Assembly: GCA_035652075.1 (NCBI GenBank) | Contig: DASREL010000107.1 | Location: 12,385 to 76,384, forward strand | DNA: 64,000 nucleotides | Reading direction: 5' to 3' | DNA from: Vicinamibacterales bacterium | GTDB taxonomy: Bacteria; Acidobacteriota; Vicinamibacteria; Vicinamibacterales; CAVVIG01 | Shown: piece after piece, positions 1-64,000 of the stretch | Position numbering within the stretch: the first letter of the stretch is position 1 | How the letters are laid out: each line of letters opens with the position of its first letter | Made by a program: the position numbers and the translations under genes | The notes under the pieces: generated by a model | The model's input: only the letters and a program-made list of their open reading frames with translations | What the model was told of the DNA's origin: nothing | The model's database searches: none

Positions 1-1
1 G

Positions 2-1147
2 AACGTCACGGTCAACGAAGAATTCTTCCAGGGACATTTTCCGGGCGCGCCGCTCTTGCCGGCGGTGCTGATGCTCGAATCGCTGCTGCAGGTCGCGGCG
101 CTGCTCCTGCTCGAGCGCGAGGATCGGCCGCCGGACATGCGCGTGTACTTGCGCGGCGTCAACGATGCGAAGTTCCGGCGCCAGGTCGTCCCCGGCGACC
201 GGCTGCGCCTCGAGATCTCGATGGGAAAGCGGCGGTCGTCGCTGGCGCGCGCGCAGGGGACCGCGTACGTCGGCGAGCAGATCGTGGCGGAAGCCGAACT
301 CCTGATCGGGCTGCGTCCCGATCGCACCGAGATCGATTCGACAGCGATCGTTGACCCGCGGGCGGTCATCGGCGAGGGGACGCAGATCGGTCCATCGGCG
401 AAGATCGGTCCGCACGTGCGCATCGGCAACAACGTCAAGATTGGCGCGTCAGCCGTCATCGACGGCTGGACTGAGGTCGGCGACGACACCGAGATCTATC
501 CGTTCGCGTCGATCGGGCTCGCGCCGCAGGATCTGAAATATCAGGGCGAGGCGACGAAGCTCGTCATCGGCCAGCGCAATATCTTCCGCGAGTTCGTCAC
601 GATCAACCGCGGCACCCGAGGCGGCGGCGGCGAGACGCGCATTGGCGATCGCAACCTGTTCATGGCGTACGTGCACGTGGCGCACGACTGCCACGTCGGC
701 AACGACATCATCTTCGGCCCGCAGGCGATGATTGGCGGTCACGTCACCATCGAGGATTACGCGAACATCAGCGCCGCGTCAGCGGTCCATCAGTTCTGCC
801 GCGTCGGCCAGCACGCGTTCATCGGCGGCTACTCGGTCGTGACCAAGGACGCGCTGCCATACGCGAAAACGGTCGGCAGCCGTCCCGCGCGGATCTTCGG
901 CGCGAACACGATCGGCTTGATGCGGCGCGGCATTTCGCCAGACGTGATCGACAAACTGAAGCGCACGTTCCGGTACCTGCTGCAGTCGAAGCTGAATACG
1001 ACGCGCGCGCTCGACAAGATCCAGAAGGACAAGTCGCTCGCGTGCGACGAAGTCCAGAACATCATCGACTTCATCCGCACCTCGCAGCGCGGCGTCATCC
1101 TCCGGCGCGCCACGCGGCGCGCTGAAGAAATCATGGCGGACGAATGA
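2..1147 (+). CDS. lpxA: FabZ-LpxA fused ORF (C-terminal part of 3-hydroxyacyl-ACP dehydratase joined in frame to acyl-ACP:UDP-GlcNAc O-acyltransferase); 5' end lies outside the window
   Basis: The frame is open from nt 2. It begins [26 protein letters not shown]...[10 protein letters not shown] (FabZ hot-dog fold motifs). Hexapeptide-repeat LpxA motifs follow ([36 protein letters not shown]). No stop codon or plausible internal start separates the two parts. Confidence 0.85.
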
Positions 1148-1959
1148 AGCTGGGCCTCATCGCAGGCAACGGCCGATTCCCGTTCCTGGTGTTGGAGGCT
1201 GCTCGATCCGCCGGCCACGACGTCACCGTCATCGCGCTCAAAGAAGAAACGTTTCCCGATCTCGCCGACGCCGCGGCGCGGTCGCCGGCCGCGCCGCTCC
1301 ACTGGATTTCCATCGGCCAGCTCGGCGCCTGCATCAAGCTCCTGAAAGAGGCCGGTGTCTCGCAGGCGCTGATGGCGGGACAGGTGAAGCACACCAAGCT
1401 GTTCGACATCCGCCCCGACCTGACGCTCGGCAAAGTGTTGATGCGGCTCGCGACGAAGAACACCGACTCGCTGATTTCCGGCGTCGCCGACGTGTTGAAG
1501 AGCGAAGGCATCTCGCTGATCGATTCGACGGCGTTTCTCGGTCCGCTGATGGCGCGCGCGGGGACGTTGACGACGCGAGCGCCGGACGAAGAAGAGCGCC
1601 GCGACCTCGAGTTCGGCTATCGCGTCGCGGACACGATCGCCGGGATCGACATCGGCCAGACGATCGCGGTGAAGTCGGCGGCGGTGGTCGCGGTCGAGGC
1701 GATGGAAGGGACCGACGCCGTCATCGCGCGCGCCGGCCAACTCGCCGGCGCCGGTGTCCGCATCATCAAGGTGGCGAAACCGAATCAGGACATGCGGTTC
1801 GACGTCCCCGTCGTCGGCGTGTCGACGATCGAGACGATGAGGGCCGCCGGAGCGACGCTGCTGTCGGTGGATGCCGGCAAGACGCTGATGATCGACGGCG
1901 ACGCGATCGTCAAAGCGGCGGACGCGGCCGGCATCTGCATCGTGGGACGATCGCGATGA
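1144..1959 (+). CDS. lpxI: UDP-2,3-diacylglucosamine hydrolase LpxI (DUF1009 family)
   Basis: N-terminus [14 protein letters not shown] and motif [25 protein letters not shown] overlap with the lpxA stop. Lipid A gene context. Confidence 0.8.
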
Positions 1960-2876
1960 CGCAGCGTGTTGCGGTCGTAGGCGTCGGCCACCTCGGTCGT
2001 CACCACGCCCGGATCCTGGCGTCGCTGCCGGGTGTCGAGCTGGTGGCCGTCGTCGACACCAACCGGGCGCGCGCCGAGGAGATCGCGGCGGCGAGCCGGA
2101 CTCGGGCGCTGTTCGATACGAAGGATCTGCACGACCGCGTGGACGCCGTCACGATCGCGGTGCCGACCGAGCAGCATGCGGTCATCGCGACGCCGTTTCT
2201 CGCCGCGGGCGTTGGCGTCCTCGTCGAGAAACCGATGACCCGAACGCTCGCCGAAGCAGACGCCATGATTGCCGCGGCGGCGAAGGGCGGCGCGATACTC
2301 GCGGTCGGCCAGACGGAGCGGTTCAACCCCGCTGTGGATGCGGCGCGACCGCTGCTGACCGATCCGCGCTTCATCGAAGTCCATCGCCTCGGCACATTCC
2401 CCGAGCGGAGCCTCGACATCGACGTCGTCTTCGACCTGATGATTCACGACATCGACGTCGTGCTCTCGCTCGTCAATTCGGAGATCGAGTCGATCGACGC
2501 CGTTGGCGTCCCGGTGCTCACCGGCCGCGTCGACATCGCGAACGCGCGCGTGCGCTTCGCGAACGGCTGCATCGCGAACCTCACGGCGAGCCGCATCAGC
2601 CGCGATCGCGTGCGCAAGATCCGGTTCTTCCAGCCGTCCGCGTACGTGTCCATCGACTACGCCGCGCAGAAGGTGGAGCGATATCAGCTGGTGAAGGGCA
2701 CCGGGCCCAAACCCTCGATCGAAGGCGGAGATGTCGCGGTCGCGAACGAAGAGCCGCTCAAGCGCGAGCTAGAGGATTTCGTGGATGCGGTCGCCACCAG
2801 GCGTGCGCCGCGGGTTGATGGGGCGCAGGGGCGGCGAGCGCTGGCCCTCGCGCAACAAATTACGGATAAGATGTGA
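1956..2876 (+). CDS. Gfo/Idh/MocA family oxidoreductase
   Basis: N-terminal Rossmann motif [13 protein letters not shown]. Length and C-terminal domain are typical of the family. ATGA overlap with lpxI. Confidence 0.8.
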
Positions 2877-2880
2877 ACTC

Positions 2881-2966
2881 CACGAAACACACGAAAACAC
2901 GAAACGCACGAAACACTCTTTGTACAAAAGACCTTTCGTGGGCTTCGTGCTTTCGTGGCTTTCGTG
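2881..2966. repeat. Heptamer-array hairpin: CACGAAA x4 followed by TTTCGTG x4
   Basis: CACGAAA starts at 2881, 2890, 2898 and 2907. TTTCGTG/CTTCGTG starts at 2934, 2943, 2951 and 2960. Both arms show spacings of 9, 8, 9. The apex is CTTTGTACAAAAG. Confidence 0.9.
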
Positions 2967-2975
2967 GCCAAGCCC

Positions 2976-4418
2976 ATGTACCAAGACCTGTCTGATTTCT
3001 TGGCGGATCTCGACCGCCGCAAGCTGCTCGCGCGCATCACCGATCCCGTCAGCCCCAATCTCGAGATCGCCGCGGTCACCGATCGCGTCTGCAAGATGCC
3101 TGGCGGCGGACCGGCGCTGCTGTTCGACGCGCCGACCGGCTACGACATCCCCGTTGCCTCGAACGTGTACGGCTCGCTGGAGCGCATGTGTCTCGCGCTG
3201 GGCGTGAAGGCGCTGGACGATCTCGCATCCGAGATCGACGAGTTGATGACGCCGCAGATGCCCGAAGGGATCATGGACGCGCTGAAGATGCTGCCGATGG
3301 TCGGCCGCCTGCGCGATCTGATGCCGAAGACGGTGAAGGATGCGCCCTGTCAGGAAGTCGTCGACAAGAACGCGCCCCTCGACTCGCTGCCGATCCTGAA
3401 ATGCTGGCCCGAGGACGGCGGGAAATACATCACGTTCCCGCTCGTGTTCACCAAAGATCCCGAAACCGGCATGCGCAACATCGGCACGTATCGCATGCAG
3501 GTGTACGACGGACGCTCGACGGGGATGCACTGGCAGCGTCACAAGGGCGGCGCGCAGCACTATCGCGTCGCCGAGCGCCTCGGGAAGCGACTCGACGTCG
3601 CGGTGGCGCTCAGCGCCGAACCGGCGTTGCCGTACTGCGCGACGGCGCCGATGCCGGAGGGACTCGACGAGCTGTTGCTCGGTGGATTCCTGTCGCGGAA
3701 GCGGATCGAGATGGTGAAGTGCGTCACCGTGGATCTCGAGGTCCCGGCGAGTTCGCACTTCGTCCTCGAGGGTTACGTCGAGCCGGGCGAACGCCGGCGC
3801 GAAGGGCCGTTCGGCGATCACACCGGCCTCTACTCGCAGCCCGACGACTTCCCGGTGTTCCACCTGACGTGCATCACGCGTCGGAAAAAGCCCACGTACC
3901 TGACGACGGTCGTCGGCGTGCCGCCGATGGAGGATTACTACCTCGGGCTGGCGAGCGAGCGGATCTTTCTGCCGATGATCAAGAAAACGCTGCCCGAGAT
4001 CGTCGACATGCATTTTCCAGCCGAGGGCATCTTCCACAATCTCGTGATCGTGTCGATCGACAAGCGGTATCCCGGTCACGCGCGCAAGATCATGAACGCG
4101 TTCTGGGGACTCGGTCAGCTGATGTTCTCGAAAACGATCATCGTCGTCGACAAGGATGTCGACGTCCACAATCTGAGCCAGGTCGCGTGGATCGTCGGCA
4201 CGCACTACGACCCGCTCCGCGACATCCAGATGACCAAAGGGCCGGTCGACGACCTCGACGATGCGGCGGATTTGCCGGCGTATGGAGGGAAGATGGGCGT
4301 CGACGCGACGAAGAAGTGGGCGAGCGAAGGGTACACGCGCAATTGGCCGGCTCGGGTCTCGACCACCGAAGCCGCCGGCCGCCGCGCCGCCGAAATCCTC
4401 TCTCGCCTGCGTATGTAG
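2976..4418 (+). CDS. UbiD-family decarboxylase (menaquinone-pathway type)
   Basis: MYQDLSDFLADLDRRKLLARI start, NVYGS, and GTYRMQV...HWQRHKGG motifs of UbiD. I prefer ATG 2976 over the track start at 2955, which lies inside the repeat. Confidence 0.85.
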   Translation: MYQDLSDFLADLDRRKLLARITDPVSPNLEIAAVTDRVCKMPGGGPALLFDAPTGYDIPVASNVYGSLERMCLALGVKALDDLASEIDELMTPQMPEGIMDALKMLPMVGRLRDLMPKTVKDAPCQEVVDKNAPLDSLPILKCWPEDGGKYITFPLVFTKDPETGMRNIGTYRMQVYDGRSTGMHWQRHKGGAQHYRVAERLGKRLDVAVALSAEPALPYCATAPMPEGLDELLLGGFLSRKRIEMVKCVTVDLEVPASSHFVLEGYVEPGERRREGPFGDHTGLYSQPDDFPVFHLTCITRRKKPTYLTTVVGVPPMEDYYLGLASERIFLPMIKKTLPEIVDMHFPAEGIFHNLVIVSIDKRYPGHARKIMNAFWGLGQLMFSKTIIVVDKDVDVHNLSQVAWIVGTHYDPLRDIQMTKGPVDDLDDAADLPAYGGKMGVDATKKWASEGYTRNWPARVSTTEAAGRRAAEILSRLRM

Positions 4419-4428
4419 TATTCGGCGT

Positions 4429-4935
4429 TCAGCCGGACCCGAACACGATCGTGTCGTGCTCGCCGGCCTCCGCAACCTGACCGGTCGCGACCGCGCGCAC
4501 GACGCCCCACAGGCGCACTAATCGACTCGACGGCACGTCCCAGTAATCCACGCGGTCGATCGTCACGGTAAAGATCGCGCTGTCCGGATCGTCGGCACCT
4601 TTCGGAAACCACGCGCGATACGTCGGGTTCCACATCTCATGCATCCGCGCGACATCGTGCGTCACCGAGGCGCGGCCGCTGACCGAGACGTAGCGATCGC
4701 CCTTGTCGCTGATGAAGGTGACGTTGACGCGCGGATCGCGGTGGACGTCGGTGGTCTTCTGTGACGAGAGGTGAGTGAGGAACACGAGCGAGGCATCCCG
4801 CTCGACGCGCTCCAGCAGCATCGGCCTCGCATGCAGCGCATCGTCGGTCGCGACGGTGGTGACCATCGCGACCGGGATGCCGTCGATCAGCCGCCGCAAC
4901 TCAGCGACTGCGCGATCCTGATCGCTTTGAACCAC
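4429..4935 (-). CDS. Pyridoxamine 5'-phosphate oxidase-like / general stress protein 26 family
   Basis: AELRRLIDGIPVAMVTTV...ALHARPM...VTFISDKGDRYVSVSG pattern of the GSP26/PNPOx-like fold. The start is set at in-frame GTG 4935. The longer track ORF would read through the upstream gene. Confidence 0.7.
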   Translation of the reverse strand: MVQSDQDRAVAELRRLIDGIPVAMVTTVATDDALHARPMLLERVERDASLVFLTHLSSQKTTDVHRDPRVNVTFISDKGDRYVSVSGRASVTHDVARMHEMWNPTYRAWFPKGADDPDSAIFTVTIDRVDYWDVPSSRLVRLWGVVRAVATGQVAEAGEHDTIVFGSG

Positions 4936-5587
4936 GTGAACCTTTTGAACCTCTTGAACCTCTTGAACCCCTTGAACCTGTATCGCTCGCCTGCGCCGGC
5001 ATGAACCGCCGCACGGCACCGCCGACGGTCTGGCCGACGAGCTGTGCGCCGCGCTGCAGCACGTCCATCGTCTTCAGCGTCTGGTCGTGCCATTCTTTCG
5101 ACGCCGCACGGTTGACGCCGCCCTCGGCGATCGCGGTCAATTTCTTGTCGGCGTTCTTCTCGTCCTTCAGGTTTTGTTCGAGCAGCTTCGCGACCTGTTT
5201 CTCGCCAAGGACGCTGGCGTACGTGCGGACGGTGCCGTAGGTGGCGATCTCGTAGTGCTCGACCTTTTGCGCGGCGGTGATCAGCATCGCATCGAGAAGC
5301 GCGCCAGGCTCGCCGCTTTCCATCAGCTCCTGGCCTTCTTCGAGCAGTCCTTCCATCGCCTCGCACGTCTTGCCCGATGCATCCTCTTTGAGCGCCTTCA
5401 GCGCCTGGCTGACGCGGCGTTCGTGCGTCTTGGTCTCCGCGAGATGTTTGCGAAACGCCGACTGCAGCTCCTTGCGCGAGGCCTTCTCGGCCATCATCGG
5501 CAACGCTTCGATGAGCTGCTGTTCAGCGTTCAATAAATCGTTCAGTTCCTCGACAAGATGTTCACGGAGTGACGCGACTGATGCCAT
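4901..5587 (-). CDS. DUF892 / YciE-YciF ferritin-like stress protein with a Gly-Ser-Arg repeat tail
   Basis: MASVASLREHLVEELNDLLNAEQQLIEALPMMAEKA and KVEHYEIATYGT motifs. GGAGG lies 7 nt upstream of ATG 5587. The tail GSRGSRGSRGSKGSRGSK is encoded by the 9-nt array. Confidence 0.8.
   Translation of the reverse strand: MASVASLREHLVEELNDLLNAEQQLIEALPMMAEKASRKELQSAFRKHLAETKTHERRVSQALKALKEDASGKTCEAMEGLLEEGQELMESGEPGALLDAMLITAAQKVEHYEIATYGTVRTYASVLGEKQVAKLLEQNLKDEKNADKKLTAIAEGGVNRAASKEWHDQTLKTMDVLQRGAQLVGQTVGGAVRRFMPAQASDTGSRGSRGSRGSKGSRGSKRSGSRSR
4926..4979. repeat. 9-nt tandem array (TTGAACCYN x6)
   Basis: tttgaacca cgtgaacct tttgaacct cttgaacct cttgaaccc cttgaacct. Direct repeats only. Confidence 0.9.
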
Positions 5588-5620
5588 CTCTGGACCTCCA
5601 GACGCTTTTGTGCACAATGA

Positions 5621-6094
5621 ATGCCACACAAGAGATGGTGCGTGGTGCGTAGTGCGGTGTGCGTGATGGCATTGTGCGCGGTTGCGTGTGGTGGGCCCGA
5701 CCGCGCGATTGGGGCGCGGCTCGCCTCGCCGGCGAAATTGACGTCAGAAGAAATTGCGCAGACGCTGCAGGCCGTGGGGCGCGCGATGCGCGGACGTCAG
5801 CCGCGGGTGAAGCAGGGCGCGGTTACGCGTCCGCTCGACGAGCGTGAACGCGCGCAGGTGTTCGACGTCCTGGCCGATGCGCGCGGACTCGAAGACGTCG
5901 GCATCAAGCAGAACGACGGCGTCACTGCGCGCGGACTCCGCGTGCCCGCCACGTCACCGCAATCGGAGATCGAAGCCACCGGCACCCTGTGGATTGACGT
6001 CAACACGCTACTCCCGCGCCGATACGACTTCGCGTACGCGATGCCGGGTTTCGGCGATTACACGCTGGACCTCACTTTCGAAAACACACCATGA
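5621..6094 (+). CDS. Hypothetical lipoprotein/secreted protein
   Basis: Hydrophobic N-terminus with a lipobox-like LCAVAC. GC3-rich frame. ATGA coupling to the next gene. No family recognised. Confidence 0.5.
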   Translation: MPHKRWCVVRSAVCVMALCAVACGGPDRAIGARLASPAKLTSEEIAQTLQAVGRAMRGRQPRVKQGAVTRPLDERERAQVFDVLADARGLEDVGIKQNDGVTARGLRVPATSPQSEIEATGTLWIDVNTLLPRRYDFAYAMPGFGDYTLDLTFENTP

Positions 6095-7041
6095 CAACAC
6101 GCTGGATTCCGCTCGCCGCTGTGGCCGTTGCCGTTTCCGTCTCAGTTGCAGTTGGCAGGGGTCAATCGCAACCGACGTCCTCTCACACGTTCAAAGAGAT
6201 CGCGCCTGGTGTGTACAGCGCCATCGGCAGCAGCACGTCGAACGCCGGATCGAATTCGGCGGTGATCGTCAATCAAGACGACGTGGTGATCGTCGATTCG
6301 CATATGACGCCCGACGCCGGACGCGCGTTGCTGCAGGACATCAAGACGATCACGAACAAGCCGGTGCGGTTCTTGATCAACACACATTTCCACTACGACC
6401 ACACCGACGGCAACCAGGCGTTTCCCAAGCCGATCGACATCATCGGCACCGAGTACACGCGCGCGCGGCTGAGCGCGCCGGACTACATGAAGAAGGGGAT
6501 GCTCGGGAATCTGTTGGCCGGCCAGAACACGTTGGCGCCGCAGTTGAAAGACCTGACGCCGATCGCGCCCAACGTCACGCTCGACGAGCGCATGACGCTG
6601 TGGCGCGGCGATCGCGAGATCCGGTTGCTGTATCTCGGTCGCGGCCACACCGGCGGCGACGTGGTCGTCTATTTGCCGAAAGAGAAAGTGCTGTGCACCG
6701 GAGATCTGCTCGTCAACCAAATCGCCAACTTGATCGACGGGTTCGTCGACGTCTGGCCGGACACACTCGAGAAGTTGAAACCCGTCGACTTCACCGACGT
6801 GATCCCAGGCCACGGCGAACCCTTCAAAGGCAAAGAGCGGATCGACTGGTTCCAGGCGTACCTGCGCGATCTCTGGAAGCAGGCCACGGCGCTGCACGAT
6901 AAGAAGGTTCCAGCCGCCGACGCGGCGAAGCAAATCGACATGTCCGCGCACAAAGCGCAGTACGCGAGCATCAACGGTCCAGGCGTCAACCCGGCCTACG
7001 TGTCACGTATGTATGAGGTGATGGAAAAGCGCGCGGAATAG
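6091..7041 (+). CDS. MBL-fold metallo-hydrolase, secreted
   Basis: Signal-like N-terminus. HFHYDHTDGN (HxHxDH) and GHG/HGEP metal ligands. Confidence 0.85.
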   Translation: MTTRWIPLAAVAVAVSVSVAVGRGQSQPTSSHTFKEIAPGVYSAIGSSTSNAGSNSAVIVNQDDVVIVDSHMTPDAGRALLQDIKTITNKPVRFLINTHFHYDHTDGNQAFPKPIDIIGTEYTRARLSAPDYMKKGMLGNLLAGQNTLAPQLKDLTPIAPNVTLDERMTLWRGDREIRLLYLGRGHTGGDVVVYLPKEKVLCTGDLLVNQIANLIDGFVDVWPDTLEKLKPVDFTDVIPGHGEPFKGKERIDWFQAYLRDLWKQATALHDKKVPAADAAKQIDMSAHKAQYASINGPGVNPAYVSRMYEVMEKRAE

Positions 7042-7052
7042 TCGTTGCATTC

Positions 7053-7613
7053 TTGAGCTGTATGGCCACCACAACTGCAACAAACGGGTTCGTGATGCGG
7101 CTCATTGGCGCACTCTCGCTCGACCCGCCAATCTACGAAGAGGTCGAAGCAGACCCGACAGCCACCGGTCAGGCGCTGACCGTCGTCTTGCTGTCGAGCC
7201 TCGCGACCGGCTTCGGTGCGCGTGGTTTCGGCGACATCACGCTTCAAAGCATCCTGTTCTTCACGACGCTCGCGCTGCTCGGGTGGGCCGCGTGGGCGCT
7301 CCTCACGTTCGAAATCGGGTATCGACTGATGCCGACGCCGCAAACGCGCGCCGATGTCGGCCAGTTACTGCGGACCACCGGATTTGCGGCGACGCCGGGT
7401 CTCTTCCGGATTTTCGGCATCATGCCGGGCGCCACGTGGCCGGTGTTCGCGGCGACGTCTGTGTGGATGCTCGCGGCCATGGTCGTCGGCGTCCGTCAGG
7501 CGCTCGACTACACGAGCACCGCGCGCGCAATTGCCGTCTGCGTCCTCGGGTGGGCGCTCGCGCTCGCGATTGGTCTCGTCATCGGCTTGTTCTTCGGACC
7601 GACGCTGTCGTAA
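7053..7613 (+). CDS. Yip1-family integral membrane protein
   Basis: Motif LSLDPPIYEEVEADPTATGQAL followed by about five hydrophobic helices. The start could instead be ATG 7062. Confidence 0.65.
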   Translation: MSCMATTTATNGFVMRLIGALSLDPPIYEEVEADPTATGQALTVVLLSSLATGFGARGFGDITLQSILFFTTLALLGWAAWALLTFEIGYRLMPTPQTRADVGQLLRTTGFAATPGLFRIFGIMPGATWPVFAATSVWMLAAMVVGVRQALDYTSTARAIAVCVLGWALALAIGLVIGLFFGPTLS

Positions 7614-7623
7614 GCTCGATCGG

Positions 7624-8466
7624 TTGGATCAAGAGCTGGTCACGCTCGCGGCGTCGCACGACATCATCAGCATCGGCATGCTCGCAGACGACGTTCGTCG
7701 TCGCCTCCACGGGACGAAGACGACGTTCGTCCGCGTCGCGACGGTTTCTGCCGAACCTGGCGCGCCGACCACGATTCCGCCCGCCGCCGGCGAAGTACGC
7801 ATCACCGGCGCGCCGTCGGCGCGATCGAGTGCCGCCGAGCGCGTGCGCGAAGTGATCGCGGCCGCGAGCGGCGTCGCCGTGTCCGCGTTTTCGCTCGCGG
7901 ATCTCGAATCGCTCGCCGCGACCGAACAGATCGCGCTGCGTGCGCTTCTCGAAGAGTTGCGCGGCGCCGGTCTGGAGCTGATCGCCGAGGCGCCCATCAA
8001 CAAGCTGCAAGACGCACGGCGCTCGATCGAAGCCCTGAACATCGCCGGCCTCGCGCTGGCGCGGCTGACGGTCGATCAGTCGCCGTCCGCGGATCCGTTG
8101 CCCCTGCTCAAAGGTGTGTCAGACCTCCAGCGTGACGTCGCCGTGATTCGCGCGTTTGCGCCGCTGCCGCGCCGCGTCAATCCCGCGGCGCCGTCGACCG
8201 GCTACGACGATGTCAAGCGGGTCGCGCTGGCGCGGATCGTGTGCGACAACATTCCGTCGATCCAGGTGGACTGGTCGCTGTATGGACCGAAACTCGCGCA
8301 GGTCGCCTTGACAGTCGGGGCCGACGACGTGGACGCGATCGCCGCCGAGGACGATCAATCGCAAGGGCACCGGCGGTCGCCGCTCGAAGAAATCCGCCGG
8401 AACATCCGCGCGGCCGGGTTCGAACCAGTGGAGCGCTCCGGCCGCTTCGACGCCATTTCCGAATGA
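7624..8466 (+). CDS. MqnC/MqnE-like protein lacking the radical-SAM CxxxCxxC cluster motif
   Basis: Collinear similarity to the downstream MqnC/E-type enzyme. For example, DDVKRVALARIVCDNIPSIQVDWSLYGPKLAQVALTVGADDVD matches IDYLRTLAIARIVLDNFDNLQASWVTQGGKVGQLSLAFGANDMG. The whole protein has only one Cys. The start is uncertain (TTG 7624 or ATG 7678). Confidence 0.6.
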   Translation: MDQELVTLAASHDIISIGMLADDVRRRLHGTKTTFVRVATVSAEPGAPTTIPPAAGEVRITGAPSARSSAAERVREVIAAASGVAVSAFSLADLESLAATEQIALRALLEELRGAGLELIAEAPINKLQDARRSIEALNIAGLALARLTVDQSPSADPLPLLKGVSDLQRDVAVIRAFAPLPRRVNPAAPSTGYDDVKRVALARIVCDNIPSIQVDWSLYGPKLAQVALTVGADDVDAIAAEDDQSQGHRRSPLEEIRRNIRAAGFEPVERSGRFDAISE

Positions 8467-9257
8467 ACACAGTCAGGGTTGGCGCGGTTGGCTATCTGAA
8501 TGCCCGTCCGCTCGTGTACGGGCTCGACCGATATCCGCGGTTCGATGTTCGCTACGACGTCCCGTCCGAGTGCGCGCGGCTGCTGCACGCGCACGAGACG
8601 GACATCGGCTTGATCCCATCGATCGAATATCTGCGCGGCGGTCCGTATCGCATCGTTCCGGATCTCGCGATCGCCTCGAGCGGTCCGGTGGCCTCGGTCG
8701 CGATCTTCACGACGAAACCGATCGCCGACGTGACGTCGATTGCGATGGACACGAGCTCGCGCACGAGCGTCGCGTTGACGCGCGTGCTCTGCGCGAAGCA
8801 TTTCAAGATCAACCCGACGTTCGAATCGCGTGGACCCGATCTCGACGACATGCTCGCGCACGCGGATGCCGCGTTGATTATTGGAGACAATGCGCTCTTC
8901 CAGCAGCCAGCCGCCAACAGCCAGCCGCTGGAGAAGATCGATCTCGGCGATGTCTGGACGCGCTTCACGGGCCTGCCGTTCGTGTACGCATTCTGGGCCG
9001 GTCGCGCCGGCGCGCTGGCCGCGGACGATGTGGAGGCGCTGCAGCACGCGCGGAACGAAGGGGAACAGCGGCCCGAGCAGCTCGCGCGCGAATTTCTCGA
9101 AGGGATGCCCGAGCGCTGGGACACCGGCGGCCGCTACCTACGGCACAATATCAAGTACCATCTCGGCGAGGACGAGCGAGCGGGCCTCGAGACGTTCTAT
9201 CGCTACGCGGCCGAAGTCGGCGTCGTCCCGAGCGCGAAGGTTCCGGAATTTTTTTAA
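8463..9257 (+). CDS. mqnA: Chorismate dehydratase MqnA (futalosine pathway)
   Basis: MNTVRVGAVGYLNARPLVYGL and IGLIPSIEY motifs. ATGA overlap with the upstream ORF. Confidence 0.85.
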   Translation: MNTVRVGAVGYLNARPLVYGLDRYPRFDVRYDVPSECARLLHAHETDIGLIPSIEYLRGGPYRIVPDLAIASSGPVASVAIFTTKPIADVTSIAMDTSSRTSVALTRVLCAKHFKINPTFESRGPDLDDMLAHADAALIIGDNALFQQPAANSQPLEKIDLGDVWTRFTGLPFVYAFWAGRAGALAADDVEALQHARNEGEQRPEQLAREFLEGMPERWDTGGRYLRHNIKYHLGEDERAGLETFYRYAAEVGVVPSAKVPEFF

Positions 9258-10462
9258 TGGTCGATCGGATCGCGGACAAGGTTCGGGCGGGCGAGCGGGT
9301 GAGCGCGGACGAAGCGCTCGCGCTCTATCGTCACGCGCCGACGGCGTTGCTGGGTCGGCTCGCCGACGGTATCCGCGCGCGCAAACATCCGGACGGCTAC
9401 GTCACCTACATCATCGACCGCAACGTCAACTACACGAACGTCTGCGTGGCGAAGTGCAACTTCTGCGCGTTCTACCGTCCGGTCGGATCGTCGGAAGGGT
9501 ACGTCCTCGGCTTCGATGAGTTGTTCCGCAAGATCGACGAGACGATCGCCGTCGGCGGTGTGCAGCTGCTGCTGCAGGGCGGACACAATCCCGACCTGCC
9601 GCTGTCGTGGTACGAAGATCTCTTTCGCGCCGTCAAGGAACGGTATCCGACATTCAAGCTGCACGCGCTCTCGCCGCCGGAAGTCATCCATCTCTCGCGG
9701 CTGACGCAACTGCCGGTTCCCGCGATCATCGATCGGCTGATCGCCGCCGGTCTGGACAGCATCCCCGGCGGCGGAGCGGAAATCCTCGTCGACCGCGTTC
9801 GCAAAGAGCTGCACTGTTACGGCAAAGCGACCGCCGACGAATGGCTCGACGTGATGCGCCACGCGCACAGCAAAGGTCTGCGCACGACGGCGACGATGAT
9901 GTACGGCACCGTCGAGACCGACGAAGAGCGGCTCGAACACTTGCTGCGGCTGCGCGCGCTGCAGGACGAGACCGGCGGCTTCACCGCGTTCATCACGTGG
10001 AGTTATCAACCGTCGAACACCGAGCTGGCCGGCAGCGAAGCGACCGGTATCGACTACCTCCGCACGCTCGCGATCGCGCGCATCGTCCTCGACAACTTCG
10101 ACAACCTGCAGGCCTCGTGGGTGACGCAAGGGGGGAAGGTCGGTCAGCTGAGCCTCGCGTTCGGCGCGAACGACATGGGCAGCGTGATGATCGAAGAGAA
10201 CGTCGTCCGCGCTGCCGGCGCGGCGTATTGCATGGACGAAGTCGAAATCGTCCGCAACGTCGAGGACGCCGGGTTCATCCCGAAGCGCCGCAACATGCAC
10301 TACGAGATCCTGGGCGATCCGATTTGCCGCGAGCGCAGCGTGCCGCGGATGCTGGAGCTTGCGACCGCACGCGCCGACGGCGACACCCATGTGCCGGACG
10401 AACTCGTCAACTACGAGGCGCGCAGCCGCGCCGGCAAGCAGCTCCGTATCATTCGCAATTGA
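9257..10462 (+). CDS. mqnC: Radical SAM menaquinone enzyme of the MqnC/MqnE family (MqnC-like by motif)
   Basis: VTYIIDRNVNYTNVCVAKCNFCAFYR contains CxxxCxxC. TAATG overlap with mqnA. I cannot separate MqnC from MqnE without an alignment. Confidence 0.75.
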   Translation: MVDRIADKVRAGERVSADEALALYRHAPTALLGRLADGIRARKHPDGYVTYIIDRNVNYTNVCVAKCNFCAFYRPVGSSEGYVLGFDELFRKIDETIAVGGVQLLLQGGHNPDLPLSWYEDLFRAVKERYPTFKLHALSPPEVIHLSRLTQLPVPAIIDRLIAAGLDSIPGGGAEILVDRVRKELHCYGKATADEWLDVMRHAHSKGLRTTATMMYGTVETDEERLEHLLRLRALQDETGGFTAFITWSYQPSNTELAGSEATGIDYLRTLAIARIVLDNFDNLQASWVTQGGKVGQLSLAFGANDMGSVMIEENVVRAAGAAYCMDEVEIVRNVEDAGFIPKRRNMHYEILGDPICRERSVPRMLELATARADGDTHVPDELVNYEARSRAGKQLRIIRN

Positions 10463-11670
10463 TCCGATACCGCGCCGCCTGGGTCCTGCCGATCAGCGAG
10501 CCGCCGATTCGTGACGGTTGGATCGCGATCGATCGCGGCCGCGTGATCGCCACCGGACGCCGCTCGGCAAACACCAGCGAGGCCGAAATCGATCTCGGAT
10601 ACGTGGCGGTGATGCCCGGTCTCGTCAACGCGCACACCCATCTCGAGCTGTCGCACATGCGCGACGAGGTGCCGCCCGCACCCGCCTTCGTCAGTTGGAT
10701 TCGCGGCGTCATGGAGGCGCGGCGCAAGCGGCCCGATCCGATGTCGACGGAAATCCTCGACGGCATCGACATTGGGATCGCGGAAGCGATCGCGACCGGG
10801 ACCGCGGTCGTCGGCGACATCAGCAACACGCTCGCGACGTTCGCGCCCTTGAGCCGCAGTCCCCTTGCCGGCGTCGTCTTCTACGAGTTGATTCGCTTCA
10901 ACGCGGCGGACCCGCAGGCGGTGGTGGAGCAGGCCGCCGACGCGATCGCGAAGCTACCGGCCACCGATCGTGTCCGCGCGAGCCTTGCCGCGCATGCGCC
11001 GTATTCGGTCGCGCCGCTGATGTTTCGCGCGATTCGCGAAGCGGTCGACCGCGATCCGTTCGCGCCGACGAGCGTGCACCTGTCCGAGTCGCAGGAAGAA
11101 GTGGAGTTCATACGAACCGGCGGCGGCCCGTGGCGCGCGCTGCTCGAAGCCATCGGCTCCTGGGATCCGAAGTGGGTGCCGCCGGGCGGATCCCCGGTCC
11201 AGTTCCTGGACGACTGCGGATTCCTCGACGGACGCGTGCTGGCCGTCCACGGCGTGCAGATGTCGGGGGCGGACCTCGAACGGCTGGCGAAGAAGGACGT
11301 GACGCTCGTCACCTGTCCGCGCAGCAACGGCCACACGGGCGCTGGCGCGCCGCCGATCGCCGATTTCTATCGCTCAGGCGTGAAAGTCGCCGTCGGGACC
11401 GACAGCCTCGCCAGCACACCTGACTTGAACGTCTTTGCCGAGGTCGCGACGATGCGTGCGTTGGCGCCGGGAGTGCCAGCAGCGGCGCTCCTCGAGAGCG
11501 CGACGATCGTCGGCGCGCGGGCGCTCGGCTTCGACGCCGATTACGGCACGATCGACGCGGGGAAGCGGGCGCGGCTGCTCGCGGTCGACATCCCGATCGA
11601 GGTCGATGATGTGGAAGAATATTTGGTGAGCGGGATAGAGCAGCGGCAGGTGCGATGGATAGACGGATAG
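10459..11670 (+). CDS. Amidohydrolase-superfamily deaminase (candidate aminodeoxyfutalosine deaminase)
   Basis: TTG start gives MIRYRAAWVLP...MPGLVNAHTHLELS (HxH metal motif), then HLSES and TDSLAS. TTGA overlap with the preceding gene. The specific function is inferred from context. Confidence 0.7.
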   Translation: MIRYRAAWVLPISEPPIRDGWIAIDRGRVIATGRRSANTSEAEIDLGYVAVMPGLVNAHTHLELSHMRDEVPPAPAFVSWIRGVMEARRKRPDPMSTEILDGIDIGIAEAIATGTAVVGDISNTLATFAPLSRSPLAGVVFYELIRFNAADPQAVVEQAADAIAKLPATDRVRASLAAHAPYSVAPLMFRAIREAVDRDPFAPTSVHLSESQEEVEFIRTGGGPWRALLEAIGSWDPKWVPPGGSPVQFLDDCGFLDGRVLAVHGVQMSGADLERLAKKDVTLVTCPRSNGHTGAGAPPIADFYRSGVKVAVGTDSLASTPDLNVFAEVATMRALAPGVPAAALLESATIVGARALGFDADYGTIDAGKRARLLAVDIPIEVDDVEEYLVSGIEQRQVRWIDG

Positions 11671-11681
11671 ACGAGAACAGT

Positions 11682-11822
11682 GGTGCAGAAGTGCACGGTG
11701 CACAGGTGCATGGTGCTTTGGTGCACGGTGCACCGGTGCAGGGCGCACCCGTGCACGCTGCACGCAGCACCCTGCACCCTGCACGCAGCACCCTGCACCC
11801 TGCACGCGGCACCCTGCACCAC
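11682..11822. repeat. GTGCAC-core array hairpin (about 18 units, period 7-8)
   Basis: The left half is GGTGCAN units and the right half is NTGCACC units, for example ctgcaccctgcacgcagcaccctgcaccctgcacg. It starts 12 nt after the amidohydrolase stop. Confidence 0.9.
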
Positions 11823-12665
11823 CTCCGCACGTACGCGTCTTTCGTCCGCATCAGCCACTCCGTCTTCGCGCTGCCGTTTGCGCTGGCCGGCGCGCTGCTC
11901 GCGGCCCAGCAATCGCCGTTGACGCTGCGCACGGTGATCTGGATTCTGGTCGCAATGGTTGGCGCGCGCAGTGCCGCGATGGGGTTCAACCGCCTCGTCG
12001 ACGCGCGCATCGACGCGTTGAACCCGCGGACCGCGAATCGCGAGCTGCCGCGCGGCGCGATGACCGCGCGCGAGGCGACCGCGTTCGTCACGATTGCATC
12101 CGCGGTGTTCGTCGTCGCGGCGTGGCAACTCAATCCGATCTGTTTCGCGCTGTCGCCGGTGGCGCTCGCGATCGTGTTCTGGTATTCGCTCGCGAAGCGC
12201 TACACGACATGGACGCAGCTGTTTCTCGGCCTCGCGATGGCGGTCGCGCCGGTTGGCGGATGGCTCGCGGTCGGCGGTCGCGGCGGCTGGCAGCCGTGGC
12301 TGCTCGCGCTCGCGATCGGCACGTGGGTCGGCGGGTTCGACGTTCTCTACGCCTGCCAGGATCTCGATTTCGATCGCGCGCACGGATTGCGATCCATTCC
12401 CGTCCGCTTCGGCGTGCGGCAGTCACTCGCGATTTCGCGATGCATGCACGTCGTCGCCGTCCTGTGTCTCGCAGCGCTGGGTGTCGTGACGACGCTCGGT
12501 CCGATCTACTTCGGCGGCGTCGCGATCGTCGCCGCGCTGCTGGTGTACGAGCAGTCGCTCGTCAGCGCCGAGGATCTCTCGCAGGTCAAACGGGCGTTCG
12601 ATCTGAACGGCTACGTCGGCATCCTCTACTTGCTCGTCCTCGTCGTCGCGTTATATGCACGATGA
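11751..12665 (+). CDS. UbiA-family prenyltransferase (MqnP-type)
   Basis: LRTYASFVRISHSVFALPFALAGALL and GFNRLVDARIDALNPRTANRELP (NxxxDxxxD-type motif), followed by multiple TM helices. The start is ambiguous. All in-frame ATG/GTG candidates (11655 to 11751) lie in or before the repeat. Confidence 0.8.
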   Translation: MHAARSTLHPARSTLHPARGTLHHLRTYASFVRISHSVFALPFALAGALLAAQQSPLTLRTVIWILVAMVGARSAAMGFNRLVDARIDALNPRTANRELPRGAMTAREATAFVTIASAVFVVAAWQLNPICFALSPVALAIVFWYSLAKRYTTWTQLFLGLAMAVAPVGGWLAVGGRGGWQPWLLALAIGTWVGGFDVLYACQDLDFDRAHGLRSIPVRFGVRQSLAISRCMHVVAVLCLAALGVVTTLGPIYFGGVAIVAALLVYEQSLVSAEDLSQVKRAFDLNGYVGILYLLVLVVALYAR

Positions 12666-13377
12666 CGGCACCGACGTCTCGAAGACGCCGGCGCGCATCG
12701 CGGGGATGTTCGATGCGATCGCCGGCCGCTACGACTTCCTCAATCATTTTCTGAGCGGAGGGATCGATCGCCGCTGGCGCGCCCGCGCGATCCGGTCGCT
12801 CGCGTTGACCGGGCGCGAAACGGTTCTCGACGTCTGCACCGGCACTGGCGACCTGGCGATCGAGGCGATGCAGGCGGCGCCGTCGGCCGCCCGGGTCGTC
12901 GGCGTCGATTTCGCCGGCGCCATGCTCGCGATTGGTCACGACAAATTGCGGCGTGCTGGCGCCGTGGAGCGCATCACGTTACTGCGCGGCGATGCGATGC
13001 GCATCCCGTTGGCCGATCGATCGGTCGACGGCGTCACCGTCGGTTTTGGCATTCGCAACGTGGCCGATGTGCCGGCGGCGTGCCGCGAGATGTTGCGCGT
13101 GTTGAAACCGGGTGGACGGATCGCGATTCTCGAATTTGCCGTGCCGACGACGCCGGTGTTCCGCGACGTGTTCGGGTGGTACATGCATACCGTGTTGCCA
13201 CGACTCGGACGTGCGATTTCGCGACACCAGGGCGCATACAAATACTTGCAAGCGTCGATCGACGCGTGGCTCACTCCTGCTGAGTTCGTGACAATTCTTC
13301 GACAATCTGGATTTGTCGAGATTCATGCAGTCCCACTGACCCTTGGCGCCGTCTTTCTTTATGAGGCTCGACGGTAA
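12655..13377 (+). CDS. ubiE: Demethylmenaquinone/ubiquinone C-methyltransferase UbiE/MenG
   Basis: MFDAIAGRYDFLNHFLSGGIDRRWR and VLDVCTGTGDLA SAM-binding motif. Confidence 0.9.
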   Translation: MHDDGTDVSKTPARIAGMFDAIAGRYDFLNHFLSGGIDRRWRARAIRSLALTGRETVLDVCTGTGDLAIEAMQAAPSAARVVGVDFAGAMLAIGHDKLRRAGAVERITLLRGDAMRIPLADRSVDGVTVGFGIRNVADVPAACREMLRVLKPGGRIAILEFAVPTTPVFRDVFGWYMHTVLPRLGRAISRHQGAYKYLQASIDAWLTPAEFVTILRQSGFVEIHAVPLTLGAVFLYEARR

Positions 13378-13407
13378 TCCGACTGCTATACTGCTTGTAA
13401 CTCCTTC

Positions 13408-14382
13408 ATGTATTTCGATTTCGAGGATTATCACCCCGACATAGCCGTCGTCGGGCGCGCACTGACGCGGCTGGAAGTCGTCCTGCTGACGATCATCTTC
13501 CATCTGCTGGTGGTGATTGCGATTCTCCTCGCGCCGCGCTACTTTCCGGAACTGTTCGTACCCGCTGAGAGGCCGACACAACTCGCGCTCGCGCCGCAGC
13601 AGGATCACACGCAGTTCGTGTTCGTGGCGCCGCGTATCGAACGACCAGTACCGAAGCCGCCGCCGAATGCGGAGCCGTCGGACCTGAACCGCGAAGCGCG
13701 GACGCCATTCAAAGCGCCGACTCCGCAGAATCCGCTGCCATTCAATCGCGGCAATTCACCGGAGCGCGTGGATGCGCCTGCGGAGCGGCCGCAGGTCGCG
13801 AGGGGACAGGGACCGCAGCCGGAACCGCAGCAGATGGCGCGCAACAGTCAACCGAATCAGCCGCAAATCGACAGTTCGGTGCCGCGCATGTCGGAGTCGA
13901 GCAGCTCGCTGCAGTTGCCGTCGAATCGATCGACGCAGCCGTCGAACACCAACGGCCGATCGGCGACGCCAGGCGGAAATCTCGGCGATGCGCTGCGCAA
14001 CCTGCAGCGATACGTGCAGAACGAGCAGTTCGAGAATCCTGGCGGCGGCGGTCAGTTCGGTCCTGAGATCCAGTTCGATACGAAGGGCGTCGAGTTCGGA
14101 CCGTGGATTCGACGCTTCATCGCGCAGGTCAAGCGCAACTGGTTCATCCCGTACGCCGCGATGTCGCAGCGGGGCCACGTGGTGATCTCGTTCAACATTC
14201 ACAAAGACGGCTCGATCACCGATCTGAACGTGGTCGGTCCGTCAGGGATCGATGCGTTCAACAGCGCCGCGTTCGGTGCGTTGTCCGGCTCGAACCCGAC
14301 GCAGCCGCTGCCGCCGGAATATCCGGCCGACAAAGCCTTCTTCACGGTCACCTTCTACTACAACGAACAACCACCACGGTGA
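13408..14382 (+). CDS. tonB: Energy transducer TonB family protein
   Basis: N-terminal TM anchor, a Pro-rich spacer, and a C-terminal TonB domain (HVVISFNIHKDGSITDLNVVGPSGIDAFNSAA). Confidence 0.85.
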   Translation: MYFDFEDYHPDIAVVGRALTRLEVVLLTIIFHLLVVIAILLAPRYFPELFVPAERPTQLALAPQQDHTQFVFVAPRIERPVPKPPPNAEPSDLNREARTPFKAPTPQNPLPFNRGNSPERVDAPAERPQVARGQGPQPEPQQMARNSQPNQPQIDSSVPRMSESSSSLQLPSNRSTQPSNTNGRSATPGGNLGDALRNLQRYVQNEQFENPGGGGQFGPEIQFDTKGVEFGPWIRRFIAQVKRNWFIPYAAMSQRGHVVISFNIHKDGSITDLNVVGPSGIDAFNSAAFGALSGSNPTQPLPPEYPADKAFFTVTFYYNEQPPR

Positions 14383-14456
14383 CGCGCAGCCAGCGGCTCG
14401 GGTTGCTGATCCTCGCGATCGCGTTCGTCCTGTACGTGCTGATCCGTGTCCACTAA
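14379..14456 (+). CDS. Possible 25-aa hydrophobic micro-protein
   Basis: A GTG overlapping the tonB stop (GGTGA) gives VTRSQRLGLLILAIAFVLYVLIRVH, a single TM helix. It overlaps the miaA start. Support comes only from frame and hydrophobicity. Confidence 0.25.
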   Translation: MTRSQRLGLLILAIAFVLYVLIRVH

Positions 14457-15378
14457 GCGGCTGGTCGCCGTCCTCGGTCCGACGGCGACGGGGAAGAGCG
14501 CGCTGGGCATCGCGCTCGCGCAGAAGTACGACGGCGAGATCATCAACTGCGATTCGACGGCCGTGTATCGCGGGTTCGATATCGGCACCGACAAGGTCCT
14601 GCCGCAGGATCGCCACGGCATTCCGCATCACCTGATCGACATCGTCGATCCGACCGAGGACTACACCGCGGCGCAGTTTGCGCGCGACGCGGCGGCGGTG
14701 ATTCGCGAACTGCACGCGCGTGGCACGCTGCCGATCCTCGTTGGCGGCACCGGGTTCTATTTTCGTGCGCTGACGCGCGGGCTGTTTCCCGGTCCCGGCC
14801 GCAACGCCGAACTGCGCGAGCGCCTCGAAGGGATTGCGGCGCGGCGCGGCGTCGAGTTTCTGCATCGCATGCTCGCGCGCGTCGATCGCGAGTCCGCGGT
14901 CCGCATCCAGTCGCGCGATCTGAAGCGCATCGTTCGCGCGCTCGAAGTGTTCTTCCTCACCGGCGCGCCGCTGACCTCGCACTTCGCACTGACCGCGTCA
15001 CCGATTCCGGATGTCGATGTGATCGCGATCGGCCTGACGATGCCGGCGGCCGTCATTTCCGAGCGGGTGACGCGTCGCGTCGACGTGCAGTTCGAGCGCG
15101 GGTTGCTCGACGAGATACGGACACTGCTCGCGCGTGGGATTCCGGAGAGCGCACGTCCGTTTGGTGGCCTGGTGTATCGGCAGGCGCTCGAGCACCTGCA
15201 CGGTGTGCGGGACGCTGCGGCCACGCGCGCGCTCATCGCGCAGGAGAACCGCCGGTATGCTCGGCGGCAGTTGATCTGGTTTCGCAAAGAGCCTAACCTA
15301 ACGTGGTTCGACGGTCCCGGCGATTCGCCGTCCACCATCGCGGCCGTCACGCGCTTCATCGATGAACGCACAAGCTAA
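14446..15378 (+). CDS. miaA: tRNA dimethylallyltransferase MiaA
   Basis: GPTATGKS P-loop, IINCDSTAVYRGFDIGTDK, and HHLID. Confidence 0.9.
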   Translation: MSTKRLVAVLGPTATGKSALGIALAQKYDGEIINCDSTAVYRGFDIGTDKVLPQDRHGIPHHLIDIVDPTEDYTAAQFARDAAAVIRELHARGTLPILVGGTGFYFRALTRGLFPGPGRNAELRERLEGIAARRGVEFLHRMLARVDRESAVRIQSRDLKRIVRALEVFFLTGAPLTSHFALTASPIPDVDVIAIGLTMPAAVISERVTRRVDVQFERGLLDEIRTLLARGIPESARPFGGLVYRQALEHLHGVRDAAATRALIAQENRRYARRQLIWFRKEPNLTWFDGPGDSPSTIAAVTRFIDERTS

Positions 15379-15592
15379 CATCCAGGACGTTTTCCTCAAC
15401 TACGTGCGGCGCGAGAAGCTGACCGTCACCGTCCGGATGATGGACGGTCACGAGCTCGAGGGGCGCATCAAGAACTTCGATCGCTTCGCGGTCGTGCTCG
15501 AAACGCAGGGCACCGATCAGATGATCTTCAAGCACGCCATCGCCGGCATCAAAACACCGAAGCCGGTCGCCAACTACTTTTCCCACTCCTAG
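15362..15592 (+). CDS. hfq: RNA chaperone Hfq
   Basis: IQDVFLNYVRREKLTVTVRMMDGHELEGRIKNFDRFAVVLE...IFKHAI carries the Sm1/Sm2 motifs. Conserved miaA-hfq order. Confidence 0.95.
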   Translation: MNAQANIQDVFLNYVRREKLTVTVRMMDGHELEGRIKNFDRFAVVLETQGTDQMIFKHAIAGIKTPKPVANYFSHS

Positions 15593-16770
15593 TGTTCACG
15601 CGCGCCATCGTCATCGTCATGGACAGCGTCGGCATCGGCGAGTTGCCGGATGCGGCGGACTACGGAGATCAGGGCAGCAACACGGTCGCCAACATCGACC
15701 GTCGCGTCCCGCTGAGGGTCCCAACCCTCCGCGCGCTGGGGTTAGACCAAATCGTCAGACTGAACAGTCTGACTAAGAAGTCTGACCAAATAGTCAGACT
15801 TCCCGCGTTCGGGAAGATGGCGGAGGCGTCGGCAGGGAAAGATTCGGTCACTGGACATTGGGAGATGATGGGAATTGTCCTGGACAAGGCATTTCCGACA
15901 TTCCCTGACGGGTTTTCGAACGACGTGTTGGAAGAATTTGCCCGCCAGACGGGACGCGGTGTCCTCGGCAACAAGGCCGCTTCGGGGACCGCAATCATCG
16001 ACGAGCTCGGTCCCGAGCACATGCGGACCGGCAAGCTGATTGTCTACACGTCGGCCGACAGCGTCTTCCAAATCGCCGCGCACGAGGACATCGTGCCCGT
16101 CCCCGAGCTGTATCGCGCCTGCGAAGTCGCCTACCGCATCGTCGGCGAAGGCCTCGGGGTGGGCCGCGTCATCGCGCGACCCTTCGTCGGCGCGCCGGGC
16201 AGCTTCAAGCGGACCGCGAATCGTCACGATTACGCGCTGCCGCCGTCGGGCGAAACGTTTCTGGACCGCGCGAAGGCCGCCGGCATCCCGGTCGTCGCGA
16301 TCGGCAAGATCGAGGATCTCTTCGCGGGACGCGGGATCACGAAGGCGATCCACACGAAGAGCGACGATGACGGGATGGACAACGTCGAGCGCCAGATGGC
16401 GGAGCTGGACCGCGGGTTCATCTTCACGAACCTGGTCGACTTCGACACGCAGTACGGCCACCGCAACGACACCGAAGGCTACGCGCGCAACCTCGAACGC
16501 TTCGACGCGCGGCTCGCCGCGATCCTGCCGCGCCTGCGCCAGGACGATCTCCTCATCGTGACCGCGGACCACGGGAACGATCCGACGACGCCGAGCACCG
16601 ATCACGCGCGCGAGTATGTGCCGCTGCTCGTCACCGGCACGCGCGTGCGCGAGAATGTCGACCTCGGTATTCGCCGCACCTTCGCCGACGTCGCGCAGAC
16701 GCTGGCCGAGAACTTCGGCGTCGGCCGTCTTGCGAACGGCACCAGCTTCCTCAGTACAATCAGCGCGTGA
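15592..16770 (+). CDS. deoB: Phosphopentomutase DeoB
   Basis: VIVMDSVGIGELPDA, GKDSVTGHWEMMG, TADHGNDPT. TAGTG overlap with hfq. Confidence 0.9.
   Translation: MFTRAIVIVMDSVGIGELPDAADYGDQGSNTVANIDRRVPLRVPTLRALGLDQIVRLNSLTKKSDQIVRLPAFGKMAEASAGKDSVTGHWEMMGIVLDKAFPTFPDGFSNDVLEEFARQTGRGVLGNKAASGTAIIDELGPEHMRTGKLIVYTSADSVFQIAAHEDIVPVPELYRACEVAYRIVGEGLGVGRVIARPFVGAPGSFKRTANRHDYALPPSGETFLDRAKAAGIPVVAIGKIEDLFAGRGITKAIHTKSDDDGMDNVERQMAELDRGFIFTNLVDFDTQYGHRNDTEGYARNLERFDARLAAILPRLRQDDLLIVTADHGNDPTTPSTDHAREYVPLLVTGTRVRENVDLGIRRTFADVAQTLAENFGVGRLANGTSFLSTISA
15741..15803. repeat. Intragenic 13-nt-period array of GTCWGAC heptamers inside deoB
   Basis: gttagac(15741) gtcagac(15754) gtctgac(15767) gtctgac(15780) gtcagac(15793). 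The array is locally AT-rich and in frame, and encodes DQIVRLNSLTKKSDQIVRL. Confidence 0.9.
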
Positions 16771-17804
16771 CGCTCCGCGAACAACTCGAGCAGCGCGAGC
16801 GCGAGATCCTTGCGCCGCAGGCCGCGAAGAGCGCCAACTCCAAAGGCCGCCTGCGCGAGGAGCGCGAAGACGACGTTCGCCCGGCGTTTCAGCGGGACCG
16901 GGATCGCATCATCCACTGCAAAGCGTTTCGGCGGCTGAAACACAAGACCCAGGTGTTCTTCGCGCCGACCGGTGACCATTACCGCACGCGCCTGACGCAC
17001 ACGCTCGAGGTCTCGCAGATCGCGCGCACGATCGCGAAGGTGCTGCGCCTGCACGAGGAACTGACCGAGGCGATCGCGCTCGGCCACGATCTGGGCCACA
17101 CGCCGTTCGGCCACGCGGGCGAGCGCGTCATCGACGGGCTGATGCCCGGCGGGTTCAATCACTACGAGCAGAGCCTGCGGATCGTCGACAAGCTGGAGAA
17201 CGACGGTCAGGGCTTGAACCTGACGTGGGAAGTGCGCGACGGGATCGCGAAACACTCGAAGGGGAAGTCGGGCGCGCCCGTCGGCATGCCGCCCCATCTG
17301 CGATCGAGCACGATCGAAGGCCAGATCATGCGCGTCGCGGATCTGATCGGCTACGTCAATCACGACATCGACGACGCGACGCGGGCCGGCCTGCTGAATC
17401 CGGACGATCTCCCGCGCGAGCACATCACGGTGCTCGGCCACACGGCGTCCGCGCGCATCGGCACGCTCGTCACCGACGTCGTCACCGAAACGCTCAAAGG
17501 CGGGCTGACCGAAATCCGCATGAGCGACACGGTGCTCGCGGCGGTGCTCGGGCTGCGCAGTTTTCTGTTCGAAGCGGTCTACGAAAACACGATCGCGACG
17601 GCGGAGTTCAAGAAGGCCACCGGCATCCTGTCCGGGCTGTGGGAAAAGGTCCGCGAGCGCCCCACCGAGTTCCTCGACGAGCGCACGATCGACGCCGAGG
17701 GGCTCGACTGCGCGACCCGGGATTTCATTGCCGGGATGACCGACCGCTACGCGGTCCGGCTCTACGAGCAGCTGTTCATTCCGAAGCCCTGGGCGATTGA
17801 TTAA
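16767..17804 (+). CDS. dgt: dGTP triphosphohydrolase-like HD-domain protein
   Basis: FQRDRDRIIHCKAFRRLKHKTQVF, RLTHTLEVSQIAR, GHDLGHTPFGH. GTGA overlap with deoB. Confidence 0.9.
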   Translation: MTLREQLEQREREILAPQAAKSANSKGRLREEREDDVRPAFQRDRDRIIHCKAFRRLKHKTQVFFAPTGDHYRTRLTHTLEVSQIARTIAKVLRLHEELTEAIALGHDLGHTPFGHAGERVIDGLMPGGFNHYEQSLRIVDKLENDGQGLNLTWEVRDGIAKHSKGKSGAPVGMPPHLRSSTIEGQIMRVADLIGYVNHDIDDATRAGLLNPDDLPREHITVLGHTASARIGTLVTDVVTETLKGGLTEIRMSDTVLAAVLGLRSFLFEAVYENTIATAEFKKATGILSGLWEKVRERPTEFLDERTIDAEGLDCATRDFIAGMTDRYAVRLYEQLFIPKPWAID

Positions 17805-17822
17805 GGTATACTCAATGGTTTG

Positions 17823-18341
17823 ATGCTATTGGACTTAAGCCGGATACGGACGGCCCACGAGCGGTATGACAAGTCGTACCCCGTGGATGCCTTCGCGCGC
17901 GACACCGAGGCCTTTCGCGTCGTCGAACCGGTGACCCTGGGTTTCGACATTTTCAAGGACAAGGACCAGTTCCACCTCGTTGGCGACGTCAAGACGACGC
18001 TCGAACTGCCGTGCAGCCGGTGTCTCGAGGCGTTCCAATGGCCGGTGGACGCGCATTTCGATCTGCGGTACCAGCCGAAGTCGGCACACACCGGCGAAGG
18101 CGAAAATGAAATCGAAGAAGACGATCTGACGACGGCGTTTTACGAGAACGAGGAGATCGACCTCGGACAGCTGATGAGCGAGCAGTTCTACCTCTCGCTG
18201 CCGATGAAGCCGCTCTGCACGGAACAGTGCCGCGGCCTGTGCCCGGAGTGCGGCACGAACTTGAACCGCGACACGTGCGACTGCAAACGCACCTGGGACG
18301 ATCCACGTCTCGCGGCGCTGCGTGAATTGAAGAGGAATTAA
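17823..18341 (+). CDS. yceD: YceD/DUF177 family protein
   Basis: C-terminal CRGLCPECGTNLNRDTCDC. Located upstream of rpmF, as in many bacteria. Confidence 0.85.
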   Translation: MLLDLSRIRTAHERYDKSYPVDAFARDTEAFRVVEPVTLGFDIFKDKDQFHLVGDVKTTLELPCSRCLEAFQWPVDAHFDLRYQPKSAHTGEGENEIEEDDLTTAFYENEEIDLGQLMSEQFYLSLPMKPLCTEQCRGLCPECGTNLNRDTCDCKRTWDDPRLAALRELKRN

Positions 18342-18343
18342 CG

Positions 18344-18526
18344 ATGCCGAATCCAAAACGACGACACTCGAAGACGCGGACGGCCAAGCGCCGCACGCAC
18401 GACGCGCTGAAGCCGGTCGGCCTCAGCGAATGTCCACATTGCCACGAGCCGAAACCGCCGCACCGCGTCTGCTCGAACTGCGGCTATTACCGCGGCCGTC
18501 AGGCGCGCGCGGTCGACGAGGAATAG
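18344..18526 (+). CDS. rpmF: 50S ribosomal protein L32
   Basis: MPNPKRRHSKTRTAKRRTH...CPHCHEPKPPHRVCSNCGYY. Confidence 0.95.
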   Translation: MPNPKRRHSKTRTAKRRTHDALKPVGLSECPHCHEPKPPHRVCSNCGYYRGRQARAVDEE

Positions 18527-18534
18527 ATCGCTAG

Positions 18535-19545
18535 ATGATCTGGATCGCCGTTGACGCGATGGGCGGCGACTACGCGCCGCAGAACATCGTCGACGGCGCG
18601 CTCGCCGCGGCGCGACACTTCGATCTCGGTGTCACGCTCGTGGGACCTCCGGCCGCGATCGAGCCCGAGCTCGCGCGGCACCTCGACGTCGATCCCCAGC
18701 GCATTCGACTCGTCGACGCAGCCGACGTCGTCGCGATGGACGACTCGCCGGTGGCAGCGCTGCGTCGGAAACCGCAGGCGACGATCAAGGTCGCCGCGTC
18801 GCTCGTGCAGAGCGGCGAGGCGGCGGCGCTCGTCAGCGCGGGACACACCGGCGCGACGGTGATGGCGGCGCACGCCGCGTTCGGGATGCTGCCGGGAGTC
18901 GATCGGCCGGCGCTGGCGGCGACGATTCCGACGCGCGGCGGCTCGGCGATCCTGCTCGACGTCGGCGCGAGCGTCGAATGCCGCCCGCATCACTTGCTGC
19001 AGTTCGCGGTGATGGGCAACGTCTACGCGAAAGTGATTTTCGGCACCGAGCATCCTCGCGTCGGGCTGCTGTCGATCGGCGAGGAAGCGACGAAGGGCAA
19101 CGAGCTGACGCGCGAAGCGCACCGGTTGCTGAAAGGTGCACCGCTGACGTTCATCGGCAACGTCGAAGCGCGCGATGTTTACAGCGGGACGGCCGACGTC
19201 ATCATCGCCGACGGCTTCACCGGCAACATCGCGCTGAAGATCAGCGAAGGGCTCGTCGAGACGATGGAGACGCTGCTTGGCGAAGAGTTGTCGAGCACGG
19301 TGACGACGATGGTCGGTTCGATGTTGACGCGGCGGGCGATGCGGCGCTTCAAACGGCGCGTCGATTACTCGGAATACGGCGGCGCACCGCTCCTCGGTGT
19401 CGCCGGCGTGACGATCGTCGGCCATGGACGGTCGAGCGCGAAAGCCGTCCGCAACGCGATCGCGATGGCGTATCGCTTTGCCTCCCAAAACTTCATTCAG
19501 CGCGTCGAGCAGACGATCGCCGCGGCCGCCATCCATCAATCGTGA
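18535..19545 (+). CDS. plsX: Phosphate acyltransferase PlsX
   Basis: IAVDAMGGDYAP, SAGHTGA, GFTGNIALK. Confidence 0.95.
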   Translation: MIWIAVDAMGGDYAPQNIVDGALAAARHFDLGVTLVGPPAAIEPELARHLDVDPQRIRLVDAADVVAMDDSPVAALRRKPQATIKVAASLVQSGEAAALVSAGHTGATVMAAHAAFGMLPGVDRPALAATIPTRGGSAILLDVGASVECRPHHLLQFAVMGNVYAKVIFGTEHPRVGLLSIGEEATKGNELTREAHRLLKGAPLTFIGNVEARDVYSGTADVIIADGFTGNIALKISEGLVETMETLLGEELSSTVTTMVGSMLTRRAMRRFKRRVDYSEYGGAPLLGVAGVTIVGHGRSSAKAVRNAIAMAYRFASQNFIQRVEQTIAAAAIHQS

Positions 19546-20480
19546 TCGCATTCATTTTTCCGGGACAAGGCGCGCAGAAGGTCGGCATGGGCAAAGCGCT
19601 CGCCGATGCGTTCCCGATCTGCATGCAGACGTTCGACGAAGCGGACGCGGCGCTCGGCGAGTCGCTCAGCGGGACGATCTTCAACGGGCCAGAGGATCGG
19701 CTGACGCTGACCGAAAACACGCAGCCGGCGATCCTCGCCGTCAGCACGGCGGCGTGCCGGCTGCTCGCGTCGAAAGGCATCACGCCCGCTTTCGTCGCCG
19801 GCCATAGCCTCGGCGAGTACTCGGCGAACGTCGCCGCCGGCACGTTCGCGTTCGCCGACGCGTTGAAATTGGTGCGCAACCGCGGACGCTATATGCAGGA
19901 AGCGGTGCCGGTGGGCACGGGGGCGATGGCCGCCATTCTCGGCCTGGACGCCGACACGGTCGCCCAGGCGTGTGCGGACGCGGCGGACGGCGAGGTCGTC
20001 AGCGCGGCGAACTTGAACGGCGGCGGGCAGATCGCGATCGCGGGTGCGACCGAGGCCGTGAAGCGTGCCGGCGAACGCGCGAAAGCGCTTGGCGCCAAGC
20101 GCGTGATTCCGCTGCAAGTCAGCGCCCCGTTCCACTGCGCGCTGATGAAGCCGGCGCAGGATCGTCTCGAACCGGAATTGCGCGCGCTGCGCGTGGCGGA
20201 CCCGCGCGTGCCGATCGTGGCCAACGTGGACGCCGAGCCGAAGCGCGGTGCCCGTGCGGCGATTGACGCGCTGGTTCGTCAGGTATCGGCGCCGGTGCGC
20301 TGGGAAGACGTCGTGCAACGTCTTGCGAAAGAAGGCGTCACAACGTATGTTGAGGTAGGTCCTGGTGCAGTGTTGAGCGGTCTGGTCCGCAAGATCCACC
20401 GCGATGCGACCGTGGTCAACTTCGGCAGCCCGGACGATCTCGAGGCGGTTGAGAGGACGCTTGGCGGGTCGCTCGGCTAA
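19542..20480 (+). CDS. fabD: Malonyl CoA-ACP transacylase FabD
   Basis: A GTG overlapping the plsX stop (GTGA). IAFIFPGQGAQ and GHSLGEYSA active-site motif. Confidence 0.95.
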   Translation: MIAFIFPGQGAQKVGMGKALADAFPICMQTFDEADAALGESLSGTIFNGPEDRLTLTENTQPAILAVSTAACRLLASKGITPAFVAGHSLGEYSANVAAGTFAFADALKLVRNRGRYMQEAVPVGTGAMAAILGLDADTVAQACADAADGEVVSAANLNGGGQIAIAGATEAVKRAGERAKALGAKRVIPLQVSAPFHCALMKPAQDRLEPELRALRVADPRVPIVANVDAEPKRGARAAIDALVRQVSAPVRWEDVVQRLAKEGVTTYVEVGPGAVLSGLVRKIHRDATVVNFGSPDDLEAVERTLGGSLG

Positions 20481-20506
20481 AGCCCTCGCGCGACATCATT
20501 GCGACA

Positions 20507-21247
20507 ATGTTTAGACTCGACGGCAAAGTGGCGCTCGTGACCGGTGCGTCGCGCGGGATCGGTCGCGCGATGGCGATGCGTCTTGCCGAACAGGGCGCGA
20601 CGGTCGTGGCCGCCGCCCGCGGCGACAACGCGAAGGCCTGCGTCGACGAGATCGCGGCTGCGGGCCACAAAGCGGCGATGTTGACGCTCGACGTCACCGA
20701 TACCGCCGCCCTCGAGAAGGTGCCGGGCGCGATCGTGAGCGCGCACGGGCGGCTCGACATCCTGATCAGCAATGCGGGGATTACGCGCGATCAGCTCCTG
20801 ATGCGGATGAAGCGCGACGACTGGGACGCGGTGCTCGCGACGAACCTGACCGCCACCTTCGTGCTGGCGCAGGCCGCGATGCGGCCGATGTTGAAGCAGC
20901 GCGGCGGGCGGATCATCGCGGTCAGCTCGGTCGTGGGCCAGATGGGGAATGCGGGGCAGACGAACTACGCCGCGTCGAAAGCCGGACTGATTGGCTTCGC
21001 AAAGGCGCTGGCGCGCGAAGTCGCCTCGCGCTCGATTACCGTGAACGTGATCGCCCCGGGAATGATCGAAACCGACATGACGCGTGCGATTGGCGCCGAT
21101 GCGCACGCGGAACTCGAGCGGCAGATTCCGCTCGGGCGCCTCGGAACGGTGGACGATATCGCCACCGCGGCGTGCTATCTTGCGTCGGATGAGGCGTCGT
21201 ATATTACTGGACACGTGCTCGCCGTCAACGGCGGCATGTATATGTAG
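20507..21247 (+). CDS. fabG: 3-oxoacyl-ACP reductase FabG
   Basis: ALVTGASRGIGRA, NAG, YAASKAG catalytic motif. Confidence 0.95.
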   Translation: MFRLDGKVALVTGASRGIGRAMAMRLAEQGATVVAAARGDNAKACVDEIAAAGHKAAMLTLDVTDTAALEKVPGAIVSAHGRLDILISNAGITRDQLLMRMKRDDWDAVLATNLTATFVLAQAAMRPMLKQRGGRIIAVSSVVGQMGNAGQTNYAASKAGLIGFAKALAREVASRSITVNVIAPGMIETDMTRAIGADAHAELERQIPLGRLGTVDDIATAACYLASDEASYITGHVLAVNGGMYM

Positions 21248-21256
21248 GAGGCATCT

Positions 21257-21499
21257 GTGGCCGTAGCCGACAAAGTGAAGAGCATCATCGTGGAGCAGCT
21301 GGGAGTCGACGAAGAAGAAGTGACGCCGGATGCGTCGTTTGTCGACGACCTCGGCGCCGACTCACTCGACACCGTCGAGCTGGTCATGGCCTTCGAAGAG
21401 GAATTCGGCATCGAAATTCCCGACGAGGACGCCGAGAAGATTACGCGCGTGAAAGAAGCGGTCGAGTACATCGAGTCGCACGCCAAAGGAAAAAAGTAG
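21257..21499 (+). CDS. acpP: Acyl carrier protein
   Basis: [32 protein letters not shown] Shine-Dalgarno sequence upstream. Confidence 0.95.
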
Positions 21500-21511
21500 G
21501 GCGGACCCTCC

Positions 21512-22759
21512 ATGGCGAATCCTCGGCGAGTGGTGGTCACCGGCATCGGCCTGGTGTCGCCGCTCGGCATCGGTACGGAATCGAACTGGGCGGCGCTCAC
21601 GGCGGGCACGAGCGGCATCGGCCCCATCACGCATTTCGATGCGTCGCAGCACGCCGCGCGCATCGCGGGTGAGGTGCGCGGATTCGATCCGCTGCGGTTC
21701 CTGGACAAGAAAGATGTCAAGAAGATGGACATCTTCATCCAGTACGCGATTGCGGCGTCGCAGTTCGCGATGGACGATGCGCGGCTGACGATCACGCCCG
21801 ACCTGGCGCCGAACGCAGGCGTGTTCATCGCGTCGGGCATCGGCGGGTTCACGACGATCGAGCGCGAGCACATCGCGATGCTGCAGGGCGGTCCGCGCAA
21901 GATCTCGCCGTTCTTCATCCCGGCGTCGATCATCAACCTCGCGGCGGGCCAGGTGTCGATCCGGTTCGGCGCGAAAGGGCCGAACTCGGCGACGTGCACC
22001 GCCTGCTCGGCCTCAGCGCACGCGATCGGGGACGCGTACGAGATCATCCGCCGCGGGGATGCGGACGTGATGATCGCCGGCGGATCCGAGGCGGCGATCA
22101 CGCCGATGGGCGTCGGCGGCTTTGCCGCGTTGCGCGCGCTCTCGACGCGCAACGACGAGCCGACGCGCGCGAGCCGTCCGTTCGACAAGGATCGCGACGG
22201 CTTCGTGGTCGGCGAAGGATCCGGCGTGCTGATTCTCGAGGAGCACGAGCGCGCGGTGGCGCGCGGCGCGCGCGTCTACGCCGAACTCGTCGGCTACGGG
22301 ATGACGGCCGACGCGTATCACATCACGGCCCCGTCGGAAGACGGCGATGGGCCGCTGCGCGTCATGCAGCGCGCCATGAAGAGCGCCGGCATCGAGCCGT
22401 CGCAGATCGATTACATCAACGCGCACGGCACGTCGACGCCGCATGGCGACAAGGTCGAGACGATTGCGATCAAGCGCGCCTTCGGCGACAGCGCGAAGAC
22501 GGTCGCGGTTTCGTCGACCAAGTCGATGACAGGGCATCTGCTGGGAGCGGCAGGCGGCCTCGAAGCCGGCATCACGGCGCTCGCGGTACATCACCAACTG
22601 GCGCCGCCCACGATTAACCTCGACCATCCCGACGAGGAGTGCGATCTCGACTACGTGCCGAACACCGTCCGGCCGCTCGAGATCGAGTACGCGCTCTCGA
22701 ATTCGTTCGGGTTCGGCGGTACCAACGGCGCCCTCTTGTTCAAGAGATACCACGCGTGA
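21512..22759 (+). CDS. fabF: 3-oxoacyl-ACP synthase II FabF
   Basis: Active-site Cys context ATCTACSASAHAIG, then NAHGTSTP and SFGFGGTNG. Confidence 0.95.
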   Translation: MANPRRVVVTGIGLVSPLGIGTESNWAALTAGTSGIGPITHFDASQHAARIAGEVRGFDPLRFLDKKDVKKMDIFIQYAIAASQFAMDDARLTITPDLAPNAGVFIASGIGGFTTIEREHIAMLQGGPRKISPFFIPASIINLAAGQVSIRFGAKGPNSATCTACSASAHAIGDAYEIIRRGDADVMIAGGSEAAITPMGVGGFAALRALSTRNDEPTRASRPFDKDRDGFVVGEGSGVLILEEHERAVARGARVYAELVGYGMTADAYHITAPSEDGDGPLRVMQRAMKSAGIEPSQIDYINAHGTSTPHGDKVETIAIKRAFGDSAKTVAVSSTKSMTGHLLGAAGGLEAGITALAVHHQLAPPTINLDHPDEECDLDYVPNTVRPLEIEYALSNSFGFGGTNGALLFKRYHA

Positions 22760-23520
22760 AAATTGCCGTCTGCATCAAACAGGTTCCGACGCGCGAATGG
22801 CAGCCGCGTCTGGACGACTCGAAGACCTGGATCCGCGAAGGCGATGCCAGCTTCGAGATGAACGAACCGGATGCGTACGCGCTCGAAGAAGCGCTGCGCC
22901 TCAAGGAAAAGAACGGCGGCGAAGTCGTCGTCTGCTCGGGTGGACCTGCGCGGGTCGCGCAGGTGATTCGCGAAGCGTTGGCGCGCGGCGCAGACCGTGC
23001 CATTCATGTCGAGGACGATTCGCTGGCGGCCGCTGACGCGTTCGTGACGTCAGGCGCGCTCGCGGCCGCGATGGCCGACGAGAAGTTCGATCTCGTCCTG
23101 ACCGGATTGCAGTCCGACGATCAGGGCTTCGCGCAGGTCGGCGTGATCCTCGCGGAGAAGCTCGGCCTGCCGCACGCGACGATCATCATGGAAGTGAACG
23201 TCGATGGCTCGAACCTGAAGGTCAAGCGCGAGCTCGAAGGCGGCTGGTTCCAGATGGTGACGATGCCGCTGCCGGCGGTGCTGACGATCCAGAGCGGCAT
23301 CAATCAGCTGCGGTACGCGACGCTCAAGGGCATCATGGCGGCGAAGAAGAAAGAGATCAAGAAAGCCGCAATGCCGTCAGGCCTGACCGCGCACCAGAAG
23401 ATCGTGAACCTCTACGTGCCCGAAAAAGGGAAGAAGACGCAGATCATCGGCGGATCGCCGGCCGAAGCGGCGAAAGAGCTCGTGCGCAAGCTGCGCGAGG
23501 AAGCGAGGGTCATCCAGTGA
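22756..23520 (+). CDS. etfB: Electron transfer flavoprotein beta subunit
   Basis: A GTG overlapping the fabF stop (GTGA) gives MKIAVCIKQVP. Also GADRAIHV. Confidence 0.9.
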   Translation: MKIAVCIKQVPTREWQPRLDDSKTWIREGDASFEMNEPDAYALEEALRLKEKNGGEVVVCSGGPARVAQVIREALARGADRAIHVEDDSLAAADAFVTSGALAAAMADEKFDLVLTGLQSDDQGFAQVGVILAEKLGLPHATIIMEVNVDGSNLKVKRELEGGWFQMVTMPLPAVLTIQSGINQLRYATLKGIMAAKKKEIKKAAMPSGLTAHQKIVNLYVPEKGKKTQIIGGSPAEAAKELVRKLREEARVIQ

Positions 23521-24473
23521 TTCTCGTCATCGCCGAACAGCGCGACGGGAAGCTGAATCGCGCGACGTGGGAAGCGATCGTCGGCGCGCAGCAGATCGGC
23601 GCGGCGAATATCACGGTGCTCGTTCTCGGCACAAACACCACTGGTCCGGCGAATGAGCTGGCGGCGGCGAGCGTGAAAGAGGTCGTCACGATCGAGCACG
23701 CTGCGCTCGAGCCGTACACACCGGACGGCTTCACGATGGCGTTGCAGGATGCGATCGCGCAGCTGAATCCGACGTACGTGCTGCTGCCACACACGTATCA
23801 GACGCGCGACTTCGCGCCGAAACTGGCGGCGCGGCTGGATCGCGCGATCATCACGGACGTGACCGCGGTCAAGAAGGGCAGCGACACTGCATTCGTCCGT
23901 CCGATGTTCCAGGGCAAGCTGACCGCCGACGTCGTCCCACAGGGGAGCGCGCCGCATTTCGTCACGTTCCAGATTGGCGCGTACCGCGTCGATCAGGTTG
24001 CAAAGGGATCCGCCGCCGCGCCTACGCGCGCGCTCAGCGTCACCATCGACGCGTCGAAGATCCGCCAGAAGCCGGAAGCGCCGTTTCAGCAGGCGAAGGC
24101 CGCCGTCGATCTGTCGCAGGCCGAACGCATCGTGTCGGTCGGCCGCGGGATCAAAGAGCAGGCGAACATCAAGATCGCCGAGGATCTCGCCAGGGCGCTG
24201 GGAGCGGAGATCGCCGCCTCGCGTCCGATTTGCGACTCGGGCTGGCTGCCGATGGAACGTCAAGTCGGCAGTTCGGGACAGACGGTCGCCCCCAAGCTGT
24301 ATCTCGCGCTTGGCATTTCGGGCGCGATTCAGCATCTCGTCGGGATGAAGGGGTCGAACACGGTCGTTGCGATCAACAAGGATCCCGACGCTCCGATATT
24401 CGAGATCGCCGACTATGGCATCGTCGGGGACCTGTTCGAGATAGTCCCCGCGATGATCGAGGCTTTGAAGTGA
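23517..24473 (+). CDS. etfA: Electron transfer flavoprotein alpha subunit
   Basis: C-terminal FAD motif VGSSGQTVAPKLYLALGISGAIQHLVGM. GTGA overlap with etfB. Confidence 0.9.
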   Translation: MILVIAEQRDGKLNRATWEAIVGAQQIGAANITVLVLGTNTTGPANELAAASVKEVVTIEHAALEPYTPDGFTMALQDAIAQLNPTYVLLPHTYQTRDFAPKLAARLDRAIITDVTAVKKGSDTAFVRPMFQGKLTADVVPQGSAPHFVTFQIGAYRVDQVAKGSAAAPTRALSVTIDASKIRQKPEAPFQQAKAAVDLSQAERIVSVGRGIKEQANIKIAEDLARALGAEIAASRPICDSGWLPMERQVGSSGQTVAPKLYLALGISGAIQHLVGMKGSNTVVAINKDPDAPIFEIADYGIVGDLFEIVPAMIEALK

Positions 24474-24478
24474 ACGAT

Positions 24479-24573
24479 GTATTGAGGATTGCGGATTGAG
24501 GATTGCGGATTGATTGTTGATTTACCCCGCCAATCGTCAATAAATCCGCAATCCGCATTCCTCAATCCGCAAT
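24479..24573. repeat. ATTGMGG array palindrome (family copy 1)
   Basis: attgagg attgcgg attgagg attgcgg attgatt gttgatt ... aataaat ccgcaat ccgcatt cctcaat ccgcaat. It fills the whole etfA-etfD spacer. Confidence 0.9.
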
Positions 24574-26404
24574 GACAGCGACCATCGTTTTCTGGCTTCT
24601 CTTCATCGCTTTCATCGGCGCCTTTGCGGCGCAAGTGGCCACCCGTGTCCGCCTGATCGCCGCCGCGCCGAATACCTTCAACGTCAATGACGCCGGCTTC
24701 CGCATCGGCCGGTGGCTGACCGACGTCCTCTTCCAGCGAAAAACGATCGTCGAACGCCCCGTCGCCGGCTTCATGCACGCGCTGGTGTTCTGGGGCTTTC
24801 TCGCCTTTGCCGGCTACACGTCGATCGAATTCCTTTACGGCCTCGGGATCGTCGACCTGACCGAGGCGCGCTGGTTCCACGCGTATCGTCTGTTCATCGC
24901 GCCGTTCGCGACGGGCGTCTTGATCGGCATCCTCTATTTGTTGATCCGCCGAGCGTTCGTCCGTCCGGTCGGGCTCGGCGATCACGTGTCGATCGAGTCG
25001 ATCGTCATCGCACTGTTCATCGCGACGCTGATGGTCACGTACCTGCTCGCATTCAGGCTCGACGAGCACTCCGCCGCCGGCCGCGCGAACTGGTGGATCC
25101 ACATGCTGGTGATCCTTGCCTTCATGGCGCTGATTCCCGCGTCGAAACATTTCCACCTCGTGCTGTCGCCGGTGACGGTGTTCCTGAAATCGCCCGAGCT
25201 CGGTAACCTGCCGAATTTGGACTTCGAGAAAGAGCAGGTCGGCCTCGAGACGCTCAAGGATCTCGGCAGCAAGTCGGTCCTCGACGCGTTCACGTGCGTC
25301 GAGTGCGGCCGCTGTCAGGTCAACTGTCCGGCGTGGGGCGCAGGGAAAGAGTTGAACCCGAAGGCGATCATCCTGCAGACGCAGGATGCGCTGCTCGAAG
25401 GGAACCGCGAGCGAAAGCTCGGCGAGATCTATTCCGAAAAAGTCCTGTGGCAGTGCACGACCTGCGGTGCATGCGAAAACCAGTGTCCGGTCGGCATCGA
25501 GCATCTGCCGATCTTGATCGGATCGCGCCGCGGTCTCGTGTCCAACGGCGACGCGCCCGAGTATCTCGGCGCGATGTACAACAACCTCGAACGTCGCAGC
25601 AATATCTGGGGGCTTGGCTACGATCAGCGGACGAAGTTCGTGACGTCCGCCGGCCTCGAGACGTTCGATCCAGCGAAGCACGATGTCCTCGTCTGGCTCG
25701 GCTGCGCCGGATCGTTCGATGCCGACTTTCAGAAGTCGTTGAAGTCGATGTTCTCGATTCTCATGCGGAAGGGCGTCAAGTTCGGCGTGTTGTCGAAGGA
25801 GCGCTGCACGGGCGACCCCGCCAAGCGCACCGGCAACGAGTACATGTATCAGGAGCTCGCCAACGGCAACATCGAGGACTTCAAGGCCGCCGGCGTGAAG
25901 AAGATCGTCACCTCGTGCCCGCACTGCGTGAAGACGATCGGCGCCGACTACGCCAAGTTCGGCTACCAGGTCGAGATCGTCCACTCGTCGGTGTTCGTGA
26001 ACGAGCTGCTCGCCGACACGCGTAGCGCGAAGGCCTCAGCCGAGCGAGACGCCGTCACCTATCACGATCCCTGCTACCTCGGTCGCTACGCCGGCACGGT
26101 CGACGAGCCGCGCGAGCTGCTGACGCGGTTCGGCGCCGACATCAAGGAGCCCGAGCGCAATCGCGACAACCCATATTGCTGCGGCGCCGGCGGCGGACTG
26201 CTGTTCGCGGACAAAGAAGAAGAGCCAGGCAGCCGCATCAGCGATGTCCGTTTCAAACAGCTGCAGGCGACCGGCGCGAACACCGTCGTCACGGCGTGCC
26301 CGTTCTGCTCGATCATGCTGAAGGGCGCGCAGGCGAGCGCCGGAGCGGACACGCAGTTCGTCGACTTGATGACGTTCGTCGATGGCAAGCTCAAGTCGCT
26401 CTAA
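24572..26404 (+). CDS. Membrane-anchored Fe-S / CCG-domain oxidoreductase, EtfD-like (candidate ETF:menaquinone oxidoreductase)
   Basis: About five N-terminal TM helices. Two ferredoxin-type motifs (CVECGRCQVNCP, CTTCGACENQCP). Two cysteine-rich CCG-type regions (YHDPCYLGR, PYCCGAGGG, ACPFC). Located directly after etfBA. Confidence 0.8.
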   Translation: MTATIVFWLLFIAFIGAFAAQVATRVRLIAAAPNTFNVNDAGFRIGRWLTDVLFQRKTIVERPVAGFMHALVFWGFLAFAGYTSIEFLYGLGIVDLTEARWFHAYRLFIAPFATGVLIGILYLLIRRAFVRPVGLGDHVSIESIVIALFIATLMVTYLLAFRLDEHSAAGRANWWIHMLVILAFMALIPASKHFHLVLSPVTVFLKSPELGNLPNLDFEKEQVGLETLKDLGSKSVLDAFTCVECGRCQVNCPAWGAGKELNPKAIILQTQDALLEGNRERKLGEIYSEKVLWQCTTCGACENQCPVGIEHLPILIGSRRGLVSNGDAPEYLGAMYNNLERRSNIWGLGYDQRTKFVTSAGLETFDPAKHDVLVWLGCAGSFDADFQKSLKSMFSILMRKGVKFGVLSKERCTGDPAKRTGNEYMYQELANGNIEDFKAAGVKKIVTSCPHCVKTIGADYAKFGYQVEIVHSSVFVNELLADTRSAKASAERDAVTYHDPCYLGRYAGTVDEPRELLTRFGADIKEPERNRDNPYCCGAGGGLLFADKEEEPGSRISDVRFKQLQATGANTVVTACPFCSIMLKGAQASAGADTQFVDLMTFVDGKLKSL

Positions 26405-27074
26405 CGACTGGCGCACGTCCGCTTCGAAACGATTTCAAGCCAAGCTGATCTCAATCCTCGGCTACCGCGCCATCAGCGCGCTCGCATCGACCTACCGCTG
26501 GAAGACCGAAGGGCTCGAGCACTACGACGCGATCGTCAAGAGCGGCCATCAGCCGGTCATGGCCTTCTGGCACGGCCGCATTCTTTCCGCCACCTACTAC
26601 TTCCGCCGCCGCGGCATCGTCGTCATCACGAGCGAAAACTTCGACGGCGAATGGATCGCGGGCATCATCGAGCGATTCGGATATGGGACCGCGCGCGGCT
26701 CGACGTCACGCGGCGCGCGCAAGGCGATGCTGCAACTCGTGCGCGACATGGCGGCGGGGAAGCCGGCGGGATTCACACTCGACGGTCCGCGCGGTCCCGC
26801 GCGTGTCGCGCAGCCGGGCGCCGTGTGGCTCGCGAAGATGACGGGCAATCCGGTCCTGCCGTTCCACCTCGAAGCCGATCGGGCATGGACGATGAACAGT
26901 TGGGATCGGACGCAGATTCCGAAACCGTTCGCGACCGTGTCGATGGCGATGGGCGAGCCGTTCACCGTGGCAGCGGATGCCGACGACGCGGGCTTGGATG
27001 CGGCCAGACGCGACCTCGAGGCTCGGCTTTCGGCGCTCGAGACGCGCGCACAGTCGTTGCTCGTCAATCCATAA
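26382..27074 (+). CDS. DUF374 lysophospholipid acyltransferase-like protein
   Basis: FWHGRIL...ITSENFDGEWIAGIIERFGYGTARGSTSRGA...DGPRGPA motif series of DUF374. Confidence 0.75.
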   Translation: MASSSRSNDWRTSASKRFQAKLISILGYRAISALASTYRWKTEGLEHYDAIVKSGHQPVMAFWHGRILSATYYFRRRGIVVITSENFDGEWIAGIIERFGYGTARGSTSRGARKAMLQLVRDMAAGKPAGFTLDGPRGPARVAQPGAVWLAKMTGNPVLPFHLEADRAWTMNSWDRTQIPKPFATVSMAMGEPFTVAADADDAGLDAARRDLEARLSALETRAQSLLVNP

Positions 27075-27100
27075 CCGGCGCAACGCCGTAGTTCAGACCG

Positions 27101-28354
27101 GTGCGGCGTCCCACACGGCCATGGCTGTTCGGCGTCATCAACGTGCCTTACGGAACGTGTTCCTCCGGGATCGTGACGACCGTGCTTCCGTTCCTCCTCC
27201 GGGCGCGCGGAGTATCGGTCGAGACGATCAGCTCGGTCGTCGCGGTCGCCGTAGTCCCGACGATCTGGTATTTCGTCTGGGCACCGCTGGTCGACGTCAA
27301 ATGGCGACGGCGGACATGGCTGGTCGCGTCCGCAATCGTCAGCGCGGCCTGCATGGTGGCCGCGCTGATGCTGCCGCTGCCGGGCGCGCTCCGGGCGATC
27401 ACGGTGCTGGTCGTCGGAGGGATCGCGATCAATCAACTCGTGGGTGCGGCCGTCGGCGGGCTCGTCGCGGACACGGTGCCAAACCACTGGCGTGGCGCCG
27501 CGGCTGGCTGGACGCAAGCGGCAAACCTGGGAGGCGGCGTCGTCGCCGGTGGCTTGCTGGTGTGGCTGTCGGCTCGCTCTCCGACCGCGTTTGTTGCGAT
27601 GGTGGCCGGACTTCTGATCGTGCTGCCGTCGCTGCCGGTGTTGTCTGTCGACGAACCGCCCCCTGCCGGTCGTGGCGCGCGCGAGCATTTCGGGCTGATG
27701 CTCCGAGACTTGAGGATTACGATCCGCAGCCCGCGCGTGTGGCTCGGATTCGCGTGGTTTCTCAGTCCGGTCGGCGCCGGCGCGTTGATGAATCTCTTCT
27801 CGGCGATCGCCGTCGATTACCACGCGTCCTCGACGGCGGTCGCTCTCGGTATCGGCGTATTCAGCGGGTTGGTAACGGCGGTTGGCGCGCTGGTCGGTGG
27901 TTTCGCCTGCGATCGATTCGATCGGTGGTTGGTCTACCCGGTGGCGGGATTGTTGTCGGCCGTGTGCGCCGGCGGCATGACGGTCGCGCCGCTCACGCCG
28001 ACTGTGTACGTGGTCGGCGCCAGCGCCTATTCATTTGCGTCTGGATTCGGTTACGCGACGTTCAGCGCGCTCGCGTTCGACCTGCTCGGTGACGGTGGCG
28101 CGGCCGCCGGCACACGGTCGGCGCTGTTCGTGTCGGCCGCCAACGTACCGCTCGCATACATGACCTGGGTTGATGGCGTCGGCCACTCGCGATTCGGCGT
28201 GCGAGGGTTGCTTGCATTCGACTCGATCAGCAATGTTTTGTCGTCACTGATGCTGATGGTATTTCTCGTCTGGTTGCGCCAATCGAAGGCGTCTATTTGT
28301 TCTGCCGATCGCGCAGTCGCCGCTTCCACTCGTTGTCGCGCCGCCAACGCTTGA
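27101..28354 (+). CDS. MFS transporter, AmpG-like
   Basis: About 12 hydrophobic segments. WAPLVDVKWRRRTW resembles the AmpG loop motif. Confidence 0.7.
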   Translation: MRRPTRPWLFGVINVPYGTCSSGIVTTVLPFLLRARGVSVETISSVVAVAVVPTIWYFVWAPLVDVKWRRRTWLVASAIVSAACMVAALMLPLPGALRAITVLVVGGIAINQLVGAAVGGLVADTVPNHWRGAAAGWTQAANLGGGVVAGGLLVWLSARSPTAFVAMVAGLLIVLPSLPVLSVDEPPPAGRGAREHFGLMLRDLRITIRSPRVWLGFAWFLSPVGAGALMNLFSAIAVDYHASSTAVALGIGVFSGLVTAVGALVGGFACDRFDRWLVYPVAGLLSAVCAGGMTVAPLTPTVYVVGASAYSFASGFGYATFSALAFDLLGDGGAAAGTRSALFVSAANVPLAYMTWVDGVGHSRFGVRGLLAFDSISNVLSSLMLMVFLVWLRQSKASICSADRAVAASTRCRAANA

Positions 28355-28421
28355 ACGCATCCCACGCGAAGACGCCCGCGATGAACAGGGCGACCACGGT
28401 CAGCGGCAACACGTAGTCCAC
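28293..28421 (-). CDS. Possible 42-aa single-TM micro-protein, translationally coupled to the zinc-ribbon ORF
   Basis: The GTG overlaps the TAG of the upstream ORF (TAGTG). It encodes VDYVLPLTVVALFIAGVFAWDAFKRWRRDNEWKRRLRDRQNK. The frame is GC3-rich. It overlaps the MFS 3' end convergently. Confidence 0.35.
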   Translation of the reverse strand: MDYVLPLTVVALFIAGVFAWDAFKRWRRDNEWKRRLRDRQNK

Positions 28422-28717
28422 TACCGATCGTTCCTTTTCATGATGAGGTGATCGCAGTCCAGACAGCGGAAGTACTGGATGCGTGACTGGGCCGACGAGG
28501 CGCCAGCGCGGCGAATGTTCTCGCCGCCGCATGCCGGGCAGGTCGTTGCCGTCTTCTGCGGCGAGTCGCTGCCGCCGACGATGCCCATATGTCCGCAGCT
28601 CTCGCAGCGGATGAGGGTACCGCCAGTGGCCGGGTCGATGCCGAGCGCTCGCGTCGACTGTCCCGCGCACTTCGCACAGGGAGGTAATGATGAGCTATCG
28701 ATAGGACATATACTACC
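28421..28717 (-). CDS. Double zinc-ribbon ORF (four CxxC motifs) without a canonical start for its full length
   Basis: Not in the ORF track. The minus frame is open from 28717 to TAG 28423-28421. It encodes ...PPCAKCAGQSTRALGIDPATGGTLIRCESCGHMGIVGGSDSPQKTATTCPACGGENIRRAGASSAQSRIQYFRCLDCDHLIMKRNDR. GC3 bias is strong throughout. The only canonical start is ATG 28588, downstream of the first two CxxC motifs. Confidence 0.5.
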   Translation of the reverse strand, partial: GSICPIDSSSLPPCAKCAGQSTRALGIDPATGGTLIRCESCGHMGIVGGSDSPQKTATTCPACGGENIRRAGASSAQSRIQYFRCLDCDHLIMKRNDR

Positions 28718-28752
28718 TCAAAACTCGTTATAGTCCTATATAGTCATATAAA

Positions 28753-29433
28753 TTACCAACTAATGGGATGCCTGTTGCTGAAAAATTGCCCGGTCGGGCC
28801 GTTGGCTGGCTGCAGGGCGAGCCAGACAATCGTATCAGCGCCCTGCTCGACCGAGGTCGGGGCCCCCGGGCCACCCATCCGCGTTCGAACCCAGCCCGGA
28901 TTCACGCTGTTGACGAGGACGCCCATGCCGCGAGTGGCAGCGGCGAGTTGCACGGTGAATGCGTTCAGCGACGCCTTCGAGATCGAATACGCCGGCGCAT
29001 ACGTGCCCATCGACGAGAGCTGGCCGGCGGCCGAGGACACGTTGACGACCGATCCCGTGCGCCGCTCGACCATGCCTGGGACGAACGCCTGCGCGACCGC
29101 AATGGCGCCAAACACATTCGTTTCGAACGTCATGCGAAACTCGTCGATCGGGGTGGCGAGCAGGTCGCGGTCTTCGCCAATCAACACCGCCGCGTTGTTG
29201 ACGAGGATGTCGACGCGACCGAACTCGGCGAGGACAGTCCGCTTGCACGCGGCAATGCTGTCCGCGTTCGTGACGTCGAGGACGACGTCCACGTGACCAG
29301 GGTCACGTCCGGTCTTGATCACCGTCACGCCGGCGGCGGCGAGTTGTCTGGCCACCTCGAGTCCGATGCCGCGATTGGCGCCGGTGACGAGCGCGATTTT
29401 CACGGTAGGATCACTCCCACGCATGTCCGTCAT
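28753..29433 (-). CDS. SDR-family oxidoreductase
   Basis: KIALVTGANRGIGLE, NNAA, YSISKAS. The start may be GTG 29403 rather than ATG 29433. Confidence 0.85.
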   Translation of the reverse strand: MTDMRGSDPTVKIALVTGANRGIGLEVARQLAAAGVTVIKTGRDPGHVDVVLDVTNADSIAACKRTVLAEFGRVDILVNNAAVLIGEDRDLLATPIDEFRMTFETNVFGAIAVAQAFVPGMVERRTGSVVNVSSAAGQLSSMGTYAPAYSISKASLNAFTVQLAAATRGMGVLVNSVNPGWVRTRMGGPGAPTSVEQGADTIVWLALQPANGPTGQFFSNRHPISW

Positions 29434-30454
29434 TGTGATCCATTCCGATCGTTTTGCGGAACACCAGACGCCTCCCGGTCACCCGGAGCGGTCCGAACGT
29501 GCCGAGGTGTTCGACGCGGTCGCCTCGAAGTGGGCCGGCAAGGGGATTGAGGTGGTCGCGCCGCGACTCGCGACGCGCGAGCAACTCGCGCGCGTGCACG
29601 ACGTCGATTACATTCGTCGGATATCCGAGACGACGGGGCGTGCGCAAGCGCTCGATCCCGATACCTACACGTCGCCGGACTCGTACGAGGTCGCGCTGTT
29701 GGCCGCCGGTGCGGCCATCGACGCCGTCGAGCGAGTGATGGGTGGATCGCACCGCGCCGCGGTGGCGATGGTGCGTCCGCCCGGGCATCATGCCGAGCGC
29801 GACCGGGCGATGGGCTTCTGCGTGTTCAACAACGTGGCGGTGGCGGCCGCGCACGCGCACACGCTCGGCGCGGCGAAGGTGGCGATCGTCGACTACGACG
29901 TGCATCACGGCAACGGCACGCAGCACATCTTCGAACACGATAAACACGTCCTCTACGTGTCGACGCATCAGTATCCGTACTATCCCGGCACTGGCGCGGC
30001 CGACGAGATCGGTCTCGATCAGGCCGCCGGATTCACCGTCAACGTGCCGATGGAAGTGGGATCGGTCAACGAGGATTACCAACTCGTGTTCGCGCGGATC
30101 GTGACGCCGGTGCTGAAGCAGTTCGAGCCCGAACTCGTGATCATTTCGGCAGGGTACGACGCGCACGAACGCGATCCCCTCGGCGGCATGCGGGTCACGA
30201 CCGCCGCGTTCGGCGCGATGACGCTCGAGTTGCGCGCCGTGGCCGAAGAATGCTGCCGCGGACGCATCGTCGCCGTCACCGAAGGCGGCTACGACCTCGA
30301 AGGGCTCGGCACGTCGCTGGACGCGTCGATCGCGGTCCTCCACGCGCCGATGACCGCCCCCGAGTGGCCCGCGAGCGGCGTCGCCTCGTCGCGCGGACGT
30401 TTCGCGGTTGACGCGGTTCGTCAATCGCTCGGCGGGTACTGGAACTTACCCTGA
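29423..30454 (+). CDS. Histone deacetylase / acetoin utilisation (AcuC-like) family deacetylase
   Basis: HPERSER, RPPGHHA, DYDVHHGNGTQ, GGYD motifs. Confidence 0.85.
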   Translation: MSVIVIHSDRFAEHQTPPGHPERSERAEVFDAVASKWAGKGIEVVAPRLATREQLARVHDVDYIRRISETTGRAQALDPDTYTSPDSYEVALLAAGAAIDAVERVMGGSHRAAVAMVRPPGHHAERDRAMGFCVFNNVAVAAAHAHTLGAAKVAIVDYDVHHGNGTQHIFEHDKHVLYVSTHQYPYYPGTGAADEIGLDQAAGFTVNVPMEVGSVNEDYQLVFARIVTPVLKQFEPELVIISAGYDAHERDPLGGMRVTTAAFGAMTLELRAVAEECCRGRIVAVTEGGYDLEGLGTSLDASIAVLHAPMTAPEWPASGVASSRGRFAVDAVRQSLGGYWNLP

Positions 30455-30493
30455 CGATGTGCTACTGTCTCCTGTCGAAGCAGAAGGGGAGAC

Positions 30494-30811
30494 ATGGATC
30501 TGCCGCAGGGCACATTGGATCTGCTGATCCTGAAAGCGATCGCGCTCGAACCGCAGCACGGGTGGGCGATCTCGGAACGCATTCAGCAGTTCTCGAATAA
30601 CGCGCTGCGCGTCAATCAAGGTTCCCTCTATCCCGCGCTCCATCGTCTCGAACGCAAAGGCTGGATCAAAGCCGAGTGGGACGTCTCCGATAACAACCGC
30701 AAAGCGAAGTACTACGAGCTGACCGCGAAAGGGAAGCGGCAGCTCGCCGAGCAGACCGATGCATGGCGAGCGCTGACGGCTGCCGTTGGTCTGCTGCTGG
30801 ATCAGACGTAA
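30494..30811 (+). CDS. PadR-family transcriptional regulator (module 1)
   Basis: GTLDLLILKAIALEPQHGWAI...GSLYPALHRLERKGWIKAEW...KYYELTAKG. Confidence 0.9.
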   Translation: MDLPQGTLDLLILKAIALEPQHGWAISERIQQFSNNALRVNQGSLYPALHRLERKGWIKAEWDVSDNNRKAKYYELTAKGKRQLAEQTDAWRALTAAVGLLLDQT

Positions 30812-30866
30812 GCAGCCCTGAAGACTGCGCTACACACGAGGCGGCCCTGACGGGCTGCGCGACAAA
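30812..30866 (+). repeat. Two tandem copies of the 25-nt hairpin element GCAGSCCTGAAGGSCTGCGCTAC
   Basis: gcagccctgaagactgcgctacaca (30812-30836) and gcggccctgacgggctgcgcgacaaa (30841-30866). The second copy ends 2 nt before the permease ATG. Confidence 0.8.
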
Positions 30867-30868
30867 CG

Positions 30869-33484
30869 ATGCTGAGCGATCTGTTGTTCCGTCTACGTGC
30901 GCTGGTGCGCGGTCGTCGCCTCGACGAGGAGATGGCTGACGAGCTGCGCTTCCATCTCGAGCGCGAGATCGAGAAGCTCGTTCGGTCGGGAATGTCACGC
31001 GACGAGGCGACACGCCAGGCGCGTCTCGCTTTCGGGGGCATCGACCAGACAAAGGACGCGTGTCGTGATGCGCGCGGGATCTCGTTCGTCGAGACGCTGC
31101 TGCAGGACGTGCGCTACGGCGTCCGAGCGATGCGTCGGAGCCCGGCTTCTGCGATGGCGACAATCGTCACGATTGCGTTGTCGTCCGCCGCGATCGCGAC
31201 CGTGGCGAGTCTGGGCTACACATTGCTGTGGCGTCCGCTGACAGTCGATCGGCCGAACGAGGTGGTCGCCATCACCGCCGCACATGGACGTGCGAACGAC
31301 GGAATCGCCGCGTATCCCGTCTCGTATCCGGACTACGTATCGTTTCGCGATCGGACGACAACGCTCGCTGCGCTCGCGGCGCACTATCCGTTCGCGCCGC
31401 TATTCGTGACGGCAAACGGCACGGCGAGGGAAGTCAACGGCGCGGTCGTCTCCGCGAATTATTTTTCGCTGCTCGGCATCGAGCCAGAGCAGGGGCGCTT
31501 TTTTCACGCCGACGAGGACCGTGTGCCGGATCGCGATCGCGTCGCCGTCATCGGTCACGATTTCTGGCGGACATGGCTCAACGCGTCGCCAACGGCGATC
31601 GGATCGTCACTGACGGTCAATGGCGTACCCGTCACGATTATCGGCATTGCACCCGCGAGCGTTCCGATGCTGACGCCGGTGCGCGTCAACATCTATATCC
31701 CCACGATGATGCTGCGGGTCGGCTATCGGTGGTGCGATGCGCTCAACGACAACACGTGCAACACGCTGCAGATGGTCGGCCGGCTGGCGCCGGATCGCAC
31801 GCTCGAGGACGCGAACACCGAATTTGCGGCGATCCTGCCGGCGAAATGGAAAAGCGCGCCAATCGGCCAGAACCGCGGCGTCCTCGTTCGTCGTCCGCGC
31901 GGGATGTCCGAGGACGATGACGAGCCACGATTCGTGGCGATCCTCGCAGGCGCGGCCATCGTTCTCTGGATCGTCTGCTGCATCAACCTGGCCGGGCTGC
32001 TGACGGCGCAGTCATCGGCACGCGCACCCGAATTCGCGATCCGCGTGTCGCTCGGCGCCGGTCGCATCCGCATCATCCGCCAGGTCGTCACCGAGTCGTT
32101 GCTGCTCGCGACGATCGGCGGCATCGGCGGCGTTCTGGTGTCGCGCGGTTTCATCGCGGTGCTCGCACGCATGTTCTTCTCGACAGATGACGAAGGGCAT
32201 GTGCTGTTCTACGACTTCAGCCCGACAACGTGGATCGTCGTCGCGACGGTGGCGGCAGCGCTTGCTGCAGGGCTGATCTTCAGCGTGATTCCGGCACTCA
32301 ACGCGGTCAATCGAGCCAACGTCACGGCGGCGACACGAACGGCGAGCGGTCGCTGGTCGACGACGCGATGGCTGCTGGGCGCGCAGGCGGCCGCTGCCGT
32401 TGCGATGATCGGCACGGCAGCGCTGCTCTACGGAAGCGCGCGGATGATTCTCGCCGGCCGCCACTACGACACGTCTCACGTGGCATTGATGCGGCTTCGG
32501 CCGCGACTGCTGAAATACACGCCGGAACGGGCGCAGCGATTTCAGCACGACGTGATTCGTCGGCTTGCGGCGCTCCCGTCGGTCGAGTCCGCAAGCCTGG
32601 TTGGTGTGGGTGCTGTCCTCGGCGGCGGGACCGCGACGCTGAATACCCACATGCGCGTGCGCTACAACGAAATCGGCCCCGCCTATTTCGCCACGCTCAG
32701 GGCGCCGCTCGTCGCGGGCCGTGAGTTCGACGAGCGAGACACCCTGCAATCACCGCGAGTCGCGATCGTCAACGAAACGCTGGCGTCGCGGTTGGCGCCT
32801 GCAAGTCAAGCGCTGGGGGCAGCCGTGACCATTGACGGGACGACGTATCGGGTCGTCGGTGTTGTCGCGGACCTCACGCTGCAAGCGCGCAATCACGAGG
32901 CAGAGCCCTGGGCGTACACGCCGTTCTGGCAAAACGCTGGCGAGATCGACTCACGCCTGGCCGTTCGGGTCTCCGGCGATCCAGCTACGGCGCTGTCAGC
33001 GCTCGCACGCGAGGTCCACGCAGTCGATCCGGACGTGCCGATCGCCGAAACGATCACGCTGCCGACGCAAATGGAGGGTCTCACCCGCCCGATTCGGGTC
33101 GGCGCGGTGTTCGTCGGCTACGCCGCAGCGCTGGCGACGATGCTGACCGCGGTCGGCCTGTATGGTGCGCTCGCGTCGGCAGTCGCACGACGAACGAAAG
33201 AAATCGGCATCCGGCTCGCGCTCGGCGCACGGCGGCAGCAGGTCGTCGGGGCGATCGTGCGCGACGGGGTTCTTCTCGTGACGGTCGGCAGCATGGTCGG
33301 CATGCTGCTCGCTCGGGCCGCGTCGCGTGCCGTCGTCCACTTGTTGTACGGATCGCCGGCCGGCGACTGGATGCTGTTTGCCGCGGCCGCGCTGGCCGTC
33401 GTCACCGTTGGTGTGGTGGCATCGCTCCTCCCCGCACGCCGCGCGGCGGCCGTCGAACCGATTTCCGCGCTGCGCCAAGAGTAG
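30869..33484 (+). CDS. ADOP-type duplicated FtsX/MacB-like ABC permease (module 1)
   Basis: N-terminal cytoplasmic helix region (LRFHLEREIEKL...). Two blocks of 4 TM helices, each with a large periplasmic domain. C-terminal KEIGIRLALGA FtsX motif. No adjacent ATPase. Confidence 0.85.
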   Translation: MLSDLLFRLRALVRGRRLDEEMADELRFHLEREIEKLVRSGMSRDEATRQARLAFGGIDQTKDACRDARGISFVETLLQDVRYGVRAMRRSPASAMATIVTIALSSAAIATVASLGYTLLWRPLTVDRPNEVVAITAAHGRANDGIAAYPVSYPDYVSFRDRTTTLAALAAHYPFAPLFVTANGTAREVNGAVVSANYFSLLGIEPEQGRFFHADEDRVPDRDRVAVIGHDFWRTWLNASPTAIGSSLTVNGVPVTIIGIAPASVPMLTPVRVNIYIPTMMLRVGYRWCDALNDNTCNTLQMVGRLAPDRTLEDANTEFAAILPAKWKSAPIGQNRGVLVRRPRGMSEDDDEPRFVAILAGAAIVLWIVCCINLAGLLTAQSSARAPEFAIRVSLGAGRIRIIRQVVTESLLLATIGGIGGVLVSRGFIAVLARMFFSTDDEGHVLFYDFSPTTWIVVATVAAALAAGLIFSVIPALNAVNRANVTAATRTASGRWSTTRWLLGAQAAAAVAMIGTAALLYGSARMILAGRHYDTSHVALMRLRPRLLKYTPERAQRFQHDVIRRLAALPSVESASLVGVGAVLGGGTATLNTHMRVRYNEIGPAYFATLRAPLVAGREFDERDTLQSPRVAIVNETLASRLAPASQALGAAVTIDGTTYRVVGVVADLTLQARNHEAEPWAYTPFWQNAGEIDSRLAVRVSGDPATALSALAREVHAVDPDVPIAETITLPTQMEGLTRPIRVGAVFVGYAAALATMLTAVGLYGALASAVARRTKEIGIRLALGARRQQVVGAIVRDGVLLVTVGSMVGMLLARAASRAVVHLLYGSPAGDWMLFAAAALAVVTVGVVASLLPARRAAAVEPISALRQE

Positions 33485-33496
33485 AATTAGAGGTGG

Positions 33497-36037
33497 ATGA
33501 CCGAGTTCAAACCACAAGCCCTCGACAAGAAGTGGCAGCAGGCGTGGACTGACGCGAACGCGTTCGAAGTCCAGATCGATCCCTCGCGCGAGAAGTTCTA
33601 CACGCTCGAAATGTTCGCGTATCCGTCGGGCCACGCGCACGTCGGACACGTTCGCAATTACATCATCGGGGACGTCTGTGCGCGGACGAAGCGGATGCGC
33701 GGCTTCAACGTCCTCCATCCGTTCGGGTGGGACGCTTTCGGCCTGCCCGCCGAGAACGCCGCCATCAAGACCGGCACGCATCCCGAGGCCTCGACGCTCG
33801 CCAACATCGCCCACATGAAAGGGCAGTTGCAGCGCCTCGGCATCAGCTACGCGTGGGATCGCGAGATCGCGACCTGCCTGCCGGACTATTACAAGTTCAA
33901 CCAGTGGATTTTCCTCAAGATGTACGAGCGCGGGCTCGCCGTGCGCCGGCGCTCGACGGTCAACTGGTGTCCGAAAGACGAAACGGTCCTCGCCAACGAG
34001 CAGGTGATCGATGGAGCCTGCTGGCGCTGCGGGACGACGGTCGTCGCGCGCGAACTCGAGCAGTGGTTCTTCCGCATCACCGCATACGCCGACGAGTTGC
34101 TCCAAGGCCTCGACACGCTGAAAGAGTGGCCCGAAAAAGTCGTCGTCATGCAGCGCAACTGGATCGGCCGATCCGAAGGGGCGCGGGTCAAGTTCGCGAT
34201 TGCCGGCAGCCAGCAGCCAGCATCCGGCAGCGATGCGATCGAGGTGTTCACGACCCGTATCGACACGATCTTCGGCGCGACGTTCGTGCTGCTGGCGCCC
34301 GAGCACCCGCTGGTCGAGAGATTCGCCGCCGAAAGCAGCGATCCGAAAGGGTTCCGCGATCGCGCCGCGAAACTGCGCGCGACCGACCGCGAAGCGCGGC
34401 TGACCGGCGCGACGAAGGAAGGATTCGACACCGGACGAAAGGCCATCAACCCGTTCACGAACGAAGAGATTCCGATCTGGGTCGCCAACTTCGTGCTGGC
34501 TGAGTACGGCACCGGTGCGCTGATGGCGGTCCCCGCGCACGACGAACGCGACTTCGAATTCGCCAGGAAATTCAACCTGCCGATCCGCGTCGTCGTCACG
34601 CATGGCGACGACACGCCGGTGGCGGATTCGATGTCGATGGCGACGACCAACTACGGGACGCTTGTCAATTCGGGTCCGTGGAACGGCAAGCAGGCCCCCG
34701 CGGTGATGACCGAGATGATCCGCGACGCCGAATCGCGCGGCATCGGCAAGGGCGAGGTGCAGTACCGGTTGAAGGACTGGGGCATTTCGCGTCAGCGGTA
34801 CTGGGGCACGCCGATCCCGATGATCTACTGCGAGAAGGATGGCATCGTGCCGGTCCCGTACGCCGACCTGCCGGTGAGGCTGCCGAAGTTCGCGAGCTTC
34901 ACCGGTCGCGGCGACTCTCCGCTCGCGCAGGTGCCAGAATTCGTCAACGTCACGTGTCCAACGTGCGGCGGTCCCGCCAGGCGCGAGACCGATACGATGG
35001 ACACGTTCGTCGACTCGTCCTGGTATTTCCTGCGGTTCGCCGATCCGAAGAACAGCGAGCTGCCGTTCGATCCGGTGGCTGCCGGCTACTGGATGCCCGT
35101 CGATTTCTACAGCGGCGGCGTCGAGCACGCGATCCTGCACTTGCTGTATTCGCGGTTCTTCACGCGCGTCCTCCGCGACGTCGGCCTGGTGAACTTCGAT
35201 GAACCGTTCAAGCGACTGCTGACACAGGGGATGGTGCTGAAGAACGGCGCCGTCATGTCGAAGTCGAAAGGCAACGTCGTCGATCCCGACGACATGCTGC
35301 AGAAGTACGGCGCCGATGCGCTGCGTCTCTACGTCATGTTCGTGGCGCCGCCGGAGAAGGAAGTGGAGTGGAGCGATGCCGGCCTCGAGGGCAGCTTCCG
35401 CTTCCTCGTCCGCGTCTGGCGTATGGTCGATCACTGGTGCGAGACGATTGGCGGGGAAGGCATCCCGGCGTGCGGCGACGACTGCCTCGAGAGCGAACGC
35501 GCGCTGCGCCGGAAGACGCATCAGACGATCCAGCGCGTGACCGTTGACATCGAGGAACGGATGCACCTGAACACGGCCGTCTCGTCGCTGATGGAGCTCG
35601 TCAACGAGCTGTATGCGTTCAGCGAAACCACCGCGCACGGTGCGCCGACGAAGGCGGAGCCGGCCGCGGGACGCGTCGAGCGTCCGCAGACGATCGCGGC
35701 GCTGCGCGAAGCGATCGACGCGCTCGTCGTGATGATCTCGCCGTTCGCGCCGCACATGGCCGAAGAGCTGTGGCAGATGCTCGGTCATCCAGACACGCTG
35801 ACGAAGGCGAAGTGGCCGGCGTTCGATCCGGCGATCGCCAAGGCTGACGAAGTCGTCGTCCCGGTGCAGGTCAACGGCAAGGTGCGCGGCCGTGTCACCG
35901 CGCCCGCCGATGCGAGCGCGGATCAGCTGCGCGAGCTCGCGCTCGCCGATCCTGGCGTGCAAACGCACACGGCGGGGAAGACGGTGCTGAAGGTGCTCAT
36001 TGGGAAAGGACCCATCGTCAGTGTCGTTGTCAAATAG
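33497..36037 (+). CDS. leuS: Leucyl-tRNA synthetase
   Basis: [14 protein letters not shown] (HIGH) and VMSKSKGN (KMSKS). GAGGTGG Shine-Dalgarno sequence. Confidence 0.95.
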
Positions 36038-36608
36038 ACGTCAACCACGGAACGCACGGAACCCACGGAAACTGTTCTTGTTCTGTGCGTTCTGTGCCTT
36101 CTGTGGTTGTCTTTCGTCAGGATGCGGGTACGCGCTCGCGGGCCGTGGATCCTTCTTGCCCGCCTATATCCAGACGATCGGCGTCCCGGCGTTCACGAAC
36201 CGCACCACGGTTTTCAACCTCGAGACGCTGTTGACGACGAAGGTCCGATCGGAATTCATCGGCCGCGGCAAGTATCAGGTGCTGCCGCAGAACACCGGCG
36301 TGGACGGGCTGCTGACCGGCGAAGTAACGGCGGTGACGATTACGCCGGTCGGGTTCAATCCGAACCAGGCCAACCTCGCGACCAGTTACAGCGTCACGAT
36401 GACCGCGCGGATCGAGTTCAGGGATCTCCACGAAAACAAAGTGCTGTGGGAAAATCCTGCGGTGATGTTCCGCCAGGATTACCCGGCCACGAGCGGCGCG
36501 CCGATCGGCAACCCCGTCGCGTTCTTCCAGCAGGACGCCAGCGCGCTCGAGCGCATGACCTCCGAGTTCGCGCGGACCATCGTCAGCTCCATCCTGGAAG
36601 CTTTCTGA
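36021..36608 (+). CDS. lptE: LPS-assembly lipoprotein LptE-like
   Basis: Lipobox-like LSSGC, then [12 protein letters not shown]...IGVPAFTN. Conserved leuS-lptE-holA order. The start is uncertain (GTG 36021, TTG 36027 or TTG 36000). Confidence 0.7.
36046..36105. repeat. Heptamer-array hairpin: CACGGAA x3 followed by TTCTGTG x3, period 9
   Basis: CACGGAA at 36046, 36055 and 36064. TTCTGTG at 36081, 36090 and 36099. Confidence 0.9.
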
Positions 36609-36609
36609 T

Positions 36610-37578
36610 TTGGCCACACTGACCGTTGCCGCCGTCCGCAAGCAAATCGAGTCAGGCGAGACCGATCCGATTTACCTGCTGACCGGTGAAGACGACATCG
36701 AGAAGTCGGCGCTCGCCGGCCATTTCGCCGAACTGGTCGACGAAGGGCTGCGCGCGTTCAACGTCGAACGGATCCACGCGGGCGAGTGGACGACGGGCGA
36801 CAAGCTGACGGACGGTGTGTCGTCGCTCATCGATGCGGCGCGAACGCTGCCGATGATGGCGCCGCGGCGTGTCGTCATCGTGCAGCAGGCCGAAGCGCTC
36901 CTGACGCCGAAACGCGAGAGCGACGCGGCGACCAAGGCGCTCGCGCAGCTCGAATCGCTACTCAACGCGCCCGAAAAAGAGACGACGATCGTGTTCGTGG
37001 CCGCGTCCGTCGATCGGCGCAGCCGCATGTTCAAGCTGCTGCAGAAGGTCGGGACCATCGTCGAATGCGGCGTGATTGCGGATCAGGCCGACGCCGAACG
37101 ATGGATTCGCAACCGCGTGGCCGCGAACGGTGTGGAGATCGATCCTGCGGCCGCGCGGGCGCTCGCTCAGCGTGCCGGCCCGGACGTCCGGCGCCTGCGG
37201 TCCGAAATCGATCGGCTCCTGCTCTACGCGTACGGCCAGAAGAAGATTGGGATGGACGACGCGCGGGCGATTGCGGGTCCGGCGGCGCTGCAGGACGACT
37301 GGGCGATGGCGAACGCGATCGAAGCGGGGCAGCCGGGCGAAGCGCTGCGTCAGCTGGCGTTGATTCTCGACAACGGAGCGGCGCCGGAGATGGTGCTCGG
37401 TCAGCTTGGCTGGCTGGTGCGCGCCAAGTTTCCACAGCTCGCGCCGGCGACGGTGCCCGGCGCGGTCGATGCGGTGTTCCGCACGGATCTCGACCTCAAA
37501 CTCTCGGCCGGAGATCCGCGCGTTCTGCTGGAACGATTGATCGTGGAGTTATGCGCGCGACGCCAGGCGCGTCGATAG
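36610..37578 (+). CDS. holA: DNA polymerase III delta subunit HolA
   Basis: Family-typical N-terminus (IYLLTGEDDIEK) and length. Synteny after lptE. TTG start. Confidence 0.8.
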   Translation: MATLTVAAVRKQIESGETDPIYLLTGEDDIEKSALAGHFAELVDEGLRAFNVERIHAGEWTTGDKLTDGVSSLIDAARTLPMMAPRRVVIVQQAEALLTPKRESDAATKALAQLESLLNAPEKETTIVFVAASVDRRSRMFKLLQKVGTIVECGVIADQADAERWIRNRVAANGVEIDPAAARALAQRAGPDVRRLRSEIDRLLLYAYGQKKIGMDDARAIAGPAALQDDWAMANAIEAGQPGEALRQLALILDNGAAPEMVLGQLGWLVRAKFPQLAPATVPGAVDAVFRTDLDLKLSAGDPRVLLERLIVELCARRQARR

Positions 37579-37812
37579 ACGGGACTTGTAGCGGCCGCCG
37601 GCGTTCTTGTGGATGATGCCCTTGGCGACCATCCGATCGATCAGCGAAATCGTGTCCTGCAGCGCCGACTTGGCCGCCTTCAGGTCGTTACCCGCAATCG
37701 CCGCCCGAACGTTCTTCAACGCGCCGCGCAGGCGCGACCGGAACTGCCGATTGTGCTCCCGGTTCTTGAGACTCTGTTTGTGCGCCTTCAGCGCGGATGC
37801 ATGACTAGCCAC
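37549..37812 (-). CDS. rpsT: 30S ribosomal protein S20
   Basis: ASHASALKAHKQSLKNREHNRQFRSRLR...IHKNAGGRYKSRL. GTG start. 30-nt convergent overlap with holA. Confidence 0.95.
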   Translation of the reverse strand: MASHASALKAHKQSLKNREHNRQFRSRLRGALKNVRAAIAGNDLKAAKSALQDTISLIDRMVAKGIIHKNAGGRYKSRLSTRLASRA

Positions 37813-37850
37813 GGTTCAGACAGTCCTCCAAAAACACGATCTTAGCACGT

Positions 37851-37944
37851 GTAATGCGGATTGAGGATTGCGGATTGCGGATTGATTGTCGATTCCGCAA
37901 ATCACCAATAAATCCGCAATCCTCAATCCGCAATCCGCAATGAC
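37851..37944. repeat. ATTGMGG array palindrome (family copy 2)
   Basis: aatgcgg attgagg attgcgg attgcgg attgatt gtcgatt ... aataaat ccgcaat cctcaat ccgcaat ccgcaat gac. It shares the core ATTGATTGTYGATT and the end CAATAAATCCGCAAT...CCGCAATGAC with copy 1. Confidence 0.9.
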
Positions 37945-37955
37945 TTGGAACCCGT

Positions 37956-37994
37956 TGTAGACACTCTACGTAGTAGGGTGTAGATTGTCTACAC
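37956..37994. promoter_or_regulatory. Nested dyads upstream of PadR module 2 (candidate operator)
   Basis: TGTAGACA (37956) pairs with TGTCTACA (37986). CTACGTAG is a perfect palindrome (37966-37973). GTGTAGA-ttg-TCTACAC (37978-37994) ends 3 nt before the ATG. Confidence 0.5.
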
Positions 37995-37997
37995 ATC

Positions 37998-38357
37998 ATG
38001 ATTCGACACAAGCCGGAGCAGCAGCGGTTCGAACTGCTGCATGGGACCCTCGACATGCTGGTGCTGCGCACGCTGCAGTGGGGGCCGCAGCACGGGTATG
38101 CGATCGGCAATGCGATCCGCGCGCAGTCGTCCGAGGCGCTGCAGGTCGAGACCGGGTCGCTCTATCCCGCGCTGCACCGCCTCGAGAAGCTCGGATGCGT
38201 CAAGGCCGAGTGGGGCATGACCGAGGGCAATCAACGAGCGAAGTTCTATCGGCTGACGCCGAAAGGCAAGAAGCAGTTGCTGCGCGAGCAGGAACACTGG
38301 AGCGATCTCGTCGCAGCGATCGGCCGCGTCATGAACCCGGAGCCTGCGAAGGAGTGA
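37998..38357 (+). CDS. PadR-family transcriptional regulator (module 2)
   Basis: GTLDMLVLRTLQWGPQHGYAI...GSLYPALHRLEKLGCVKAEW...KFYRLTPKG. Confidence 0.9.
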   Translation: MIRHKPEQQRFELLHGTLDMLVLRTLQWGPQHGYAIGNAIRAQSSEALQVETGSLYPALHRLEKLGCVKAEWGMTEGNQRAKFYRLTPKGKKQLLREQEHWSDLVAAIGRVMNPEPAKE

Positions 38358-38360
38358 CCG

Positions 38361-41015
38361 ATGCGTCGCCGCGACGTTGACGAAGAGATTCAATCGCACC
38401 TCGCGATGGCCGTTCGCGATCGGATTGCCGCCGGCGAAGATCCGGCGAGCGCCGAGCTCGCCGCCATCCGCGAATTCGGCAACGTCACGCTGACGAGCGA
38501 AGCGACCAAGTCGGTCTGGCGCCGCGGATGGGAAGTCGTCGCGGCCGACGTCTGGCAGGACGTGTGCTATGCGGCGCGGCTGCTGCGGCGCAGCCCGATG
38601 TTCTCAGGCGTCGTCGTGATGGTCCTCGGTCTCGGCATCGGCGCGAACGCCACCGTCTTTACCCTCTTCAAGGCGATCTTCCTCAAGCCGCTGCCCGGCG
38701 TCGTCGCGCCGGCCGACTTGCAGGCCATCGTCGCGCGCAGCAGCGGCGGGCGGACGGTCGGCTTGTCGTATCCCGACTACGAGTACTTGCGCGATCACCA
38801 GCACGTCTTCAGCAACGTGACCGCGTCAGGCATGAGTTCCTTCAACCTCGGCATTGGCAATCGTGCCGAACGTGTCTGGGGCGAGATGGTGACCGGCAAC
38901 TACTTCGAGATGCTCGGCGTCCGCGCCAGCCTCGGGCGGACGCTGATGCCGTCGGACAACGTCGCACCCGGACAGCATCCCGTCGCGGTGATCACCGACG
39001 GCCTGTGGCGGCGCGCGTTCAGCGCCGATCCCGCGATCGTCGGCCAGACGATCCACATCAACGCGCACCCGCTGACGGTTGTCGGCGTCCTCGAGCCGGC
39101 GTTTCACGGAACCGTCGTCAGCCTCGTGATGGATATCTTCATTCCGGCGATGGAGCAGCCGGTCATCGCCGCGGCATTCCGGCCCGTGGGCACACCGCAG
39201 GCGCCGGTCGGCACCGGAATGTTGCGGCAGCGGAACACGCAGTGGGTGATGGTGCTGGGGCGGCCAAGCCCTGGTGTGTCGCTCGCGCAGTCGGCCGCCG
39301 ACGTGCGCGTGCTCGCGGCGCAATTGGCCGCCGACAATCCGACCGCCGACTTCAGCCAACGCGCTGAAGTCCTGCCGTTGTGGCGGTCGCCGTACGGCGC
39401 GCAAACGTACTTGCTGCCGGTCGTGATCCTCCTCGGCGTGATGGGCGGCGTGATTCTGCTGATCGTGTGCGCGAACGTCGCCAACCTCGTGCTCGCCCGC
39501 GGGCTGACACGCCGTGGAGAGATCGCGGTTCGAACGGCGCTCGGCGCCGCGCGCGCACGCGTCATGCGGCTGCTGCTGATCGAAAACGTCATCCTCGCTG
39601 TTCCGGGCGCGCTCGCCGGCATCGTGCTCGCGCGGGCGCTGCTGCCGCTCGCGTCCTTCGGGTCCACGCCGATTGCGCCGATGCAGGTGGAGCTCGATCT
39701 CTCGACGGATCGGCTCGTGACGGCGTACGCGCTCGCCTTGTCGTGCGCGAGCGCGGTCGTCTTTGGATTCGTCCCGGCGTTTCGGATCTCGCGCGTGAAT
39801 CTGGCCGACGTGATGAAGGACGAGCTGTCGCCGCGCGGCGCGGGCCGCACCCGACTGCGAAGCGCGCTCGTCGTCGTGCAGCTGGCGATGTCGGTGCTGC
39901 TGCTCGTCGGGGCGGCGCTCGTCTTGCGCAGCTTGAACGCATCGCGGACGGCAAACGTCGGGTTCGATCCAAACGGCGTCGTATCGCTGTCGCTCGATCT
40001 CAAGCCGAATGGGTACGACGAGGCGCGCGGACGTGTGTTTTACCAGCAACTGCTCGACAACGTGCGCGCGATGCCGCGCGTCGAAGCCGCGACGGTGGCG
40101 GCCTACCTGCCGTTGACGCTGGTCGACGGTTCGTCGTGGAGCGTGACCGTCGAGAAATACGTACGACGCAAAGACGAAGACTTGAGCTTCCTGTACAACA
40201 TCATCTCGCCCGGGTACTTCGAAACGCTGCGCGTCGGTCTCGTGGCCGGCCGCGTGTTCGACCGCCGCGACGACACGGCGGGACCGCTCGTCGCGATCGT
40301 CAACGACACGATGGCGAAGCGATTCTGGAAGACACCGGAGGCCGCGCTCGGCCAGCGGATTCGCGTGGTCAACCAATGGCGCACGATCGTCGGCGTCGCG
40401 AAGGATCTCAAGTACGCGCGGGTGACCGAGAGCCCGCGTCCCTATTTCTATCTGCCGCAGGCACAGCAGTATTTCTCGAACATGACGCTTCAGGTACGCG
40501 CCGGCGATTCGGCCAACGACCTGATTGCACGCCTACGGCCAGTCGTGCAGGCGATGGATCCGAACCTGCCGATTCTCGAGGCGCGTCCGCTGAGCGAGCA
40601 GGTGCGCGTCGCCCTCGCCGGGTACGAGCTCGCGGCGGGCACGCTCATCGTCTTTGGTGTGATGGCGATCGGGCTCGCGGCGATCGGTTTGTACGGTCTT
40701 GTGGCCTACGCGGTTGAACAGAACCGCCACGAACTCGGCATCTGCCTCGCGCTCGGCGCATCGCGCGCCGACGTGCTGCGCCGATTCCTGGTGCGCGGCC
40801 TGCGCCTGGGGACCATCGGCGCCGCGATCGGCGTCCTCGGCGCATTTGCCACGACGCGGCTGATGTCGAGCGTTCTGTACGGGGTCAGCGCCGCCGATCC
40901 GCGTTCGTTTGCGTTTGGTGTCGCCACCGTGATGACCATCACGGTGATCGCGTCGTTCCTGCCCGCGTGGCGGGCATCGCGGACCGATCCGGTGACAGCA
41001 CTTCGAAGGCACTGA
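38361..41015 (+). CDS. ADOP-type duplicated FtsX/MacB-like ABC permease (module 2)
   Basis: Same architecture as module 1. HELGICLALGA FtsX motif near the C-terminus. No ATPase gene adjacent. Confidence 0.85.
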   Translation: MRRRDVDEEIQSHLAMAVRDRIAAGEDPASAELAAIREFGNVTLTSEATKSVWRRGWEVVAADVWQDVCYAARLLRRSPMFSGVVVMVLGLGIGANATVFTLFKAIFLKPLPGVVAPADLQAIVARSSGGRTVGLSYPDYEYLRDHQHVFSNVTASGMSSFNLGIGNRAERVWGEMVTGNYFEMLGVRASLGRTLMPSDNVAPGQHPVAVITDGLWRRAFSADPAIVGQTIHINAHPLTVVGVLEPAFHGTVVSLVMDIFIPAMEQPVIAAAFRPVGTPQAPVGTGMLRQRNTQWVMVLGRPSPGVSLAQSAADVRVLAAQLAADNPTADFSQRAEVLPLWRSPYGAQTYLLPVVILLGVMGGVILLIVCANVANLVLARGLTRRGEIAVRTALGAARARVMRLLLIENVILAVPGALAGIVLARALLPLASFGSTPIAPMQVELDLSTDRLVTAYALALSCASAVVFGFVPAFRISRVNLADVMKDELSPRGAGRTRLRSALVVVQLAMSVLLLVGAALVLRSLNASRTANVGFDPNGVVSLSLDLKPNGYDEARGRVFYQQLLDNVRAMPRVEAATVAAYLPLTLVDGSSWSVTVEKYVRRKDEDLSFLYNIISPGYFETLRVGLVAGRVFDRRDDTAGPLVAIVNDTMAKRFWKTPEAALGQRIRVVNQWRTIVGVAKDLKYARVTESPRPYFYLPQAQQYFSNMTLQVRAGDSANDLIARLRPVVQAMDPNLPILEARPLSEQVRVALAGYELAAGTLIVFGVMAIGLAAIGLYGLVAYAVEQNRHELGICLALGASRADVLRRFLVRGLRLGTIGAAIGVLGAFATTRLMSSVLYGVSAADPRSFAFGVATVMTITVIASFLPAWRASRTDPVTALRRH

Positions 41016-41017
41016 CG

Positions 41018-41043
41018 CTCGGCTGAAGCCTTCGCGCTACGGG
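41018..41043 (+). repeat. Degenerate copy of the 25-nt hairpin element
   Basis: ctcggctgaagccttcgcgctacggg. It shares CTGAAG...CGCGCTAC with the other copies, but the stem is shorter. Confidence 0.4.
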
Positions 41044-41055
41044 ACGACCACCACG

Positions 41056-43131
41056 CTACGGGACGACGACGACCGGCGCCCGCCAGAACGTGGCCTTCGA
41101 CTCGCCTGGCTCGAGGACGCTGACCTGCACGTCGTATCGTCCGACCGCCAACTCGTCGAGCGGGACGCTGAAGCGCAGCGGCATCGCCTTAGTCTTCGGA
41201 TCGACTTCGCCGATGATCGCGAGCGGCGCCGTCTCGAGCGCCTTCGTCGCTCCTCGATAAAACGTCACGAACGCGACGAGCGGCTGCGTCGTGGCCTCGC
41301 TCCGTTCGTACGCCTGCAGGAACACATACAGGTCCTTGCTTTTGCTGAACACGCGCGTGACGCTCGGCAGGAGCTTCGCGCCGTCGAAAACGAGTGGATT
41401 GACGGTTTCGACGTCCTTCTTCACGGAGTAAATCGCCTGCGCAAGCGGCACGCGCTGGCTGCCGAGGACGACGGAACTGATCGGGACGCGCGCGGTTTCG
41501 CGATTCAGATTCGGGATCGTGAAGTTCGCCTGATAGGTGCCGATGCGGCCCGTTTCGGCGTCGCGAGCCAGCACCTTGATCACGTACTTGCCAGGCAGCA
41601 ACGTGAATCCCGTTTCGTACTGGACCGGATGCTTTGCCAGATCCTGCGCCGTCTGATCGGTCAGCTTGATGTCCAGCTTGTCGCGGACGTTCTGCATTGT
41701 CACGCCGTAGTCGTCCTTCACCTCGCCGATGAAGTCGATTTCGGTGCGCGCGGCGCCGCGACGACGCGCGAGCGCCAGTTCGCTGCCCGGAATCTTGACT
41801 GACACCGGCACGAAGTACTCGGCGCGATTCAACTGGAAGTAATTGATTTCCATCGCGACAGGGATGTCGGTGACGGGGTTCTCGAGCATCAGCGCTTCTT
41901 CGAGCTGGCGCTCCTTGTCGGCCGCGGTGAATTTCCCGAACTCGCGGTCAGCGAAGTAACCCTCGCGGTAGGCGAGATCGCCGGCGAGTCCATTGCGCAG
42001 TGCCACTTTGACGCGGTGGAACTTGCCGTCGAGGGCCGGATGTGTGCTCGTGTAGCCGAGGATGTAATAGCTCGACAGCGACTGCGACGCCTGCACGATC
42101 CCTTGCGACAGATCGTTGTTGTCGAATAGCGCCTTGCCGCCCGTATCTTTCGCTAACGCGTACAGCGTGTCCTGCGACCGTTGAAACTGGTTGAGCCGTG
42201 TGTTGGCTGACTGACCGGTCAGCATGCCGATCCCACGCGGCGAGGCTTGCGTCGCGTCGCCAAGAGGCGCCTCGGCGACGAGGCCGCGGGCGTCGACCGG
42301 AAAGATGGCGACGTTCGCGCGCGTGGCGGCGTTGATCGTGGCGCGCAGTTGCGCCTGATTGTCGACGCCGTTCAGCCGCAGTCCGCTCGAGAAGTACACG
42401 AGCGATTTCTGCTCGGGCAGCGACCGCAGCATCGTCGCGGCCGTCTGCAGCGCCGACAGCTGCCGATCGGTGTTCAGAATATTGAACTCCGCATCGTCTT
42501 GGCCGAATGCGCTGCCGACGTCAGTCTCCTGGTCGGGCAGGTCGCTCGCATCGCGCGACTCGCCGTAAATCAACGTCTCGACGACTTGCTGGAGCGCCGC
42601 GCGGTCGCCGTTGAAATCCGTTTTGACGCGGACCGCGCCGTTCTGGAACGTCAGGATCGCGACAAGGTCCTGCGGCCGGATCTGCTCGGCGAGATATTTC
42701 CGTGCGGCGGTGAATGCGCGCATCTGATCGGGCGGCGGCATCGAACTGAGATCGAAATACAGAACGATCAGCCGCCGATCGCGATAGCGAATGGCCCCGG
42801 CCGTCGAGGCGGCGATGGTCGGTTGCACCGCTGGCGCAGCGCTCGCGGCGCGCGGTGGAGGCGGCGGCGCCGGCGGCAGCGGACGATCGACGGCCGGATC
42901 GATCTCGATGCGCTGAAAGGCGACTTGCGAGATCGTCTGCGGCTCGCCGTCTTCGGTGAGCACGAAGTCGTTCGCGGTGAGCCCATCGATGGGTTTGCCC
43001 TGTTTGTCGGTGACCGTCACGTCGACCACGTTCAGGCGTGCGCCGCTTCTGAAGACCGGCGTCTGGCCGGGTTGCTGCGCTGCGACGAGCGCGGACCCGC
43101 ACGCGATCAACACAAGCACGCGACGCAGCAT
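41056..43131 (-). CDS. Secreted VWA-domain protein (acidobacterial TIGR03436-like)
   Basis: The start is set at MLRRVLVLIACGSALVAAQQ (signal peptide), with the ATG overlapping the upstream stop (TGATG). FRSGARLNVVDVTVTDKQGKPIDGLTANDF and LIVLYFDLSSM are VWA-like motifs. Confidence 0.75.
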   Translation of the reverse strand: MLRRVLVLIACGSALVAAQQPGQTPVFRSGARLNVVDVTVTDKQGKPIDGLTANDFVLTEDGEPQTISQVAFQRIEIDPAVDRPLPPAPPPPPRAASAAPAVQPTIAASTAGAIRYRDRRLIVLYFDLSSMPPPDQMRAFTAARKYLAEQIRPQDLVAILTFQNGAVRVKTDFNGDRAALQQVVETLIYGESRDASDLPDQETDVGSAFGQDDAEFNILNTDRQLSALQTAATMLRSLPEQKSLVYFSSGLRLNGVDNQAQLRATINAATRANVAIFPVDARGLVAEAPLGDATQASPRGIGMLTGQSANTRLNQFQRSQDTLYALAKDTGGKALFDNNDLSQGIVQASQSLSSYYILGYTSTHPALDGKFHRVKVALRNGLAGDLAYREGYFADREFGKFTAADKERQLEEALMLENPVTDIPVAMEINYFQLNRAEYFVPVSVKIPGSELALARRRGAARTEIDFIGEVKDDYGVTMQNVRDKLDIKLTDQTAQDLAKHPVQYETGFTLLPGKYVIKVLARDAETGRIGTYQANFTIPNLNRETARVPISSVVLGSQRVPLAQAIYSVKKDVETVNPLVFDGAKLLPSVTRVFSKSKDLYVFLQAYERSEATTQPLVAFVTFYRGATKALETAPLAIIGEVDPKTKAMPLRFSVPLDELAVGRYDVQVSVLEPGESKATFWRAPVVVVP

Positions 43132-46052
43132 CAGAATCGCACTCGCAGCGTGCTGCTCAATTTGCGCATCGCGTTCGCCTGGATCGGCAACCCGAATTGC
43201 GGACTGCCGACGATGGTGTTGAGACCTGTGTAGGTGACGTGATTCAGGATGTTCGTGGCGTCGACGCGCCAATCGAGCGACCAGCGGCCGCTGCCGAGAA
43301 ACGACCGTCCTGCGCCCGCGTCGAGCGAAAACTGCGACGGCCCGCGGATCGAATTGCGGCCAGCGGTGCCCCATTCTCCGCGTGCCGGCGCGACGAAGGC
43401 GCCGCCGTTCGCATCGCCGCGAATCGATCCGGTGATCGCGGTGCCGGGTACCGAGGTCAGGAAGACCGGCGTGAGCGGCAGGCCGCTGCCCACGGTCAGC
43501 TGACTGGTCAGCGTCCACCCTTTGAGCAGCGCGCCACGCAGGCCGTCGACGAGCGCGCCGCCAGAGACGCCGACGCCGGAGGTGTATTGGAAATTCGCCG
43601 TGACGAGATGCCGTTGATCGAACGTCGACGGCGCGCGCTCGGCGTCCAGATGCAGCCAGTCCTGCGCGATTGCCGATCCGTTCATGCTGGCGCCCAGAAA
43701 TGCCGCTGCTGCATCATCGGTCGATTTCGAGAGCGTGTACTGCACCGATGCCGCGAGGCCGTTGCGGAGGCGCCGCCGCAGTTGCAGCTGCGCCGCGTTC
43801 CGGTCCGATGTGCCATTCGACGCGAGATACACGAAACCCGACGGGCACGCCGGACAGGGATTCGCGGCGCCGATTGGATACGTGTTGGGCAGTGACTCCT
43901 GAAGCAGATGCGTCCCGTGCGTGCCGAGGTACGACGCCACGATCGTCAACGACGCCGGCAGATCGCGCTGCACGAGCAGTTGCCAGTTGTGCGCGTAGCC
44001 GACTCTGAAATCGCGATCGACGGCAAAGGTGTTCGTCGCGGCCGCTCCGGATGTGGCGAAACCATTGGCGAGCGTCAGTGGATGCGTGGGGCTTGATTCG
44101 ACGCTGAGCGTCGTCGACAGCGGTGGTTGCTGCGCCAGCAAGAGATCGATTGCTGAATACACCGATGTGTTGCGGTAGATTCCGTAGCCGCCGCGGACGA
44201 CGAGCGAGGATCCGGCCAACGGCCGCCACGCGACACCGACCCGCGGTTGAAACCCGCCGAAGTCCGCACGCAACGGATTGCTCGAGACCACCTGCGTCGC
44301 CGATGCGAAGTCCGGCGCCAGATTGAGATTCACCAGGCGTCCCAATTGCTCGGTGAACGGCGACTCGAACTCCCAGCGGACGCCGATGTTGGCGGTAAAC
44401 GCCGGGCTGAGGCGCCAGTCGTCTGTCACGTACGCATCGGCGTTTGTGGCGCGCAGCAGCTTGTCGGCGTTGCCGTACGCAATCGCACTCGAATGGGGCA
44501 GTCCCAGCAGGAAATCGCCGACATCCGATCCGGTGGCAAAACCGGTGAACGTGAAGGCGCCGCGCGCGTTCTGCTGAGACGTGACGTCGAGCCGACGCAG
44601 CTTGACGTCGCCGCCAAACGTGACGTTGTGACGGCCGTGATTCCACAGCATTTCGCCGCCGACCGCATGCGTCTGGTCCCGGTTCGACGCGAACTGCGTG
44701 CTCGTCAGCGCCGCGATCCCGCTCGAAAACGCCAGGTTCGGCGAGCCCCAATTCGCCGGGTCCTGGCTGTTGCCGGTGATGCCGGCGTCGCCTGAGACGT
44801 TCTGTCGAAACGCGAAGTACGGCGTCGCGTGCGTGATGAGCGTGGTGTACTGATATCGAAGCCGCAGCGTGAAGAACTGCGAGAACCGATGCGACCATGT
44901 CATCGGCGCATCGACGCCGGTGACGACGTTCGAATCGACGAACCCGAAGATGTTGGCGGCGTCCACCGAAGTCCGCTGAAAGGAGACGGTGCCATAGACC
45001 TGGTTCTTCTGTCCCAGCGTTTGGATGACACGTGTCTGCACTGCGTCTTGAATCGTCGTCGCGAGCACCGGTGCCTGGAAGTTGAATCCTCCTACGCCAT
45101 CGACATTCGGCGTCGGATAGAAATTCATCAGCGCGGCCGCTTGCGGGCTGATGCGCGAGGCGGGAATCACGTTGTTGGGAAATGGCCGTCCGGTCAACGG
45201 ATCGGTAATGGGCGAAGAGAAGATGCCTCGGCGTTCATCGGTCGTCGGCACCAGCGTCGATTGCGTCGTCGCATCGTGGTTCGACGTGTGCTGATAGCCG
45301 AGGAATACATTCGCTTTCGTGCGGAGGCCGGGGATCTTGACGGGTCCCGCGAAGGACCCGACGGCTTGCGCGTCCGAGTACGACGGCTTTGGCGCGGGCT
45401 GATCCGTGAACGAGAACGGCCGCGCGTCCCAGGCGGAGTTGCCGAAAATTACTCCGATGCCGCCGTTGTAGAGCGACCGCGCGCCGCGCCGGTTGTTGCC
45501 GAACGCGGCGAGCTGCGCGAACGGCGATGACGCGCTGTTGTTGACGCTGCCGTTGATCAGAAAGCCTTCGGCCGCATCGCCGGATCGATCGTCTCCGCCG
45601 GCGCCCGCCGCGATTGGCGCATCGGCCGCGCGCGTCGCCGTCACCGTGGCCCGTTGAAATCCTGCGCCGTTGGTGGCACGCGCCGTCAGCGACGGCGCAC
45701 CGGTCTTCACCTCGTTCTTAACGACGTGGCCACTGGCGATCTGATCGAACGGCATGATCGTGAGCGCGAAGACCGGAGCCGGTGCGCCGGCTGCGACGAC
45801 GATGTCCTGGCGTGCGGACATGAATCCAAGCATCGCGACGTCGATCGTCCACGGACCGTCGGTCAGGTCGGCGAATCGATAGGTGCCGTCCTCGTCCGTC
45901 ACGGTCGCGTGCGATTCGCCGCCGTGCGTCGCGGTGACGGCGGCGCCGGGGACCGGCAGTCCCGCAAACGTCACCTGACCGCGGTGTTCCGCCGCTGACG
46001 CGGTGCCGGCAATCGCGCACGCGATCAGCAGACACGCCGTCTCAATTCGCAA
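43131..46052 (-). CDS. Outer-membrane beta-barrel, TonB-dependent-receptor-like, with an N-terminal carboxypeptidase-regulatory-like domain
   Basis: Signal peptide, then GQVTFAGLPVPGAAVTATHGGESHATVTDEDGTYRFADL (CarboxypepD_reg pattern). A long Gly/aromatic-rich barrel follows, ending in LRVRF (terminal Phe). Confidence 0.75.
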   Translation of the reverse strand: MRIETACLLIACAIAGTASAAEHRGQVTFAGLPVPGAAVTATHGGESHATVTDEDGTYRFADLTDGPWTIDVAMLGFMSARQDIVVAAGAPAPVFALTIMPFDQIASGHVVKNEVKTGAPSLTARATNGAGFQRATVTATRAADAPIAAGAGGDDRSGDAAEGFLINGSVNNSASSPFAQLAAFGNNRRGARSLYNGGIGVIFGNSAWDARPFSFTDQPAPKPSYSDAQAVGSFAGPVKIPGLRTKANVFLGYQHTSNHDATTQSTLVPTTDERRGIFSSPITDPLTGRPFPNNVIPASRISPQAAALMNFYPTPNVDGVGGFNFQAPVLATTIQDAVQTRVIQTLGQKNQVYGTVSFQRTSVDAANIFGFVDSNVVTGVDAPMTWSHRFSQFFTLRLRYQYTTLITHATPYFAFRQNVSGDAGITGNSQDPANWGSPNLAFSSGIAALTSTQFASNRDQTHAVGGEMLWNHGRHNVTFGGDVKLRRLDVTSQQNARGAFTFTGFATGSDVGDFLLGLPHSSAIAYGNADKLLRATNADAYVTDDWRLSPAFTANIGVRWEFESPFTEQLGRLVNLNLAPDFASATQVVSSNPLRADFGGFQPRVGVAWRPLAGSSLVVRGGYGIYRNTSVYSAIDLLLAQQPPLSTTLSVESSPTHPLTLANGFATSGAAATNTFAVDRDFRVGYAHNWQLLVQRDLPASLTIVASYLGTHGTHLLQESLPNTYPIGAANPCPACPSGFVYLASNGTSDRNAAQLQLRRRLRNGLAASVQYTLSKSTDDAAAAFLGASMNGSAIAQDWLHLDAERAPSTFDQRHLVTANFQYTSGVGVSGGALVDGLRGALLKGWTLTSQLTVGSGLPLTPVFLTSVPGTAITGSIRGDANGGAFVAPARGEWGTAGRNSIRGPSQFSLDAGAGRSFLGSGRWSLDWRVDATNILNHVTYTGLNTIVGSPQFGLPIQANAMRKLSSTLRVRF

Positions 46053-46899
46053 CCGGATGTTCCACCTTGTCGATCACGAGCACTTTGACCGGACCCTTCT
46101 GCGAATCGAGCTTCAGTCCCAGCTGCTCCTGCACCGCCGTGAACAGTGAAGGACCATTCGGATCGATCGCCACACCGTTGACGAGCGGTTCGGGCGCACC
46201 CGGCGGCCGCTGCGGCAGGTTGTCCGGCGTCCATGTCAGGTTCATGTCGTAGGCGCCAGCCAGCCCGGTTTTGTCGACGACCATGCGCCCGGCAAATTGC
46301 GACAGGACCGTCGCGATTTGCGCGATCGGCGAGCTGCCGACGACCATGTTTCCAAATCCAATGCGGATGCCGCATGGCATCGGCTGCCCTGGCGCCGGAG
46401 GCGGCGGCGGCGCCGCGCCGCGGCCGCGTCCCGTCAGCGCCGCGCAATCGACGTTGGATTTCGTCAACTGCGGACCGAGCTTGCCGTCCGGCCGGTTCAA
46501 CACGAGCGCGAAGATTGGCATCTCGCGTTCCTCGTCGTGGACGACGAGCTTGAAGCGATCCGCGAGCAGCGCGCGCATCATCAGCTGGATCGGTCCGACC
46601 TGCCCGGGCGGCGTGAGCGGCGCGACGAAACCGTCTTCGGCCTTTGCGTTGATGTCGAAGCGGTCGTTCGCGACCCAATCCGGTCCGCCGACGATCTGCG
46701 ACTCCTGCAGACCGTAGGCGTTGCGGATCAGTTGTCGGAGCGACACGTTCGATGCGGTGAACCGACCGCCGGGCTGCATGCCCATCATCACGCGCCCATC
46801 GCCGGAGTTGTTCGGTTTGATCGACGCGACCTCGAATTGGGGAGTGCCCTGCGCGAGCGTCGCAGCGGCAAACGCCGCCAGCATCAGTGTTCTGATCAT
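46042..46899 (-). CDS. Stand-alone TIGR03435-like (Solibacter-type) secreted protein
   Basis: Signal peptide, then PQFEVASIKPNNSG, GGRFTASNVSLRQLIRNAY, GGPDWVANDRFDI, and C-terminal KGPVKVLVIDKVEHP. Confidence 0.75.
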   Translation of the reverse strand: MIRTLMLAAFAAATLAQGTPQFEVASIKPNNSGDGRVMMGMQPGGRFTASNVSLRQLIRNAYGLQESQIVGGPDWVANDRFDINAKAEDGFVAPLTPPGQVGPIQLMMRALLADRFKLVVHDEEREMPIFALVLNRPDGKLGPQLTKSNVDCAALTGRGRGAAPPPPPAPGQPMPCGIRIGFGNMVVGSSPIAQIATVLSQFAGRMVVDKTGLAGAYDMNLTWTPDNLPQRPPGAPEPLVNGVAIDPNGPSLFTAVQEQLGLKLDSQKGPVKVLVIDKVEHPVAN

Positions 46900-46907
46900 G
46901 TTCGTTC

Positions 46908-48728
46908 CTAGTTGTTGGCGGGATGTTCCGCGTGATCGATCACGAGCATGACGACCGGACCCTTCTGAGCGTCAAGCTTGAGTCCCAACTGTTCTTGCAC
47001 GGCGGTGAAGATCGACGGCCCGTTCGGATCGATCGCCCCTGCGGGCGCAAAGCCGGCCTTGAGCGCGAGACCGGGCGTCGACTGGTCGGGCGTCCACTTC
47101 AACGTCGCGTCGAATTCGCCGTCGAGGCCCGTGCGATCGATGACACTGCGGTCCAGCAGTCCCGACAGGTTCGTCGCGAGCTGCGCGATGCTGACGCTTG
47201 CCATGTTCATCGTGCCCAGCCCGAGCCGGATGCCGCAATTCTTCGCGTCGTCGCAGCGCGTCGTCGAACGATGCAGGTCGGTCCCGAGACGGCCGTCCGG
47301 GCGCGACAGCACCAGCGCGTAGAGCGGCTGCTCGCGCGACTCGCTGCGCGTGCCGAGGGCGAACCGTTCGAGGAGCAACGCGCGGACCATCAGCGTCACG
47401 TCGCTGCTCTCATCGCCTTTCGCGACGATGTCGAACCGATCGCTGGTGATCCAGTCAGGTCCGCCGCTGACCTGGAACGATTGCAGTTTGTAGGCAAACT
47501 GCACCAGGTTCTTCAGCGTCACGTTGATCGCGGTAAATCGCCCGCCTGGTGACGTCTGTATCCGTACTGGTCCCTTGCCGCTGGTGTTCGGTTTGATGGA
47601 GGCGACCTCGAACTGCGGCAGCGGTCCGCTCTGCTGCGGCGTCACCTGCAATAACTGCGGACGCGACACGCGCAGCGCCACCGTCCGGACGTCCTCGCGC
47701 TGCACGTAACGGACTGGCGCCGTGATCGCGCCAAGCGAGATCGGTGCGGCGACGGCTCCGATGGCGGCCAATGCTAGGACAGCCTTGCGCGCGCGGGAGA
47801 GACGGCGCGGAGCGCGACTCGTCATGATGCGCTCGATTCGCCGGGCGAGATTCGATCCGGTGACGCCGGCGACGCATGCGAGCGGCGATTCGACATAGAT
47901 CCGGCACGCTTTCAGAATCGTCGCCGCGTACAGTTCGGGCTCGCTGCCGGACTGGAGTACCGCTTCGTCGCACGCGCGCTCGCGTTCTTCGATTTGGCGT
48001 GCGCCGAGCCACCAGACGAGCGGGTGGAACCAGAACAGCGCCTCGACAGCCATCTGAACCGCCGCCGCGAGATTGTCGCGCCGCCGCACGTGCGCGACCT
48101 CGTGCGCGAGAATCGTCGCGATGTGATCGTCGGCGAAATGATCGACGATCGATTTCGGCAGAATCAGAATCGGCCGCCGGATTCCGAACACGCCCGGCTC
48201 GATCGTCGTGTCCGAGTACCGCAGGTCGATCGTCGTTGTGTGTCCGTCGGCTCGTTCGATGGCGCGAAGCGCGGCGACGGCAGGACCGTCGTCGATCGGC
48301 GCGCTCGCGCGTGCAATCGCGCCGACGCGGCGCCACCGCACAATCGACGACGTTGCGAGCGTGAGCGTTCCGGCGAACCAGATCGCCAGTGCGGCCCACG
48401 TCGTCGTGCTCATGGCGTCGGCTGACGCGTCCTGCAGCGACGGATCGTCGAGGCCGAGCCCGGCGCGTGGCAGGCCGAGCCGCGTGTCGTTGAGCACGAG
48501 CGTGATCTCGCGACGCACGGGCGCGGTCGCGGCGGTGCGCACCCCGAGGGCGCCGCCGAGCGCGACCAGTGCCGCAAAGGGGATCAGGAACTTGACCGAT
48601 GCGGCCAGCCACATGGCATGCCGGACTGCGGCGCGGTCGCGGCGAAACGCCAACGTGCCGAGCGCGATGACGAGAGCGCAGACGGTCGATTGCAGCAGGT
48701 GGTCCGAGAGGAGTCTCAGCGGCGTCAT
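46908..48728 (-). CDS. BlaR1-like M56 membrane metalloprotease fused to a TIGR03435-like C-terminal domain
   Basis: The start MTPLRLLSDHLLQ lies 2 nt after the blaI stop. TM helices and HEVAHVRRRDN (HExxH). The C-terminal half repeats the PQFEVASIKPNTSG...GGPDWITSDRFDI...KGPVVMLVIDHAEHP series. Confidence 0.8.
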   Translation of the reverse strand: MTPLRLLSDHLLQSTVCALVIALGTLAFRRDRAAVRHAMWLAASVKFLIPFAALVALGGALGVRTAATAPVRREITLVLNDTRLGLPRAGLGLDDPSLQDASADAMSTTTWAALAIWFAGTLTLATSSIVRWRRVGAIARASAPIDDGPAVAALRAIERADGHTTTIDLRYSDTTIEPGVFGIRRPILILPKSIVDHFADDHIATILAHEVAHVRRRDNLAAAVQMAVEALFWFHPLVWWLGARQIEERERACDEAVLQSGSEPELYAATILKACRIYVESPLACVAGVTGSNLARRIERIMTSRAPRRLSRARKAVLALAAIGAVAAPISLGAITAPVRYVQREDVRTVALRVSRPQLLQVTPQQSGPLPQFEVASIKPNTSGKGPVRIQTSPGGRFTAINVTLKNLVQFAYKLQSFQVSGGPDWITSDRFDIVAKGDESSDVTLMVRALLLERFALGTRSESREQPLYALVLSRPDGRLGTDLHRSTTRCDDAKNCGIRLGLGTMNMASVSIAQLATNLSGLLDRSVIDRTGLDGEFDATLKWTPDQSTPGLALKAGFAPAGAIDPNGPSIFTAVQEQLGLKLDAQKGPVVMLVIDHAEHPANN

Positions 48729-48730
48729 CG

Positions 48731-49108
48731 CTATTTGTCCTTTCGTGCGAGCTTGCGCAGCGTTCGTTCCGCCTCGTGGACATCGTCGAGCGTCAGCTTG
48801 CCGGTTTCGATGAGATGCGCGACGACCGGTTGCGTGCGCCCACCGAAGAAGCTGAGAAGCTCGTCGATCACGCGTCGCTGGGCGTTCGCACGCGTAATCT
48901 GCGGCTCGAAGATGAACGCGTTGCCGACCTTTTTGACGCGCCGGACGGCCTTCTTGGCTTCGAGCCGCGACACGATCGTCTGCACGGTCGTATAGGCAGG
49001 TCTGCCGGCGGCCGGCAGCGCCTCTTGAATCTCGCGGACCGACGCCGGACCGAGGGTCCACAACGCGTCCATGATCTGCAATTCGAGCTTCGACAGTTTC
49101 GGTGCCAC
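48731..49108 (-). CDS. blaI: BlaI/MecI/CopY-family transcriptional repressor
   Basis: LSKLELQIMDALWTLGPASVREIQEAL...YTTVQTIVSRLEAKKAV. GTG start. Confidence 0.9.
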   Translation of the reverse strand: MAPKLSKLELQIMDALWTLGPASVREIQEALPAAGRPAYTTVQTIVSRLEAKKAVRRVKKVGNAFIFEPQITRANAQRRVIDELLSFFGGRTQPVVAHLIETGKLTLDDVHEAERTLRKLARKDK

Positions 49109-49137
49109 GCGTGCTCCTATAGACGTAGCAATAACTA

Positions 49138-49149
49138 CTACAGTTGTAG
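49138..49149. promoter_or_regulatory. TACA/TGTA dyad (candidate BlaI operator) in the blaI / ABC divergent spacer
   Basis: CTACA-gt-TGTAG at 49138-49149. BlaI/MecI operators are known to be built on TACA...TGTA dyads. Confidence 0.45.
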
Positions 49150-49154
49150 GTGGA

Positions 49155-49913
49155 ATGGCAAGGGCGTCATGTACACTGCCGCCCGTGGCGCTGTCCGTCG
49201 ATCACCTCCGCAAGGCGTACGACACGCTCGTCGCCGTTGACGATCTGTCGTTCGCCGTCGGTGCTGGCGAAATCGTGGGCCTGATCGGACCGAACGGCGC
49301 AGGAAAGACGACGACGCTCCGGTCGCTGGCCGGCATTCTGCGCCCGACCTCGGGCACGATCGCGATCGATGGACACGATCTCCTTGCGGCGCCAATCGAA
49401 GCCAAGCGCCGGCTCGCGTTCATGCCGGACGAGCCGCATCTCTTCGAATATCTGACCGTCGAGGAGCATCTTCGACTCGTCGCGCGGTTGTACACCGTCG
49501 ACGACTTCGATCGCCGCTCGCGCGCGCTGATCGACGAACTCGAACTGACCGGGAAAGAGAAGTCGCTGCCGGGCGAGCTGTCCCGCGGCATGCGTCAGAA
49601 GGTCGTCATCGCGTGCGGCCTCGTGCGGAACGCGACGACCTTGCTGTTCGACGAGCCGCTGACCGGACTCGATCCGATCGGCATCCGGCGCATGCGCGAG
49701 ACGATCGTTTCGCGCGCGCGCGCCGGCGCGTCGATCCTGCTGTCGTCCCATCTGCTGCACCTCGTCGAAGAGATCTGCTCGCGCGTGATCATCATGGCCG
49801 GCGGGAAGAAAATCGCGGACGGCACCTTCGCCGAGCTCGCGACGCGCGCCGATCTTGCGACGGCCGGATCGAACCTCGAGCAGATCTTTCTGCGCGTCAC
49901 CGGTCACGAGTAG
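49155..49913 (+). CDS. ABC transporter ATP-binding protein
   Basis: GPNGAGKTT (Walker A), LSRGMRQK (signature-like), LLFDEP (Walker B). The start is uncertain (ATG 49155 or a downstream GTG). Confidence 0.85.
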   Translation: MARASCTLPPVALSVDHLRKAYDTLVAVDDLSFAVGAGEIVGLIGPNGAGKTTTLRSLAGILRPTSGTIAIDGHDLLAAPIEAKRRLAFMPDEPHLFEYLTVEEHLRLVARLYTVDDFDRRSRALIDELELTGKEKSLPGELSRGMRQKVVIACGLVRNATTLLFDEPLTGLDPIGIRRMRETIVSRARAGASILLSSHLLHLVEEICSRVIIMAGGKKIADGTFAELATRADLATAGSNLEQIFLRVTGHE

Positions 49914-49917
49914 GTAA

Positions 49918-51681
49918 ATGCTCTTGGCCAGCCTTTACATCGTTCTGTGCAGCGCGAGAAACCGGCTGAACAGGCGGATGAAACGCCTGCGCGAACCGCG
50001 ATACCTGCTCGGCGCCGTCGTCGGCGTCGCGTACTTCTACTTCGCGATCTTCGCGCGCACCCGCGGGCGCAATGCAGCCCTCGACGCGGCGCGCGCGAGA
50101 AACGCGAACCGTCAGCGCCGAGGTCCCGATCCGGCGGCGGCGATCGCGATGGTCAGCGCATCCGGACCGGCGCTCGCTGGCCTCGCGTTTCTCGTGCTCG
50201 GCATCGTCGCATGGGTGTTGCCGTTCGACAGCGGCTTGCTCGACTTTTCGGAGGCCGAAACGGCCTTTCTCTTCCCGGCGCCGATCTCGCGCCGCGCGCT
50301 GCTGGTTCACCGCATGATGCGGTCGCAGCTTGGGATCTTGTTTGGATCGGTCATCGTCGCCTTCGCTGCGGGCTCCGTCACCGGATGGATGCGCCTCCGC
50401 ATTTCGATCGGGATGTGGCTGGTGTTCGTGACGATCAAGTTGTATTTCACCGTGGTCACGCTGGCGCGCACGCGGCTGACGGCGGAGCGCGTCACGACGC
50501 GGGTGCTTGCGTGGGCGCCGCTCGCGTTGCTGTTGGCGATGTTGACGACGGCCGGCACGGCACTCGTGCGCGCATTTGCCGCGTCGCCGGTCGAAAGCGT
50601 GCGCGATGCGTTCCAGCGCCTCGGCGCAGTGTCGCTGACTGGCGCATCGAGCGTCGCGTTGTGGCCTTTCGTCACGCTTGCACGTCCGCTCTTTGCGCCC
50701 GATTGGCCCGCCTACGTCCGCGCGCTCGGATGGGGCGTTGCACTCCTCGGGGCGTTAGTCGTCTGGGTGCTGGCGACAGACGATGCGTTCGAGGAGGCGG
50801 CGGCGCATGCGGCGGCGAGACGGGCCGCGAAGGCACAGTCGAAGCGGGCTTCGCTCGGACGGGCGCGGGCAACCGGCTTATCGCTCGCGCTGAACGGCCG
50901 TCCCGAGACGGCGTTCTTCTGGAAGAACGGCGTGCAGACGCTGCGCCTCGCGGGGCTGTCCGTCCTGCGGATCGCCATTGCGATGATCGTCATCGTCGTG
51001 ACCAGCACGTCTGCGACGTTCAACGCGCTGCATCTGCAGGGCGTCGCGGCCACGGCGTGCCTCGTGTCGATCGCGCTGGCAGGGTTCGCGGCGATTCTTG
51101 GCCCGCAGGTCGTGCGGACCGACTTGCGCAGCGATCTGACGCACCTCGATGTGCTGAAAACGTGGCCCGTTCGCGCTGCGGCCGTAATCCGCGGCGAGAT
51201 GGCGTGGCCGGCGGTGATGCTGACGATCGTGGGGTGGATCGCGATCGCGTCGGCGACCGCATTTTCTGCCGCGGCGTTTCCGCGGGTGGCGCTGGCGACG
51301 CGGCTGTCGGTGTCGGCGGCGGCGCTGCTCTTGATGCCCGCGCTCGTGTTCGCGCAGTATCTCGTGCAGAATGCCGCGGCGGTCATCTTTCCGGCATGGG
51401 TGCCGCTTGGCGACCAGCGTCCCCGCGGCGTCGATGCGATGGGGCAGCGGATCATCCTGCTCGCTGGCGTGCTCCTGTCGGTCGCGGTGATGCTCCTGCC
51501 CGGAGCCTTCGTCGGCGGCATCCTCTGGCTCGCTTTCCAACGCATCGTCGGTCCACCGATCTTCGTCGTCGGCGCGTTCGTCTGCCTGGCGTTTGTCGCG
51601 CTCGAAGTCCTTGCCGGAACAGAAATGCTCGGGCCGGTGTATGAACGCTTGGACGTGTTGGCGATCGAGCGCGCTGAGTGA
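49918..51681 (+). CDS. Large polytopic membrane protein, putative ABC-exporter permease partner
   Basis: At least 10 hydrophobic segments. It begins 5 nt after the ATPase stop. The family assignment is tentative. Confidence 0.6.
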   Translation: MLLASLYIVLCSARNRLNRRMKRLREPRYLLGAVVGVAYFYFAIFARTRGRNAALDAARARNANRQRRGPDPAAAIAMVSASGPALAGLAFLVLGIVAWVLPFDSGLLDFSEAETAFLFPAPISRRALLVHRMMRSQLGILFGSVIVAFAAGSVTGWMRLRISIGMWLVFVTIKLYFTVVTLARTRLTAERVTTRVLAWAPLALLLAMLTTAGTALVRAFAASPVESVRDAFQRLGAVSLTGASSVALWPFVTLARPLFAPDWPAYVRALGWGVALLGALVVWVLATDDAFEEAAAHAAARRAAKAQSKRASLGRARATGLSLALNGRPETAFFWKNGVQTLRLAGLSVLRIAIAMIVIVVTSTSATFNALHLQGVAATACLVSIALAGFAAILGPQVVRTDLRSDLTHLDVLKTWPVRAAAVIRGEMAWPAVMLTIVGWIAIASATAFSAAAFPRVALATRLSVSAAALLLMPALVFAQYLVQNAAAVIFPAWVPLGDQRPRGVDAMGQRIILLAGVLLSVAVMLLPGAFVGGILWLAFQRIVGPPIFVVGAFVCLAFVALEVLAGTEMLGPVYERLDVLAIERAE

Positions 51682-51779
51682 GGGAGCAGAGGATAGGTAG
51701 CCTCCGTTTTCTCTGCGGCTGGGCTCGCCAACGCGCCCGCTGAGCTCGTATCCTCGTAGCAATCCACAACGAAAGAGGT

Positions 51780-52400
51780 TTGCTGATGCGTGTTCGTATC
51801 GCTGTGTCCGTGGTGTGTCTTTTGGCGGCGACCGCAGTTCAGGCGCGAGCTGAACAGACGATCGTGTTCTTCCGCCACGGCGAAAAACCGTCGAGCGGCA
51901 ACGGACAGATCACGTGTCAGGGCATGAACCGAGCACTGGCACTGCCGACAGTGCTGTTCGCCCGATACGGAAAGCCGGCGTATCTCTACGCCCCAAATCC
52001 TGGCGTGAAAATCGCCGATCCCGGTGGCAGCTTCAACTACATCCGTCCGCTCGCGACGATCGAGCCGACGGCGGTGAAACTCGGCGGCATGCCGGTCAAC
52101 GCGAAATACAGCTACTCGGACGTCGCCGGCGTCGAAGCGTCACTTGTGACGGCGACGAAAGACAACACTGTTTCGTTTGTGTCGTGGGAACACGCCTACC
52201 TCGTAGAGATCGCGCAGGCGATCATGACGGCCTACGGCGGCGGCGCTACGGTGCCGGCGTGGGTGTCCGGCGATTACGACAGCTTGTACGTCGTGCGGCT
52301 GCACTGGGCTGCGGACGCGTCGGGCGTGATGCACCCCACGGCAACGTTCACACACGAATTCGAAGGGCTGAACGGCCAGCCGACCAGCTGCCCGTTTTAG
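51780..52400 (+). CDS. Secreted histidine-phosphatase-superfamily protein
   Basis: Signal peptide, then the IVFFRHGEK (RHG) motif. Confidence 0.55.
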   Translation: MLMRVRIAVSVVCLLAATAVQARAEQTIVFFRHGEKPSSGNGQITCQGMNRALALPTVLFARYGKPAYLYAPNPGVKIADPGGSFNYIRPLATIEPTAVKLGGMPVNAKYSYSDVAGVEASLVTATKDNTVSFVSWEHAYLVEIAQAIMTAYGGGATVPAWVSGDYDSLYVVRLHWAADASGVMHPTATFTHEFEGLNGQPTSCPF

Positions 52401-53138
52401 TTACTTGGTGACGACTTCGTAGGAGCCGGACGTCGGCTTGGTGTTCGTGTAGAGCGGAATCGCGCGGCCGTCGACGTACTTCGTGACCTTGTAGAGCGTT
52501 GCGCCGCTGCCGCGCAGTTCGATCGGGCGACCGCCCGCGAGGCGATTGACGCTCGCGACGTAGTCTTTCGTTTCCCGGTAGGGCGGCACCGTTTGACCGT
52601 GATTGTCGACGGCGCCCGGTCCGGCGTTGTAGGCGGCGAGCGCGAGTTCCTCGTTGTTGTCGTAGCGATCGAGCAGCGCGCGCAGGTAGGCGACGCCTGC
52701 GCGAACGTTTTCCGCCGGGTTGTAGGCGTTCCGCACGCCGTACTGTTTCGCCGTCGCCGGCATCAGCTGCATCAACCCCATTGCGCCCTTGGGCGATCGC
52801 GCAAGCGGGTTGAATCCCGACTCCACTTGCATCACCGCGCGCACCAGATCGACGCGCACGTTGTTTTCGCGTGCGTGCTCGACGATCAGATCATCGTACG
52901 TCCGCGACCGTTCTCCAGCCACATACCGCGTTGCGCGAATGCTCTGCGATTCGCGGACGGCGAACGTCTTCCGCGCCTCACCTGGCTTATGATCGGAAAG
53001 GACGAGGTGTCCGTTGGCGTCGCGCCAGGTGTAGATCTGCGCGCGCGCCGGCGCGGCCGCCAGCACTATCGTTGCGGTCAGGATGTAACGGAGCCCATTC
53101 GGGCTGCGGAAACTGCTGAGCATGCGCCGGTAAGTCAA
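52401..53138 (-). CDS. Lytic transglycosylase (SLT domain) with an N-terminal DUF4124-like segment
   Basis: IYTWRDANGHLVLSD, then VMQVESGFNPLARSPKGAMGLMQLMPAT and AYNAGPGAV. Confidence 0.85.
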   Translation of the reverse strand: MTYRRMLSSFRSPNGLRYILTATIVLAAAPARAQIYTWRDANGHLVLSDHKPGEARKTFAVRESQSIRATRYVAGERSRTYDDLIVEHARENNVRVDLVRAVMQVESGFNPLARSPKGAMGLMQLMPATAKQYGVRNAYNPAENVRAGVAYLRALLDRYDNNEELALAAYNAGPGAVDNHGQTVPPYRETKDYVASVNRLAGGRPIELRGSGATLYKVTKYVDGRAIPLYTNTKPTSGSYEVVTK

Positions 53139-53172
53139 CAGTTTAACTTATCGGCAGCGGCTGCACGATTCT

Positions 53173-53198
53173 GCAGCCCTGAAGGGCTGCGCTACGCA
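53173..53198 (+). repeat. 25-nt hairpin element copy
   Basis: gcagccctgaagggctgcgctacgca. It forms a perfect 7-bp stem (GCAGCCC/GGGCTGC) with loop TGAA. Confidence 0.8.
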
Positions 53199-53204
53199 CC
53201 CACG

Positions 53205-55853
53205 TTACGACAACATTCTCGCGACGACGCCCTCAGCGGCTTTCAGCATCTCGTCGATCTTTTCGGGCTGCTTGCCGCCTGCTTCGGCGAAATCGGGGCG
53301 TCCGCCGCCCCCGCCGCCGACGATCGGGGCGATTTCCTTCACGACCTGGCCGGCTTTCACTTTTGTGATCAGGTCGGGCGTGACGGCGACGACGATCTGG
53401 ACCTTGCCATCGTTGGCTGACGCGAGGATGACGACGCCGCTCTTGATCTTCGATTTCAGCGAGTCGGCGAGTCCTCGCAGCGCGTCCTTGTCGAGGTCCG
53501 CGACCTTGCGCCGCGCGAGCTTGATGCCGGCGACGTCGATGATGTCGTCGCCGCCGCTCTCGGAACCGCCGCCTCCCATCGCGAGTCTTGTCTTGAGCTG
53601 CGTCACCTCGCGCGCGAGTTTCTTCGCCTCGGCCTGCAACTTTTCGATCGCCTCGACCGCTTGATCCGCCGGCGTGTGCAACGTCTCGAGGACCGACGTC
53701 AACGCCGCGCGTTCGTGCTGCGCCCACTGGACCGCGCCCGCGCCAGTCAACGCCTCGATGCGCCGCACGCCCGCCGCGACGCCGCTTTCGGCGACGATGA
53801 CGAAGAAGCCGATGTCGCCCGTAGCGCTGACGTGGGTCCCGCCGCACAGTTCCATGCTGAACCCAGGGACCGAGACGACGCGGACGCTGTCGCCGTACTT
53901 TTCGCCGAAGAGCGCCATCGCGCCCGCCGCAATCGCTTCCTGCGTCGAGCGGACTTCGGTCGAGACGGTCGTGTTGCGATAGATCTGCTCGTTGACGATT
54001 CGCTCGATGCGGTCGATCTCCTCGCGCGTCACCGGCTGGAAGTGGACGAAGTCGAATCGCAGCCGGTCCGGCGCCACGAGCGAGCCTGCCTGCTTGACGT
54101 GCGTACCGAGCACGGCGCGCAGCGCCGCGTGGAGCAGATGCGTCGCCGTGTGGTTGCGGCGCGTCGCGTTCCGTACGTCAGCATCGACTGTTGCGCTGAC
54201 GATGTCGCCTGCGGTGAGCGTTCCGCGGGTCACCTTGATGTGGTGGAGCCGCGGCCAGTTCGGCACCTTCATCAGGCCGTCGACGACCGCAACGCTCGCG
54301 GCGCCGGACAACGTTCCGGAATCGGAGACCTGGCCGCCGGCTTCCGCATAGAACGGCGACCGATTGAGCGCCACAAACGCGGCGTCGCCGGCCCGCACGC
54401 TCTCGACCTGTTGACCGGCTTCGTCGAATATCGCGATCACGTGCGCGCCGTTCACTTCGGTCGTCGTGTATCCCTCGAAGCGGTCGCCAACGCCCTCGAG
54501 CTCGCGGTCCTTGCCGCCCACGGTGTTCCACGTCATCGCCGACGACTTCGCTTTGAACGTGCTGCCCGCCCGCGCCTTGTCGCGCTGCGAGCCCATCGCG
54601 CGCTCGTAGCCTTCCTTGTCGATCGCGATGCCCTGCGTCGCCGCCGTATCTTCGATGAAGTCGAGTGGGACGCCGAACGTGTCGTACAGGCGAAACGCGA
54701 CGTCGCCGCCGAGCGTCTTCGATTTCGTGCCGCTGACTTTCGTCAGCTCCGCCTCGAGACGCGGCAGTCCCTCGGTGAGGACCGCCTCGAAGCGGTTCTC
54801 TTCCGCGACGATCGTCTTCTCGACCATCTCGCGATTGCGACGCAGCTCGGGATACGCGTCGCCCATCTCGCGATCGAGGACCGCGACGAGCGTGTGCAGA
54901 AACGGTTCGTCGAGCCCGAGGTGCTTCCCATGCCGCATCGCGCGGCGCATGATTTTGCGCAGCACGTACCCGCGCCACTCGTTCGAGGGGATGACGCCGT
55001 CCGCAATCAGGAACGTCGTCGCGCGCGCGTGATCCGCGACGACGCGCATCGAGACATCGGACGGTTCCATCGTTCCTTTGTAGCGATGACCGGTGATGCG
55101 GCCGATTTCGGTGAGGAGCGGCGTGAAGATGTCGGTGTCGTAGTTCGATTCCTTGTGCTGCAGCACCGCGTTGATCCGCTCGAAGCCCATGCCCGTGTCG
55201 ATCGACGGCGCCGGCAGCGGCTTCAGCACGCCGTCCGCGGTGCGCTCGAATTCCATGAACACGTTGTTCCAGATCTCGATCTCGGGATCGTGGCCGCTGC
55301 CGCCGCGGACGTAGTAAATCTCCGAGCAGCGGCCGCACGGACCGGTGTCGCCCATCTGCCAGAAGTTGTCGTCGGTGCCGAGCTCCATGATCCGATCCGA
55401 CGGCACGCCGAGCTTCCGCCACACGTCGTACGCTTCCTCGTCGCGCGGAATCCCGTTCTCGCCTTTGAAGATCGACACGACGAGCCGGTTCGGATCCATC
55501 TTCCAGACGTCGGTCAACAGGCCCCACGCAAAGGGGAGCGCTTCTTTCTTGAAGTAGTCGCCGAACGAGAAGTTGCCGAGCATCTCGAAAAACGTGTGAT
55601 GGCGATGCGACGGTCCGACGTTGTCGAGATCGTTGTGCTTGCCGCTGACGCGCATCACTTTCTGCGAGGTCGTCGCGCGCGTGTAGTCGCGCTTTTCGCG
55701 GCCGAGAAAGACGTCCTTGAACTGATTCATGCCGGCGTTCGTGAACAGCAACGTGGGATCGTCGCCGGGGACGAGCGGCGAGCTGGGCACGATGCGGTGG
55801 CCCTGCTGCTCGAAGTACTTCAGGAAGGACGACCGTATTTCGTTCGAGGTCAT
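53205..55853 (-). CDS. alaS: Alanyl-tRNA synthetase
   Basis: MTSNEIRSSFLKYFEQQGH, FTNAGMNQFK, IWNNVFMEF, and the C-terminal editing and DHHA1-like region. Confidence 0.95.
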   Translation of the reverse strand: MTSNEIRSSFLKYFEQQGHRIVPSSPLVPGDDPTLLFTNAGMNQFKDVFLGREKRDYTRATTSQKVMRVSGKHNDLDNVGPSHRHHTFFEMLGNFSFGDYFKKEALPFAWGLLTDVWKMDPNRLVVSIFKGENGIPRDEEAYDVWRKLGVPSDRIMELGTDDNFWQMGDTGPCGRCSEIYYVRGGSGHDPEIEIWNNVFMEFERTADGVLKPLPAPSIDTGMGFERINAVLQHKESNYDTDIFTPLLTEIGRITGHRYKGTMEPSDVSMRVVADHARATTFLIADGVIPSNEWRGYVLRKIMRRAMRHGKHLGLDEPFLHTLVAVLDREMGDAYPELRRNREMVEKTIVAEENRFEAVLTEGLPRLEAELTKVSGTKSKTLGGDVAFRLYDTFGVPLDFIEDTAATQGIAIDKEGYERAMGSQRDKARAGSTFKAKSSAMTWNTVGGKDRELEGVGDRFEGYTTTEVNGAHVIAIFDEAGQQVESVRAGDAAFVALNRSPFYAEAGGQVSDSGTLSGAASVAVVDGLMKVPNWPRLHHIKVTRGTLTAGDIVSATVDADVRNATRRNHTATHLLHAALRAVLGTHVKQAGSLVAPDRLRFDFVHFQPVTREEIDRIERIVNEQIYRNTTVSTEVRSTQEAIAAGAMALFGEKYGDSVRVVSVPGFSMELCGGTHVSATGDIGFFVIVAESGVAAGVRRIEALTGAGAVQWAQHERAALTSVLETLHTPADQAVEAIEKLQAEAKKLAREVTQLKTRLAMGGGGSESGGDDIIDVAGIKLARRKVADLDKDALRGLADSLKSKIKSGVVILASANDGKVQIVVAVTPDLITKVKAGQVVKEIAPIVGGGGGGRPDFAEAGGKQPEKIDEMLKAAEGVVARMLS

Positions 55854-55860
55854 CCGATTA

Positions 55861-55885
55861 GTGTAGCGCAGGCCTTCAGGCCTGC
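55861..55885 (-). repeat. 25-nt hairpin element copy (minus orientation)
   Basis: The reverse complement reads gcaggcctgaaggcctgcgctacac. It ends 7 nt before the alaS ATG and covers the recX stop codon. Confidence 0.8.
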
Positions 55886-56337
55886 CGTCGCTGCTGCAGG
55901 GCACGCATGACGCGGTCGTGATCGAATCCTTGTCCGATCAGATAGCGATACAGGCGCTGGAACTCGCGGTCGTCGGCAATCTTTTCTCGACCGCGCAGCC
56001 GCTTCGCCAGCGACGCCTCGAGCAGCTCCTCGTCGTCGATCGACTCGAACACCTCGTCGATCGCTTTTTTTGCCGCTGACTTCGAGATACCGGCGCGTTC
56101 GATTTGCAGGCGGACGCGCATCTTGCCGCGCCGTTTGATGGAGGTCTCGGTCCGCGCGATCGCCTCAGCGACCCGGCTGTCGTCGATCGCCCGCTCCTCG
56201 CGGAGCCGCGCCACCGCGTCGTCGATCGCCTCCTCGTCGTGACCCTTGCGGCGGAGCCGCTGACGGACTTGCAGTTCGGAGAGCTCGCGTCGCGCGAGCA
56301 TCTTGAGGCCGTCGATGTACGCAGGACTAGCGCCCAA
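55876..56337 (-). CDS. recX: Regulatory protein RecX
   Basis: LKMLARRELSELQVRQRLRRKG...AVARLREERAIDD three-helix repeat pattern. Confidence 0.8.
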   Translation of the reverse strand: MGASPAYIDGLKMLARRELSELQVRQRLRRKGHDEEAIDDAVARLREERAIDDSRVAEAIARTETSIKRRGKMRVRLQIERAGISKSAAKKAIDEVFESIDDEELLEASLAKRLRGREKIADDREFQRLYRYLIGQGFDHDRVMRALQQRRQA

Positions 56338-57493
56338 ACCGCGAGATTTCCGGCGGCCCCGACGGCGGTTTGGCGGCGGCCGCCTCTTTCTTGCTCATGC
56401 CGTCGCGGCCGATTTCTGAACTGGTCATGATGCCGGCGATCTTCAGCTTGAATTCGTCGACGTTGCTGACCCAGCGCAGCGCCTCTTCGAGCGACACGAT
56501 GCCGCGTTCGTACAACCGGAAGATCGACTGATCGAACGTCTGCATGCGGTACTGCGATCCGCCGGCGGCGATCGCGCCGGCGATCAGATGCGTCTTGTCC
56601 TTGTCGACGATGCAGTCGCGGATGAAGGGCGTGGAGATGAGGACCTCGACGGCCGGCGCGCGACCTTTGCCGTCGGCGCGCGGCATCAGGCGCTGCGACA
56701 CGACCGCCTTCAGCACACTGGCGAGCTGCACGCGGATCTGCTTCTGCTGATGCGGCGGAAACACGGCGATGATGCGGTTGATCGTTTCGGTCGCATCGAG
56801 CGTGTGGAGCGTCGAGAACACCAGGTGGCCGGTTTCGGCGGCGAGCAGGCCGGTCTCGATCGTTTCGAAGTCGCGCATTTCGCCGACGAGGATGACGTCC
56901 GGATCCTGACGCAGCGCGCTGCGCAAGGCGTGCGCGAACGATTTCGTGTCGACCGACACTTCGCGCTGATTGACGATCGACATCTGATCGCGATGGAGGA
57001 ACTCGATCGGATCCTCGACCGTCATCACGTGCGCCGACCGCGTCTTGTTGATGTAGTCGATCATCGCCGCCAGCGTCGTGCTCTTGCCGCTGCCGGTCGT
57101 GCCGGTGACGAGGACGAGACCGCGCTCCTCTTGCGAGATCGCCTTCAGGACGTCGGGCAGATCGAGCTCGTCGATCGTCCGGATTTGCATCGGGATCACG
57201 CGAAGGACCAGGCCGACGGTGCCGCGCTGCTGGAAGATGTTGACGCGGAAGCGGCCGAGGCCGGCGACGCTGTAGGCGAGGTCGACCTCGTTGACCTGCT
57301 TGAACTTCTCGAGCTGCTGCTTCGACATGATCGCCGCACTCATCGCGACGACGTCTTCGTAGTCGAGCTTTTTGTCCTCGGTAATCGGTTTCAGCACGCC
57401 CGCGACCCGCATCATCGGGAACGTCCCGACCTTGAGGTGCAGGTCGGACGCGCCCTGATCGACCGCGAGCTTCAGCAGGTCGTCAACGTGCAT
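56327..57493 (-). CDS. pilT: Type IV pilus retraction ATPase PilT-like
   Basis: GASDLHL, GTTGSGKSTT (Walker A), ILVGEMRD, HLVFSTLHT. Confidence 0.9.
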   Translation of the reverse strand: MHVDDLLKLAVDQGASDLHLKVGTFPMMRVAGVLKPITEDKKLDYEDVVAMSAAIMSKQQLEKFKQVNEVDLAYSVAGLGRFRVNIFQQRGTVGLVLRVIPMQIRTIDELDLPDVLKAISQEERGLVLVTGTTGSGKSTTLAAMIDYINKTRSAHVMTVEDPIEFLHRDQMSIVNQREVSVDTKSFAHALRSALRQDPDVILVGEMRDFETIETGLLAAETGHLVFSTLHTLDATETINRIIAVFPPHQQKQIRVQLASVLKAVVSQRLMPRADGKGRAPAVEVLISTPFIRDCIVDKDKTHLIAGAIAAGGSQYRMQTFDQSIFRLYERGIVSLEEALRWVSNVDEFKLKIAGIMTSSEIGRDGMSKKEAAAAKPPSGPPEISRFGR

Positions 57494-58430
57494 GCGCCGG
57501 CTCCGGTGTGTAGACGTACGTCAGCCAACCGTGGCGGTCGGGCGTGACGCCGTTGATCACATCGAAGAACGCTGTCTGCAGCTGCTCGGTGACCGGTCCG
57601 CGTTTGCCGTTCGCGATCGTGATCTTGTCGATGGACCGCACCGGCGTCACCTCGGCGGCGGTGCCGACGAAGAACACTTCGTCGGCGAGGTAGAGCGCCT
57701 CGCGCGGAATCGTCGCTTCCGTCACGCTGAGGCCGAGTTCGCGGGCGAGCGTGACGATCGAATCGCGCGTGATGCCGCCAAGAATCGAATCGCCGACCGG
57801 CGGCGTCAGGAGCTTGCCGTCGCGGACGATGAACAGATTCTGGCCGCTGCCTTCGCTGACGTGGCCGTTGACGTCGAGCGCAATGCCCTCGGCGTAGCCC
57901 TCGAGCAGCGCTTCCATCTTGATCAACCCGGAGTTCGCGTAATTCGCCGAGCTCTTGGCCATCGCCGGCAGCGTGTTGGGCGCCATCCGATTCCAGGTCG
58001 CGATCTTGACGTCGACGCCGTTCTCGAGCGCTTCCTTGCCGAGCATCGTGCCCCATTCCCACAGGATGATCGCCGCGTCGATCGGGCAGGGGAGCGGGTT
58101 GACGCCGAGCGTGTCGTATCCGCGGAACGCGACCGGCCGGATGTAGCACGCCTTCATCTCGTTCGCGCGAATCGTCTCGAGCACCGCATCCATCCAGCCT
58201 TTGAGATCGAGCGGATACTCCATGCGGTAGATCTTCATCGATTGCTGCAGCCGGCGCATGTGCGCGTCGAGCCGGAAGCAGGCGGACCCGCGCGGCGTGT
58301 TGTAGCAGCGCGCGCCTTCGAACACGCCCGTTCCGTAATGGATGACGTGCGAGGCCACGTGAATGGTCGCGTCCTTCCAGTCGACGAGCTTCCCGTTCAT
58401 CCAGATCTTGCCGGTGCCAGCGAATGCCAT
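57483..58430 (-). CDS. ilvE: Branched-chain amino acid aminotransferase
   Basis: Class IV aminotransferase pattern: IWMNGKLVDW, VFEGARCY, EGSGQNLF. Confidence 0.9.
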   Translation of the reverse strand: MAFAGTGKIWMNGKLVDWKDATIHVASHVIHYGTGVFEGARCYNTPRGSACFRLDAHMRRLQQSMKIYRMEYPLDLKGWMDAVLETIRANEMKACYIRPVAFRGYDTLGVNPLPCPIDAAIILWEWGTMLGKEALENGVDVKIATWNRMAPNTLPAMAKSSANYANSGLIKMEALLEGYAEGIALDVNGHVSEGSGQNLFIVRDGKLLTPPVGDSILGGITRDSIVTLARELGLSVTEATIPREALYLADEVFFVGTAAEVTPVRSIDKITIANGKRGPVTEQLQTAFFDVINGVTPDRHGWLTYVYTPEPAHAR

Positions 58431-58440
58431 AGCTCTGATT

Positions 58441-59424
58441 TTATTGTGTTTCGCCGCAGAAGGGACAGCGGTCGGACCGGGCGTGCAGCGGCTTGCGGCA
58501 GTGCCAGCAGAAGCGGGGCTGCGGCGCTTCGCGGGCTTTCAGGCGGCTCTGGATCTCCTGCGCGGCGTCGACGCCGACGGCGGCTTCGACCGCCTCGGGC
58601 GTGTGGCGCGGCGTCTGCCGTGGCCGCGTCGACCGCGCCGCCAGCACATCGTCCAGCAATTCGTGCGCGCGCTGGTACCGCTCGGAAATCTGCGGCGCCA
58701 TCGCCTTCATGACGATGTCGCTGATGCCTTTCGGGATCTTCGAGTTCTTCATGCGCGGCGGCGACACGAGGCTGCCGGTCATCAACCGGTCGAGATCGGC
58801 GGGTGACGGCGTGTCGTAGGGCAACATGCCAGTCAGCATCTGATACATCGTGACGCCGAGCGAGTAGATGTCCGACGCGAAGACCGCCTTGCCGTGAAAC
58901 TGCTCCGGCGCCATGTACGGCGGGCTGCCGATCACCGTCGTCCCGTGCGCGGCGATCTCGAGAAAGCGCGACGTGCCGAAATCGGCAACCTTCAACATGC
59001 CGCTGTCGGCGACGAGGACATTGGACGGACGCAGGTCGCGATGCAGCACCCCTTGTTTGTGCGCGTGGTCGACGGCGTTCGCGATTTGACAGGTGTAGTC
59101 GAGCGCGCGCGCCAGATCGAGCGCGCCGTCGCGCGCGATGATCGACTCGAGCGTCTCGCCGGGCACGAACTCCATGACGATGAAGAAGACGTTGTCCTGC
59201 TTCTCCGCGGTCAGGATCGTGACGATGTTGGGATGATTGAGGCTCGCGAGCAGACGCGGCTCGCGCAGCAGCTCGCCGAAGTCGACGCCTTGCTTGTGCG
59301 GAACCTTGAGCGCGACTTTCTTGTCGATCCAGGTGTCTTCGGCGAGATACACGGTGCCAAAGCCTCCGCTGCCAATCGTCGAGAGGATTTTGTATTTCCC
59401 GATGATTTGTCCGCGGAAAAACAT
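58441..59424 (-). CDS. Ser/Thr protein kinase with a C-terminal zinc-ribbon
   Basis: The start is set at MFFRGQIIGKYKIL. GSGGFGTVY...VALK, HRDLRPSNVL, DFGTS, APE. The tail is CWHCRKPLHARSDRCPFCG. Confidence 0.85.
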   Translation of the reverse strand: MFFRGQIIGKYKILSTIGSGGFGTVYLAEDTWIDKKVALKVPHKQGVDFGELLREPRLLASLNHPNIVTILTAEKQDNVFFIVMEFVPGETLESIIARDGALDLARALDYTCQIANAVDHAHKQGVLHRDLRPSNVLVADSGMLKVADFGTSRFLEIAAHGTTVIGSPPYMAPEQFHGKAVFASDIYSLGVTMYQMLTGMLPYDTPSPADLDRLMTGSLVSPPRMKNSKIPKGISDIVMKAMAPQISERYQRAHELLDDVLAARSTRPRQTPRHTPEAVEAAVGVDAAQEIQSRLKAREAPQPRFCWHCRKPLHARSDRCPFCGETQ

Positions 59425-59443
59425 GCAGGGCGAGTATATCAGT

Positions 59444-59548
59444 GTGGTGCTGAGTGCACCGTGCAGGGTGCAGCGTGCTTTCGGTGCGCGGTCCGCACGT
59501 TGCACCAGGTGCACCTTGCACGCTGCACCCTGCACTTTTGCACCGCCA
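59444..59548. repeat. GTGCAS-core array hairpin (second locus of this word)
   Basis: ggtgct gagtgcac cgtgcag ggtgcag cgtgctt ... ttgcac caggtgcac cttgcac gctgcac cctgcac ttttgcac. It lies in the kinase/rsmE divergent spacer. Confidence 0.85.
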
Positions 59549-59550
59549 CC

Positions 59551-59556
59551 TATAAT
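59551..59556 (+). promoter_or_regulatory. Perfect TATAAT hexamer 7 nt upstream of the rsmE GTG
   Basis: cacc TATAAT ccgtccc GTG. There is no Shine-Dalgarno-like sequence in between. Confidence 0.35.
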
Positions 59557-59563
59557 CCGTCCC

Positions 59564-60301
59564 GTGCACAGGTTCTTCGCGCCCGACCTGGATCCCGGCG
59601 ACGAGTTCGTCGTCCTCCCGCGCGACGAGGCGGAGCATCTCACGCGGGTGTTGCGGCTCGGCGTCGGCGACACGGTGGCGGTCTTCAACGGACGCGGACA
59701 GGAGTTCGCCGCGCGGGTGGCGAGCGCAGTGCGGCGCGATGTGCGCGTGCAACTGCAGTCGCGGATCGAGCCGGCGGCCGAGGCCGACGTGCCGATCACG
59801 CTGGTGCAAGCCGTCATCAAAGGCGAAAAGATGGACGACGTCGTCCGCGACGCGGTGATGCTCGGCGTCGCGGCGGTGCAGCCGATCGTGTCGAAGCGTG
59901 CGGAGACGACCGTTGCGGCGCTGATTCGGACGAACCGCGTGGATCGGTGGAGGCGCGTGGCGCTCGCGTCGGCGAAACAGTCGCGCCGCGCAGTCCTGCC
60001 CGAGATCCGCACGCCGCTGACGCTGGAGAATTATCTCGCCGAGCCGCCGACCGCGCTGCGCGTGATGTTCGTCGAACCTGCGGCCGGGGGAGGCGAGTCG
60101 GTCGCTGCGCTGCAGCGAGAGCCGATTCCGTCAGACGCCGCGATTCTCGTTGGCCCTGAAGGTGGATGGACGGAGCATGAATGCGCGATGGCGCGCGAAC
60201 AGCAGGTGCGACTGATGACGCTCGGTCATCGCACGCTGCGCGCCGACGCGGTGCCGATCGCCGCGATCAGCGTGCTGCAGTTTTTGTGGGGCGATTTGTA
60301 G
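59564..60301 (+). CDS. rsmE: 16S rRNA (uracil1498-N3)-methyltransferase RsmE
   Basis: VHRFFAPDL start, HLTRVLRL, and a C-terminal GPEGGW motif. Confidence 0.9.
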   Translation: MHRFFAPDLDPGDEFVVLPRDEAEHLTRVLRLGVGDTVAVFNGRGQEFAARVASAVRRDVRVQLQSRIEPAAEADVPITLVQAVIKGEKMDDVVRDAVMLGVAAVQPIVSKRAETTVAALIRTNRVDRWRRVALASAKQSRRAVLPEIRTPLTLENYLAEPPTALRVMFVEPAAGGGESVAALQREPIPSDAAILVGPEGGWTEHECAMAREQQVRLMTLGHRTLRADAVPIAAISVLQFLWGDL

Positions 60302-60312
60302 CTGGCGGCGCG

Positions 60313-62067
60313 CTACCTGAGCGTGACCTTGAAGTCGTGCGTCTTCGAGTCGCCTTCGCTGATCGCGATGCGCGACGCGCCGGCGCGGTGTTCGTCGAGG
60401 TACGCCGGCTCGAACCACTCGCCCTGTTCCGTCGGATCGACGGTCGCGAGGTAGTAGTCGCCTGGCGGCAGCCCGCGGATCCGGTACTTGCCCGTTTGAT
60501 CGGGACGCGCGGTCATGATCTGCCGTGATTGCGCCCGCCACAGCGACGGATCCGTCGAAAACGCCAGCACGGTGAAGTCTGGAACCGGATTGCCTTGCGA
60601 ATCGGTGACGGTGCCGGTGATCTCGCTCAGTTTGTCGGTGAAGGTGACGGCGACGTTGGTGACCGACTGGCCGCTGCGCAGCGTGATCGGCGTGTCGGTG
60701 ACGTCGCGTCCGTCGATCGTCACCGATTTCAGCACCCAGCCTCGCAGGCCGCCGCTCGGCCGAATCAGGTGCGTGCCGGCGGCGACGCCGTCGAGCGTGA
60801 ACTTGCCGTCGCGATCGACGCGCGCGTTCTGCTGTGGACCGAACGAATCCTGATCGAGCGACGGCGCCGTGATGCGGATGTTCGTGATGTCGGGCGGCGG
60901 CGTCGAACCCGGCAACATGGTGACCGTGCCGGCGAAGTGCGCGCCGGCGGCGAGGATGACCGTGACGCCGTCCACGTCCTGACCGTTGACGCTGATCGGC
61001 TGCGACGCAAACTGCGGCGGCTCGGTGTCGGTGCCTCGCGCGCGGAGGACGTAGCGGCCCGGCGGAACGTTGGCGATCTCGAAGCTGCCGTCCCAATCGA
61101 TCCGGCTGCCGTAGTTGGCGCCCATCTGACCGCGCGCTATCGTGCCGTCGGTCATCAGGTTGACGTTGCCGCTCGACGTCGGCGTCCCGTCCGGATTCGT
61201 CACCGTGCCGGCGATTCGCGCCGCGCGCACGAGCTGCATGTTGAAGTTGATGTCGGTGACCTCTTCGCTGAGGCCGACGTTAATCGGCTTCGCTTCGACG
61301 ACCGAGGGCACGCCAGGGAAGTACGTCGGCGCATACGACAGCGACTCCTCGTCATCGCCACTGGTCGGTTGCGTGGCGGGCGGCCCGCCTCTCCCGCCGC
61401 GCCCGCCGCCGCCGAACCCACCGAACGGTCCGCCGCCGCGGCCGCCGAAGTTGAAGTTGCGTGCGATCGCGTTGACGTAGTATTCGCCGGGCATCAGTCC
61501 CCAGACGCGGAACTGACCTTTGTCGTCCGTCTGTCCGTTACCGGCCGGCGACAATCGCCGTTCGCCCTGCAAATACTGATAGCGCATCACGCGCACCTGC
61601 ACGCCCGCCATCGGCTCGCCGTCCTCGTCGAAGATGCGCCCGGCGATCACGCTGCCGCGCGGCAGCCGGAAGTCGACGCCTTTGAGCTGCTGGCCATCGA
61701 GCAACTGCAGCGGCGTGCCCGCTTGCAGCGGACGCCGTTGACCGTAGGCGAGCGACACGAATCCGGACTTCGAGACCGTCAGCGTGTAGCGGCCGGCGGG
61801 CAGTTCGGTGAGGTCGAAGACGCCCTGGTCGTCGGTCAGCGCCCCGCGTCCACCGGGCAGTTCGGCGGCGTTGATGAACACGCGCGCGCGCTTGATCGGC
61901 CGTCCCGAATCGCCCGCGACGACGCGGCCGGTAATGCGCCCGGTCGGCGTCGGCGGGGCATCTTTCTGGTTCTGCTGCGCTGATGTATCGCGCGACGGTT
62001 GTTGCGGCTGCTGCGCGACAAGCGTCACGGTCAACAGCACGCAGAGCGCGGTCAACGGACGAATCAT
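60313..62067 (-). CDS. Secreted multi-repeat carboxypeptidase-regulatory-like domain protein
   Basis: Signal peptide. Repeated G(R/T)(I/V)xGxVxD..G.P......V modules, for example GRITGRVVAGDSGRPI, IAGRIFDEDGEPM, ITGTVTDSQGNPV. Confidence 0.7.
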   Translation of the reverse strand: MIRPLTALCVLLTVTLVAQQPQQPSRDTSAQQNQKDAPPTPTGRITGRVVAGDSGRPIKRARVFINAAELPGGRGALTDDQGVFDLTELPAGRYTLTVSKSGFVSLAYGQRRPLQAGTPLQLLDGQQLKGVDFRLPRGSVIAGRIFDEDGEPMAGVQVRVMRYQYLQGERRLSPAGNGQTDDKGQFRVWGLMPGEYYVNAIARNFNFGGRGGGPFGGFGGGGRGGRGGPPATQPTSGDDEESLSYAPTYFPGVPSVVEAKPINVGLSEEVTDINFNMQLVRAARIAGTVTNPDGTPTSSGNVNLMTDGTIARGQMGANYGSRIDWDGSFEIANVPPGRYVLRARGTDTEPPQFASQPISVNGQDVDGVTVILAAGAHFAGTVTMLPGSTPPPDITNIRITAPSLDQDSFGPQQNARVDRDGKFTLDGVAAGTHLIRPSGGLRGWVLKSVTIDGRDVTDTPITLRSGQSVTNVAVTFTDKLSEITGTVTDSQGNPVPDFTVLAFSTDPSLWRAQSRQIMTARPDQTGKYRIRGLPPGDYYLATVDPTEQGEWFEPAYLDEHRAGASRIAISEGDSKTHDFKVTLR

Positions 62068-62115
62068 GGTCGTTTCGTCAATATTAGACAGTCCGCGGGT
62101 CGATCGCGTTGACTG

Positions 62116-62913
62116 TCACGATTTTTTCAACAACAGGCCGACCCATGAATCCTCTTCGCGTTCCCACACGACCTCGGCCGCCGCGAACGCGCGGACGACC
62201 GTGTCGCGTTCGTGGGACTGCAGGCCGCTCAGGATCAAGGCGCCTCCAGACCTGACGGTGGCGAGTAGTGTCGGAGCCGATCGCTCGAGCAAGGCGCCCG
62301 TCAGATTCGCGAGGACCACGTCAGCAGGCGACAGCGCCGCCGCGCCGAGGTCGGCGACGTCGAACCGCACGTGCCGCACGTCGGGATTGAGCTCGAGGTT
62401 CTCGCGTGCCGACTGGATCGCATCCGGATCCAAATCGATCCCGATCGCGGACGCCGCGCCGAGCCGATCAGCCGCAATCGCCAGCACTCCAGAGCCTGTG
62501 CCGACGTCCAGGGCAGTCTTGCCGCCAAGATCGATCTGTTGAAGCGCGTCGAGACACAGCCTGGTCGTCGCGTGATGTCCGGTGCCGAAGCCCATCGACG
62601 GGCGGATTACGACAACGATGTCGGGATTCGGGGTTCGGGATTCGGGATTCGGAAGAACGGTGATGCGGCCAACGGTGATCGGCGCGAGGCCTTCCTGCGA
62701 TCGCCGTGCCCAGTCTTCGTCGGATACGTCGATCGGCGTAACGGCAAAACGCTGCGACAGGGAAGCGCGAGCCGCGTCGCGCGACGCCGCATCGACGAAA
62801 AACACGCGAAACCCCTCGTCGTGCCCTTCGATCGCCGTTGGAGAGAAGTCGTCGACGGCCACCAAGACAAGGTCGGACTCGCCGACCACATCCAGCGCCG
62901 GGTAATAACGCAC
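62116..62913 (-). CDS. prmA: Ribosomal protein L11 methyltransferase PrmA
   Basis: MGFGTGHHATT and LDVGTGSGVLAIAA motifs. The start is set at GTG 62913 (MRYYPALDV). The track start at 62988 would read through a 9-nt array and overlap dnaJ. Confidence 0.85.
   Translation of the reverse strand: MRYYPALDVVGESDLVLVAVDDFSPTAIEGHDEGFRVFFVDAASRDAARASLSQRFAVTPIDVSDEDWARRSQEGLAPITVGRITVLPNPESRTPNPDIVVVIRPSMGFGTGHHATTRLCLDALQQIDLGGKTALDVGTGSGVLAIAADRLGAASAIGIDLDPDAIQSARENLELNPDVRHVRFDVADLGAAALSPADVVLANLTGALLERSAPTLLATVRSGGALILSGLQSHERDTVVRAFAAAEVVWEREEDSWVGLLLKKS
62623..62650. repeat. Intragenic heptamer array GGGATTC x4 inside prmA
   Basis: gggattc ggggttc gggattc gggattc. It encodes PNPESRTPNP in a variable loop. 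Confidence 0.85.
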
Positions 62914-62981
62914 CCTAGGCACCCCAAGCACGATTGGCACCCCAGGCACCTTAGGCACCCCAGGCACCCTACGCACCCTGT
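62910..62981. repeat. 9-nt tandem array GCACCCYAG x8
   Basis: gcaccctag gcaccccaa gcacgattg gcaccccag gcaccttag gcaccccag gcaccctac gcaccctgt. It lies between the dnaJ stop and the prmA start. Confidence 0.9.
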
Positions 62982-64000
62982 TATCCAAACATGTCCTTGA
63001 CGCGATCGAACAGGTTCCGTTCGTGTTCTTCCTCGTCGCGGGCGCGCGGTTCGAGCTTCTCTTTCGGCAGCACCGCGGCGAGCTGTTCGAGCAGCTTGCG
63101 CTGCTCTTTGTTCAGCTTCTTCGGCGTGCGCACTTGGATTGTGGCGAACAGATCGCCGTGTCCGCGTCCGTTGACGTCGGGCATCCCTTTGCCTTTGAGC
63201 CGCAGCGTCGTGCCGGTCTGCGTCCCCTCGGGAACCTTCACCGTCTCGGGATCGCCAAGCGTCGGCACCTGAATCTCGCCGCCGAGCGCCAGCGTGGTGA
63301 AGTTGACGCCGACTTCGCAGAACAAGTTGTTGCCGTCGCGACGGAAGTGCTCGTGTTCCTGCACGTGGATGACGACGTACAGATGACCGGCGGGACCGCC
63401 GGCGGCGCCGGCCTCGCCTTCGCCCTGCAGACGCAGTTGCTGTCCGGTCGCGATGCCCGGAGGAATCTTGACGGTGATCTTGCGTTCGCGCGCGACGCGG
63501 CCGTTGCCGCTGCACGTCGCGCACGGCTTCGAGATGATCTTGCCGTTGCCGCGGCACTGCGGACACGTTTGCGCAATCGTGAAGAAGCCCTGCTGCCGGC
63601 GCACCTGTCCCGCACCGCGGCACATCGGACAGGTCGTCGGCGAGCTGCCGGCGGCCGCGCCCGATCCATGACACGTCTCGCAGGTTTCATGTCGCGGAAT
63701 CTGGATCGACGTTTCGGTGCCCTTCGCCGATTCCTCGAACGAGATCTCGAGGTCGTAGCGCAAATCGGCGCCGCGCTGCGGACCGCCGCGCCGACGGCCG
63801 CCGCCGAAGATGTCGCCGAAGCCGAACATGTTGCCGAGGATGTCGGCGAAGTCGCCGAATTCGGCGAAGACGTTCGGATCGAAACCGGCGCCGGCGCCGG
63901 CCGCGGAGCTGACGCCCGCGTGGCCGAAGCGGTCGTACATCGAGCGTTTGTCGCTGTCGCAAAGGACGGCGTACGCTTCGGCCGCTTCCTTGAATTTTTC
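62981..64000 (-). CDS. dnaJ: Chaperone DnaJ, 5' end outside the window
   Basis: Four CxxCxGxG motifs (CETCHGSG, CPMCRGAG, CPQCRGNG, CATCSGNG). A G/F-rich region. The frame continues upstream through the J-domain tail EKFKEAAEAYAVLCDSDKRSMYDRFG to the window edge. Confidence 0.95.
   Translation of the reverse strand, partial: EKFKEAAEAYAVLCDSDKRSMYDRFGHAGVSSAAGAGAGFDPNVFAEFGDFADILGNMFGFGDIFGGGRRRGGPQRGADLRYDLEISFEESAKGTETSIQIPRHETCETCHGSGAAAGSSPTTCPMCRGAGQVRRQQGFFTIAQTCPQCRGNGKIISKPCATCSGNGRVARERKITVKIPPGIATGQQLRLQGEGEAGAAGGPAGHLYVVIHVQEHEHFRRDGNNLFCEVGVNFTTLALGGEIQVPTLGDPETVKVPEGTQTGTTLRLKGKGMPDVNGRGHGDLFATIQVRTPKKLNKEQRKLLEQLAAVLPKEKLEPRARDEEEHERNLFDRVKDMFG

Follow-up and report, generated by a model that had tools for sequence, protein, structure and literature searches.

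A heptamer-array hairpin fills the oxidoreductase-ubiD junction

The window analyzed here is a 64-kb stretch of DNA from Vicinamibacterales (soil Acidobacteriota). Near its start, the junction between an oxidoreductase gene (stop codon ending at 2876) and ubiD (ATG at 2976) is filled by an 86-base element made of four CACGAAA units and four inverted TTTCGTG/CTTCGTG units, with the following parts:

2881..2913, plus strand: 5′ arm, CACGAAA x4, with starts at 2881, 2890, 2898 and 2907
2914..2933, no strand assigned: apex of the hairpin, CTTTGTACAAAAG
2934..2966, plus strand: 3′ arm, TTTCGTG, CTTCGTG, TTTCGTG and TTTCGTG at 2934, 2943, 2951 and 2960

The element begins ACTCCACGAAA and finishes TTTCGTGGCC, and its apex includes a perfect 10-nt palindrome, TTTGTACAAA. 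Spacers in the 5′ arm read CA, A and CG, the TTCGTG cores of the 3′ arm start at 2935, 2944, 2952 and 2961, and the stem is lengthened by C2880 and closed by G2967, with its base 3 nt after the stop codon on one side and 9 nt upstream of the ubiD ATG on the other. The heptamer positions and spacings, the inverted partner and the near-palindromic apex reported in the original prediction were found to be exact to the base. Folding also bore out the periodically bulged stem that it had proposed: pairing is confined to the heptamers, the 1–2-nt spacers are bulged, and only 1 of 5 spacer bases is able to pair. The computed RNA fold is highly stable (-43.9 kcal/mol, z = -7.3), with none of 200 shuffled sequences reaching the same stability, and the DNA fold has a similar z-score (-30 kcal/mol, z = -7.8). 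Neither a Shine-Dalgarno-like motif nor a U-tract lies 3′ of the 3′ arm; the sequence after the stem is GCCAAGCCCAUG, which lacks the U-tract of an intrinsic terminator. No terminator-like or promoter-like site was found between 2700 and 3100 on either strand, and the whole window contains no match to an Rfam RNA family at gathering score and no tRNA or tmRNA.

The arrays are enriched and the focal element occurs in an independent assembly

With an array defined as an exact hexamer in three or more copies at a period of 6–14, the window contains 21 arrays, compared with 2.4 ± 1.7 in 200 dinucleotide shuffles (approximately 9-fold). The difference is larger for arrays with at least four copies (7 versus 0.025), and strictly mirrored array pairs were found twice in the window and never in the shuffles. 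The enrichment over shuffled sequence on which the original prediction had been staked is therefore strong within the 64-kb window, and a chance origin of the arrays can be rejected by the same comparison. The element is also not lost in an independent assembly: an ENA metagenome contig, L001, that is 99.78% identical to the window over 8,987 bp carries it with two SNPs, both at unpaired positions. Altogether, 4 of the 20 SNPs between L001 and the window fall in or right beside two arrays that make up ~1.7% of the sequence, two of them in the 99-nt focal junction and two at the end of the array at 4926. An assembly artefact was rejected because the element is present in this contig and in dozens of metagenomes.

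Other arrays in the window

The original prediction described ten loci of this architecture, each with its own repeated word. Arrays were indeed found at all ten coordinates, but long mirrored hairpins are present only at six of them (2881, 11682, 24479, 36046, 37851 and 59444); the locus at 15741 has two short hairpins, and those at 4926, 62623 and 62910 are direct arrays. A further direct array, at 5636, had been missed. Besides the focal element, the arrays are:

4926..4979, no strand assigned: direct array TTGAACC x6, period 9, no hairpin
5636..5665, no strand assigned: direct array (T)GGTGCG x4, period 7, also present in L001
11682..11822, plus strand: mirrored array, GGTGCAC-type then GCACCCT/GCACGCA units, with a 21-nt super-period
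15741..15803, plus strand: GTCAGAC/GTCTGAC units forming two short hairpins, in frame inside the DeoB gene
24479..24573, plus strand: ATTGMGG-family hairpin between the etfA stop (24473) and a CCG-domain gene
36046..36105, plus strand: CACGGAA x3 / TTCTGTG x3 hairpin, period 9
37851..37944, no strand assigned: second ATTGMGG-family copy, 87% identical to 24479–24573
59444..59548, no strand assigned: GTGCAS-word hairpin, -70 kcal/mol
62623..62650, minus strand: direct array GGGATTC x4, no fold, in frame inside prmA (PNPESRTPNPD)
62910..62981, minus strand: direct array GCACCCYAG x8, period 9, weak fold (z = -2)

Several of these arrays overlap coding sequence and are not simply junction fillers (36046, 15741, 62623, 11682 and 4926). 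The array at 4926 overlaps two minus-strand genes, namely the C-terminal tail of a DUF892 gene (4901–5629) and the GTG (4935) with which a PNPOx-like gene starts. At 15741, the units lie within phosphopentomutase (DeoB), where they encode LDQIVRLNSLTKKSDQIVRL with rare codons in what is a hypervariable loop of the protein family. Both arms of the element at 36046 lie within the region coding for the LptE signal peptide (PRN ARN PRK ... FCA FCA FCG), and relatives have other words at this site (L002, L003) or nothing (L005, L007). The array at 11682, with an RNA fold of -91.5 kcal/mol, sits between an amidohydrolase stop (11670) and the conserved N-terminus of UbiA, overlapping the UbiA N-terminal ORF; the corresponding site is gapless in L084 and carries another word in L091. 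The array region of prmA is presumably no longer than that of E. coli PrmA. The neighboring array at 62910 takes up all the space between the dnaJ stop (62981) and prmA, whose likely GTG start falls in the last unit. Similarly, the last unit of the copy at 24479, CCGCAATG, provides an ATG at 24572. Neither of the two ATTGMGG copies is present at the orthologous site of L003; the one at 37851 separates the divergent genes rpsT (minus strand) and padR (plus strand). The hairpin at 59444 also occupies a divergent region, between a Ser/Thr kinase gene (minus strand, ATG at ~59424) and rsmE (plus strand, GTG at 59564), and is flanked immediately outside each end by TATAAT-like hexamers.

The idea of a separate word for every locus did not survive even within the window: besides the 87% identity of the copies at 24479 and 37851, the arrays at 11682 and 59444 have words in common, and CACGAAA differs from CACGGAA by a single base.

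The words belong to families dispersed across Vicinamibacterales genomes

For a census of the words, 811 kb of Vicinamibacterales DNA was sampled, with per-genome copy numbers being extrapolated. In this sample the words reduce to a limited number of recurring families, so that the claim of a conserved architecture without conserved sequence fails; the apparent lack of word conservation arose because only 64 kb had been sampled. CACGAAR (207 units), ATGGCTG (75) and ATTGMGG (61) were joined by GGACCAA, GCAGGAT, AGGGCTG, GAACTGA, CGCAGAG and GGGATTC, and the families recur at non-orthologous junctions in many lineages. The elements share a common build: a tandem 6–7-nt core word with 0–3 variable spacer bases, usually followed by the inverted array. 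Arrays occur every ~4 kb on average and mirrored hairpins every ~17 kb, most arrays are located at gene junctions, and unit spacings (7 nt, 170 cases; 8 nt, 96; 9 nt, 75) are not codon-like. Approximately 48 mirrored pairs were found, and in all of them polarity is fixed within each family.

Copies of one family at unrelated sites have more in common than the core word. CACGAAR also occurs at the lpxI-oxidoreductase junction (L091, L141, L092, L094, L096, L102 and others) and elsewhere, ATGGCTG at the lpxA-lpxI junction of 7 lineages in up to 12 units, and ATTGMGG at five or more different junctions. The ATTGMGG copies have common inner ATTGATT/GTTGATT units and GTCATTG...CAATGAC ends, and CGCAGAG copies at non-orthologous sites begin AACCGCAGAG and finish CTCCGCGGTT. 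In addition to occurring at non-orthologous sites, the families are like MITEs and RPEs in being present in some relatives and absent from others, in nesting, and in having copies that are read in frame within genes (in the DeoB loop, PrmA and the LptE signal peptide). Judged from sequence, this behavior resembles that of classical sequence-conserving dispersed repeats of the REP/MITE/RPE kind combined with slippage.

Viral sequences were also compared. CACGAAA x3 was found in 91 IMG/VR stretches, but with 100 and at least 119 for two scrambled controls this number is meaningless, and the phage signal was rejected. The phage motif GATTTTRAAC-(CACGAAANN)x3 is part of a ~80-nt phage-specific repeat, for which no link to the bacterial family was found. 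Phage ATTGMGG arrays were direct-only in 89 of 90 cases.

The ubiD junction across lineages

Of ~90 Vicinamibacterales lineages compared, 77 had enough sequence upstream of ubiD to be informative. At least two exact CACGAA/TTCGTG units were present within 200 nt upstream of ubiD in 42 of the 77, with both arms in 16, the 5′ arm alone in 16 and the 3′ arm alone in 9. Copy number at this junction ranges from 2 to 7 units, in one or both arms, or there is nothing; in the element-free lineages (about a dozen), the oxidoreductase gene and ubiD overlap or lie 1–9 nt apart. In no lineage is ubiD preceded by a Shine-Dalgarno-like motif. A TGTACA-type apex is common to the window, L113, L120, L133, L149 and L082, while L151 and L153 have common flanks and retain different arms. 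A CGCAGAG hairpin is nested inside the CACGAAA element in L100/L104, and different families occupy the ubiD and ubiA junctions in different lineages. That most lineages have the same word at the same junction could mean that selection retains the element, an observation that would count against the reading preferred below.

The clearest view of array turnover came from contigs with identical UbiD and an overall identity of 99.8–99.9%, which differ by one 8-bp TTTTCGTG unit. It is the sole multi-base indel between them, with three independent samples on each side, and it demonstrates slippage in place. Where contigs were at least 99.8% identical, their arrays were seen to differ, SNPs aside, by no more than the gain or loss of one unit. 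The in-situ generation put forward in the original prediction is supported as regards slippage in place but not as regards the words, which recur as families at non-orthologous sites.

Origin and spread of the elements

We regard it as fairly probable that Vicinamibacterales genomes are home to at least eight families of short DNA palindromes, CACGAAR among them, and that the focal element is a CACGAAR copy resident at its site. The comparisons show that the oxidoreductase-ubiD copy is old and vertically inherited and that it gains and loses single units by replication slippage, as the contig pairs illustrate. Comparison of lineages suggests that whole arms may be lost by deletion and that the copy is probably replaceable or invadable by other families. 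Spread of the families to new sites seems to involve the whole unit each time and to extend to permissive loops in proteins, where a copy would be read in frame. In this they would behave like non-autonomous elements of the REP/REPIN/MITE/RPE kind, either mobile or copy-converted. A putative enzyme probably handles them as single-stranded DNA hairpins. In the lpxI-oxidoreductase-ubiD transcript, the focal element is predicted to fold into a bulged 88-nt stem with its base between stop and start, and its effect on expression is likely incidental, either tolerated or mildly modulating.

A collapse into one known REP/MITE family with an associated RAYT or transposase had been named as an outcome that would overturn the original prediction; recurring families were found, but no RAYT or transposase in the window. 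More broadly, neither the genes of the window nor the gene tables of the contigs that were fetched include a RAYT (Y1 transposase, PF01797), and no transposase or other candidate mobilizing gene was found in the window or next to a fetched copy. Essentially all window genes were scanned with Pfam, which returned housekeeping functions only, with three ORFs having no match (41056–43518 on the minus strand, 5621–6094 and 51780–52400). No direct duplication of the target site flanks the two window ATTGMGG copies or those in L104/L117. The whole element is an inverted repeat. Neither a fresh insertion with clean boundaries nor a parent IS was seen.

Alternatively, the arrays may be generated purely in situ, each one seeded locally, with slippage and strand-switch or fold-back copying producing the inverted arm and the recurrence of words reflecting sequence preferences of the mutational process and not movement of elements. 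The one-unit polymorphism of near-identical strains, the existence of 2–12-unit arrays and single-arm forms, the presence of different words at one junction depending on lineage, and the lack of a mobilizing gene in the window or beside fetched copies are all consistent with this idea. So is the near-normal protein length left by the DeoB and PrmA arrays (for PrmA, relative to the E. coli protein). A possible seed can even be pointed to: at its "empty" ubiA junction, L084 already has GGCAATG in the place of the CCGCAATG that terminates ATTGCGG-family copies. Furthermore, ATTGMGG x3 is 4–12 times as frequent in viral contigs as two composition-matched scrambles (70 versus 19 and 6), which hints at word preferences that cross lineages. 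We nevertheless consider such an origin unlikely. Non-orthologous copies of ATTGMGG and CGCAGAG have non-repeat parts or ends in common, polarity is fixed per family in all ~48 hairpins, and one family is nested within another. Copying of one arm from the other also predicts complementary spacers, yet in mirrored hairpins spacer positions pair in 61% of cases, versus 90% for cores.

It is less likely again that the hairpin is a selected RNA structure in the polycistronic mRNA, comparable to intercistronic REP/BIME stem-loops, which either shields the upstream message from 3′ exonucleases or couples ubiD translation to that of the upstream gene. In the latter case, a ribosome terminating at 2876 would melt the stem base and free the region 9–19 nt upstream of the ubiD AUG. 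The great stability of the fold and the placement of its base, 3 nt past the stop codon and 9 nt ahead of the start codon, would suit such a role, as would the lack of a Shine-Dalgarno-like motif at ubiD together with the overlapping or 1–9-nt spacing of element-free junctions, which is typical of coupling. The array is also retained at the junction in more than half of the lineages, and unit position 7 covaries between the arms (A-T, G-C; Spearman 0.54, p = 0.03, uncorrected for phylogeny), although such covariation is equally expected of a DNA palindrome. The absence of strand asymmetry speaks against an RNA function. Among 35 operon hairpins, the sense RNA was the more stable in 16 and the antisense in 19 (Wilcoxon p = 0.92), G-U pairs numbered 68 in sense and 85 in antisense, and the antisense fold of the focal element itself (-48.4) is more stable than the sense fold (-40.1). 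Moreover, 25 of the 42 array-bearing lineages have a single arm, around a dozen lineages have no element, and members of these families are also found in divergent promoter regions and within genes. Selection for structure alone, as entertained in the original prediction, is therefore unsupported at the RNA level. Given that the sense strand folds no more stably, that the U-tract is missing and that arms are often lost, we favor selfish or neutral palindromes acting at the DNA level over a selected RNA function.

Core words are exact, spacers are not

One property of the arrays does not fit easily with any of these processes. Core words are exact, while the adjoining spacer bases match at only 43–54%, and direct-only arrays likewise show exact cores and drifting spacers. 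Uniform decay would require ~30% divergence per site, at which only ~2% of arrays would retain three exact cores. None of slippage, hairpin pairing, uniform decay or simple selfish spread explains this pattern, and exact cores with variable spacers suggest either recognition of a specific sequence or a mechanism by which the core is written.

Recognition could mean that the arrays are binding sites for a sequence-specific protein reading each 6–7-nt core. Such a protein might bind DNA, as a regulator, a nucleoid protein or the transposase of the element itself would, or it might bind RNA through a cold-shock or S1-type domain, at ~7 nt per unit. Exact cores with drifting spacers, also in direct-only arrays, and the avoidance of T in the spacers of CACGAA units (2–10%) would agree with this, and heptamer-binding proteins have been the subject of speculation for cyanobacteria and Beggiatoa (PMC4679880; bioRxiv 10.1101/2022.06.06.494920). 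We find this very improbable, since at least eight unrelated cores would require as many proteins; periods of 7–9 are off the DNA helical repeat, the flanking genes have unrelated housekeeping functions, and no candidate protein was identified among the genes examined. Still less credence can be given to a dedicated mechanism that writes the arrays by reiterative copying of a 6–7-nt template with imprecise re-alignment, which may be likened to the irregular repeats made by telomerase or to templated extension of the 3′ ends of breaks or hairpins. If true, it would yield an array of a word followed by its inverted array, with exact cores, untemplated 0–3-nt spacers and fixed polarity, and a vocabulary common to loci, lineages and perhaps phages would reflect templates or enzyme specificity and not transposition.

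Relationship to known repeats and significance

Heptamer tandem repeats have been known since 1990 in cyanobacteria and since 2015 in Xanthomonas and have no accepted origin or function. Those of cyanobacteria, the short tandemly repeated repetitive heptamers (STRR), were reportedly described by Mazel and colleagues in 1990. The view that the arrays belong to no described class was too strong, since convergent inverted heptamer pairs in Xanthomonas and arrays in cyanobacteria and Beggiatoaceae have been reported (PMC4692102, PMC4679880). No description of such repeats in Acidobacteriota was found in the literature searched. The closest described relatives are the GGGAATC inverted heptamer repeats of Xanthomonas and the cyanobacterial STRR.

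The Xanthomonas GGGAATC and Nostoc GGGGA(C/T)T repeats (Rehm et al. 2015, PLoS One, PMC4692102) are spread genome-wide in non-coding DNA, where most lie no more than 50 bp from an ORF and between genes of the same direction, and each Xanthomonas genome has 70–75 convergent inverted array pairs that are potential stem-loops. The arrays studied here are likewise over-represented and junction-biased, with 7 nt as the commonest spacing, and have in common with them tandem heptamers in non-coding DNA, four as the favored number of units, convergent inverted arrays able to form stem-loops, length and sequence variation at conserved junctions of close species, and an unexplained role (PMC4692102). 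The window's own GGGATTC x4 array (62623) is also similar in word. The Xanthomonas and Nostoc repeats differ in using one G-rich word per genome, read as G-quadruplex-forming (PMC4692102), whereas here there are many unrelated words, variable 0–3-nt spacers, in-frame coding copies, nesting and a different phylum. CACGAAA, ATGGCTG, ATTGMGG and GTGCAC have no G3 tracts, and only the minor GGGATTC could qualify for a G-quadruplex. STRR and the Beggiatoaceae TAACTGA repeats are similar in being intergenic arrays that often end at or overlap start codons and whose origin is unexplained, and STRR also in having several words in one genome (STRR1–3). For heptamers of this type, the preference for 7 nt has been proposed to stem from slippage tied to the polymerase footprint. 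Theirs are essentially direct arrays lacking long mirrored hairpins, with few inverted pairs in Nostoc and one inverted set among 170 in a Beggiatoa genome (PMC4679880), and family-specific non-repeat parts are unreported there. Some words are alike across phyla (GAACTGA/TAACTGA, TTGGTCC/TTGGTCA and GGGATTC/GGGAATC), but by a rough estimate about three one-mismatch coincidences would arise by chance among the pairs compared, and these resemblances are given no weight.

REP, BIME and REPIN sequences share with our elements high-copy intergenic palindromes in several families per genome, a location between co-transcribed genes and presumed handling as single-stranded DNA hairpins; REPINs also form long imperfect hairpins from inverted doublets, and REP/REPIN have no target-site duplication (PMC3116915, PMC3733652). 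A REP, however, is a single 20–40-nt imperfect palindrome with a GTAG or CGTC head (PMC3733652) that avoids coding sequence, while our elements are built from a tandem 6–7-nt word (7–9-nt units in the focal arms), lack a GTAG/CGTC head, have coding copies and came without a RAYT in the sequence examined; CGTC adjoins only one orthologous ATTGMGG copy (L117). RPEs and MITEs are comparable as palindromic families of ~100–150 bp with intergenic insertion, and RPEs also insert in frame into unrelated housekeeping genes and are translated as surface peptides (reviewed in PMC10969869). In contrast to our elements, RPEs are not made of tandem short words and do not slip in unit number. What defines a MITE is the presence of terminal inverted repeats and a target-site duplication that go back to a parent IS; around the ATTGMGG copies inspected here, no such duplication was seen.

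Arrays overlapping start codons, signal peptides, C-terminal tails and loops corrupt automatic gene calls, as seen in N-terminal extensions of UbiA and LpxI and HE.TK tails of the oxidoreductase. They also produce lineage-specific peptide insertions in housekeeping enzymes and are likely to break short-read assemblies. The clade offers many word families side by side, with most elements in mirrored-hairpin form, and public soil metagenomes supply hundreds of closely spaced lineages in which a junction can be traced as it gains and loses units, loses an arm, has its element replaced or receives a nested one. It also poses a well-defined puzzle in its combination of exact cores, free spacers and fixed polarity. 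The birth and death of such repeats thereby becomes measurable by computation in Vicinamibacterales.

A mirrored array hairpin fills the oxidoreductase-ubiD junction

The hairpin at 2881-2966 is built from tandem copies of CACGAAA followed by the inverted array. It lies between two reading frames, whose boundaries were reproduced when genes were called independently on another assembly:

1956-2876, GFO/IDH/MocA oxidoreductase, upstream of the hairpin
2976 (ATG) to 4418, UbiD-family decarboxylase, downstream of the hairpin

The junction reads ACTC-CACGAAAca-CACGAAAa-CACGAAAcg-CACGAAA-CACTCTTTGTACAAAAGACC-TTTCGTGgg-CTTCGTGc-TTTCGTGgc-TTTCGTG-GCCAAGCCC-ATG, with unit spacings of 9, 8 and 9 in each arm, and matches exactly the unit starts, spacings and apex described in the original prediction. 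The 99-nt junction folds as a single RNA stem (-43.9 kcal/mol, z = -7.3) and at -30 kcal/mol as DNA (z = -7.8); heptamers are paired and spacers bulged (pairable spacer bases, 1/5). No terminator-like or promoter-like site, Rfam family or tRNA was found at this junction. The element is also present in L001, a metagenome contig from a different sample that aligns with the window gaplessly over 8,987 bp at 99.78% identity, where it differs by two SNPs, both at unpaired positions. Four of the 20 SNPs between these sequences fall in or right beside two arrays covering ∼1.7% of the sequence, two in the 99-nt junction and two at the end of the array at 4926. The finding is real and the focal element was described accurately.

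Defining an array as three or more occurrences of one exact hexamer spaced 6-14 apart, we counted 21 arrays in the window compared to 2.4 +/- 1.7 expected from 200 dinucleotide-preserving shuffles; for arrays of four or more copies the counts were 7 and 0.025, respectively. Ten array loci, each with a private word, had been proposed. Arrays were indeed present at all nine other coordinates, but the words are not ten different ones: the elements at 24479 and 37851 are copies (87% identical over their full length, non-repeat centre included), and those at 11682 and 59444 can be aligned to each other. Long mirrored hairpins (z -5 to -7) are formed at six loci (2881, 11682, 24479, 36046, 37851 and 59444), the 15741 locus consists of two short hairpins, and the arrays at 4926, 62623 and 62910 are direct and without a fold.

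Other features of the window were also recorded. The hairpin at 59444-59548 (within 59424-59566) is flanked on both sides by -10-like hexamers of two divergent genes, with TATAAT at 59551 preceding rsmE (possibly leaderless, start GTG 59564) and, on the minus strand, TATACT preceding a kinase ATG (about 59424). An inverted pair of CGCCGA words at 40766-40842 (-44 kcal/mol), near the 3' end of a MacB/FtsX-like gene (38361-41015), may have arisen by coincidence in GC-rich coding sequence. Three ORFs have coding-like composition and no Pfam match: 41056-43518 (minus; 820 aa, adjoining a TonB-dependent-type outer-membrane barrel gene), 5621-6094 (plus) and 51780-52400 (plus).

The element persists and changes in place across lineages

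Orthologous junctions were taken from contigs of about 90 lineages encoding a UbiD 77-93% identical to that of the window. At least 2 exact CACGAA/TTCGTG units were found no more than 200 nt from the start of ubiD in 42 of the 77 lineages with enough upstream sequence; of these, both arms are present in 16, just the 5' arm in 16 and just the 3' arm in 9. Copy number ranges from 2 to 7, and the oxidoreductase stop and the ubiD start are separated by 1-271 nt. About a dozen lineages have abutting or overlapping genes and no element. Spacers and apex vary between lineages, with a TGTACA-type apex common to the window and the relatives' loci L113, L120, L133, L149 and L082, and unit position 7 covaries between arms (Spearman 0.54, p = 0.03, uncorrected for relatedness). 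Two relatives (L151 and L153) have common flanks and have kept opposite arms, indicating arm deletions. A different word occupies this junction in a few lineages, namely TTGGTGA (L126), GGCTCT (L165, L170) and GGACACAAA (L099, L118), and in L100 and L104 a CGCAGAG hairpin is nested within the CACGAAA element.

These junctions also contain conventional REP-type or terminator-type palindromes, short and GC-rich, such as GTCCGGCTTT..CCGGAC and GGGCGACCCCTTTCAGGGTCGCC, indicating that these genomes hold classical hairpin repeats beside the array type:

L082, 3314-3420
L138, about 6900-7050
L114 and L127, immediately 5' of ubiD

Direct evidence for unit gain and loss came from eight contigs, from different samples, that encode an identical UbiD (P0043). 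One of them, L083, is matched by the other seven at 99.8-99.96% identity over 2.4-11 kb, and the sole multi-base indel in the set is one 8-bp TTTTCGTG unit at the ubiD junction, with four units in three contigs and five in three. Array length at this junction therefore changes by slippage, as had been suggested for in-place generation.

Arrays belong to dispersed word families

Across 811 kb of Vicinamibacterales sequence we identified 191 arrays (0.235 per kb), with unit spacings peaking at 7 (170), followed by 8 (96) and 9 (75), a pattern that is not codon-like. Rather than having private words, these arrays fall into dispersed families, with slippage in addition. For example, the CACGAAR family is also found at the neighbouring lpxI-oxidoreductase junction and other sites, the ATGGCTG family, in arrays as long as 12 units, at the lpxA-lpxI junction of seven lineages, and the ATTGMGG family at 5 or more different junctions with common inner ATTGATT/GTTGATT units and GTCATTG...CAATGAC ends. 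Further recurring families are GGACCAA, GCAGGAT, AGGGCTG, GAACTGA, CGCAGAG and GGGATTC. Within each family, the ∼48 mirrored hairpins have one constant word in the 5' arm. Conversely, one junction may hold different words: that of ubiA has GTGCAC in the window, a GAAC-type word in L091, ATTGCGG in L100, L104 and L173, CAATCGA in L126 and nothing in L084. Both ATTGMGG copies are absent from the orthologous sites in L003. LeuS comparison assigns the window to the Vicinamibacterales (Acidobacteriota), the best hits being 81% and 78% identical in LeuS. Distant Pyrinomonadaceae loci (L014, L018, L028, L038) have similar mirrored heptamer arrays with other words again; most Terriglobia loci compared were without such arrays. 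The elements appear to be mobile.

Exact cores, strand symmetry and probable DNA-level handling

Although the best hexamer within an array is exact by construction, non-core positions match between adjacent units at only 43-54%. Uniform decay would need ∼30% divergence per site, at which ∼2% of arrays would retain three exact cores. In hairpins, 90% of core positions and 61% of spacer positions are paired, and T is avoided in the spacers of CACGAA units. Slippage does not explain this pattern because spacers would be copied with the cores, nor does hairpin pairing, since direct-only arrays have it too. The pattern points to a core that is recognised or written by something.

As a rival explanation, melting of the stem may couple translation of the two genes in the classical way. 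The focal geometry fits this, with the stem base 3 nt past the oxidoreductase stop and 9 nt ahead of a ubiD start that has no Shine-Dalgarno motif, and the two genes show tight coupling in lineages without the element. However, when both strands of 35 hairpins in co-directional operons were folded, the sense strand was more stable in 16 and the antisense strand in 19 (Wilcoxon p = 0.92), with 68 and 85 G-U pairs, respectively, and the focal element itself folds better in antisense. Given this symmetry, the frequent single-arm forms, the copies in divergent promoter regions and coding sequence, and the missing U-tracts, we find no sign that it is an mRNA structure that is maintained. Coupling is retained as a rival, but the elements are probably handled at the DNA level, and the arrays probably lack a selected function.

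Relation to described repeats

The elements had not been recognised as belonging to a described class; they are a many-family hairpin variant of a known, unexplained repeat kind. Most similar among described repeats are the Xanthomonas GGGAATC repeats: a genome has ∼185 arrays, most often of four units, and 70-75 convergent inverted pairs, lengths differ between species at conserved junctions, and no function is known (PMC4692102). Heptamer repeats of cyanobacteria (STRR) and of Beggiatoaceae are likewise similar (PMC4679880). REP/REPIN and MITE/RPE elements are alike in genomic behaviour but lack the tandem-word anatomy, and the GTAG/CGTC head of REP/REPIN is not found in the array elements. 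Of their other defining features, no RAYT was identified among the annotated genes of the window or of the contigs compared, and, as regards TIR plus TSD, no duplication flanks the two ATTGMGG copies of the window or those of L104 and L117. No description of such repeats in Acidobacteriota was found in the literature searched.

Arrays were also seen in viral sequences (IMG/VR). The stereotyped phage motif GATTTTRAAC-(CACGAAANN)x3 occurs in several copies per contig on phage contigs with GC 0.41-0.69, many of them of ∼37-42 kb (L175, L180, L181, L185, L188, L189, L193, L200, L203, L251 and others). It often ends 0-12 nt ahead of an ATG, belongs to a longer ∼80-nt repeat ending in a CAGGG...CCCTG hairpin, and may be a promoter, leader or regulator site. 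No link between this motif and the bacterial CACGAAR family was found, and the hit count was nothing special relative to scrambled-word controls. (ATTGMGG)x3 was found in 70 viral stretches (L265-L334, GC 0.46-0.72) compared to 19 and 6 for two composition-matched scrambles. These arrays are direct in 89 of 90 cases, often beside other heptamer arrays. Unrelated genomes may share a preference for some heptamer words.

Arrays within genes

Several window arrays overlap coding sequence (4926, 11682, 15741, 36046 and 62623). An alignment of 24 phosphopentomutases revealed a hypervariable DeoB loop after LGLDRLV. The window peptide, RLNSLTKKSDQIVRL, is also found in its nearest relatives; elsewhere the loop contains LTRLTRLTRLT or an insert that can reach 30 residues. 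Elements in genes include:

4926, array spanning the C-terminal tail of DUF892 and the start of the PNPOx-like gene
15741-15803, DeoB loop, in-frame GTCWGAC units with rare codons TTA, AGA and ATA
L172 1531-1719, DeoB loop, in-frame CGCAGAG/CTCTGCG hairpin adding ∼30 residues
L173 10136-10255, DeoB loop, in-frame (GTCTGACAC)x4, translated as LTRLTRLTRLT

The CGCAGAG family is intergenic elsewhere. This surface loop is an RPE-like hot spot within an enzyme, with arrays behaving as described for Rickettsia palindromic elements (PMC10969869).

In LptE (36021-36608), the hairpin at 36046-36105 contributes both its arms to a single signal peptide: the 5' arm encodes PRN-ARN-PRK in the basic n-region and the 3' arm, its reverse complement, encodes FCA-FCA-FCG in the hydrophobic h-region ahead of the lipobox Cys. 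This signal peptide is ∼14 residues longer than that of relative L005; L002 and L003 have other words at this junction, and the L002 loop holds a Shine-Dalgarno motif and an ATG. The 11682 array is open in the UbiA frame (ORF 11655-12665), and no canonical start (ATG, GTG, TTG) lies in frame between it and the conserved N-terminus LRTYASFVR, so that UbiA must start at the apex GTG or a non-canonical codon. An apex start would make the 3' arm translated as ARSTLHP repeats, an extension missing from the relatives' 287-288-aa proteins. In prmA, four GGGATTC heptamers (62623-62650, 28 nt) encode in frame the linker PNPESRTPNPD, presumably without lengthening the protein relative to E. coli PrmA.

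Automatic gene calls read through arrays (e.g. 4901-5629 and 11655-12665). LpxI is called as 321 aa in L083 (7897-8862) and 272 aa in L082 (1566-2384). The HE.TK-type C-terminal tail of the oxidoreductase is translated array in many lineages, and translated CACGAA units make the ends of this protein differ by up to ∼25 residues. Arrays systematically affect the annotation of the clade.

What the first reader, a model, noticed from the sequence alone, without database searches (positions are those of the whole stretch)
7624..8466. MqnC/MqnE paralog without the radical-SAM cysteine triad, translationally coupled to mqnA
The ORF is collinear with the neighbouring bona fide radical SAM enzyme (9257-10462), from the N-terminal helix (MLADDVRRRLHG versus LGRLADGIRARKHP) to the C-terminal barrel motifs. 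Where the enzyme has [15 protein letters not shown], this protein has FVRVATVSAEPGAP. It contains a single Cys overall, so it cannot bind the [4Fe-4S]-SAM cluster in the canonical way. Its stop overlaps the mqnA start (ATGA), which argues that it is expressed with the pathway rather than being a decaying pseudogene. The frame is intact and GC3-rich. It could be a scaffold or substrate-channelling subunit, or a repurposed TIM-barrel enzyme.
Basis: partly seen in the sequence, partly recalled or inferred. Interest (0 to 1): 0.72.

Follow-up and report, generated by a model that had tools for sequence, protein, structure and literature searches.

The report
Cluster-less MqnC-like barrel beside mqnA
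A soil acidobacterium's vitamin-K2 (menaquinone) operon carries a well-conserved copy of a radical-SAM enzyme that has lost its iron-sulfur site, so it is probably an undescribed non-radical component of the pathway.

Summary
Window 7624-8466 (+) encodes a 280-aa protein ("X") that is collinear over its whole length with the neighbouring MqnC (hhalign probability 99.7 %). Its high-confidence model (pLDDT 96.6) best matches the MqnE crystal structure (TM 0.82). X has no CX3CX2C motif. About 30 residues are missing where MqnC has its cluster loop, no Cys is conserved, and most close homologues have none. Its stop overlaps the mqnA start (ATGA).

X is not a pseudogene:
- dN/dS is 0.20-0.34, the same as mqnA.
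- Thousands of ~280-310-aa homologues exist, down to 35 % identity.
- All named ones come from Vicinamibacterales or other Acidobacteriota.
- X lies directly upstream of mqnA in 82 of 82 informative loci.

Conservation is concentrated in strands β6-β8, the N-terminal helix, β1 and β2. The former SAM-binding strands β3-β5 have drifted.

My reading is that X is an obligate, non-radical futalosine-pathway protein. I favour a dead-paralogue partner or intermediate-binding subunit (about 40 %). A repurposed enzyme for a missing step, MqnB-like or MqnD-like, is nearly as likely (about 30 %). I could not check whether these genomes also encode true MqnE, MqnB or MqnD. No NCBIfam model reaches its cut-off, I found no paper describing the family, and IMG mislabels it "aminodeoxyfutalosine synthase".

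The parts
7624..8466 (+). CDS of X: a 280-aa cluster-less paralogue of MqnC/MqnE with a full (βα)8-type barrel. TTG start, TGA stop.
   Evidence: The start is set by homologue N-termini.
7738..7791 (+). Residues 39-56 (ATVSAEPGAPTTIPPAAG). This short linker replaces the roughly 48-residue MqnC segment that carries CX3CX2C and helix α1.
   Evidence: Profile-profile alignment. The segment is variable across the family.
7792..7800 (+). E57-V58-R59 on strand β2. E57 is nearly invariant and R59 invariant; both are specific to X (MqnC has V-Q-L here).
8149..8436 (+). Residues 176-271, the most conserved sector (β6-β8 and the CofH_C region). Motifs: FAPLPR, TGYDDV, IQVDW, YGPKLAQVAL.(F/V)GADD.D, G.RR.
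   Evidence: Pfam PF19288 covers residues 193-275. Conservation map. Alignment to MqnC.
8463..8466 (+). ATGA: the mqnA start codon overlaps the X stop codon.
   Evidence: The same 4-nt overlap occurs in 49 of 88 orthologous junctions and a 1-nt overlap in 9.
8463..9257 (+). mqnA (chorismate dehydratase).
   Evidence: PF02621 at 5e-58. PDB 7ahr, 2nxo and 6o9a chorismate dehydratases.
9257..10462 (+). mqnC, a genuine radical SAM enzyme (cyclic dehypoxanthinyl futalosine synthase) with a lineage-conserved tail of about 45 aa at the C-terminus.
   Evidence: TIGR03699 483.8 bits (cut-off 428); PF04055 and PF19288.
10459..11670 (+). Amidohydrolase, a homologue of aminofutalosine deaminase. Its TTG start overlaps the mqnC stop.
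   Evidence: PF01979. NF006269 scores 137 bits, below its cut-off.
11655..12665 (+). UbiA-family prenyltransferase (MqnP-like). The true start is probably downstream of the tandem repeats at 11681-11820.
12655..13377 (+). UbiE/MenG-type demethylmenaquinone methyltransferase.
2955..4418 (+). UbiD-family decarboxylase (MqnL-like). In some more distant relatives (L007-L011) it lies directly upstream of X.

Best explanation
**Shown.** X is a maintained protein of about 280 aa. It descends from the MqnC/MqnE branch of the CofH-type radical SAM enzymes and keeps the complete barrel. It has lost the cluster-binding loop, all cysteines and the recognisable SAM-binding motifs, so it cannot carry out radical SAM chemistry. 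It has been inherited vertically as a fixed member of the futalosine operon of Vicinamibacteria-type Acidobacteriota, always immediately upstream of mqnA and tightly packed with mqnA, mqnC, the deaminase homologue, mqnP and menG. Selection has preserved one contiguous half of the barrel: β6, β7, β8, the N-terminal helix, β1 and β2. That half includes residues shared with MqnC (T34, R204, Q214, W217, K223, Q226, D235). It also includes a new set of nearly invariant charged residues (R37, E57, R59, Y194, D196, D216, D237, R250, R251). The former SAM-binding strands β3-β5 have drifted.

**Inferred.** The retained half is the substrate-side or family-specific part of the ancestral enzyme. I infer that X still binds a carboxylate-bearing futalosine intermediate (3-enolpyruvyl-benzoate, futalosine/DHFL or cyclic DHFL).

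**Mechanism I favour (about 40 %).** X is a dead-paralogue subunit of the 'prozyme' type, made in stoichiometric amounts with MqnA and MqnC. It would associate with its active paralogue and/or with MqnA, hold or hand over the intermediate, and be required for efficient flux, without catalysing a reaction itself.
For: - **Ancestry and fold:**
- **Loss of cluster and SAM motifs:**. In the alignment MqnC QGGHNP pairs with X ITGAPS, GGGAEIL with IAEAPIN, and MMYGTVET with RLTVDQSP.
- **Purifying selection:** dN/dS is 0.20-0.34, against 0.26-0.32 for mqnA and 0.25-0.30 for the amidohydrolase.
- **Family size and divergence:** 171 clusters at 50 % identity with E<=1e-30, and more than 6000 clusters at 90 %.
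- **Strict synteny:** the same gene order holds even at 35-45 % identity, and X lies upstream of mqnA in 82 of 82 loci with enough upstream sequence. 58 of 88 junctions overlap.
- **Sector-wise conservation:**
- **Possible MqnC origin:** the X-family HMM scores the co-resident MqnC at 94-105 bits. That would fit a local duplication of mqnC, and paralogues of that kind often keep their ancestral oligomer interface (general knowledge).
- **A reason for a hand-off partner:** MqnA holds its product tightly enough to co-crystallise with 3-EPB made in E. coli (abstract of PMC9672406, seen).
Against: - No physical-interaction evidence was obtainable. The apparent X-MqnA fusion proteins are frameshift artefacts, and no multimer prediction was available.
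- Stop-start overlap is a property of every junction in the operon, so it does not single out MqnA as a partner.
- Universal retention and about nine new nearly invariant charged residues fit a catalytic site at least as well as an interface.
- The oligomeric state of MqnC and MqnE is not known to me.
- TIGRFAM scores do not resolve whether the ancestor was MqnC or MqnE.
- The presence of a true MqnE, MqnB and MqnD in these genomes was not testable.
Confidence: 0.4

Rival explanations
1. Repurposed enzyme. X has become a cofactor-independent acid/base catalyst that uses the ancestral substrate pocket. It would perform one of the futalosine steps missing from the operon: hydrolysis of futalosine or aminofutalosine to DHFL (the MqnB step), or conversion of cyclic DHFL to 1,4-dihydroxy-6-naphthoate (the MqnD step).
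For: - The operon holds steps 1, 3, 5 and the late steps, but no MqnB, MqnD or MqnE. None occurs in the 64-kb window or in the 17 loci of up to about 21 kb (L001-L003, L005, L007-L019) from 13 distinct places.
- X is retained in 82 of 82 loci.
- X has its own nearly invariant polar residues on the catalytic face of the barrel: D216 at the end of β7, T192/Y194/D196 in the β6-α6 loop, R250/R251 in the β8-α8 loop, and E57/R59 on β2.
- dN/dS is like that of the pathway enzymes.
- A descendant of MqnC or MqnE would already bind exactly these substrates or products (inference).
Against: - No sequence or fold similarity to any hydrolase or lyase family beyond generic TIM-barrel hits.
- E122 on β4 is not invariant.
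- Other Acidobacteria do encode MqnD (Zhi et al. 2014, PMC3914697, table read), so MqnD may simply lie elsewhere in these genomes.
- mqn genes are commonly scattered (general knowledge).
- I know of no precedent for a radical SAM barrel turned into a non-radical enzyme.
Confidence: 0.3
2. Ligand sensor, regulator or unrelated role. X binds a small molecule (chorismate, a pathway intermediate or a nucleoside) to regulate flux, or it has a function unrelated to menaquinone and sits next to mqnA only through vertical inheritance of gene order.
For: All loci come from one lineage with very conserved local synteny (BamA-OmpH-LpxD/A-LpxI-GFO...MiaA). Adjacency could therefore partly reflect inheritance rather than functional coupling.
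Against: - X is homologous to two enzymes of this very pathway.
- It lies inside a run of overlapping mqn genes.
- The flanking genes change between sublineages while X-mqnA stays fixed. UbiD, GFO, or MBL plus Yip1 can each lie upstream.
Confidence: 0.12
3. X is still a radical SAM enzyme, for example the lineage's MqnE as IMG annotates it, using a non-canonical cluster site.
For: IMG names many members 'aminodeoxyfutalosine synthase'. No MqnE is seen nearby.
Against: - 93 of 120 close homologues have zero Cys, and no Cys column is conserved.
- The cluster loop is deleted.
- There is no PF04055 hit.
- TIGR03700 scores 80.7 bits against a cut-off of 434.55.
- The SAM-binding motifs are not retained.
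Confidence: 0.02
4. X is a decaying pseudogene or a chance ORF in GC-rich DNA.
For: High-GC DNA gives long spurious ORFs (many are listed). The N-terminus is about 20 aa shorter than in distant members.
Against: - dN/dS is 0.20-0.34.
- Intact orthologues exist down to 35 % identity.
- The AF2 model has pLDDT 96.6.
- The codon-position GC pattern is that of a coding sequence.
- The only broken copies are frameshifted assemblies.
Confidence: 0.01

Closest known systems
MqnC, cyclic dehypoxanthinyl futalosine synthase (TIGR03699); the copy at window 9257-10462
   Same: Collinear over about 300 profile columns, from the N-terminal helix (LGxLAD..R.R.H) to the C-terminal CofH_C region. Shared motifs are TG.D, ARI..DN, Q..W, G.K..Q..L..GA.D and AGF.P..R. 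Both lie in the same operon. The X-family HMM scores MqnC at 94-105 bits.
   Different: X is about 120 aa shorter. It has no CX3CX2C loop or helix α1 and no GGE-type or GxIxGxxE-type SAM motifs. It has no Cys. It scores 88 bits against a cut-off of 428. It has its own nearly invariant residues: R37, E57, R59, Y194, D196, D216, D237, R250, R251.
MqnE, aminofutalosine synthase (TIGR03700; PDB 6xi9/6xig, Pedobacter heparinus)
   Same: Best structural match (Foldseek E about 1e-15, TM 0.81-0.82 normalised to X). TIGR03700 scores as well as TIGR03699 across all 79 diverse members. X shares the DD.D motif after β8 and AQ in helix α7.
   Different: 16 % identity. X has no cluster, and 80.7 bits against a cut-off of 434.55. 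It cannot generate the 5'-deoxyadenosyl radical that the MqnE reaction requires.
Full-barrel radical SAM enzymes: ThiH, HydG, HydE, BioB, PylB, CofH
   Same: Same (βα)8 architecture. They are the next-best fold matches, with TM 0.52-0.67.
   Different: All of them bind a [4Fe-4S] cluster and SAM. X has neither site.
Dead-paralogue activators ('prozymes', e.g. the trypanosomatid AdoMetDC prozyme) and paralogue pairs such as GlucD/GlucDRP (from my own knowledge; a concept only)
   Same: A catalytically disabled duplicate is kept under selection next to its active paralogue.
   Different: No evidence yet that X forms a heteromer. X also shows newly fixed polar residues, which is not typical of a purely structural partner.

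Membership tests
Radical SAM superfamily (PF04055) | CX3CX2C (or variant) cysteine triad ligating a [4Fe-4S] cluster after β1 | tested here: not met
   X has a single, non-conserved Cys. 93 of 120 close homologues have none, and 0 of 150 representatives have the motif. The loop is deleted in the profile alignment.
Radical SAM superfamily (PF04055) | Match to the Pfam Radical_SAM model | tested here: not met
   Only PF19288 is reported at E<=0.01. The neighbouring MqnC scores 74.9 bits on PF04055.
Radical SAM superfamily (PF04055) | SAM-binding motifs (GGE after β2, ribose motif on β4, GxIxGxxE on β5) | tested here: not met
   In the alignment MqnC QGGHNP pairs with X ITGAPS, GGGAEIL with IAEAPIN, and MMYGTVET with RLTVDQSP. 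Strands β3-β5 are the least conserved part of X. This rests on alignment only, not on a binding test.
Radical SAM superfamily (PF04055) | Partial or full (βα) TIM-barrel fold of the radical SAM type | tested here: met
   The AF2 model has pLDDT 96.6 and 8 strands. The top 24 PDB matches are all radical SAM enzymes, with MqnE first at TM 0.82.
MqnC equivalog (TIGR03699) | Score at or above the curated cut-off of 428.1 bits | tested here: not met
   88 bits.
MqnE equivalog (TIGR03700) | Score at or above the curated cut-off of 434.55 bits | tested here: not met
   80.7 bits. The IMG name 'aminodeoxyfutalosine synthase' is therefore not justified.
CofH/MqnC C-terminal region (PF19288) | Score at or above the gathering cut-off of 27 bits | tested here: met
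   42.9 bits over residues 193-275. The domain is also precomputed for all listed homologues.
Futalosine-pathway gene set | Conserved co-localisation with mqn genes | tested here: met
   X lies directly upstream of mqnA in 82 of 82 loci. The order X-mqnA-mqnC-amidohydrolase-mqnP-(ubiX)-ubiE holds in every locus that extends far enough downstream.
Futalosine-pathway gene set | Demonstrated requirement for, or activity in, menaquinone synthesis | not testable with these tools
   Needs genetics or biochemistry.
Pseudogene | Frameshifts or stops in orthologues, or relaxed selection (dN/dS near 1) | tested here: not met
   dN/dS is 0.20-0.34. Orthologues are intact. Broken copies occur only in error-prone assemblies where the neighbouring genes are broken too.
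Pseudoenzyme or 'prozyme' partner | Physical complex with the active paralogue or a neighbouring enzyme | not testable with these tools
   No multimer prediction was available. The apparent fusions are artefacts.

The most novel reading that the evidence does not exclude
X is a catalytically active, cofactor-free enzyme that evolved from a radical SAM barrel. It would supply a futalosine-pathway step for which these Acidobacteriota lack the canonical enzyme: futalosine or aminofutalosine hydrolysis in place of MqnB, or cyclic-DHFL cleavage in place of MqnD. To my knowledge that would be the first documented conversion of a radical SAM scaffold into a non-radical enzyme, and a new enzyme of menaquinone biosynthesis.
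Probability: 0.28. Interest if true: 0.82.

Novelty: new variant of a known kind. Interest (0 to 1): 0.58.

Why it matters
Vicinamibacteria (Acidobacteria subdivision 6) are, from my own knowledge, among the most abundant soil bacteria. Acidobacteria make menaquinone by the futalosine pathway (Zhi et al. 2014), which is also an antibiotic target in other bacteria.

A universally retained extra protein in this lineage's mqn operon means the textbook gene list for the pathway is incomplete here.

For radical SAM enzymology, X is a clean natural example of a barrel that has lost cluster and SAM binding yet stays under strong selection. It offers a way to study which half of the fold carries substrate specificity and how pseudoenzymes or new activities arise from radical enzymes.

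There is also a practical consequence. Automated pipelines label X as MqnE or ThiH, so metabolic reconstructions of these organisms may count a radical SAM step that this protein cannot perform.

Tried and rejected
- **Genome scan with X alone.** I therefore could not survey complete genomes for MqnE, MqnB or MqnD.
- **Metagenome scan with an MqnA alignment.** It was meant to show what lies upstream of mqnA in other phyla. The best 80 loci were all from the same lineage (at least 50 % identity). It gave strong co-occurrence statistics but no information on positional homology outside the lineage.
- **First AF2 run with 33 close homologues.** The model was poor (pLDDT 67.7). It was superseded by the run with 79 diverse representatives.
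- **Rosetta-stone evidence.** The long hits P0170 and P0250 look like X-MqnA fusions but contain out-of-frame stretches, so they are frameshift artefacts.
- **Extending the window.** A look-up of the terminal DnaJ-like protein found no record.
- **Promoter and terminator scan of 4400-14500.** Nothing above the shuffled expectation.
- **Conservation on the two barrel faces.** A crude comparison of the catalytic face with the opposite face did not discriminate. Only the sector pattern, β6-β8 plus β1-β2 against β3-β5, is clear.
- **Ancestry.** TIGRFAM scores are equal for MqnC and MqnE. The higher score of the co-resident MqnC may reflect shared lineage and a truncated MqnE sequence, so ancestry is left open.
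- **Literature.** Seven searches (plus reading in 46, 64, 75) found no description of a cluster-less MqnC/MqnE paralogue.
- **Alternative metal ligands.** None is conserved.
Full report
**1. What is at 7624-8466**

The reading frame is open from 7354. The upstream Yip1-domain gene ends at 7613, and the N-termini of homologues place the start at TTG 7624. The stop is TGA 8464-8466, which gives a 280-aa protein that I call X. GC by codon position is 0.73/0.50/0.81, the same coding signature as neighbouring genes in this 65 % GC window.

The X stop overlaps the start of the next gene (GAATGAAC). That gene is MqnA: PF02621 scores 5e-58, and the best solved relatives are chorismate dehydratases at 3e-29. 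The following gene (9257-10462) is a genuine MqnC, with TIGR03699 at 483.8 bits against a cut-off of 428, plus PF04055 and PF19288.

After mqnC come an amidohydrolase related to aminofutalosine deaminases, a UbiA/MqnP-type prenyltransferase and a UbiE/MenG methyltransferase. A UbiD-type decarboxylase lies 3 kb upstream. Every junction from X to ubiE overlaps: ATGA, TAATG, TTGA, then overlaps of 16 and 11 nt. The coupling to mqnA is therefore real but not specific to that junction.

**2. Is X a paralogue of MqnC/MqnE?**

Yes, over its full length.

- A single-sequence search finds only the C-terminal third: CofH_C at 5e-11, TIGR03699 at 5e-25, TIGR03700 at 9e-23, and BLASTP against the neighbouring MqnC at 1e-13.
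- A profile of 79 diverse family members aligns with a profile of lineage MqnC sequences at probability 99.7 % and E 1.7e-25, over 300 columns. The alignment starts at the N-terminal helices (X ...LGMLAD..RRRRHG..TTFVRV against MqnC ...LGRLAD.VRARKHP..VTYII) and runs to the last strand.
- With the diverse alignment AlphaFold2 gives a very confident model (pLDDT 96.6, pTM 0.93) with eight β-strands alternating with helices.
- Foldseek places MqnE of Pedobacter heparinus (6xi9/6xig) first, at E about 1e-15 and TM 0.81-0.82. PylB, ThiH, HydE, BioB and HydG follow. These are the full-barrel radical SAM enzymes.
- All 79 members hit the MqnC and MqnE models equally well (best E-values 5e-25 and 8e-25), and CofH less well. 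The X-family HMM scores the co-resident MqnC higher (94-105 bits) than the aligned part of P. heparinus MqnE (57 bits). That comparison is confounded by lineage and truncation, so I leave the parent unresolved, with a slight lean to MqnC.

**3. What has been lost**

- In the profile alignment the MqnC segment [25 protein letters not shown]...AVGG (about 48 residues: cluster loop and helix α1) is replaced in X by about 18 variable residues.
- X has one Cys (C207). Of 120 close homologues, 93 have none. None of the 150 representatives at 50 % identity contains CX3CX2C.
- No alignment column has Cys in 25 % or more of members. The only His column that does is H29 (58 %), which has a counterpart in the MqnC RKHP motif.
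- No PF04055 match is reported.
- The MqnC stretches corresponding to the GGE-type, ribose and GxIxGxxE SAM-binding motifs align with unrelated residues in X. Strands β3-β5, the core of the SAM site, are the least conserved part of the family.

X therefore cannot perform reductive SAM cleavage in any known way.

**4. Is it a live gene?**

- The big-database search gave more than 6000 hits at 90 % clustering. The 120 listed were all 280-305 aa and 72-100 % identical.
- The exhaustive representative search found 171 clusters at 50 % identity with E<=1e-30. These are typically 285-312 aa and go down to about 35-40 % identity.
- Nei-Gojobori dN/dS between the window and four orthologous loci is 0.20-0.34 for X. 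The values are 0.26-0.32 for mqnA, 0.25-0.30 for the amidohydrolase, 0.29-0.34 for ubiE and 0.10-0.14 for mqnC. dS is 0.7-1.3, so these ratios are approximate.
- The few disrupted copies occur in assemblies where the neighbouring genes are also frameshifted.

The pseudogene reading is rejected.

**5. Distribution and context**

Every hit that carries an organism name is Vicinamibacterales, Acidobacteria gp6 or Acidobacteriota, including marine MAGs.

I examined 17 loci of up to about 21 kb (L001-L003, L005, L007-L019), from 13 distinct places. They include members only 35-50 % identical to X. In every one that extends far enough downstream, the order is X-mqnA-mqnC-amidohydrolase-ubiA(mqnP)-(ubiX)-ubiE, followed by TonB-MiaA. 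BamA-OmpH-LpxD/A-LpxI-GFO lies upstream. The gene immediately upstream of X varies: GFO, UbiD, or MBL plus Yip1 in the window's close relatives. The X-mqnA pair is constant.

A metagenome scan seeded with MqnA returned 80 more loci of this lineage. Over all non-redundant loci with at least 250 bp upstream of mqnA, 82 of 82 have X directly upstream. 58 of 88 junctions overlap (49 by 4 nt and 9 by 1 nt).

No MqnE, no second PF02621 protein (MqnD) and no PF01048 protein (MqnB) occurs in the 64-kb window or in the loci. I could not examine whole genomes.

**6. What has been kept**

Across the 79 diverse members the invariant or nearly invariant positions are:

- G18, A21, R25 (N-terminal helix);
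- T34, R37, V38 (β1);
- E57, R59 (β2);
- P180, L181 (β6);
- T192, G193, Y194, D196, A201, R204 (β6-α6 loop and α6);
- Q214, D216, W217 (β7);
- G221, K223-L229 (α7);
- G232, A233, D235, D237 (β8);
- G248, R250, R251 (β8-α8 loop);
- R271.

Because β8 neighbours β1 in a closed barrel, they form one contiguous sector, β6-β7-β8-β1-β2.

About half of these residues are shared with MqnC (T34, R204, Q214, W217, K223, Q226, D235). They presumably reflect the ancestral, family-specific half of the active site. The rest (R37, E57, R59, Y194, D196, D216, D237, R250, R251) are specific to X.

The many fixed Arg/Lys and Asp/Glu residues suggest binding of an anionic ligand. Every early futalosine intermediate carries one or two carboxylates. 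A salt-bridge network or a protein interface would give the same pattern, and I could not inspect model coordinates to decide.

**7. How it most likely works**

Shown: X is a cluster-free, SAM-motif-free barrel from the MqnC/MqnE clade, under purifying selection, and a fixed member of this lineage's futalosine operon. Everything beyond that is inferred.

I favour a dead-paralogue subunit at about 40 %. It would be produced stoichiometrically with MqnA and MqnC. It would associate with its active paralogue and/or MqnA and hold or hand over a carboxylate-bearing intermediate. Two considerations support this. Duplicates of oligomeric enzymes often remain as heteromeric partners. MqnA binds its product 3-EPB tightly enough to co-crystallise with it (abstract of PMC9672406), so a hand-off partner is plausible.

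Nearly as likely, at about 30 %, is a repurposed non-radical enzyme that uses the inherited pocket to carry out the MqnB or MqnD step. Both steps are absent from the otherwise comprehensive operon. Universal retention and the newly fixed acidic and basic residues on the catalytic face fit this reading well. Against it, other Acidobacteria encode MqnD (PMC3914697), and mqn genes are often scattered.

A regulatory, sensor or unrelated role gets about 12 %. A non-canonical radical enzyme and a pseudogene are effectively excluded.

**8. Comparison with what is known, and novelty**

X passes the domain-level test for PF19288. It fails every defining test for the radical SAM superfamily except the fold, and it scores far below the MqnC and MqnE equivalog cut-offs. 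No NCBIfam model reaches its cut-off for X. NCBI calls members "hypothetical protein", and IMG calls them "aminodeoxyfutalosine synthase" or "ThiH", which the evidence contradicts. Seven literature searches found no description of such a protein.

I therefore classify X as a new variant of a known kind: a cluster-less derivative of a radical SAM enzyme kept inside the parent pathway. It would interest radical-SAM and quinone-biosynthesis specialists. The interest is tempered by the narrow taxonomic range and by the lack of any functional test.

**9. Limits**

I made no whole-genome census for MqnE, MqnB or MqnD and had no multimer prediction, model coordinates or expression data. dS is close to saturation. 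The taxonomic range is inferred from the minority of hits that carry names and from shared synteny.

Noticed in passing
window 11681-11820: Tandem repeats with 7-, 15-, 21- and 30-nt periods (units GTGCACG and GCACCCT). They lie just after the amidohydrolase stop and inside the first ~55 codons of the ORF called for the UbiA/MqnP gene. Homology to MqnP starts only around residue 53, so the real start is probably downstream and the repeat may be intergenic.
   Followed up: partly
window 10319-10462 (MqnC residues 355-401): The lineage's MqnC carries a tail of about 45 aa at the C-terminus, beyond the end of the TIGR03699 model. Several positions are invariant across the seven divergent MqnC sequences aligned. 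Its function is unknown, and it could be a docking element.
   Followed up: no
homologues of window 7624-8466 (P0005-P0120, P0337-P0431): IMG/JGI automatic annotation names this cluster-less protein 'aminodeoxyfutalosine synthase' or '2-iminoacetate synthase ThiH'. Pathway reconstructions for these Acidobacteriota may therefore count a false MqnE.
   Followed up: partly
window 4901-7613, compared with L007-L019: The DUF892, metallo-β-lactamase and Yip1 genes lie between ubiD and X in the window. Close relatives (L001-L006) share the MBL and Yip1 genes. In more distant members UbiD or the GFO oxidoreductase abuts X. X in the window's subgroup is about 20 aa shorter at the N-terminus than in distant members, whose extra helix aligns with the first helix of MqnC.
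   Followed up: partly
P0211 and P0234 (representatives of the X family): Some family members carry long Ser/Ala-rich low-complexity insertions: in the β6-α6 loop (P0211) or in the β1-β2 linker and after α2 (P0234). The conserved motifs around them are intact.
   Followed up: no
window 41059-43518 (-): An 820-aa ORF with a coding-like GC3 pattern has no Pfam match at E<=1e-5. It lies next to a large outer-membrane β-barrel (CarboxypepD_reg plus OMP_b-brl_4) gene.
   Followed up: no
L005 (contig CAWCDQ010000045.1): UbiD, MBL, the amidohydrolase, MqnP and UbiE each appear split into two frames in this long-read MAG. These look like assembly indel errors rather than real pseudogenes.
   Followed up: no

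What the first reader, a model, noticed from the sequence alone, without database searches (positions are those of the whole stretch)
11682..11822. 140-nt GTGCAC-core array lies between the amidohydrolase and the MqnP-type prenyltransferase and must be partly translated
About 18 units with period 7-8 are present. The left half is GGTGCAN and the right half is NTGCACC, and GTGCAC is itself palindromic. Every in-frame ATG or GTG start candidate for the UbiA-family gene (11655 to 11751) lies upstream of or inside the array. The conserved domain starts only at LRTYASFVRISHSVF (about 11821). So at least about 23 residues (VHAARSTLHPARSTLHPARGTLHH) are array-encoded, unless a non-canonical start is used. 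The same core word forms a second array at 59444-59548.
Basis: partly seen in the sequence, partly recalled or inferred. Interest (0 to 1): 0.65.

Follow-up and report, generated by a model that had tools for sequence, protein, structure and literature searches.

The report
Repeat hairpin translated into prenyltransferase start
A 143-base palindromic repeat, one of about 20 copies of a species-specific element in this soil acidobacterium, landed in the first codons of a vitamin-K2 (menaquinone) prenyltransferase gene, so the enzyme can now only be made by starting translation in or before the repeat and reading through it.

Summary
Window 11680-11822 is a 143-nt imperfect palindrome: GGTGCAN words on the left, NTGCACC words on the right, with termini GTGGTGCA...TGCACCAC.

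- **Position.** It begins 9 nt after the amidohydrolase stop (TAG 11668-11670) and abuts the first conserved mqnP codons (LRTY, 11823).
- **Start codons.** No in-frame ATG, GTG or TTG lies between 11751 and residue 89.
- **Orthologs.** About 200 start 13-16 residues before the HSVFALPF motif. Both informative congeners lack the array.
- **Selection.** The codons just after the array are under purifying selection.

So array-encoded residues must be translated: at least 24 with a canonical start, or 3 with CTG 11814.

A diverged relative (L031) has the same insertion 48 nt longer. Its ATG overlaps the upstream stop (TGATG) and is in frame through the array. I therefore favour coupled initiation at ATG 11655, giving a 56-residue extension (about 0.5).

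The element is not a one-off. The family is confined to this species among 41 relatives. It is translated in an MFS transporter loop and supplies the N-terminus of a secreted hydrolase.

A gene-bearing copy (C147/C99) carries a PF05635 four-helix-bundle gene between the same word arrays. Ten of 11 such genes here sit between arrays, nine between inverted arrays of their own word. The mobilisation mechanism is unknown.

The parts
10459..11670 (+). Amidohydrolase (aminofutalosine-deaminase-like), the upstream gene of the operon. It ends ...VRWIDG with TAG at 11668-11670.
   Evidence: The gene call in the near-identical assembly L034 (1305-2516) maps to these window coordinates. NCBIfam gives the aminofutalosine deaminase family at 137 bits, below its cut-off, and TRZ/ATZ hydrolase at 159 bits. 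The stop was read directly.
11655..11657 (+). ATG, the favoured mqnP start. It overlaps the amidohydrolase by 16 nt, lies outside the hairpin, and is in frame with mqnP through the whole array.
   Evidence: It was called as the start (336 aa) in the ENA assembly. L031 has GTG at the same position and an ATG 12 nt further on that overlaps the stop (TGATG).
11680..11750 (.). Left arm of the element: terminus GTGGTGCA, then nine GTGCA-type words alternating 8 and 7 nt (15-nt super-period). It encodes GAEVHGAQVHGALVHGAPVQGAP in the mqnP frame.
11751..11822 (.). Right arm: ten TGCAC-type words in three 21-nt super-units, ending in terminus TGCACCAC. It encodes VHAARSTLHPARSTLHPARGTLHH. GTG 11751 sits at the hairpin apex and CTG 11814 in the last unit.
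   Evidence: (period 21, 94%).
11823..12665 (+). Conserved body of the UbiA-family (MqnP-type) prenyltransferase, from LRTYASFVRISHSVFALPFA to the stop.
   Evidence: TIGR01475 scores 302 bits against a cut-off of 181. The MqnP models score 276-287 bits and begin at LRTY. It is 83% identical to the congener G002. The first 32 codons are under purifying selection.
12655..13377 (+). ubiE/menG methyltransferase, the downstream gene, overlapping the mqnP end.
   Evidence: NCBIfam UbiE scores 236 bits against a cut-off of 216.
59444..59548 (.). Second copy of the same word family, with degenerate termini. It lies between a divergent Ser/Thr-kinase-like gene (minus strand, ATG about 59426) and an rsmE-like gene (GTG 59566), and is not translated there.

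Best explanation
**Shown.**
- The 143-nt array is a gene-less copy of a dispersed, species-specific palindromic element. The element is built of 7-9-nt GGTGCAN words with termini GTGGTGCA...TGCACCAC.
- In relatives the mqnP start codon abuts or nearly abuts the amidohydrolase stop. In the common ancestor of this species and L031, the element inserted about 10 nt after that stop. It therefore landed inside the first five or so codons of mqnP.
- The element has no stop codon in any frame and carries a GTG every 7-8 nt, so the gene stayed expressible.
- No canonical start remains between the array and the conserved first transmembrane helix. Translation must begin in or before the array.

**Inferred.**
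- Initiation is coupled to termination of the amidohydrolase and uses ATG 11655. This ATG lies outside the hairpin, in a stretch kept unfolded by ribosomes on the upstream gene.
- The ribosome then reads through both arms and adds a 56-residue His/Ala/Gly/Pro-rich, probably disordered, cytoplasmic extension.

**The element family.** It has a gene-bearing copy in which the same word arrays flank a PF05635 (23S-rRNA-IVS / Avd-like four-helix-bundle) gene. How copies spread is unknown.
For: **Insertion.**
- Congener G003 reads WIDG-TAG-ATG GTC GGA GAA CGT CTG AAA ACC TAC. Congener G002 reads TGA cacccGTG ctc GTT CCA AAA CTC CGA ACG TAC. Neither has an array.
- About 80% of 217 homologs have 13-16 residues before HSVFALPF.
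- The family profiles begin at LRTY.

**Family.**
- About 20 loci carry the words, and nine further arrays carry both exact termini besides this one, at 109-157 nt.
- The pattern occurs 46 times in G000 and 0-1 times in congeners.

**Translation through the array.**
- L031 is about 92% identical in the protein body. It has the same junctions but an array 48 nt longer: 27 nt more in the left arm and 21 nt more in the right arm, both multiples of 3.
- Its ATG overlaps the upstream stop (TGATG) and is in frame with mqnP.
- Lengths of the other complete elements fall in all three classes modulo 3, so slippage is not inherently 3-periodic.
- ATG 11655 is in frame in G000.

**Precedents in the same genome.**
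- A half-array is translated inside the central loop of an MFS transporter at C59.
- At C90, ATG|GTGGTGCAA plus a 25-codon array runs in frame into the signal-peptide core of a secreted hydrolase. Orthologs of that gene start MRALFVAL... with no array.

**Cargo link.**
- C147:27008-27295 is a PF05635 gene with a GGTGCAG array on its left. The contig ends 90 nt after the gene, and contig C99 starts with the matching right arm.
- Ten of 11 PF05635 genes in G000 are array-flanked, nine on both sides by inverted arrays of their own word. Six of 7 homolog loci in relatives are likewise array-flanked.
Against: - No experimental initiation data exist.
- In-frame agreement in two lineages has about a 1-in-9 chance under no constraint, so the evidence is suggestive only.
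- In G000 the codon homologous to L031's ATG is ATA.
- The 15-nt super-period also occurs in untranslated copies, so it is not evidence of frame selection.
- Calculated opening energies did not separate the candidate starts. The apex GTG 11751 is about as accessible as ATG 11655.
- NCBI's annotation chose GTG 11721.
- If the hairpin is cut by RNase III, as 23S IVS stems are, an upstream start could not serve.
Confidence: 0.5

Rival explanations
1. Translation starts at an internal GTG of the array. The candidates are the hairpin-apex GTG 11751, giving a 24-residue extension, and GTG 11721 as annotated by NCBI, giving 34 residues. The left arm would then be an untranslated intercistronic hairpin, possibly processed at the RNA level.
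For: - GTG 11751 and its context CGCACCCGTGCACGCTGCAC are conserved in L031 and in frame there.
- Its opening energy is among the lowest: 21.9 kcal/mol in G000 and 15.6 in L031.
- Each GGTGCAN word places a GGTG, which can pair with the 16S anti-Shine-Dalgarno CACC, 4-5 nt before the next GTG (read from the sequence).
- The NCBI gene call uses GTG 11721.
Against: - The start would sit inside a stem of about -93 kcal/mol.
- No Shine-Dalgarno-like motif is at a conserved spacing before 11751 in L031.
- This reading does not explain why the upstream ATG is in frame in both lineages despite a 48-nt length difference.
Confidence: 0.25
2. Translation starts at a near-cognate CTG in the right arm. 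The best candidate is CTG 11814, which gives MHHLRTY... and restores the ancestral N-terminal length. The array would then act only as a 5' leader or intercistronic hairpin.
For: - A start at CTG 11814 gives 14 residues before the HSVFALPF motif, matching the ortholog mode of 13-16.
- The CTG CAC CAC CTC CGC context is identical in L031.
- L031 has canonical in-frame TTG codons at the positions of G000's earlier CTGs.
Against: - CTG initiation is rare in bacteria (my own knowledge).
- No Shine-Dalgarno-like motif precedes it, and it lies in the base of the stem.
- The start codon is still array-encoded.
- In the parallel case at C90, an ATG sits exactly at the array boundary and is in frame.
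Confidence: 0.15
3. The array is a contingency locus. Slippage by 7-8 nt would shift the frame between the start and mqnP and switch menaquinone prenylation on and off.
For: A tandem repeat whose unit length is not a multiple of 3 sits in the 5' coding region.
Against: - A second strain at 99.8% identity has exactly the same array length.
- GTG codons occur in two of the three frames, so many slips would still find a start.
- The diverged relative keeps the frame.
- mqnP is the only close copy in the genome.
Confidence: 0.04
4. The gene is dead, or the array is an assembly artefact.
For: The genome is a 227-contig metagenome-assembled genome with 5.7% contamination.
Against: - Three independent assemblies carry the array.
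- The frame is intact, and the coding sequence shows an excess of synonymous changes.
- The whole operon is syntenic with relatives.
Confidence: 0.02

Closest known systems
REP / REPIN elements and REPs inside ORFs (Di Nocera et al. 2013, PMC3733652; Bertels and Rainey 2011, PMC3116915)
   Same: - Both are short dispersed palindromes lying mostly just after stop codons between co-directional or convergent genes.
- The outward-facing GTGG head is a described GTAG variant.
- Some REP copies lie within ORFs, most often at the N-terminus, and REP clusters encoding 43-82 residues are reported.
   Different: - The arms are tandem arrays of 7-9-nt words, and the elements are 109-157 nt rather than 20-40-bp stems.
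- None of the four RAYT-like genes of this genome is flanked by GTGCA words.
- The gene-bearing copy carries a PF05635 gene instead.
- For N-terminal REPs the paper cautions that translation may start downstream. Here no downstream canonical start exists.
Rickettsia palindromic elements (RPE) inserted in frame in protein genes (my own knowledge; cited in PMC3733652)
   Same: A palindromic selfish repeat is tolerated inside coding sequence and translated as an extra peptide segment.
   Different: There is no sequence relation. RPEs are not word arrays. Here the insertion also displaced the start codon.
23S rRNA intervening sequences carrying a PF05635 (IVS protein / Avd-like four-helix-bundle) ORF
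   Same: A long inverted-repeat stem encloses a single small PF05635 gene. This holds for 10 of 11 such genes in this genome and 6 of 7 homolog loci in relatives.
   Different: - The elements are not in rRNA.
- The stems are tandem word arrays, and each gene has its own word.
- Gene-less copies are scattered between and inside protein genes.
- RNase III excision was not tested.
Cyanobacterial STRR heptamers and Xanthomonas/Nostoc GGGNATC repeats (Rehm et al. 2015, PMC4692102)
   Same: Both are abundant 7-nt tandem repeats, over-represented between aligned ORFs and within 50 bp of gene ends, variable in copy number, and transcribed.
   Different: - GGTGCAN has no G-tracts for a quadruplex.
- These copies have fixed termini and a two-armed palindromic plan.
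- No cargo gene or translated copy is described for the Xanthomonas and Nostoc repeats.
Borg tandem repeats that create disordered protein regions (bioRxiv 10.1101/2022.05.18.492195)
   Same: Fast-evolving tandem repeats add low-complexity, probably disordered segments to proteins (abstract).
   Different: I took only the abstract of that preprint. It describes Borg repeats as direct tandem repeats that form locally. These are dispersed palindromic elements with 7-9-nt units.

Membership tests
REP/REPIN-RAYT system | Conserved GT[AG]G tetranucleotide at the outer end of the palindrome | tested here: met
   GTGG lies at both outer ends (GTGGTGCA...TGCACCAC) in this element and nine other arrays that carry both exact termini. 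GTGG is a described variant.
REP/REPIN-RAYT system | A single-copy RAYT gene flanked by the same repeat | tested here: not met
   The genome has four RAYT-like genes whose best NCBIfam hit is NF047646. They are flanked by GTCTGAC-type arrays, GGTGTCAGA words or an ordinary REP, and none by GTGCA words. The genome is only 94% complete.
REP/REPIN-RAYT system | Unit is a simple 20-40-bp stem-loop | tested here: not met
   The elements are 109-157 nt long, and their arms are tandem 7-9-nt words.
PF05635 (IVS-protein) cassette with inverted arms | Inverted repeats of the same word enclose a PF05635 ORF | tested here: met
   - This applies to the family, not to this gene-less copy.
- C147:27008-27295 scores 68 bits against a cut-off of 34 and has a GGTGCAG array on its left. 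The matching right arm is on contig C99, so the join is inferred rather than assembled.
- Ten of 11 PF05635 genes in G000 are array-flanked, nine on both sides by inverted arrays of their own word.
23S rRNA intervening sequence | Inserted in 23S rRNA and excised by RNase III | tested here: not met
   Location: the copies lie between or inside protein genes. RNase III excision cannot be tested with these tools.
Heptamer SSRs of the Xanthomonas/Nostoc type | Four or more G-tracts able to form a G-quadruplex | tested here: not met
   The word GGTGCAN has no regular GGG tracts.
SSR contingency (phase-variation) locus | Repeat-number polymorphism between close strains that changes the frame | tested here: not met
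   L034 is 99.8% identical and has the same array length. L031 differs by 48 nt and stays in frame. Only two comparisons were possible.
MqnP (menaquinone prenyltransferase, futalosine route) | Match to the UbiA-like or MqnP family models | tested here: inconclusive
   TIGR01475 UbiA-like passes at 302 bits against a cut-off of 181. The three MqnP models score 229-287 bits, below their exception-level cut-offs of 375-430.
MqnP (menaquinone prenyltransferase, futalosine route) | Encoded in a futalosine-pathway gene cluster | tested here: met
The gene is flanked by a radical-SAM/CofH_C gene, the amidohydrolase and ubiE.

The most novel reading that the evidence does not exclude
The word-array hairpins of these Acidobacteriota may be non-autonomous copies of an undescribed class of mobile cassette.
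- The only gene of the cassette is an Avd/IVS-type four-helix-bundle protein paired with its own 7-9-nt word.
- The words are free of stop codons, and in this family rich in GTG and GGTG. Copies can therefore settle in the first codons or loops of genes.
- There they would act as portable start-codon and disordered-segment donors, as seen for mqnP, a secreted hydrolase and an MFS transporter in this genome.
Probability: 0.25. Interest if true: 0.8.

Novelty: new variant of a known kind. Interest (0 to 1): 0.5.

Why it matters
- **Annotation.** The locus shows that in these repeat-laden soil bacteria a start codon can lie inside a selfish repeat. Three pipelines chose three different starts for this gene: 314, 336 and 362 aa.
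- **Genome evolution.** It gives a clean, datable example of a palindromic repeat inserted into the 5' end of a presumably important biosynthetic gene. The insertion has been kept in frame across two diverged lineages.
- **The repeats themselves.** It ties one word family directly to a gene-bearing copy with a PF05635 gene. That makes the origin of the roughly 820 short-period tandem arrays of this genome experimentally approachable. One test is whether each four-helix-bundle protein binds its own word.

Tried and rejected
- **Read mapping.** The tool for RNA and DNA reads was closed, so I have no expression, 5'-end or length-heterogeneity data.
- **Other strains.** An exact look-up of the neighbouring UbiE protein found nothing.
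- **Junction scans.** Scans of metagenome contigs and genome contigs for the right junction gave one hit each. The metagenome hit is a chance match on reading. I did not read the other, in a Streptomyces scaffold, and take it for chance from the organism.
- **Protein search on residues 1-80.** No further carriers turned up beyond this species and L031.
- **Opening-energy ranking of candidate starts.** It was not discriminating, because everything is folded in an isolated GC-rich RNA.
- **Super-periods of 15 and 21 nt as evidence of frame selection.**
  - The 15-nt period also occurs in untranslated copies, so I dropped it.
  - The 21-nt period is kept only as weak support.
- **Openness of the reading frame.**
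  - Most frames of the family's copies are open.
  - For random sequence of this length and GC content I estimate about 40% by hand.
  - Openness therefore says nothing about translation.
- **RAYT mobilisation of this family.**
  - No RAYT-like gene is flanked by GTGCA words.
  - RAYT genes are absent from relatives that have arrays.
- **Known RNA or signal.** There is no Rfam family, promoter or intrinsic terminator.
- **Junction as an insertion hot spot.**
  - Five of 30 relatives carry arrays of other words at this junction.
  - That is about the genome-wide density of 821 arrays in 5.6 Mb, so I found no evidence of a hot spot.
- **Literature.** I found no paper in the held library on PF05635 cassettes with array arms.

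Full report
**1. What is there**

Window 11680-11822 is a 143-nt imperfect palindrome.
- **Left arm (11680-11750).** It starts GTGGTGCA and continues with nine GTGCA-type words that alternate 8 and 7 nt.
- **Right arm (11751-11822).** It holds ten TGCAC-type words in three 21-nt super-units and ends TGCACCAC.
- **Fold.** As RNA it folds at -93.1 kcal/mol, with z = -4.99 against dinucleotide shuffles.
- **Known signals.** Nothing in Rfam matches, and there is no promoter-like or terminator-like site.

The genes on either side are as follows.
- The upstream gene is an amidohydrolase of the aminofutalosine-deaminase/TRZ-ATZ kind. It ends at TAG 11668-11670.
- The downstream gene is a UbiA-like prenyltransferase. 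TIGR01475 scores 302 bits against a cut-off of 181. The MqnP models score 276-287 bits, below their cut-offs.
- ubiE follows.
- The family profiles start aligning at LRTY, that is at 11823, the first base after the array.

**2. Where can translation start?**

In the mqnP frame the canonical start codons are ATG 11655, GTG 11691, 11706, 11721, 11736 and 11751, and TTG 11718. The next one is TTG 11919 at residue 89, which would delete the conserved first helix.

That helix is translated. Over the 32 codons after the array:

| Compared with G000 | Synonymous differences | Non-synonymous differences |
|---|---|---|
| L031 | 8 | 1 |
| G002 | 13 | 3 |

So the start lies in or before the array.
- The only way to a shorter extension is a near-cognate CTG at 11772, 11793 or 11814. 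Each of these is itself part of an array word.

**3. It is an insertion into the gene, not a spacer**

- All 40 relatives searched have the gene, and homology starts at query residues 52-56 in nearly all full-length matches.
- Two congeners have no array:
  - G003 reads ...WIDG TAG ATG GTC GGA GAA CGT CTG AAA ACC TAC.
  - G002 reads TGA cacccGTG ctc GTT CCA AAA CTC CGA ACG TAC.
- Among 217 homologs from the 5.8-billion-protein collection, the stretch before HSVFALPF is 13-16 residues in about 80%.
- Only three proteins carry the array-encoded extension:
  - the window's own annotated protein (314 aa, from GTG 11721);
  - a 336-aa call from an ENA assembly of the same species;
  - a 362-aa protein from a Logan contig (L031).
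- Five relatives carry arrays of quite different words at the same junction, but those I read through keep an ATG after or at the end of the array.
- Five of 30 is about the genome-wide density of such arrays, so I see no insertion hot spot.

**4. The diverged relative**

L031 is about 92% identical over the conserved protein, and 9 of the first 32 codons differ. It has the same left and right junctions, so the insertion predates the split.
- Its array is 48 nt longer: 27 nt more in the left arm and one more 21-nt super-unit in the right arm.
- The amidohydrolase there ends TGA. An ATG overlaps that stop (TGATG), the classic coupling arrangement. This ATG is in frame with mqnP through about 190 nt of array.
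- In G000 the homologous codon is ATA 11667, also in frame, and ATG 11655 lies four codons upstream.
- The other complete elements of the family have lengths in all three classes modulo 3. Keeping the frame in two lineages therefore has roughly a 1-in-9 chance if nothing constrains it.
- The same-species assembly L034 has 13 mismatches in 6011 nt, an identical array length and one substitution in the last word. This argues against rapid phase variation.

**5. Which start?**

I favour ATG 11655 at about 0.5, for these reasons.
- It is outside the hairpin.
- It lies in RNA that is kept open by ribosomes finishing the amidohydrolase.
- It is in frame.
- It matches the coupled arrangement seen in L031 and in array-less relatives.

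This is inference. The points against it:
- Opening-energy calculations did not separate the candidates, and the apex GTG 11751 is also fairly accessible.
- NCBI's annotation chose GTG 11721.
- CTG 11814 would restore the ancestral N-terminal length of 14 residues before the motif.

An internal GTG (0.25) and a CTG (0.15) therefore remain live rivals.

**6. The element is one of a family, and other copies are translated too**

- About 20 loci in the genome carry GTGCA-type arrays. Nine further arrays besides this one have both exact termini, at 109-157 nt.
- Many begin 6-16 nt after a stop codon.
- The three-word pattern occurs 46 times in this genome. It occurs 0-1 times in each of three congeners and 8 times at two loci in one other genus. 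It never occurs in the backwards control in this genome. The family is therefore a recent, lineage-specific expansion.
- Three other copies touch coding sequence:
  - At C59 a half-array forms 28 residues of the central loop of an MFS transporter. Orthologs have an unrelated, shorter loop there.
  - At C90 a secreted hydrolase reads ATG|GTGGTGCAA, then a 25-codon array, then the signal-peptide core LFVALAALAL. Its orthologs start MRALFVALASAV (G003) and MRAACAALAV (G002) with no array. This is the same situation as mqnP, with an in-frame ATG exactly at the array boundary.
  - At C45 the first word supplies the last codons and the stop of a gene.

**7. Where the family comes from**

I first suspected a REP/RAYT system, and then followed a lead to a different cargo gene.
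- **RAYT.** The genome has four RAYT-like genes.
  - Two are flanked by tandem GTCTGAC-word arrays, but none by GTGCA words.
  - RAYT genes are missing from relatives that do have arrays.
- **PF05635.** I followed a lead from earlier notes of this scan and searched for PF05635, the 23S-rRNA-IVS / Avd-like four-helix-bundle family.
  - The genome has 11 such genes.
  - Ten of them are flanked by tandem arrays. Nine have a left array and an inverted right array of their own word, such as AGGCTGG, GGGCAGGAG, TCGTGAG, GCCTAGGGT, GTTGGCA, ATGGCTG, GCGGATT, AACTCTC and TAATTGGG.
- **The GTGCA copy.**
  - The tenth, C147:27008-27295, has a GGTGCAG array on its left.
  - The contig ends 90 nt after the gene, and contig C99 begins with the matching right arm, ending CTGCACCAC. 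That join is inferred, not assembled.
- **Relatives.**
  - The C147 protein has no homolog above 51% identity in 40 relatives and none in congeners G002 and G003, the same narrow distribution as its word.
  - Six of 7 homolog loci in relatives are array-flanked.
  - The closest homolog (51%) has GTGCA(C/T)-core words.

So the mqnP array is best read as a gene-less copy of an array-armed PF05635 cassette. How such copies move is unknown.

The genome holds 821 short-period tandem arrays, mostly of period 7 or 9.

**8. Comparison with what is known**

- **REP/REPIN elements.**
  - The element resembles them in size class, position after stop codons and the GTGG head.
  - REPs within ORFs, mainly at the N-terminus, are described, as are REP clusters encoding 43-82 residues (PMC3733652).
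  - It fails two defining tests: no cognate RAYT, and no simple 20-40-bp stem.
- **Rickettsia RPEs.** It works like them (translated palindromes) but is unrelated in sequence.
- **Xanthomonas/Nostoc and STRR heptamers.** It shares the tandem-heptamer habit but has no G-tracts. Unlike those repeats it has fixed termini (PMC4692102).
- **23S rRNA intervening sequences.** The gene-bearing copy resembles them, but it is not in rRNA.

I rate it a new variant of a known kind.

**9. Limits**

- The genome is a 227-contig MAG.
- Frame conservation rests on two lineages plus one parallel gene.

Noticed in passing
G000 contigs C101, C219 (two), C122, C125, C178, C147, C116, C187, C227 (not in the window): Ten of the 11 PF05635 (23S-rRNA-IVS / Avd-like four-helix-bundle) genes of this genome are flanked by tandem arrays, nine by a left array and an inverted right array of their own 7-9-nt word. 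Several of these words are the abundant dispersed families. AATCCGC has 92 arrays, and copies lie at window 24481-24573 and 37855-37941. GCACCCTAG has a copy at window 62910-62979.
   Followed up: partly
G000 C157:12106-13036 and C147:5034-6091: Two RAYT-like (Y1 transposase) genes are flanked by tandem arrays of GTCTGAC-core words with periods of 13 and 11 nt. At C147 the two arrays are inverted relative to each other. The 13-nt GTCWGAC array inside deoB at window 15754-15800 has the same word type.
   Followed up: partly
G000 C90:109643-109717 (minus strand): A secreted alpha/beta-hydrolase-like gene has a GTGCA array between an in-frame boundary ATG and its signal-peptide core. Orthologs have a two-residue n-region and no array.
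   Followed up: yes
G000 C59:8990-9069: A half-array of GCACC words is translated as 28 residues of the central cytoplasmic loop of an MFS transporter.
   Followed up: yes
G000 C45:2865-2885: The first word of a GTGCA element supplies the last five codons (VQALS) and the TAA stop of an aminotransferase-like gene. The other end of the element lies 13 nt from the stop of a convergent gene.
   Followed up: no
L031:352-393: The relative's MqnP has a 14-residue insertion (LHPIAQSPRAGGPG) in the loop after the first helix. It is absent from G000 and is not an array.
   Followed up: no
window 59426-59566: The second GTGCA array fills nearly the whole divergent spacer between a kinase-like gene and an rsmE-like gene. 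A TATAAT lies just after its right end and a TATACT-like box (minus strand) just before its left end, so the array occupies the place where -35 elements would be.
   Followed up: no
whole genome G000: The genome has 821 short-period tandem arrays (period 6-13, at least 3 copies), about one per 7 kb. They are dominated by periods 7 (329 arrays) and 9 (343 arrays) and fall into dozens of word families.
   Followed up: partly
L007, L009, L018, L030 (relatives G022, G024, G021, G023): The same amidohydrolase-mqnP junction carries arrays of unrelated words (AATCTGC, GATTTGA, CACAGTT) in other genera. In the three I read through, an ATG is retained after or at the end of the array.
   Followed up: partly
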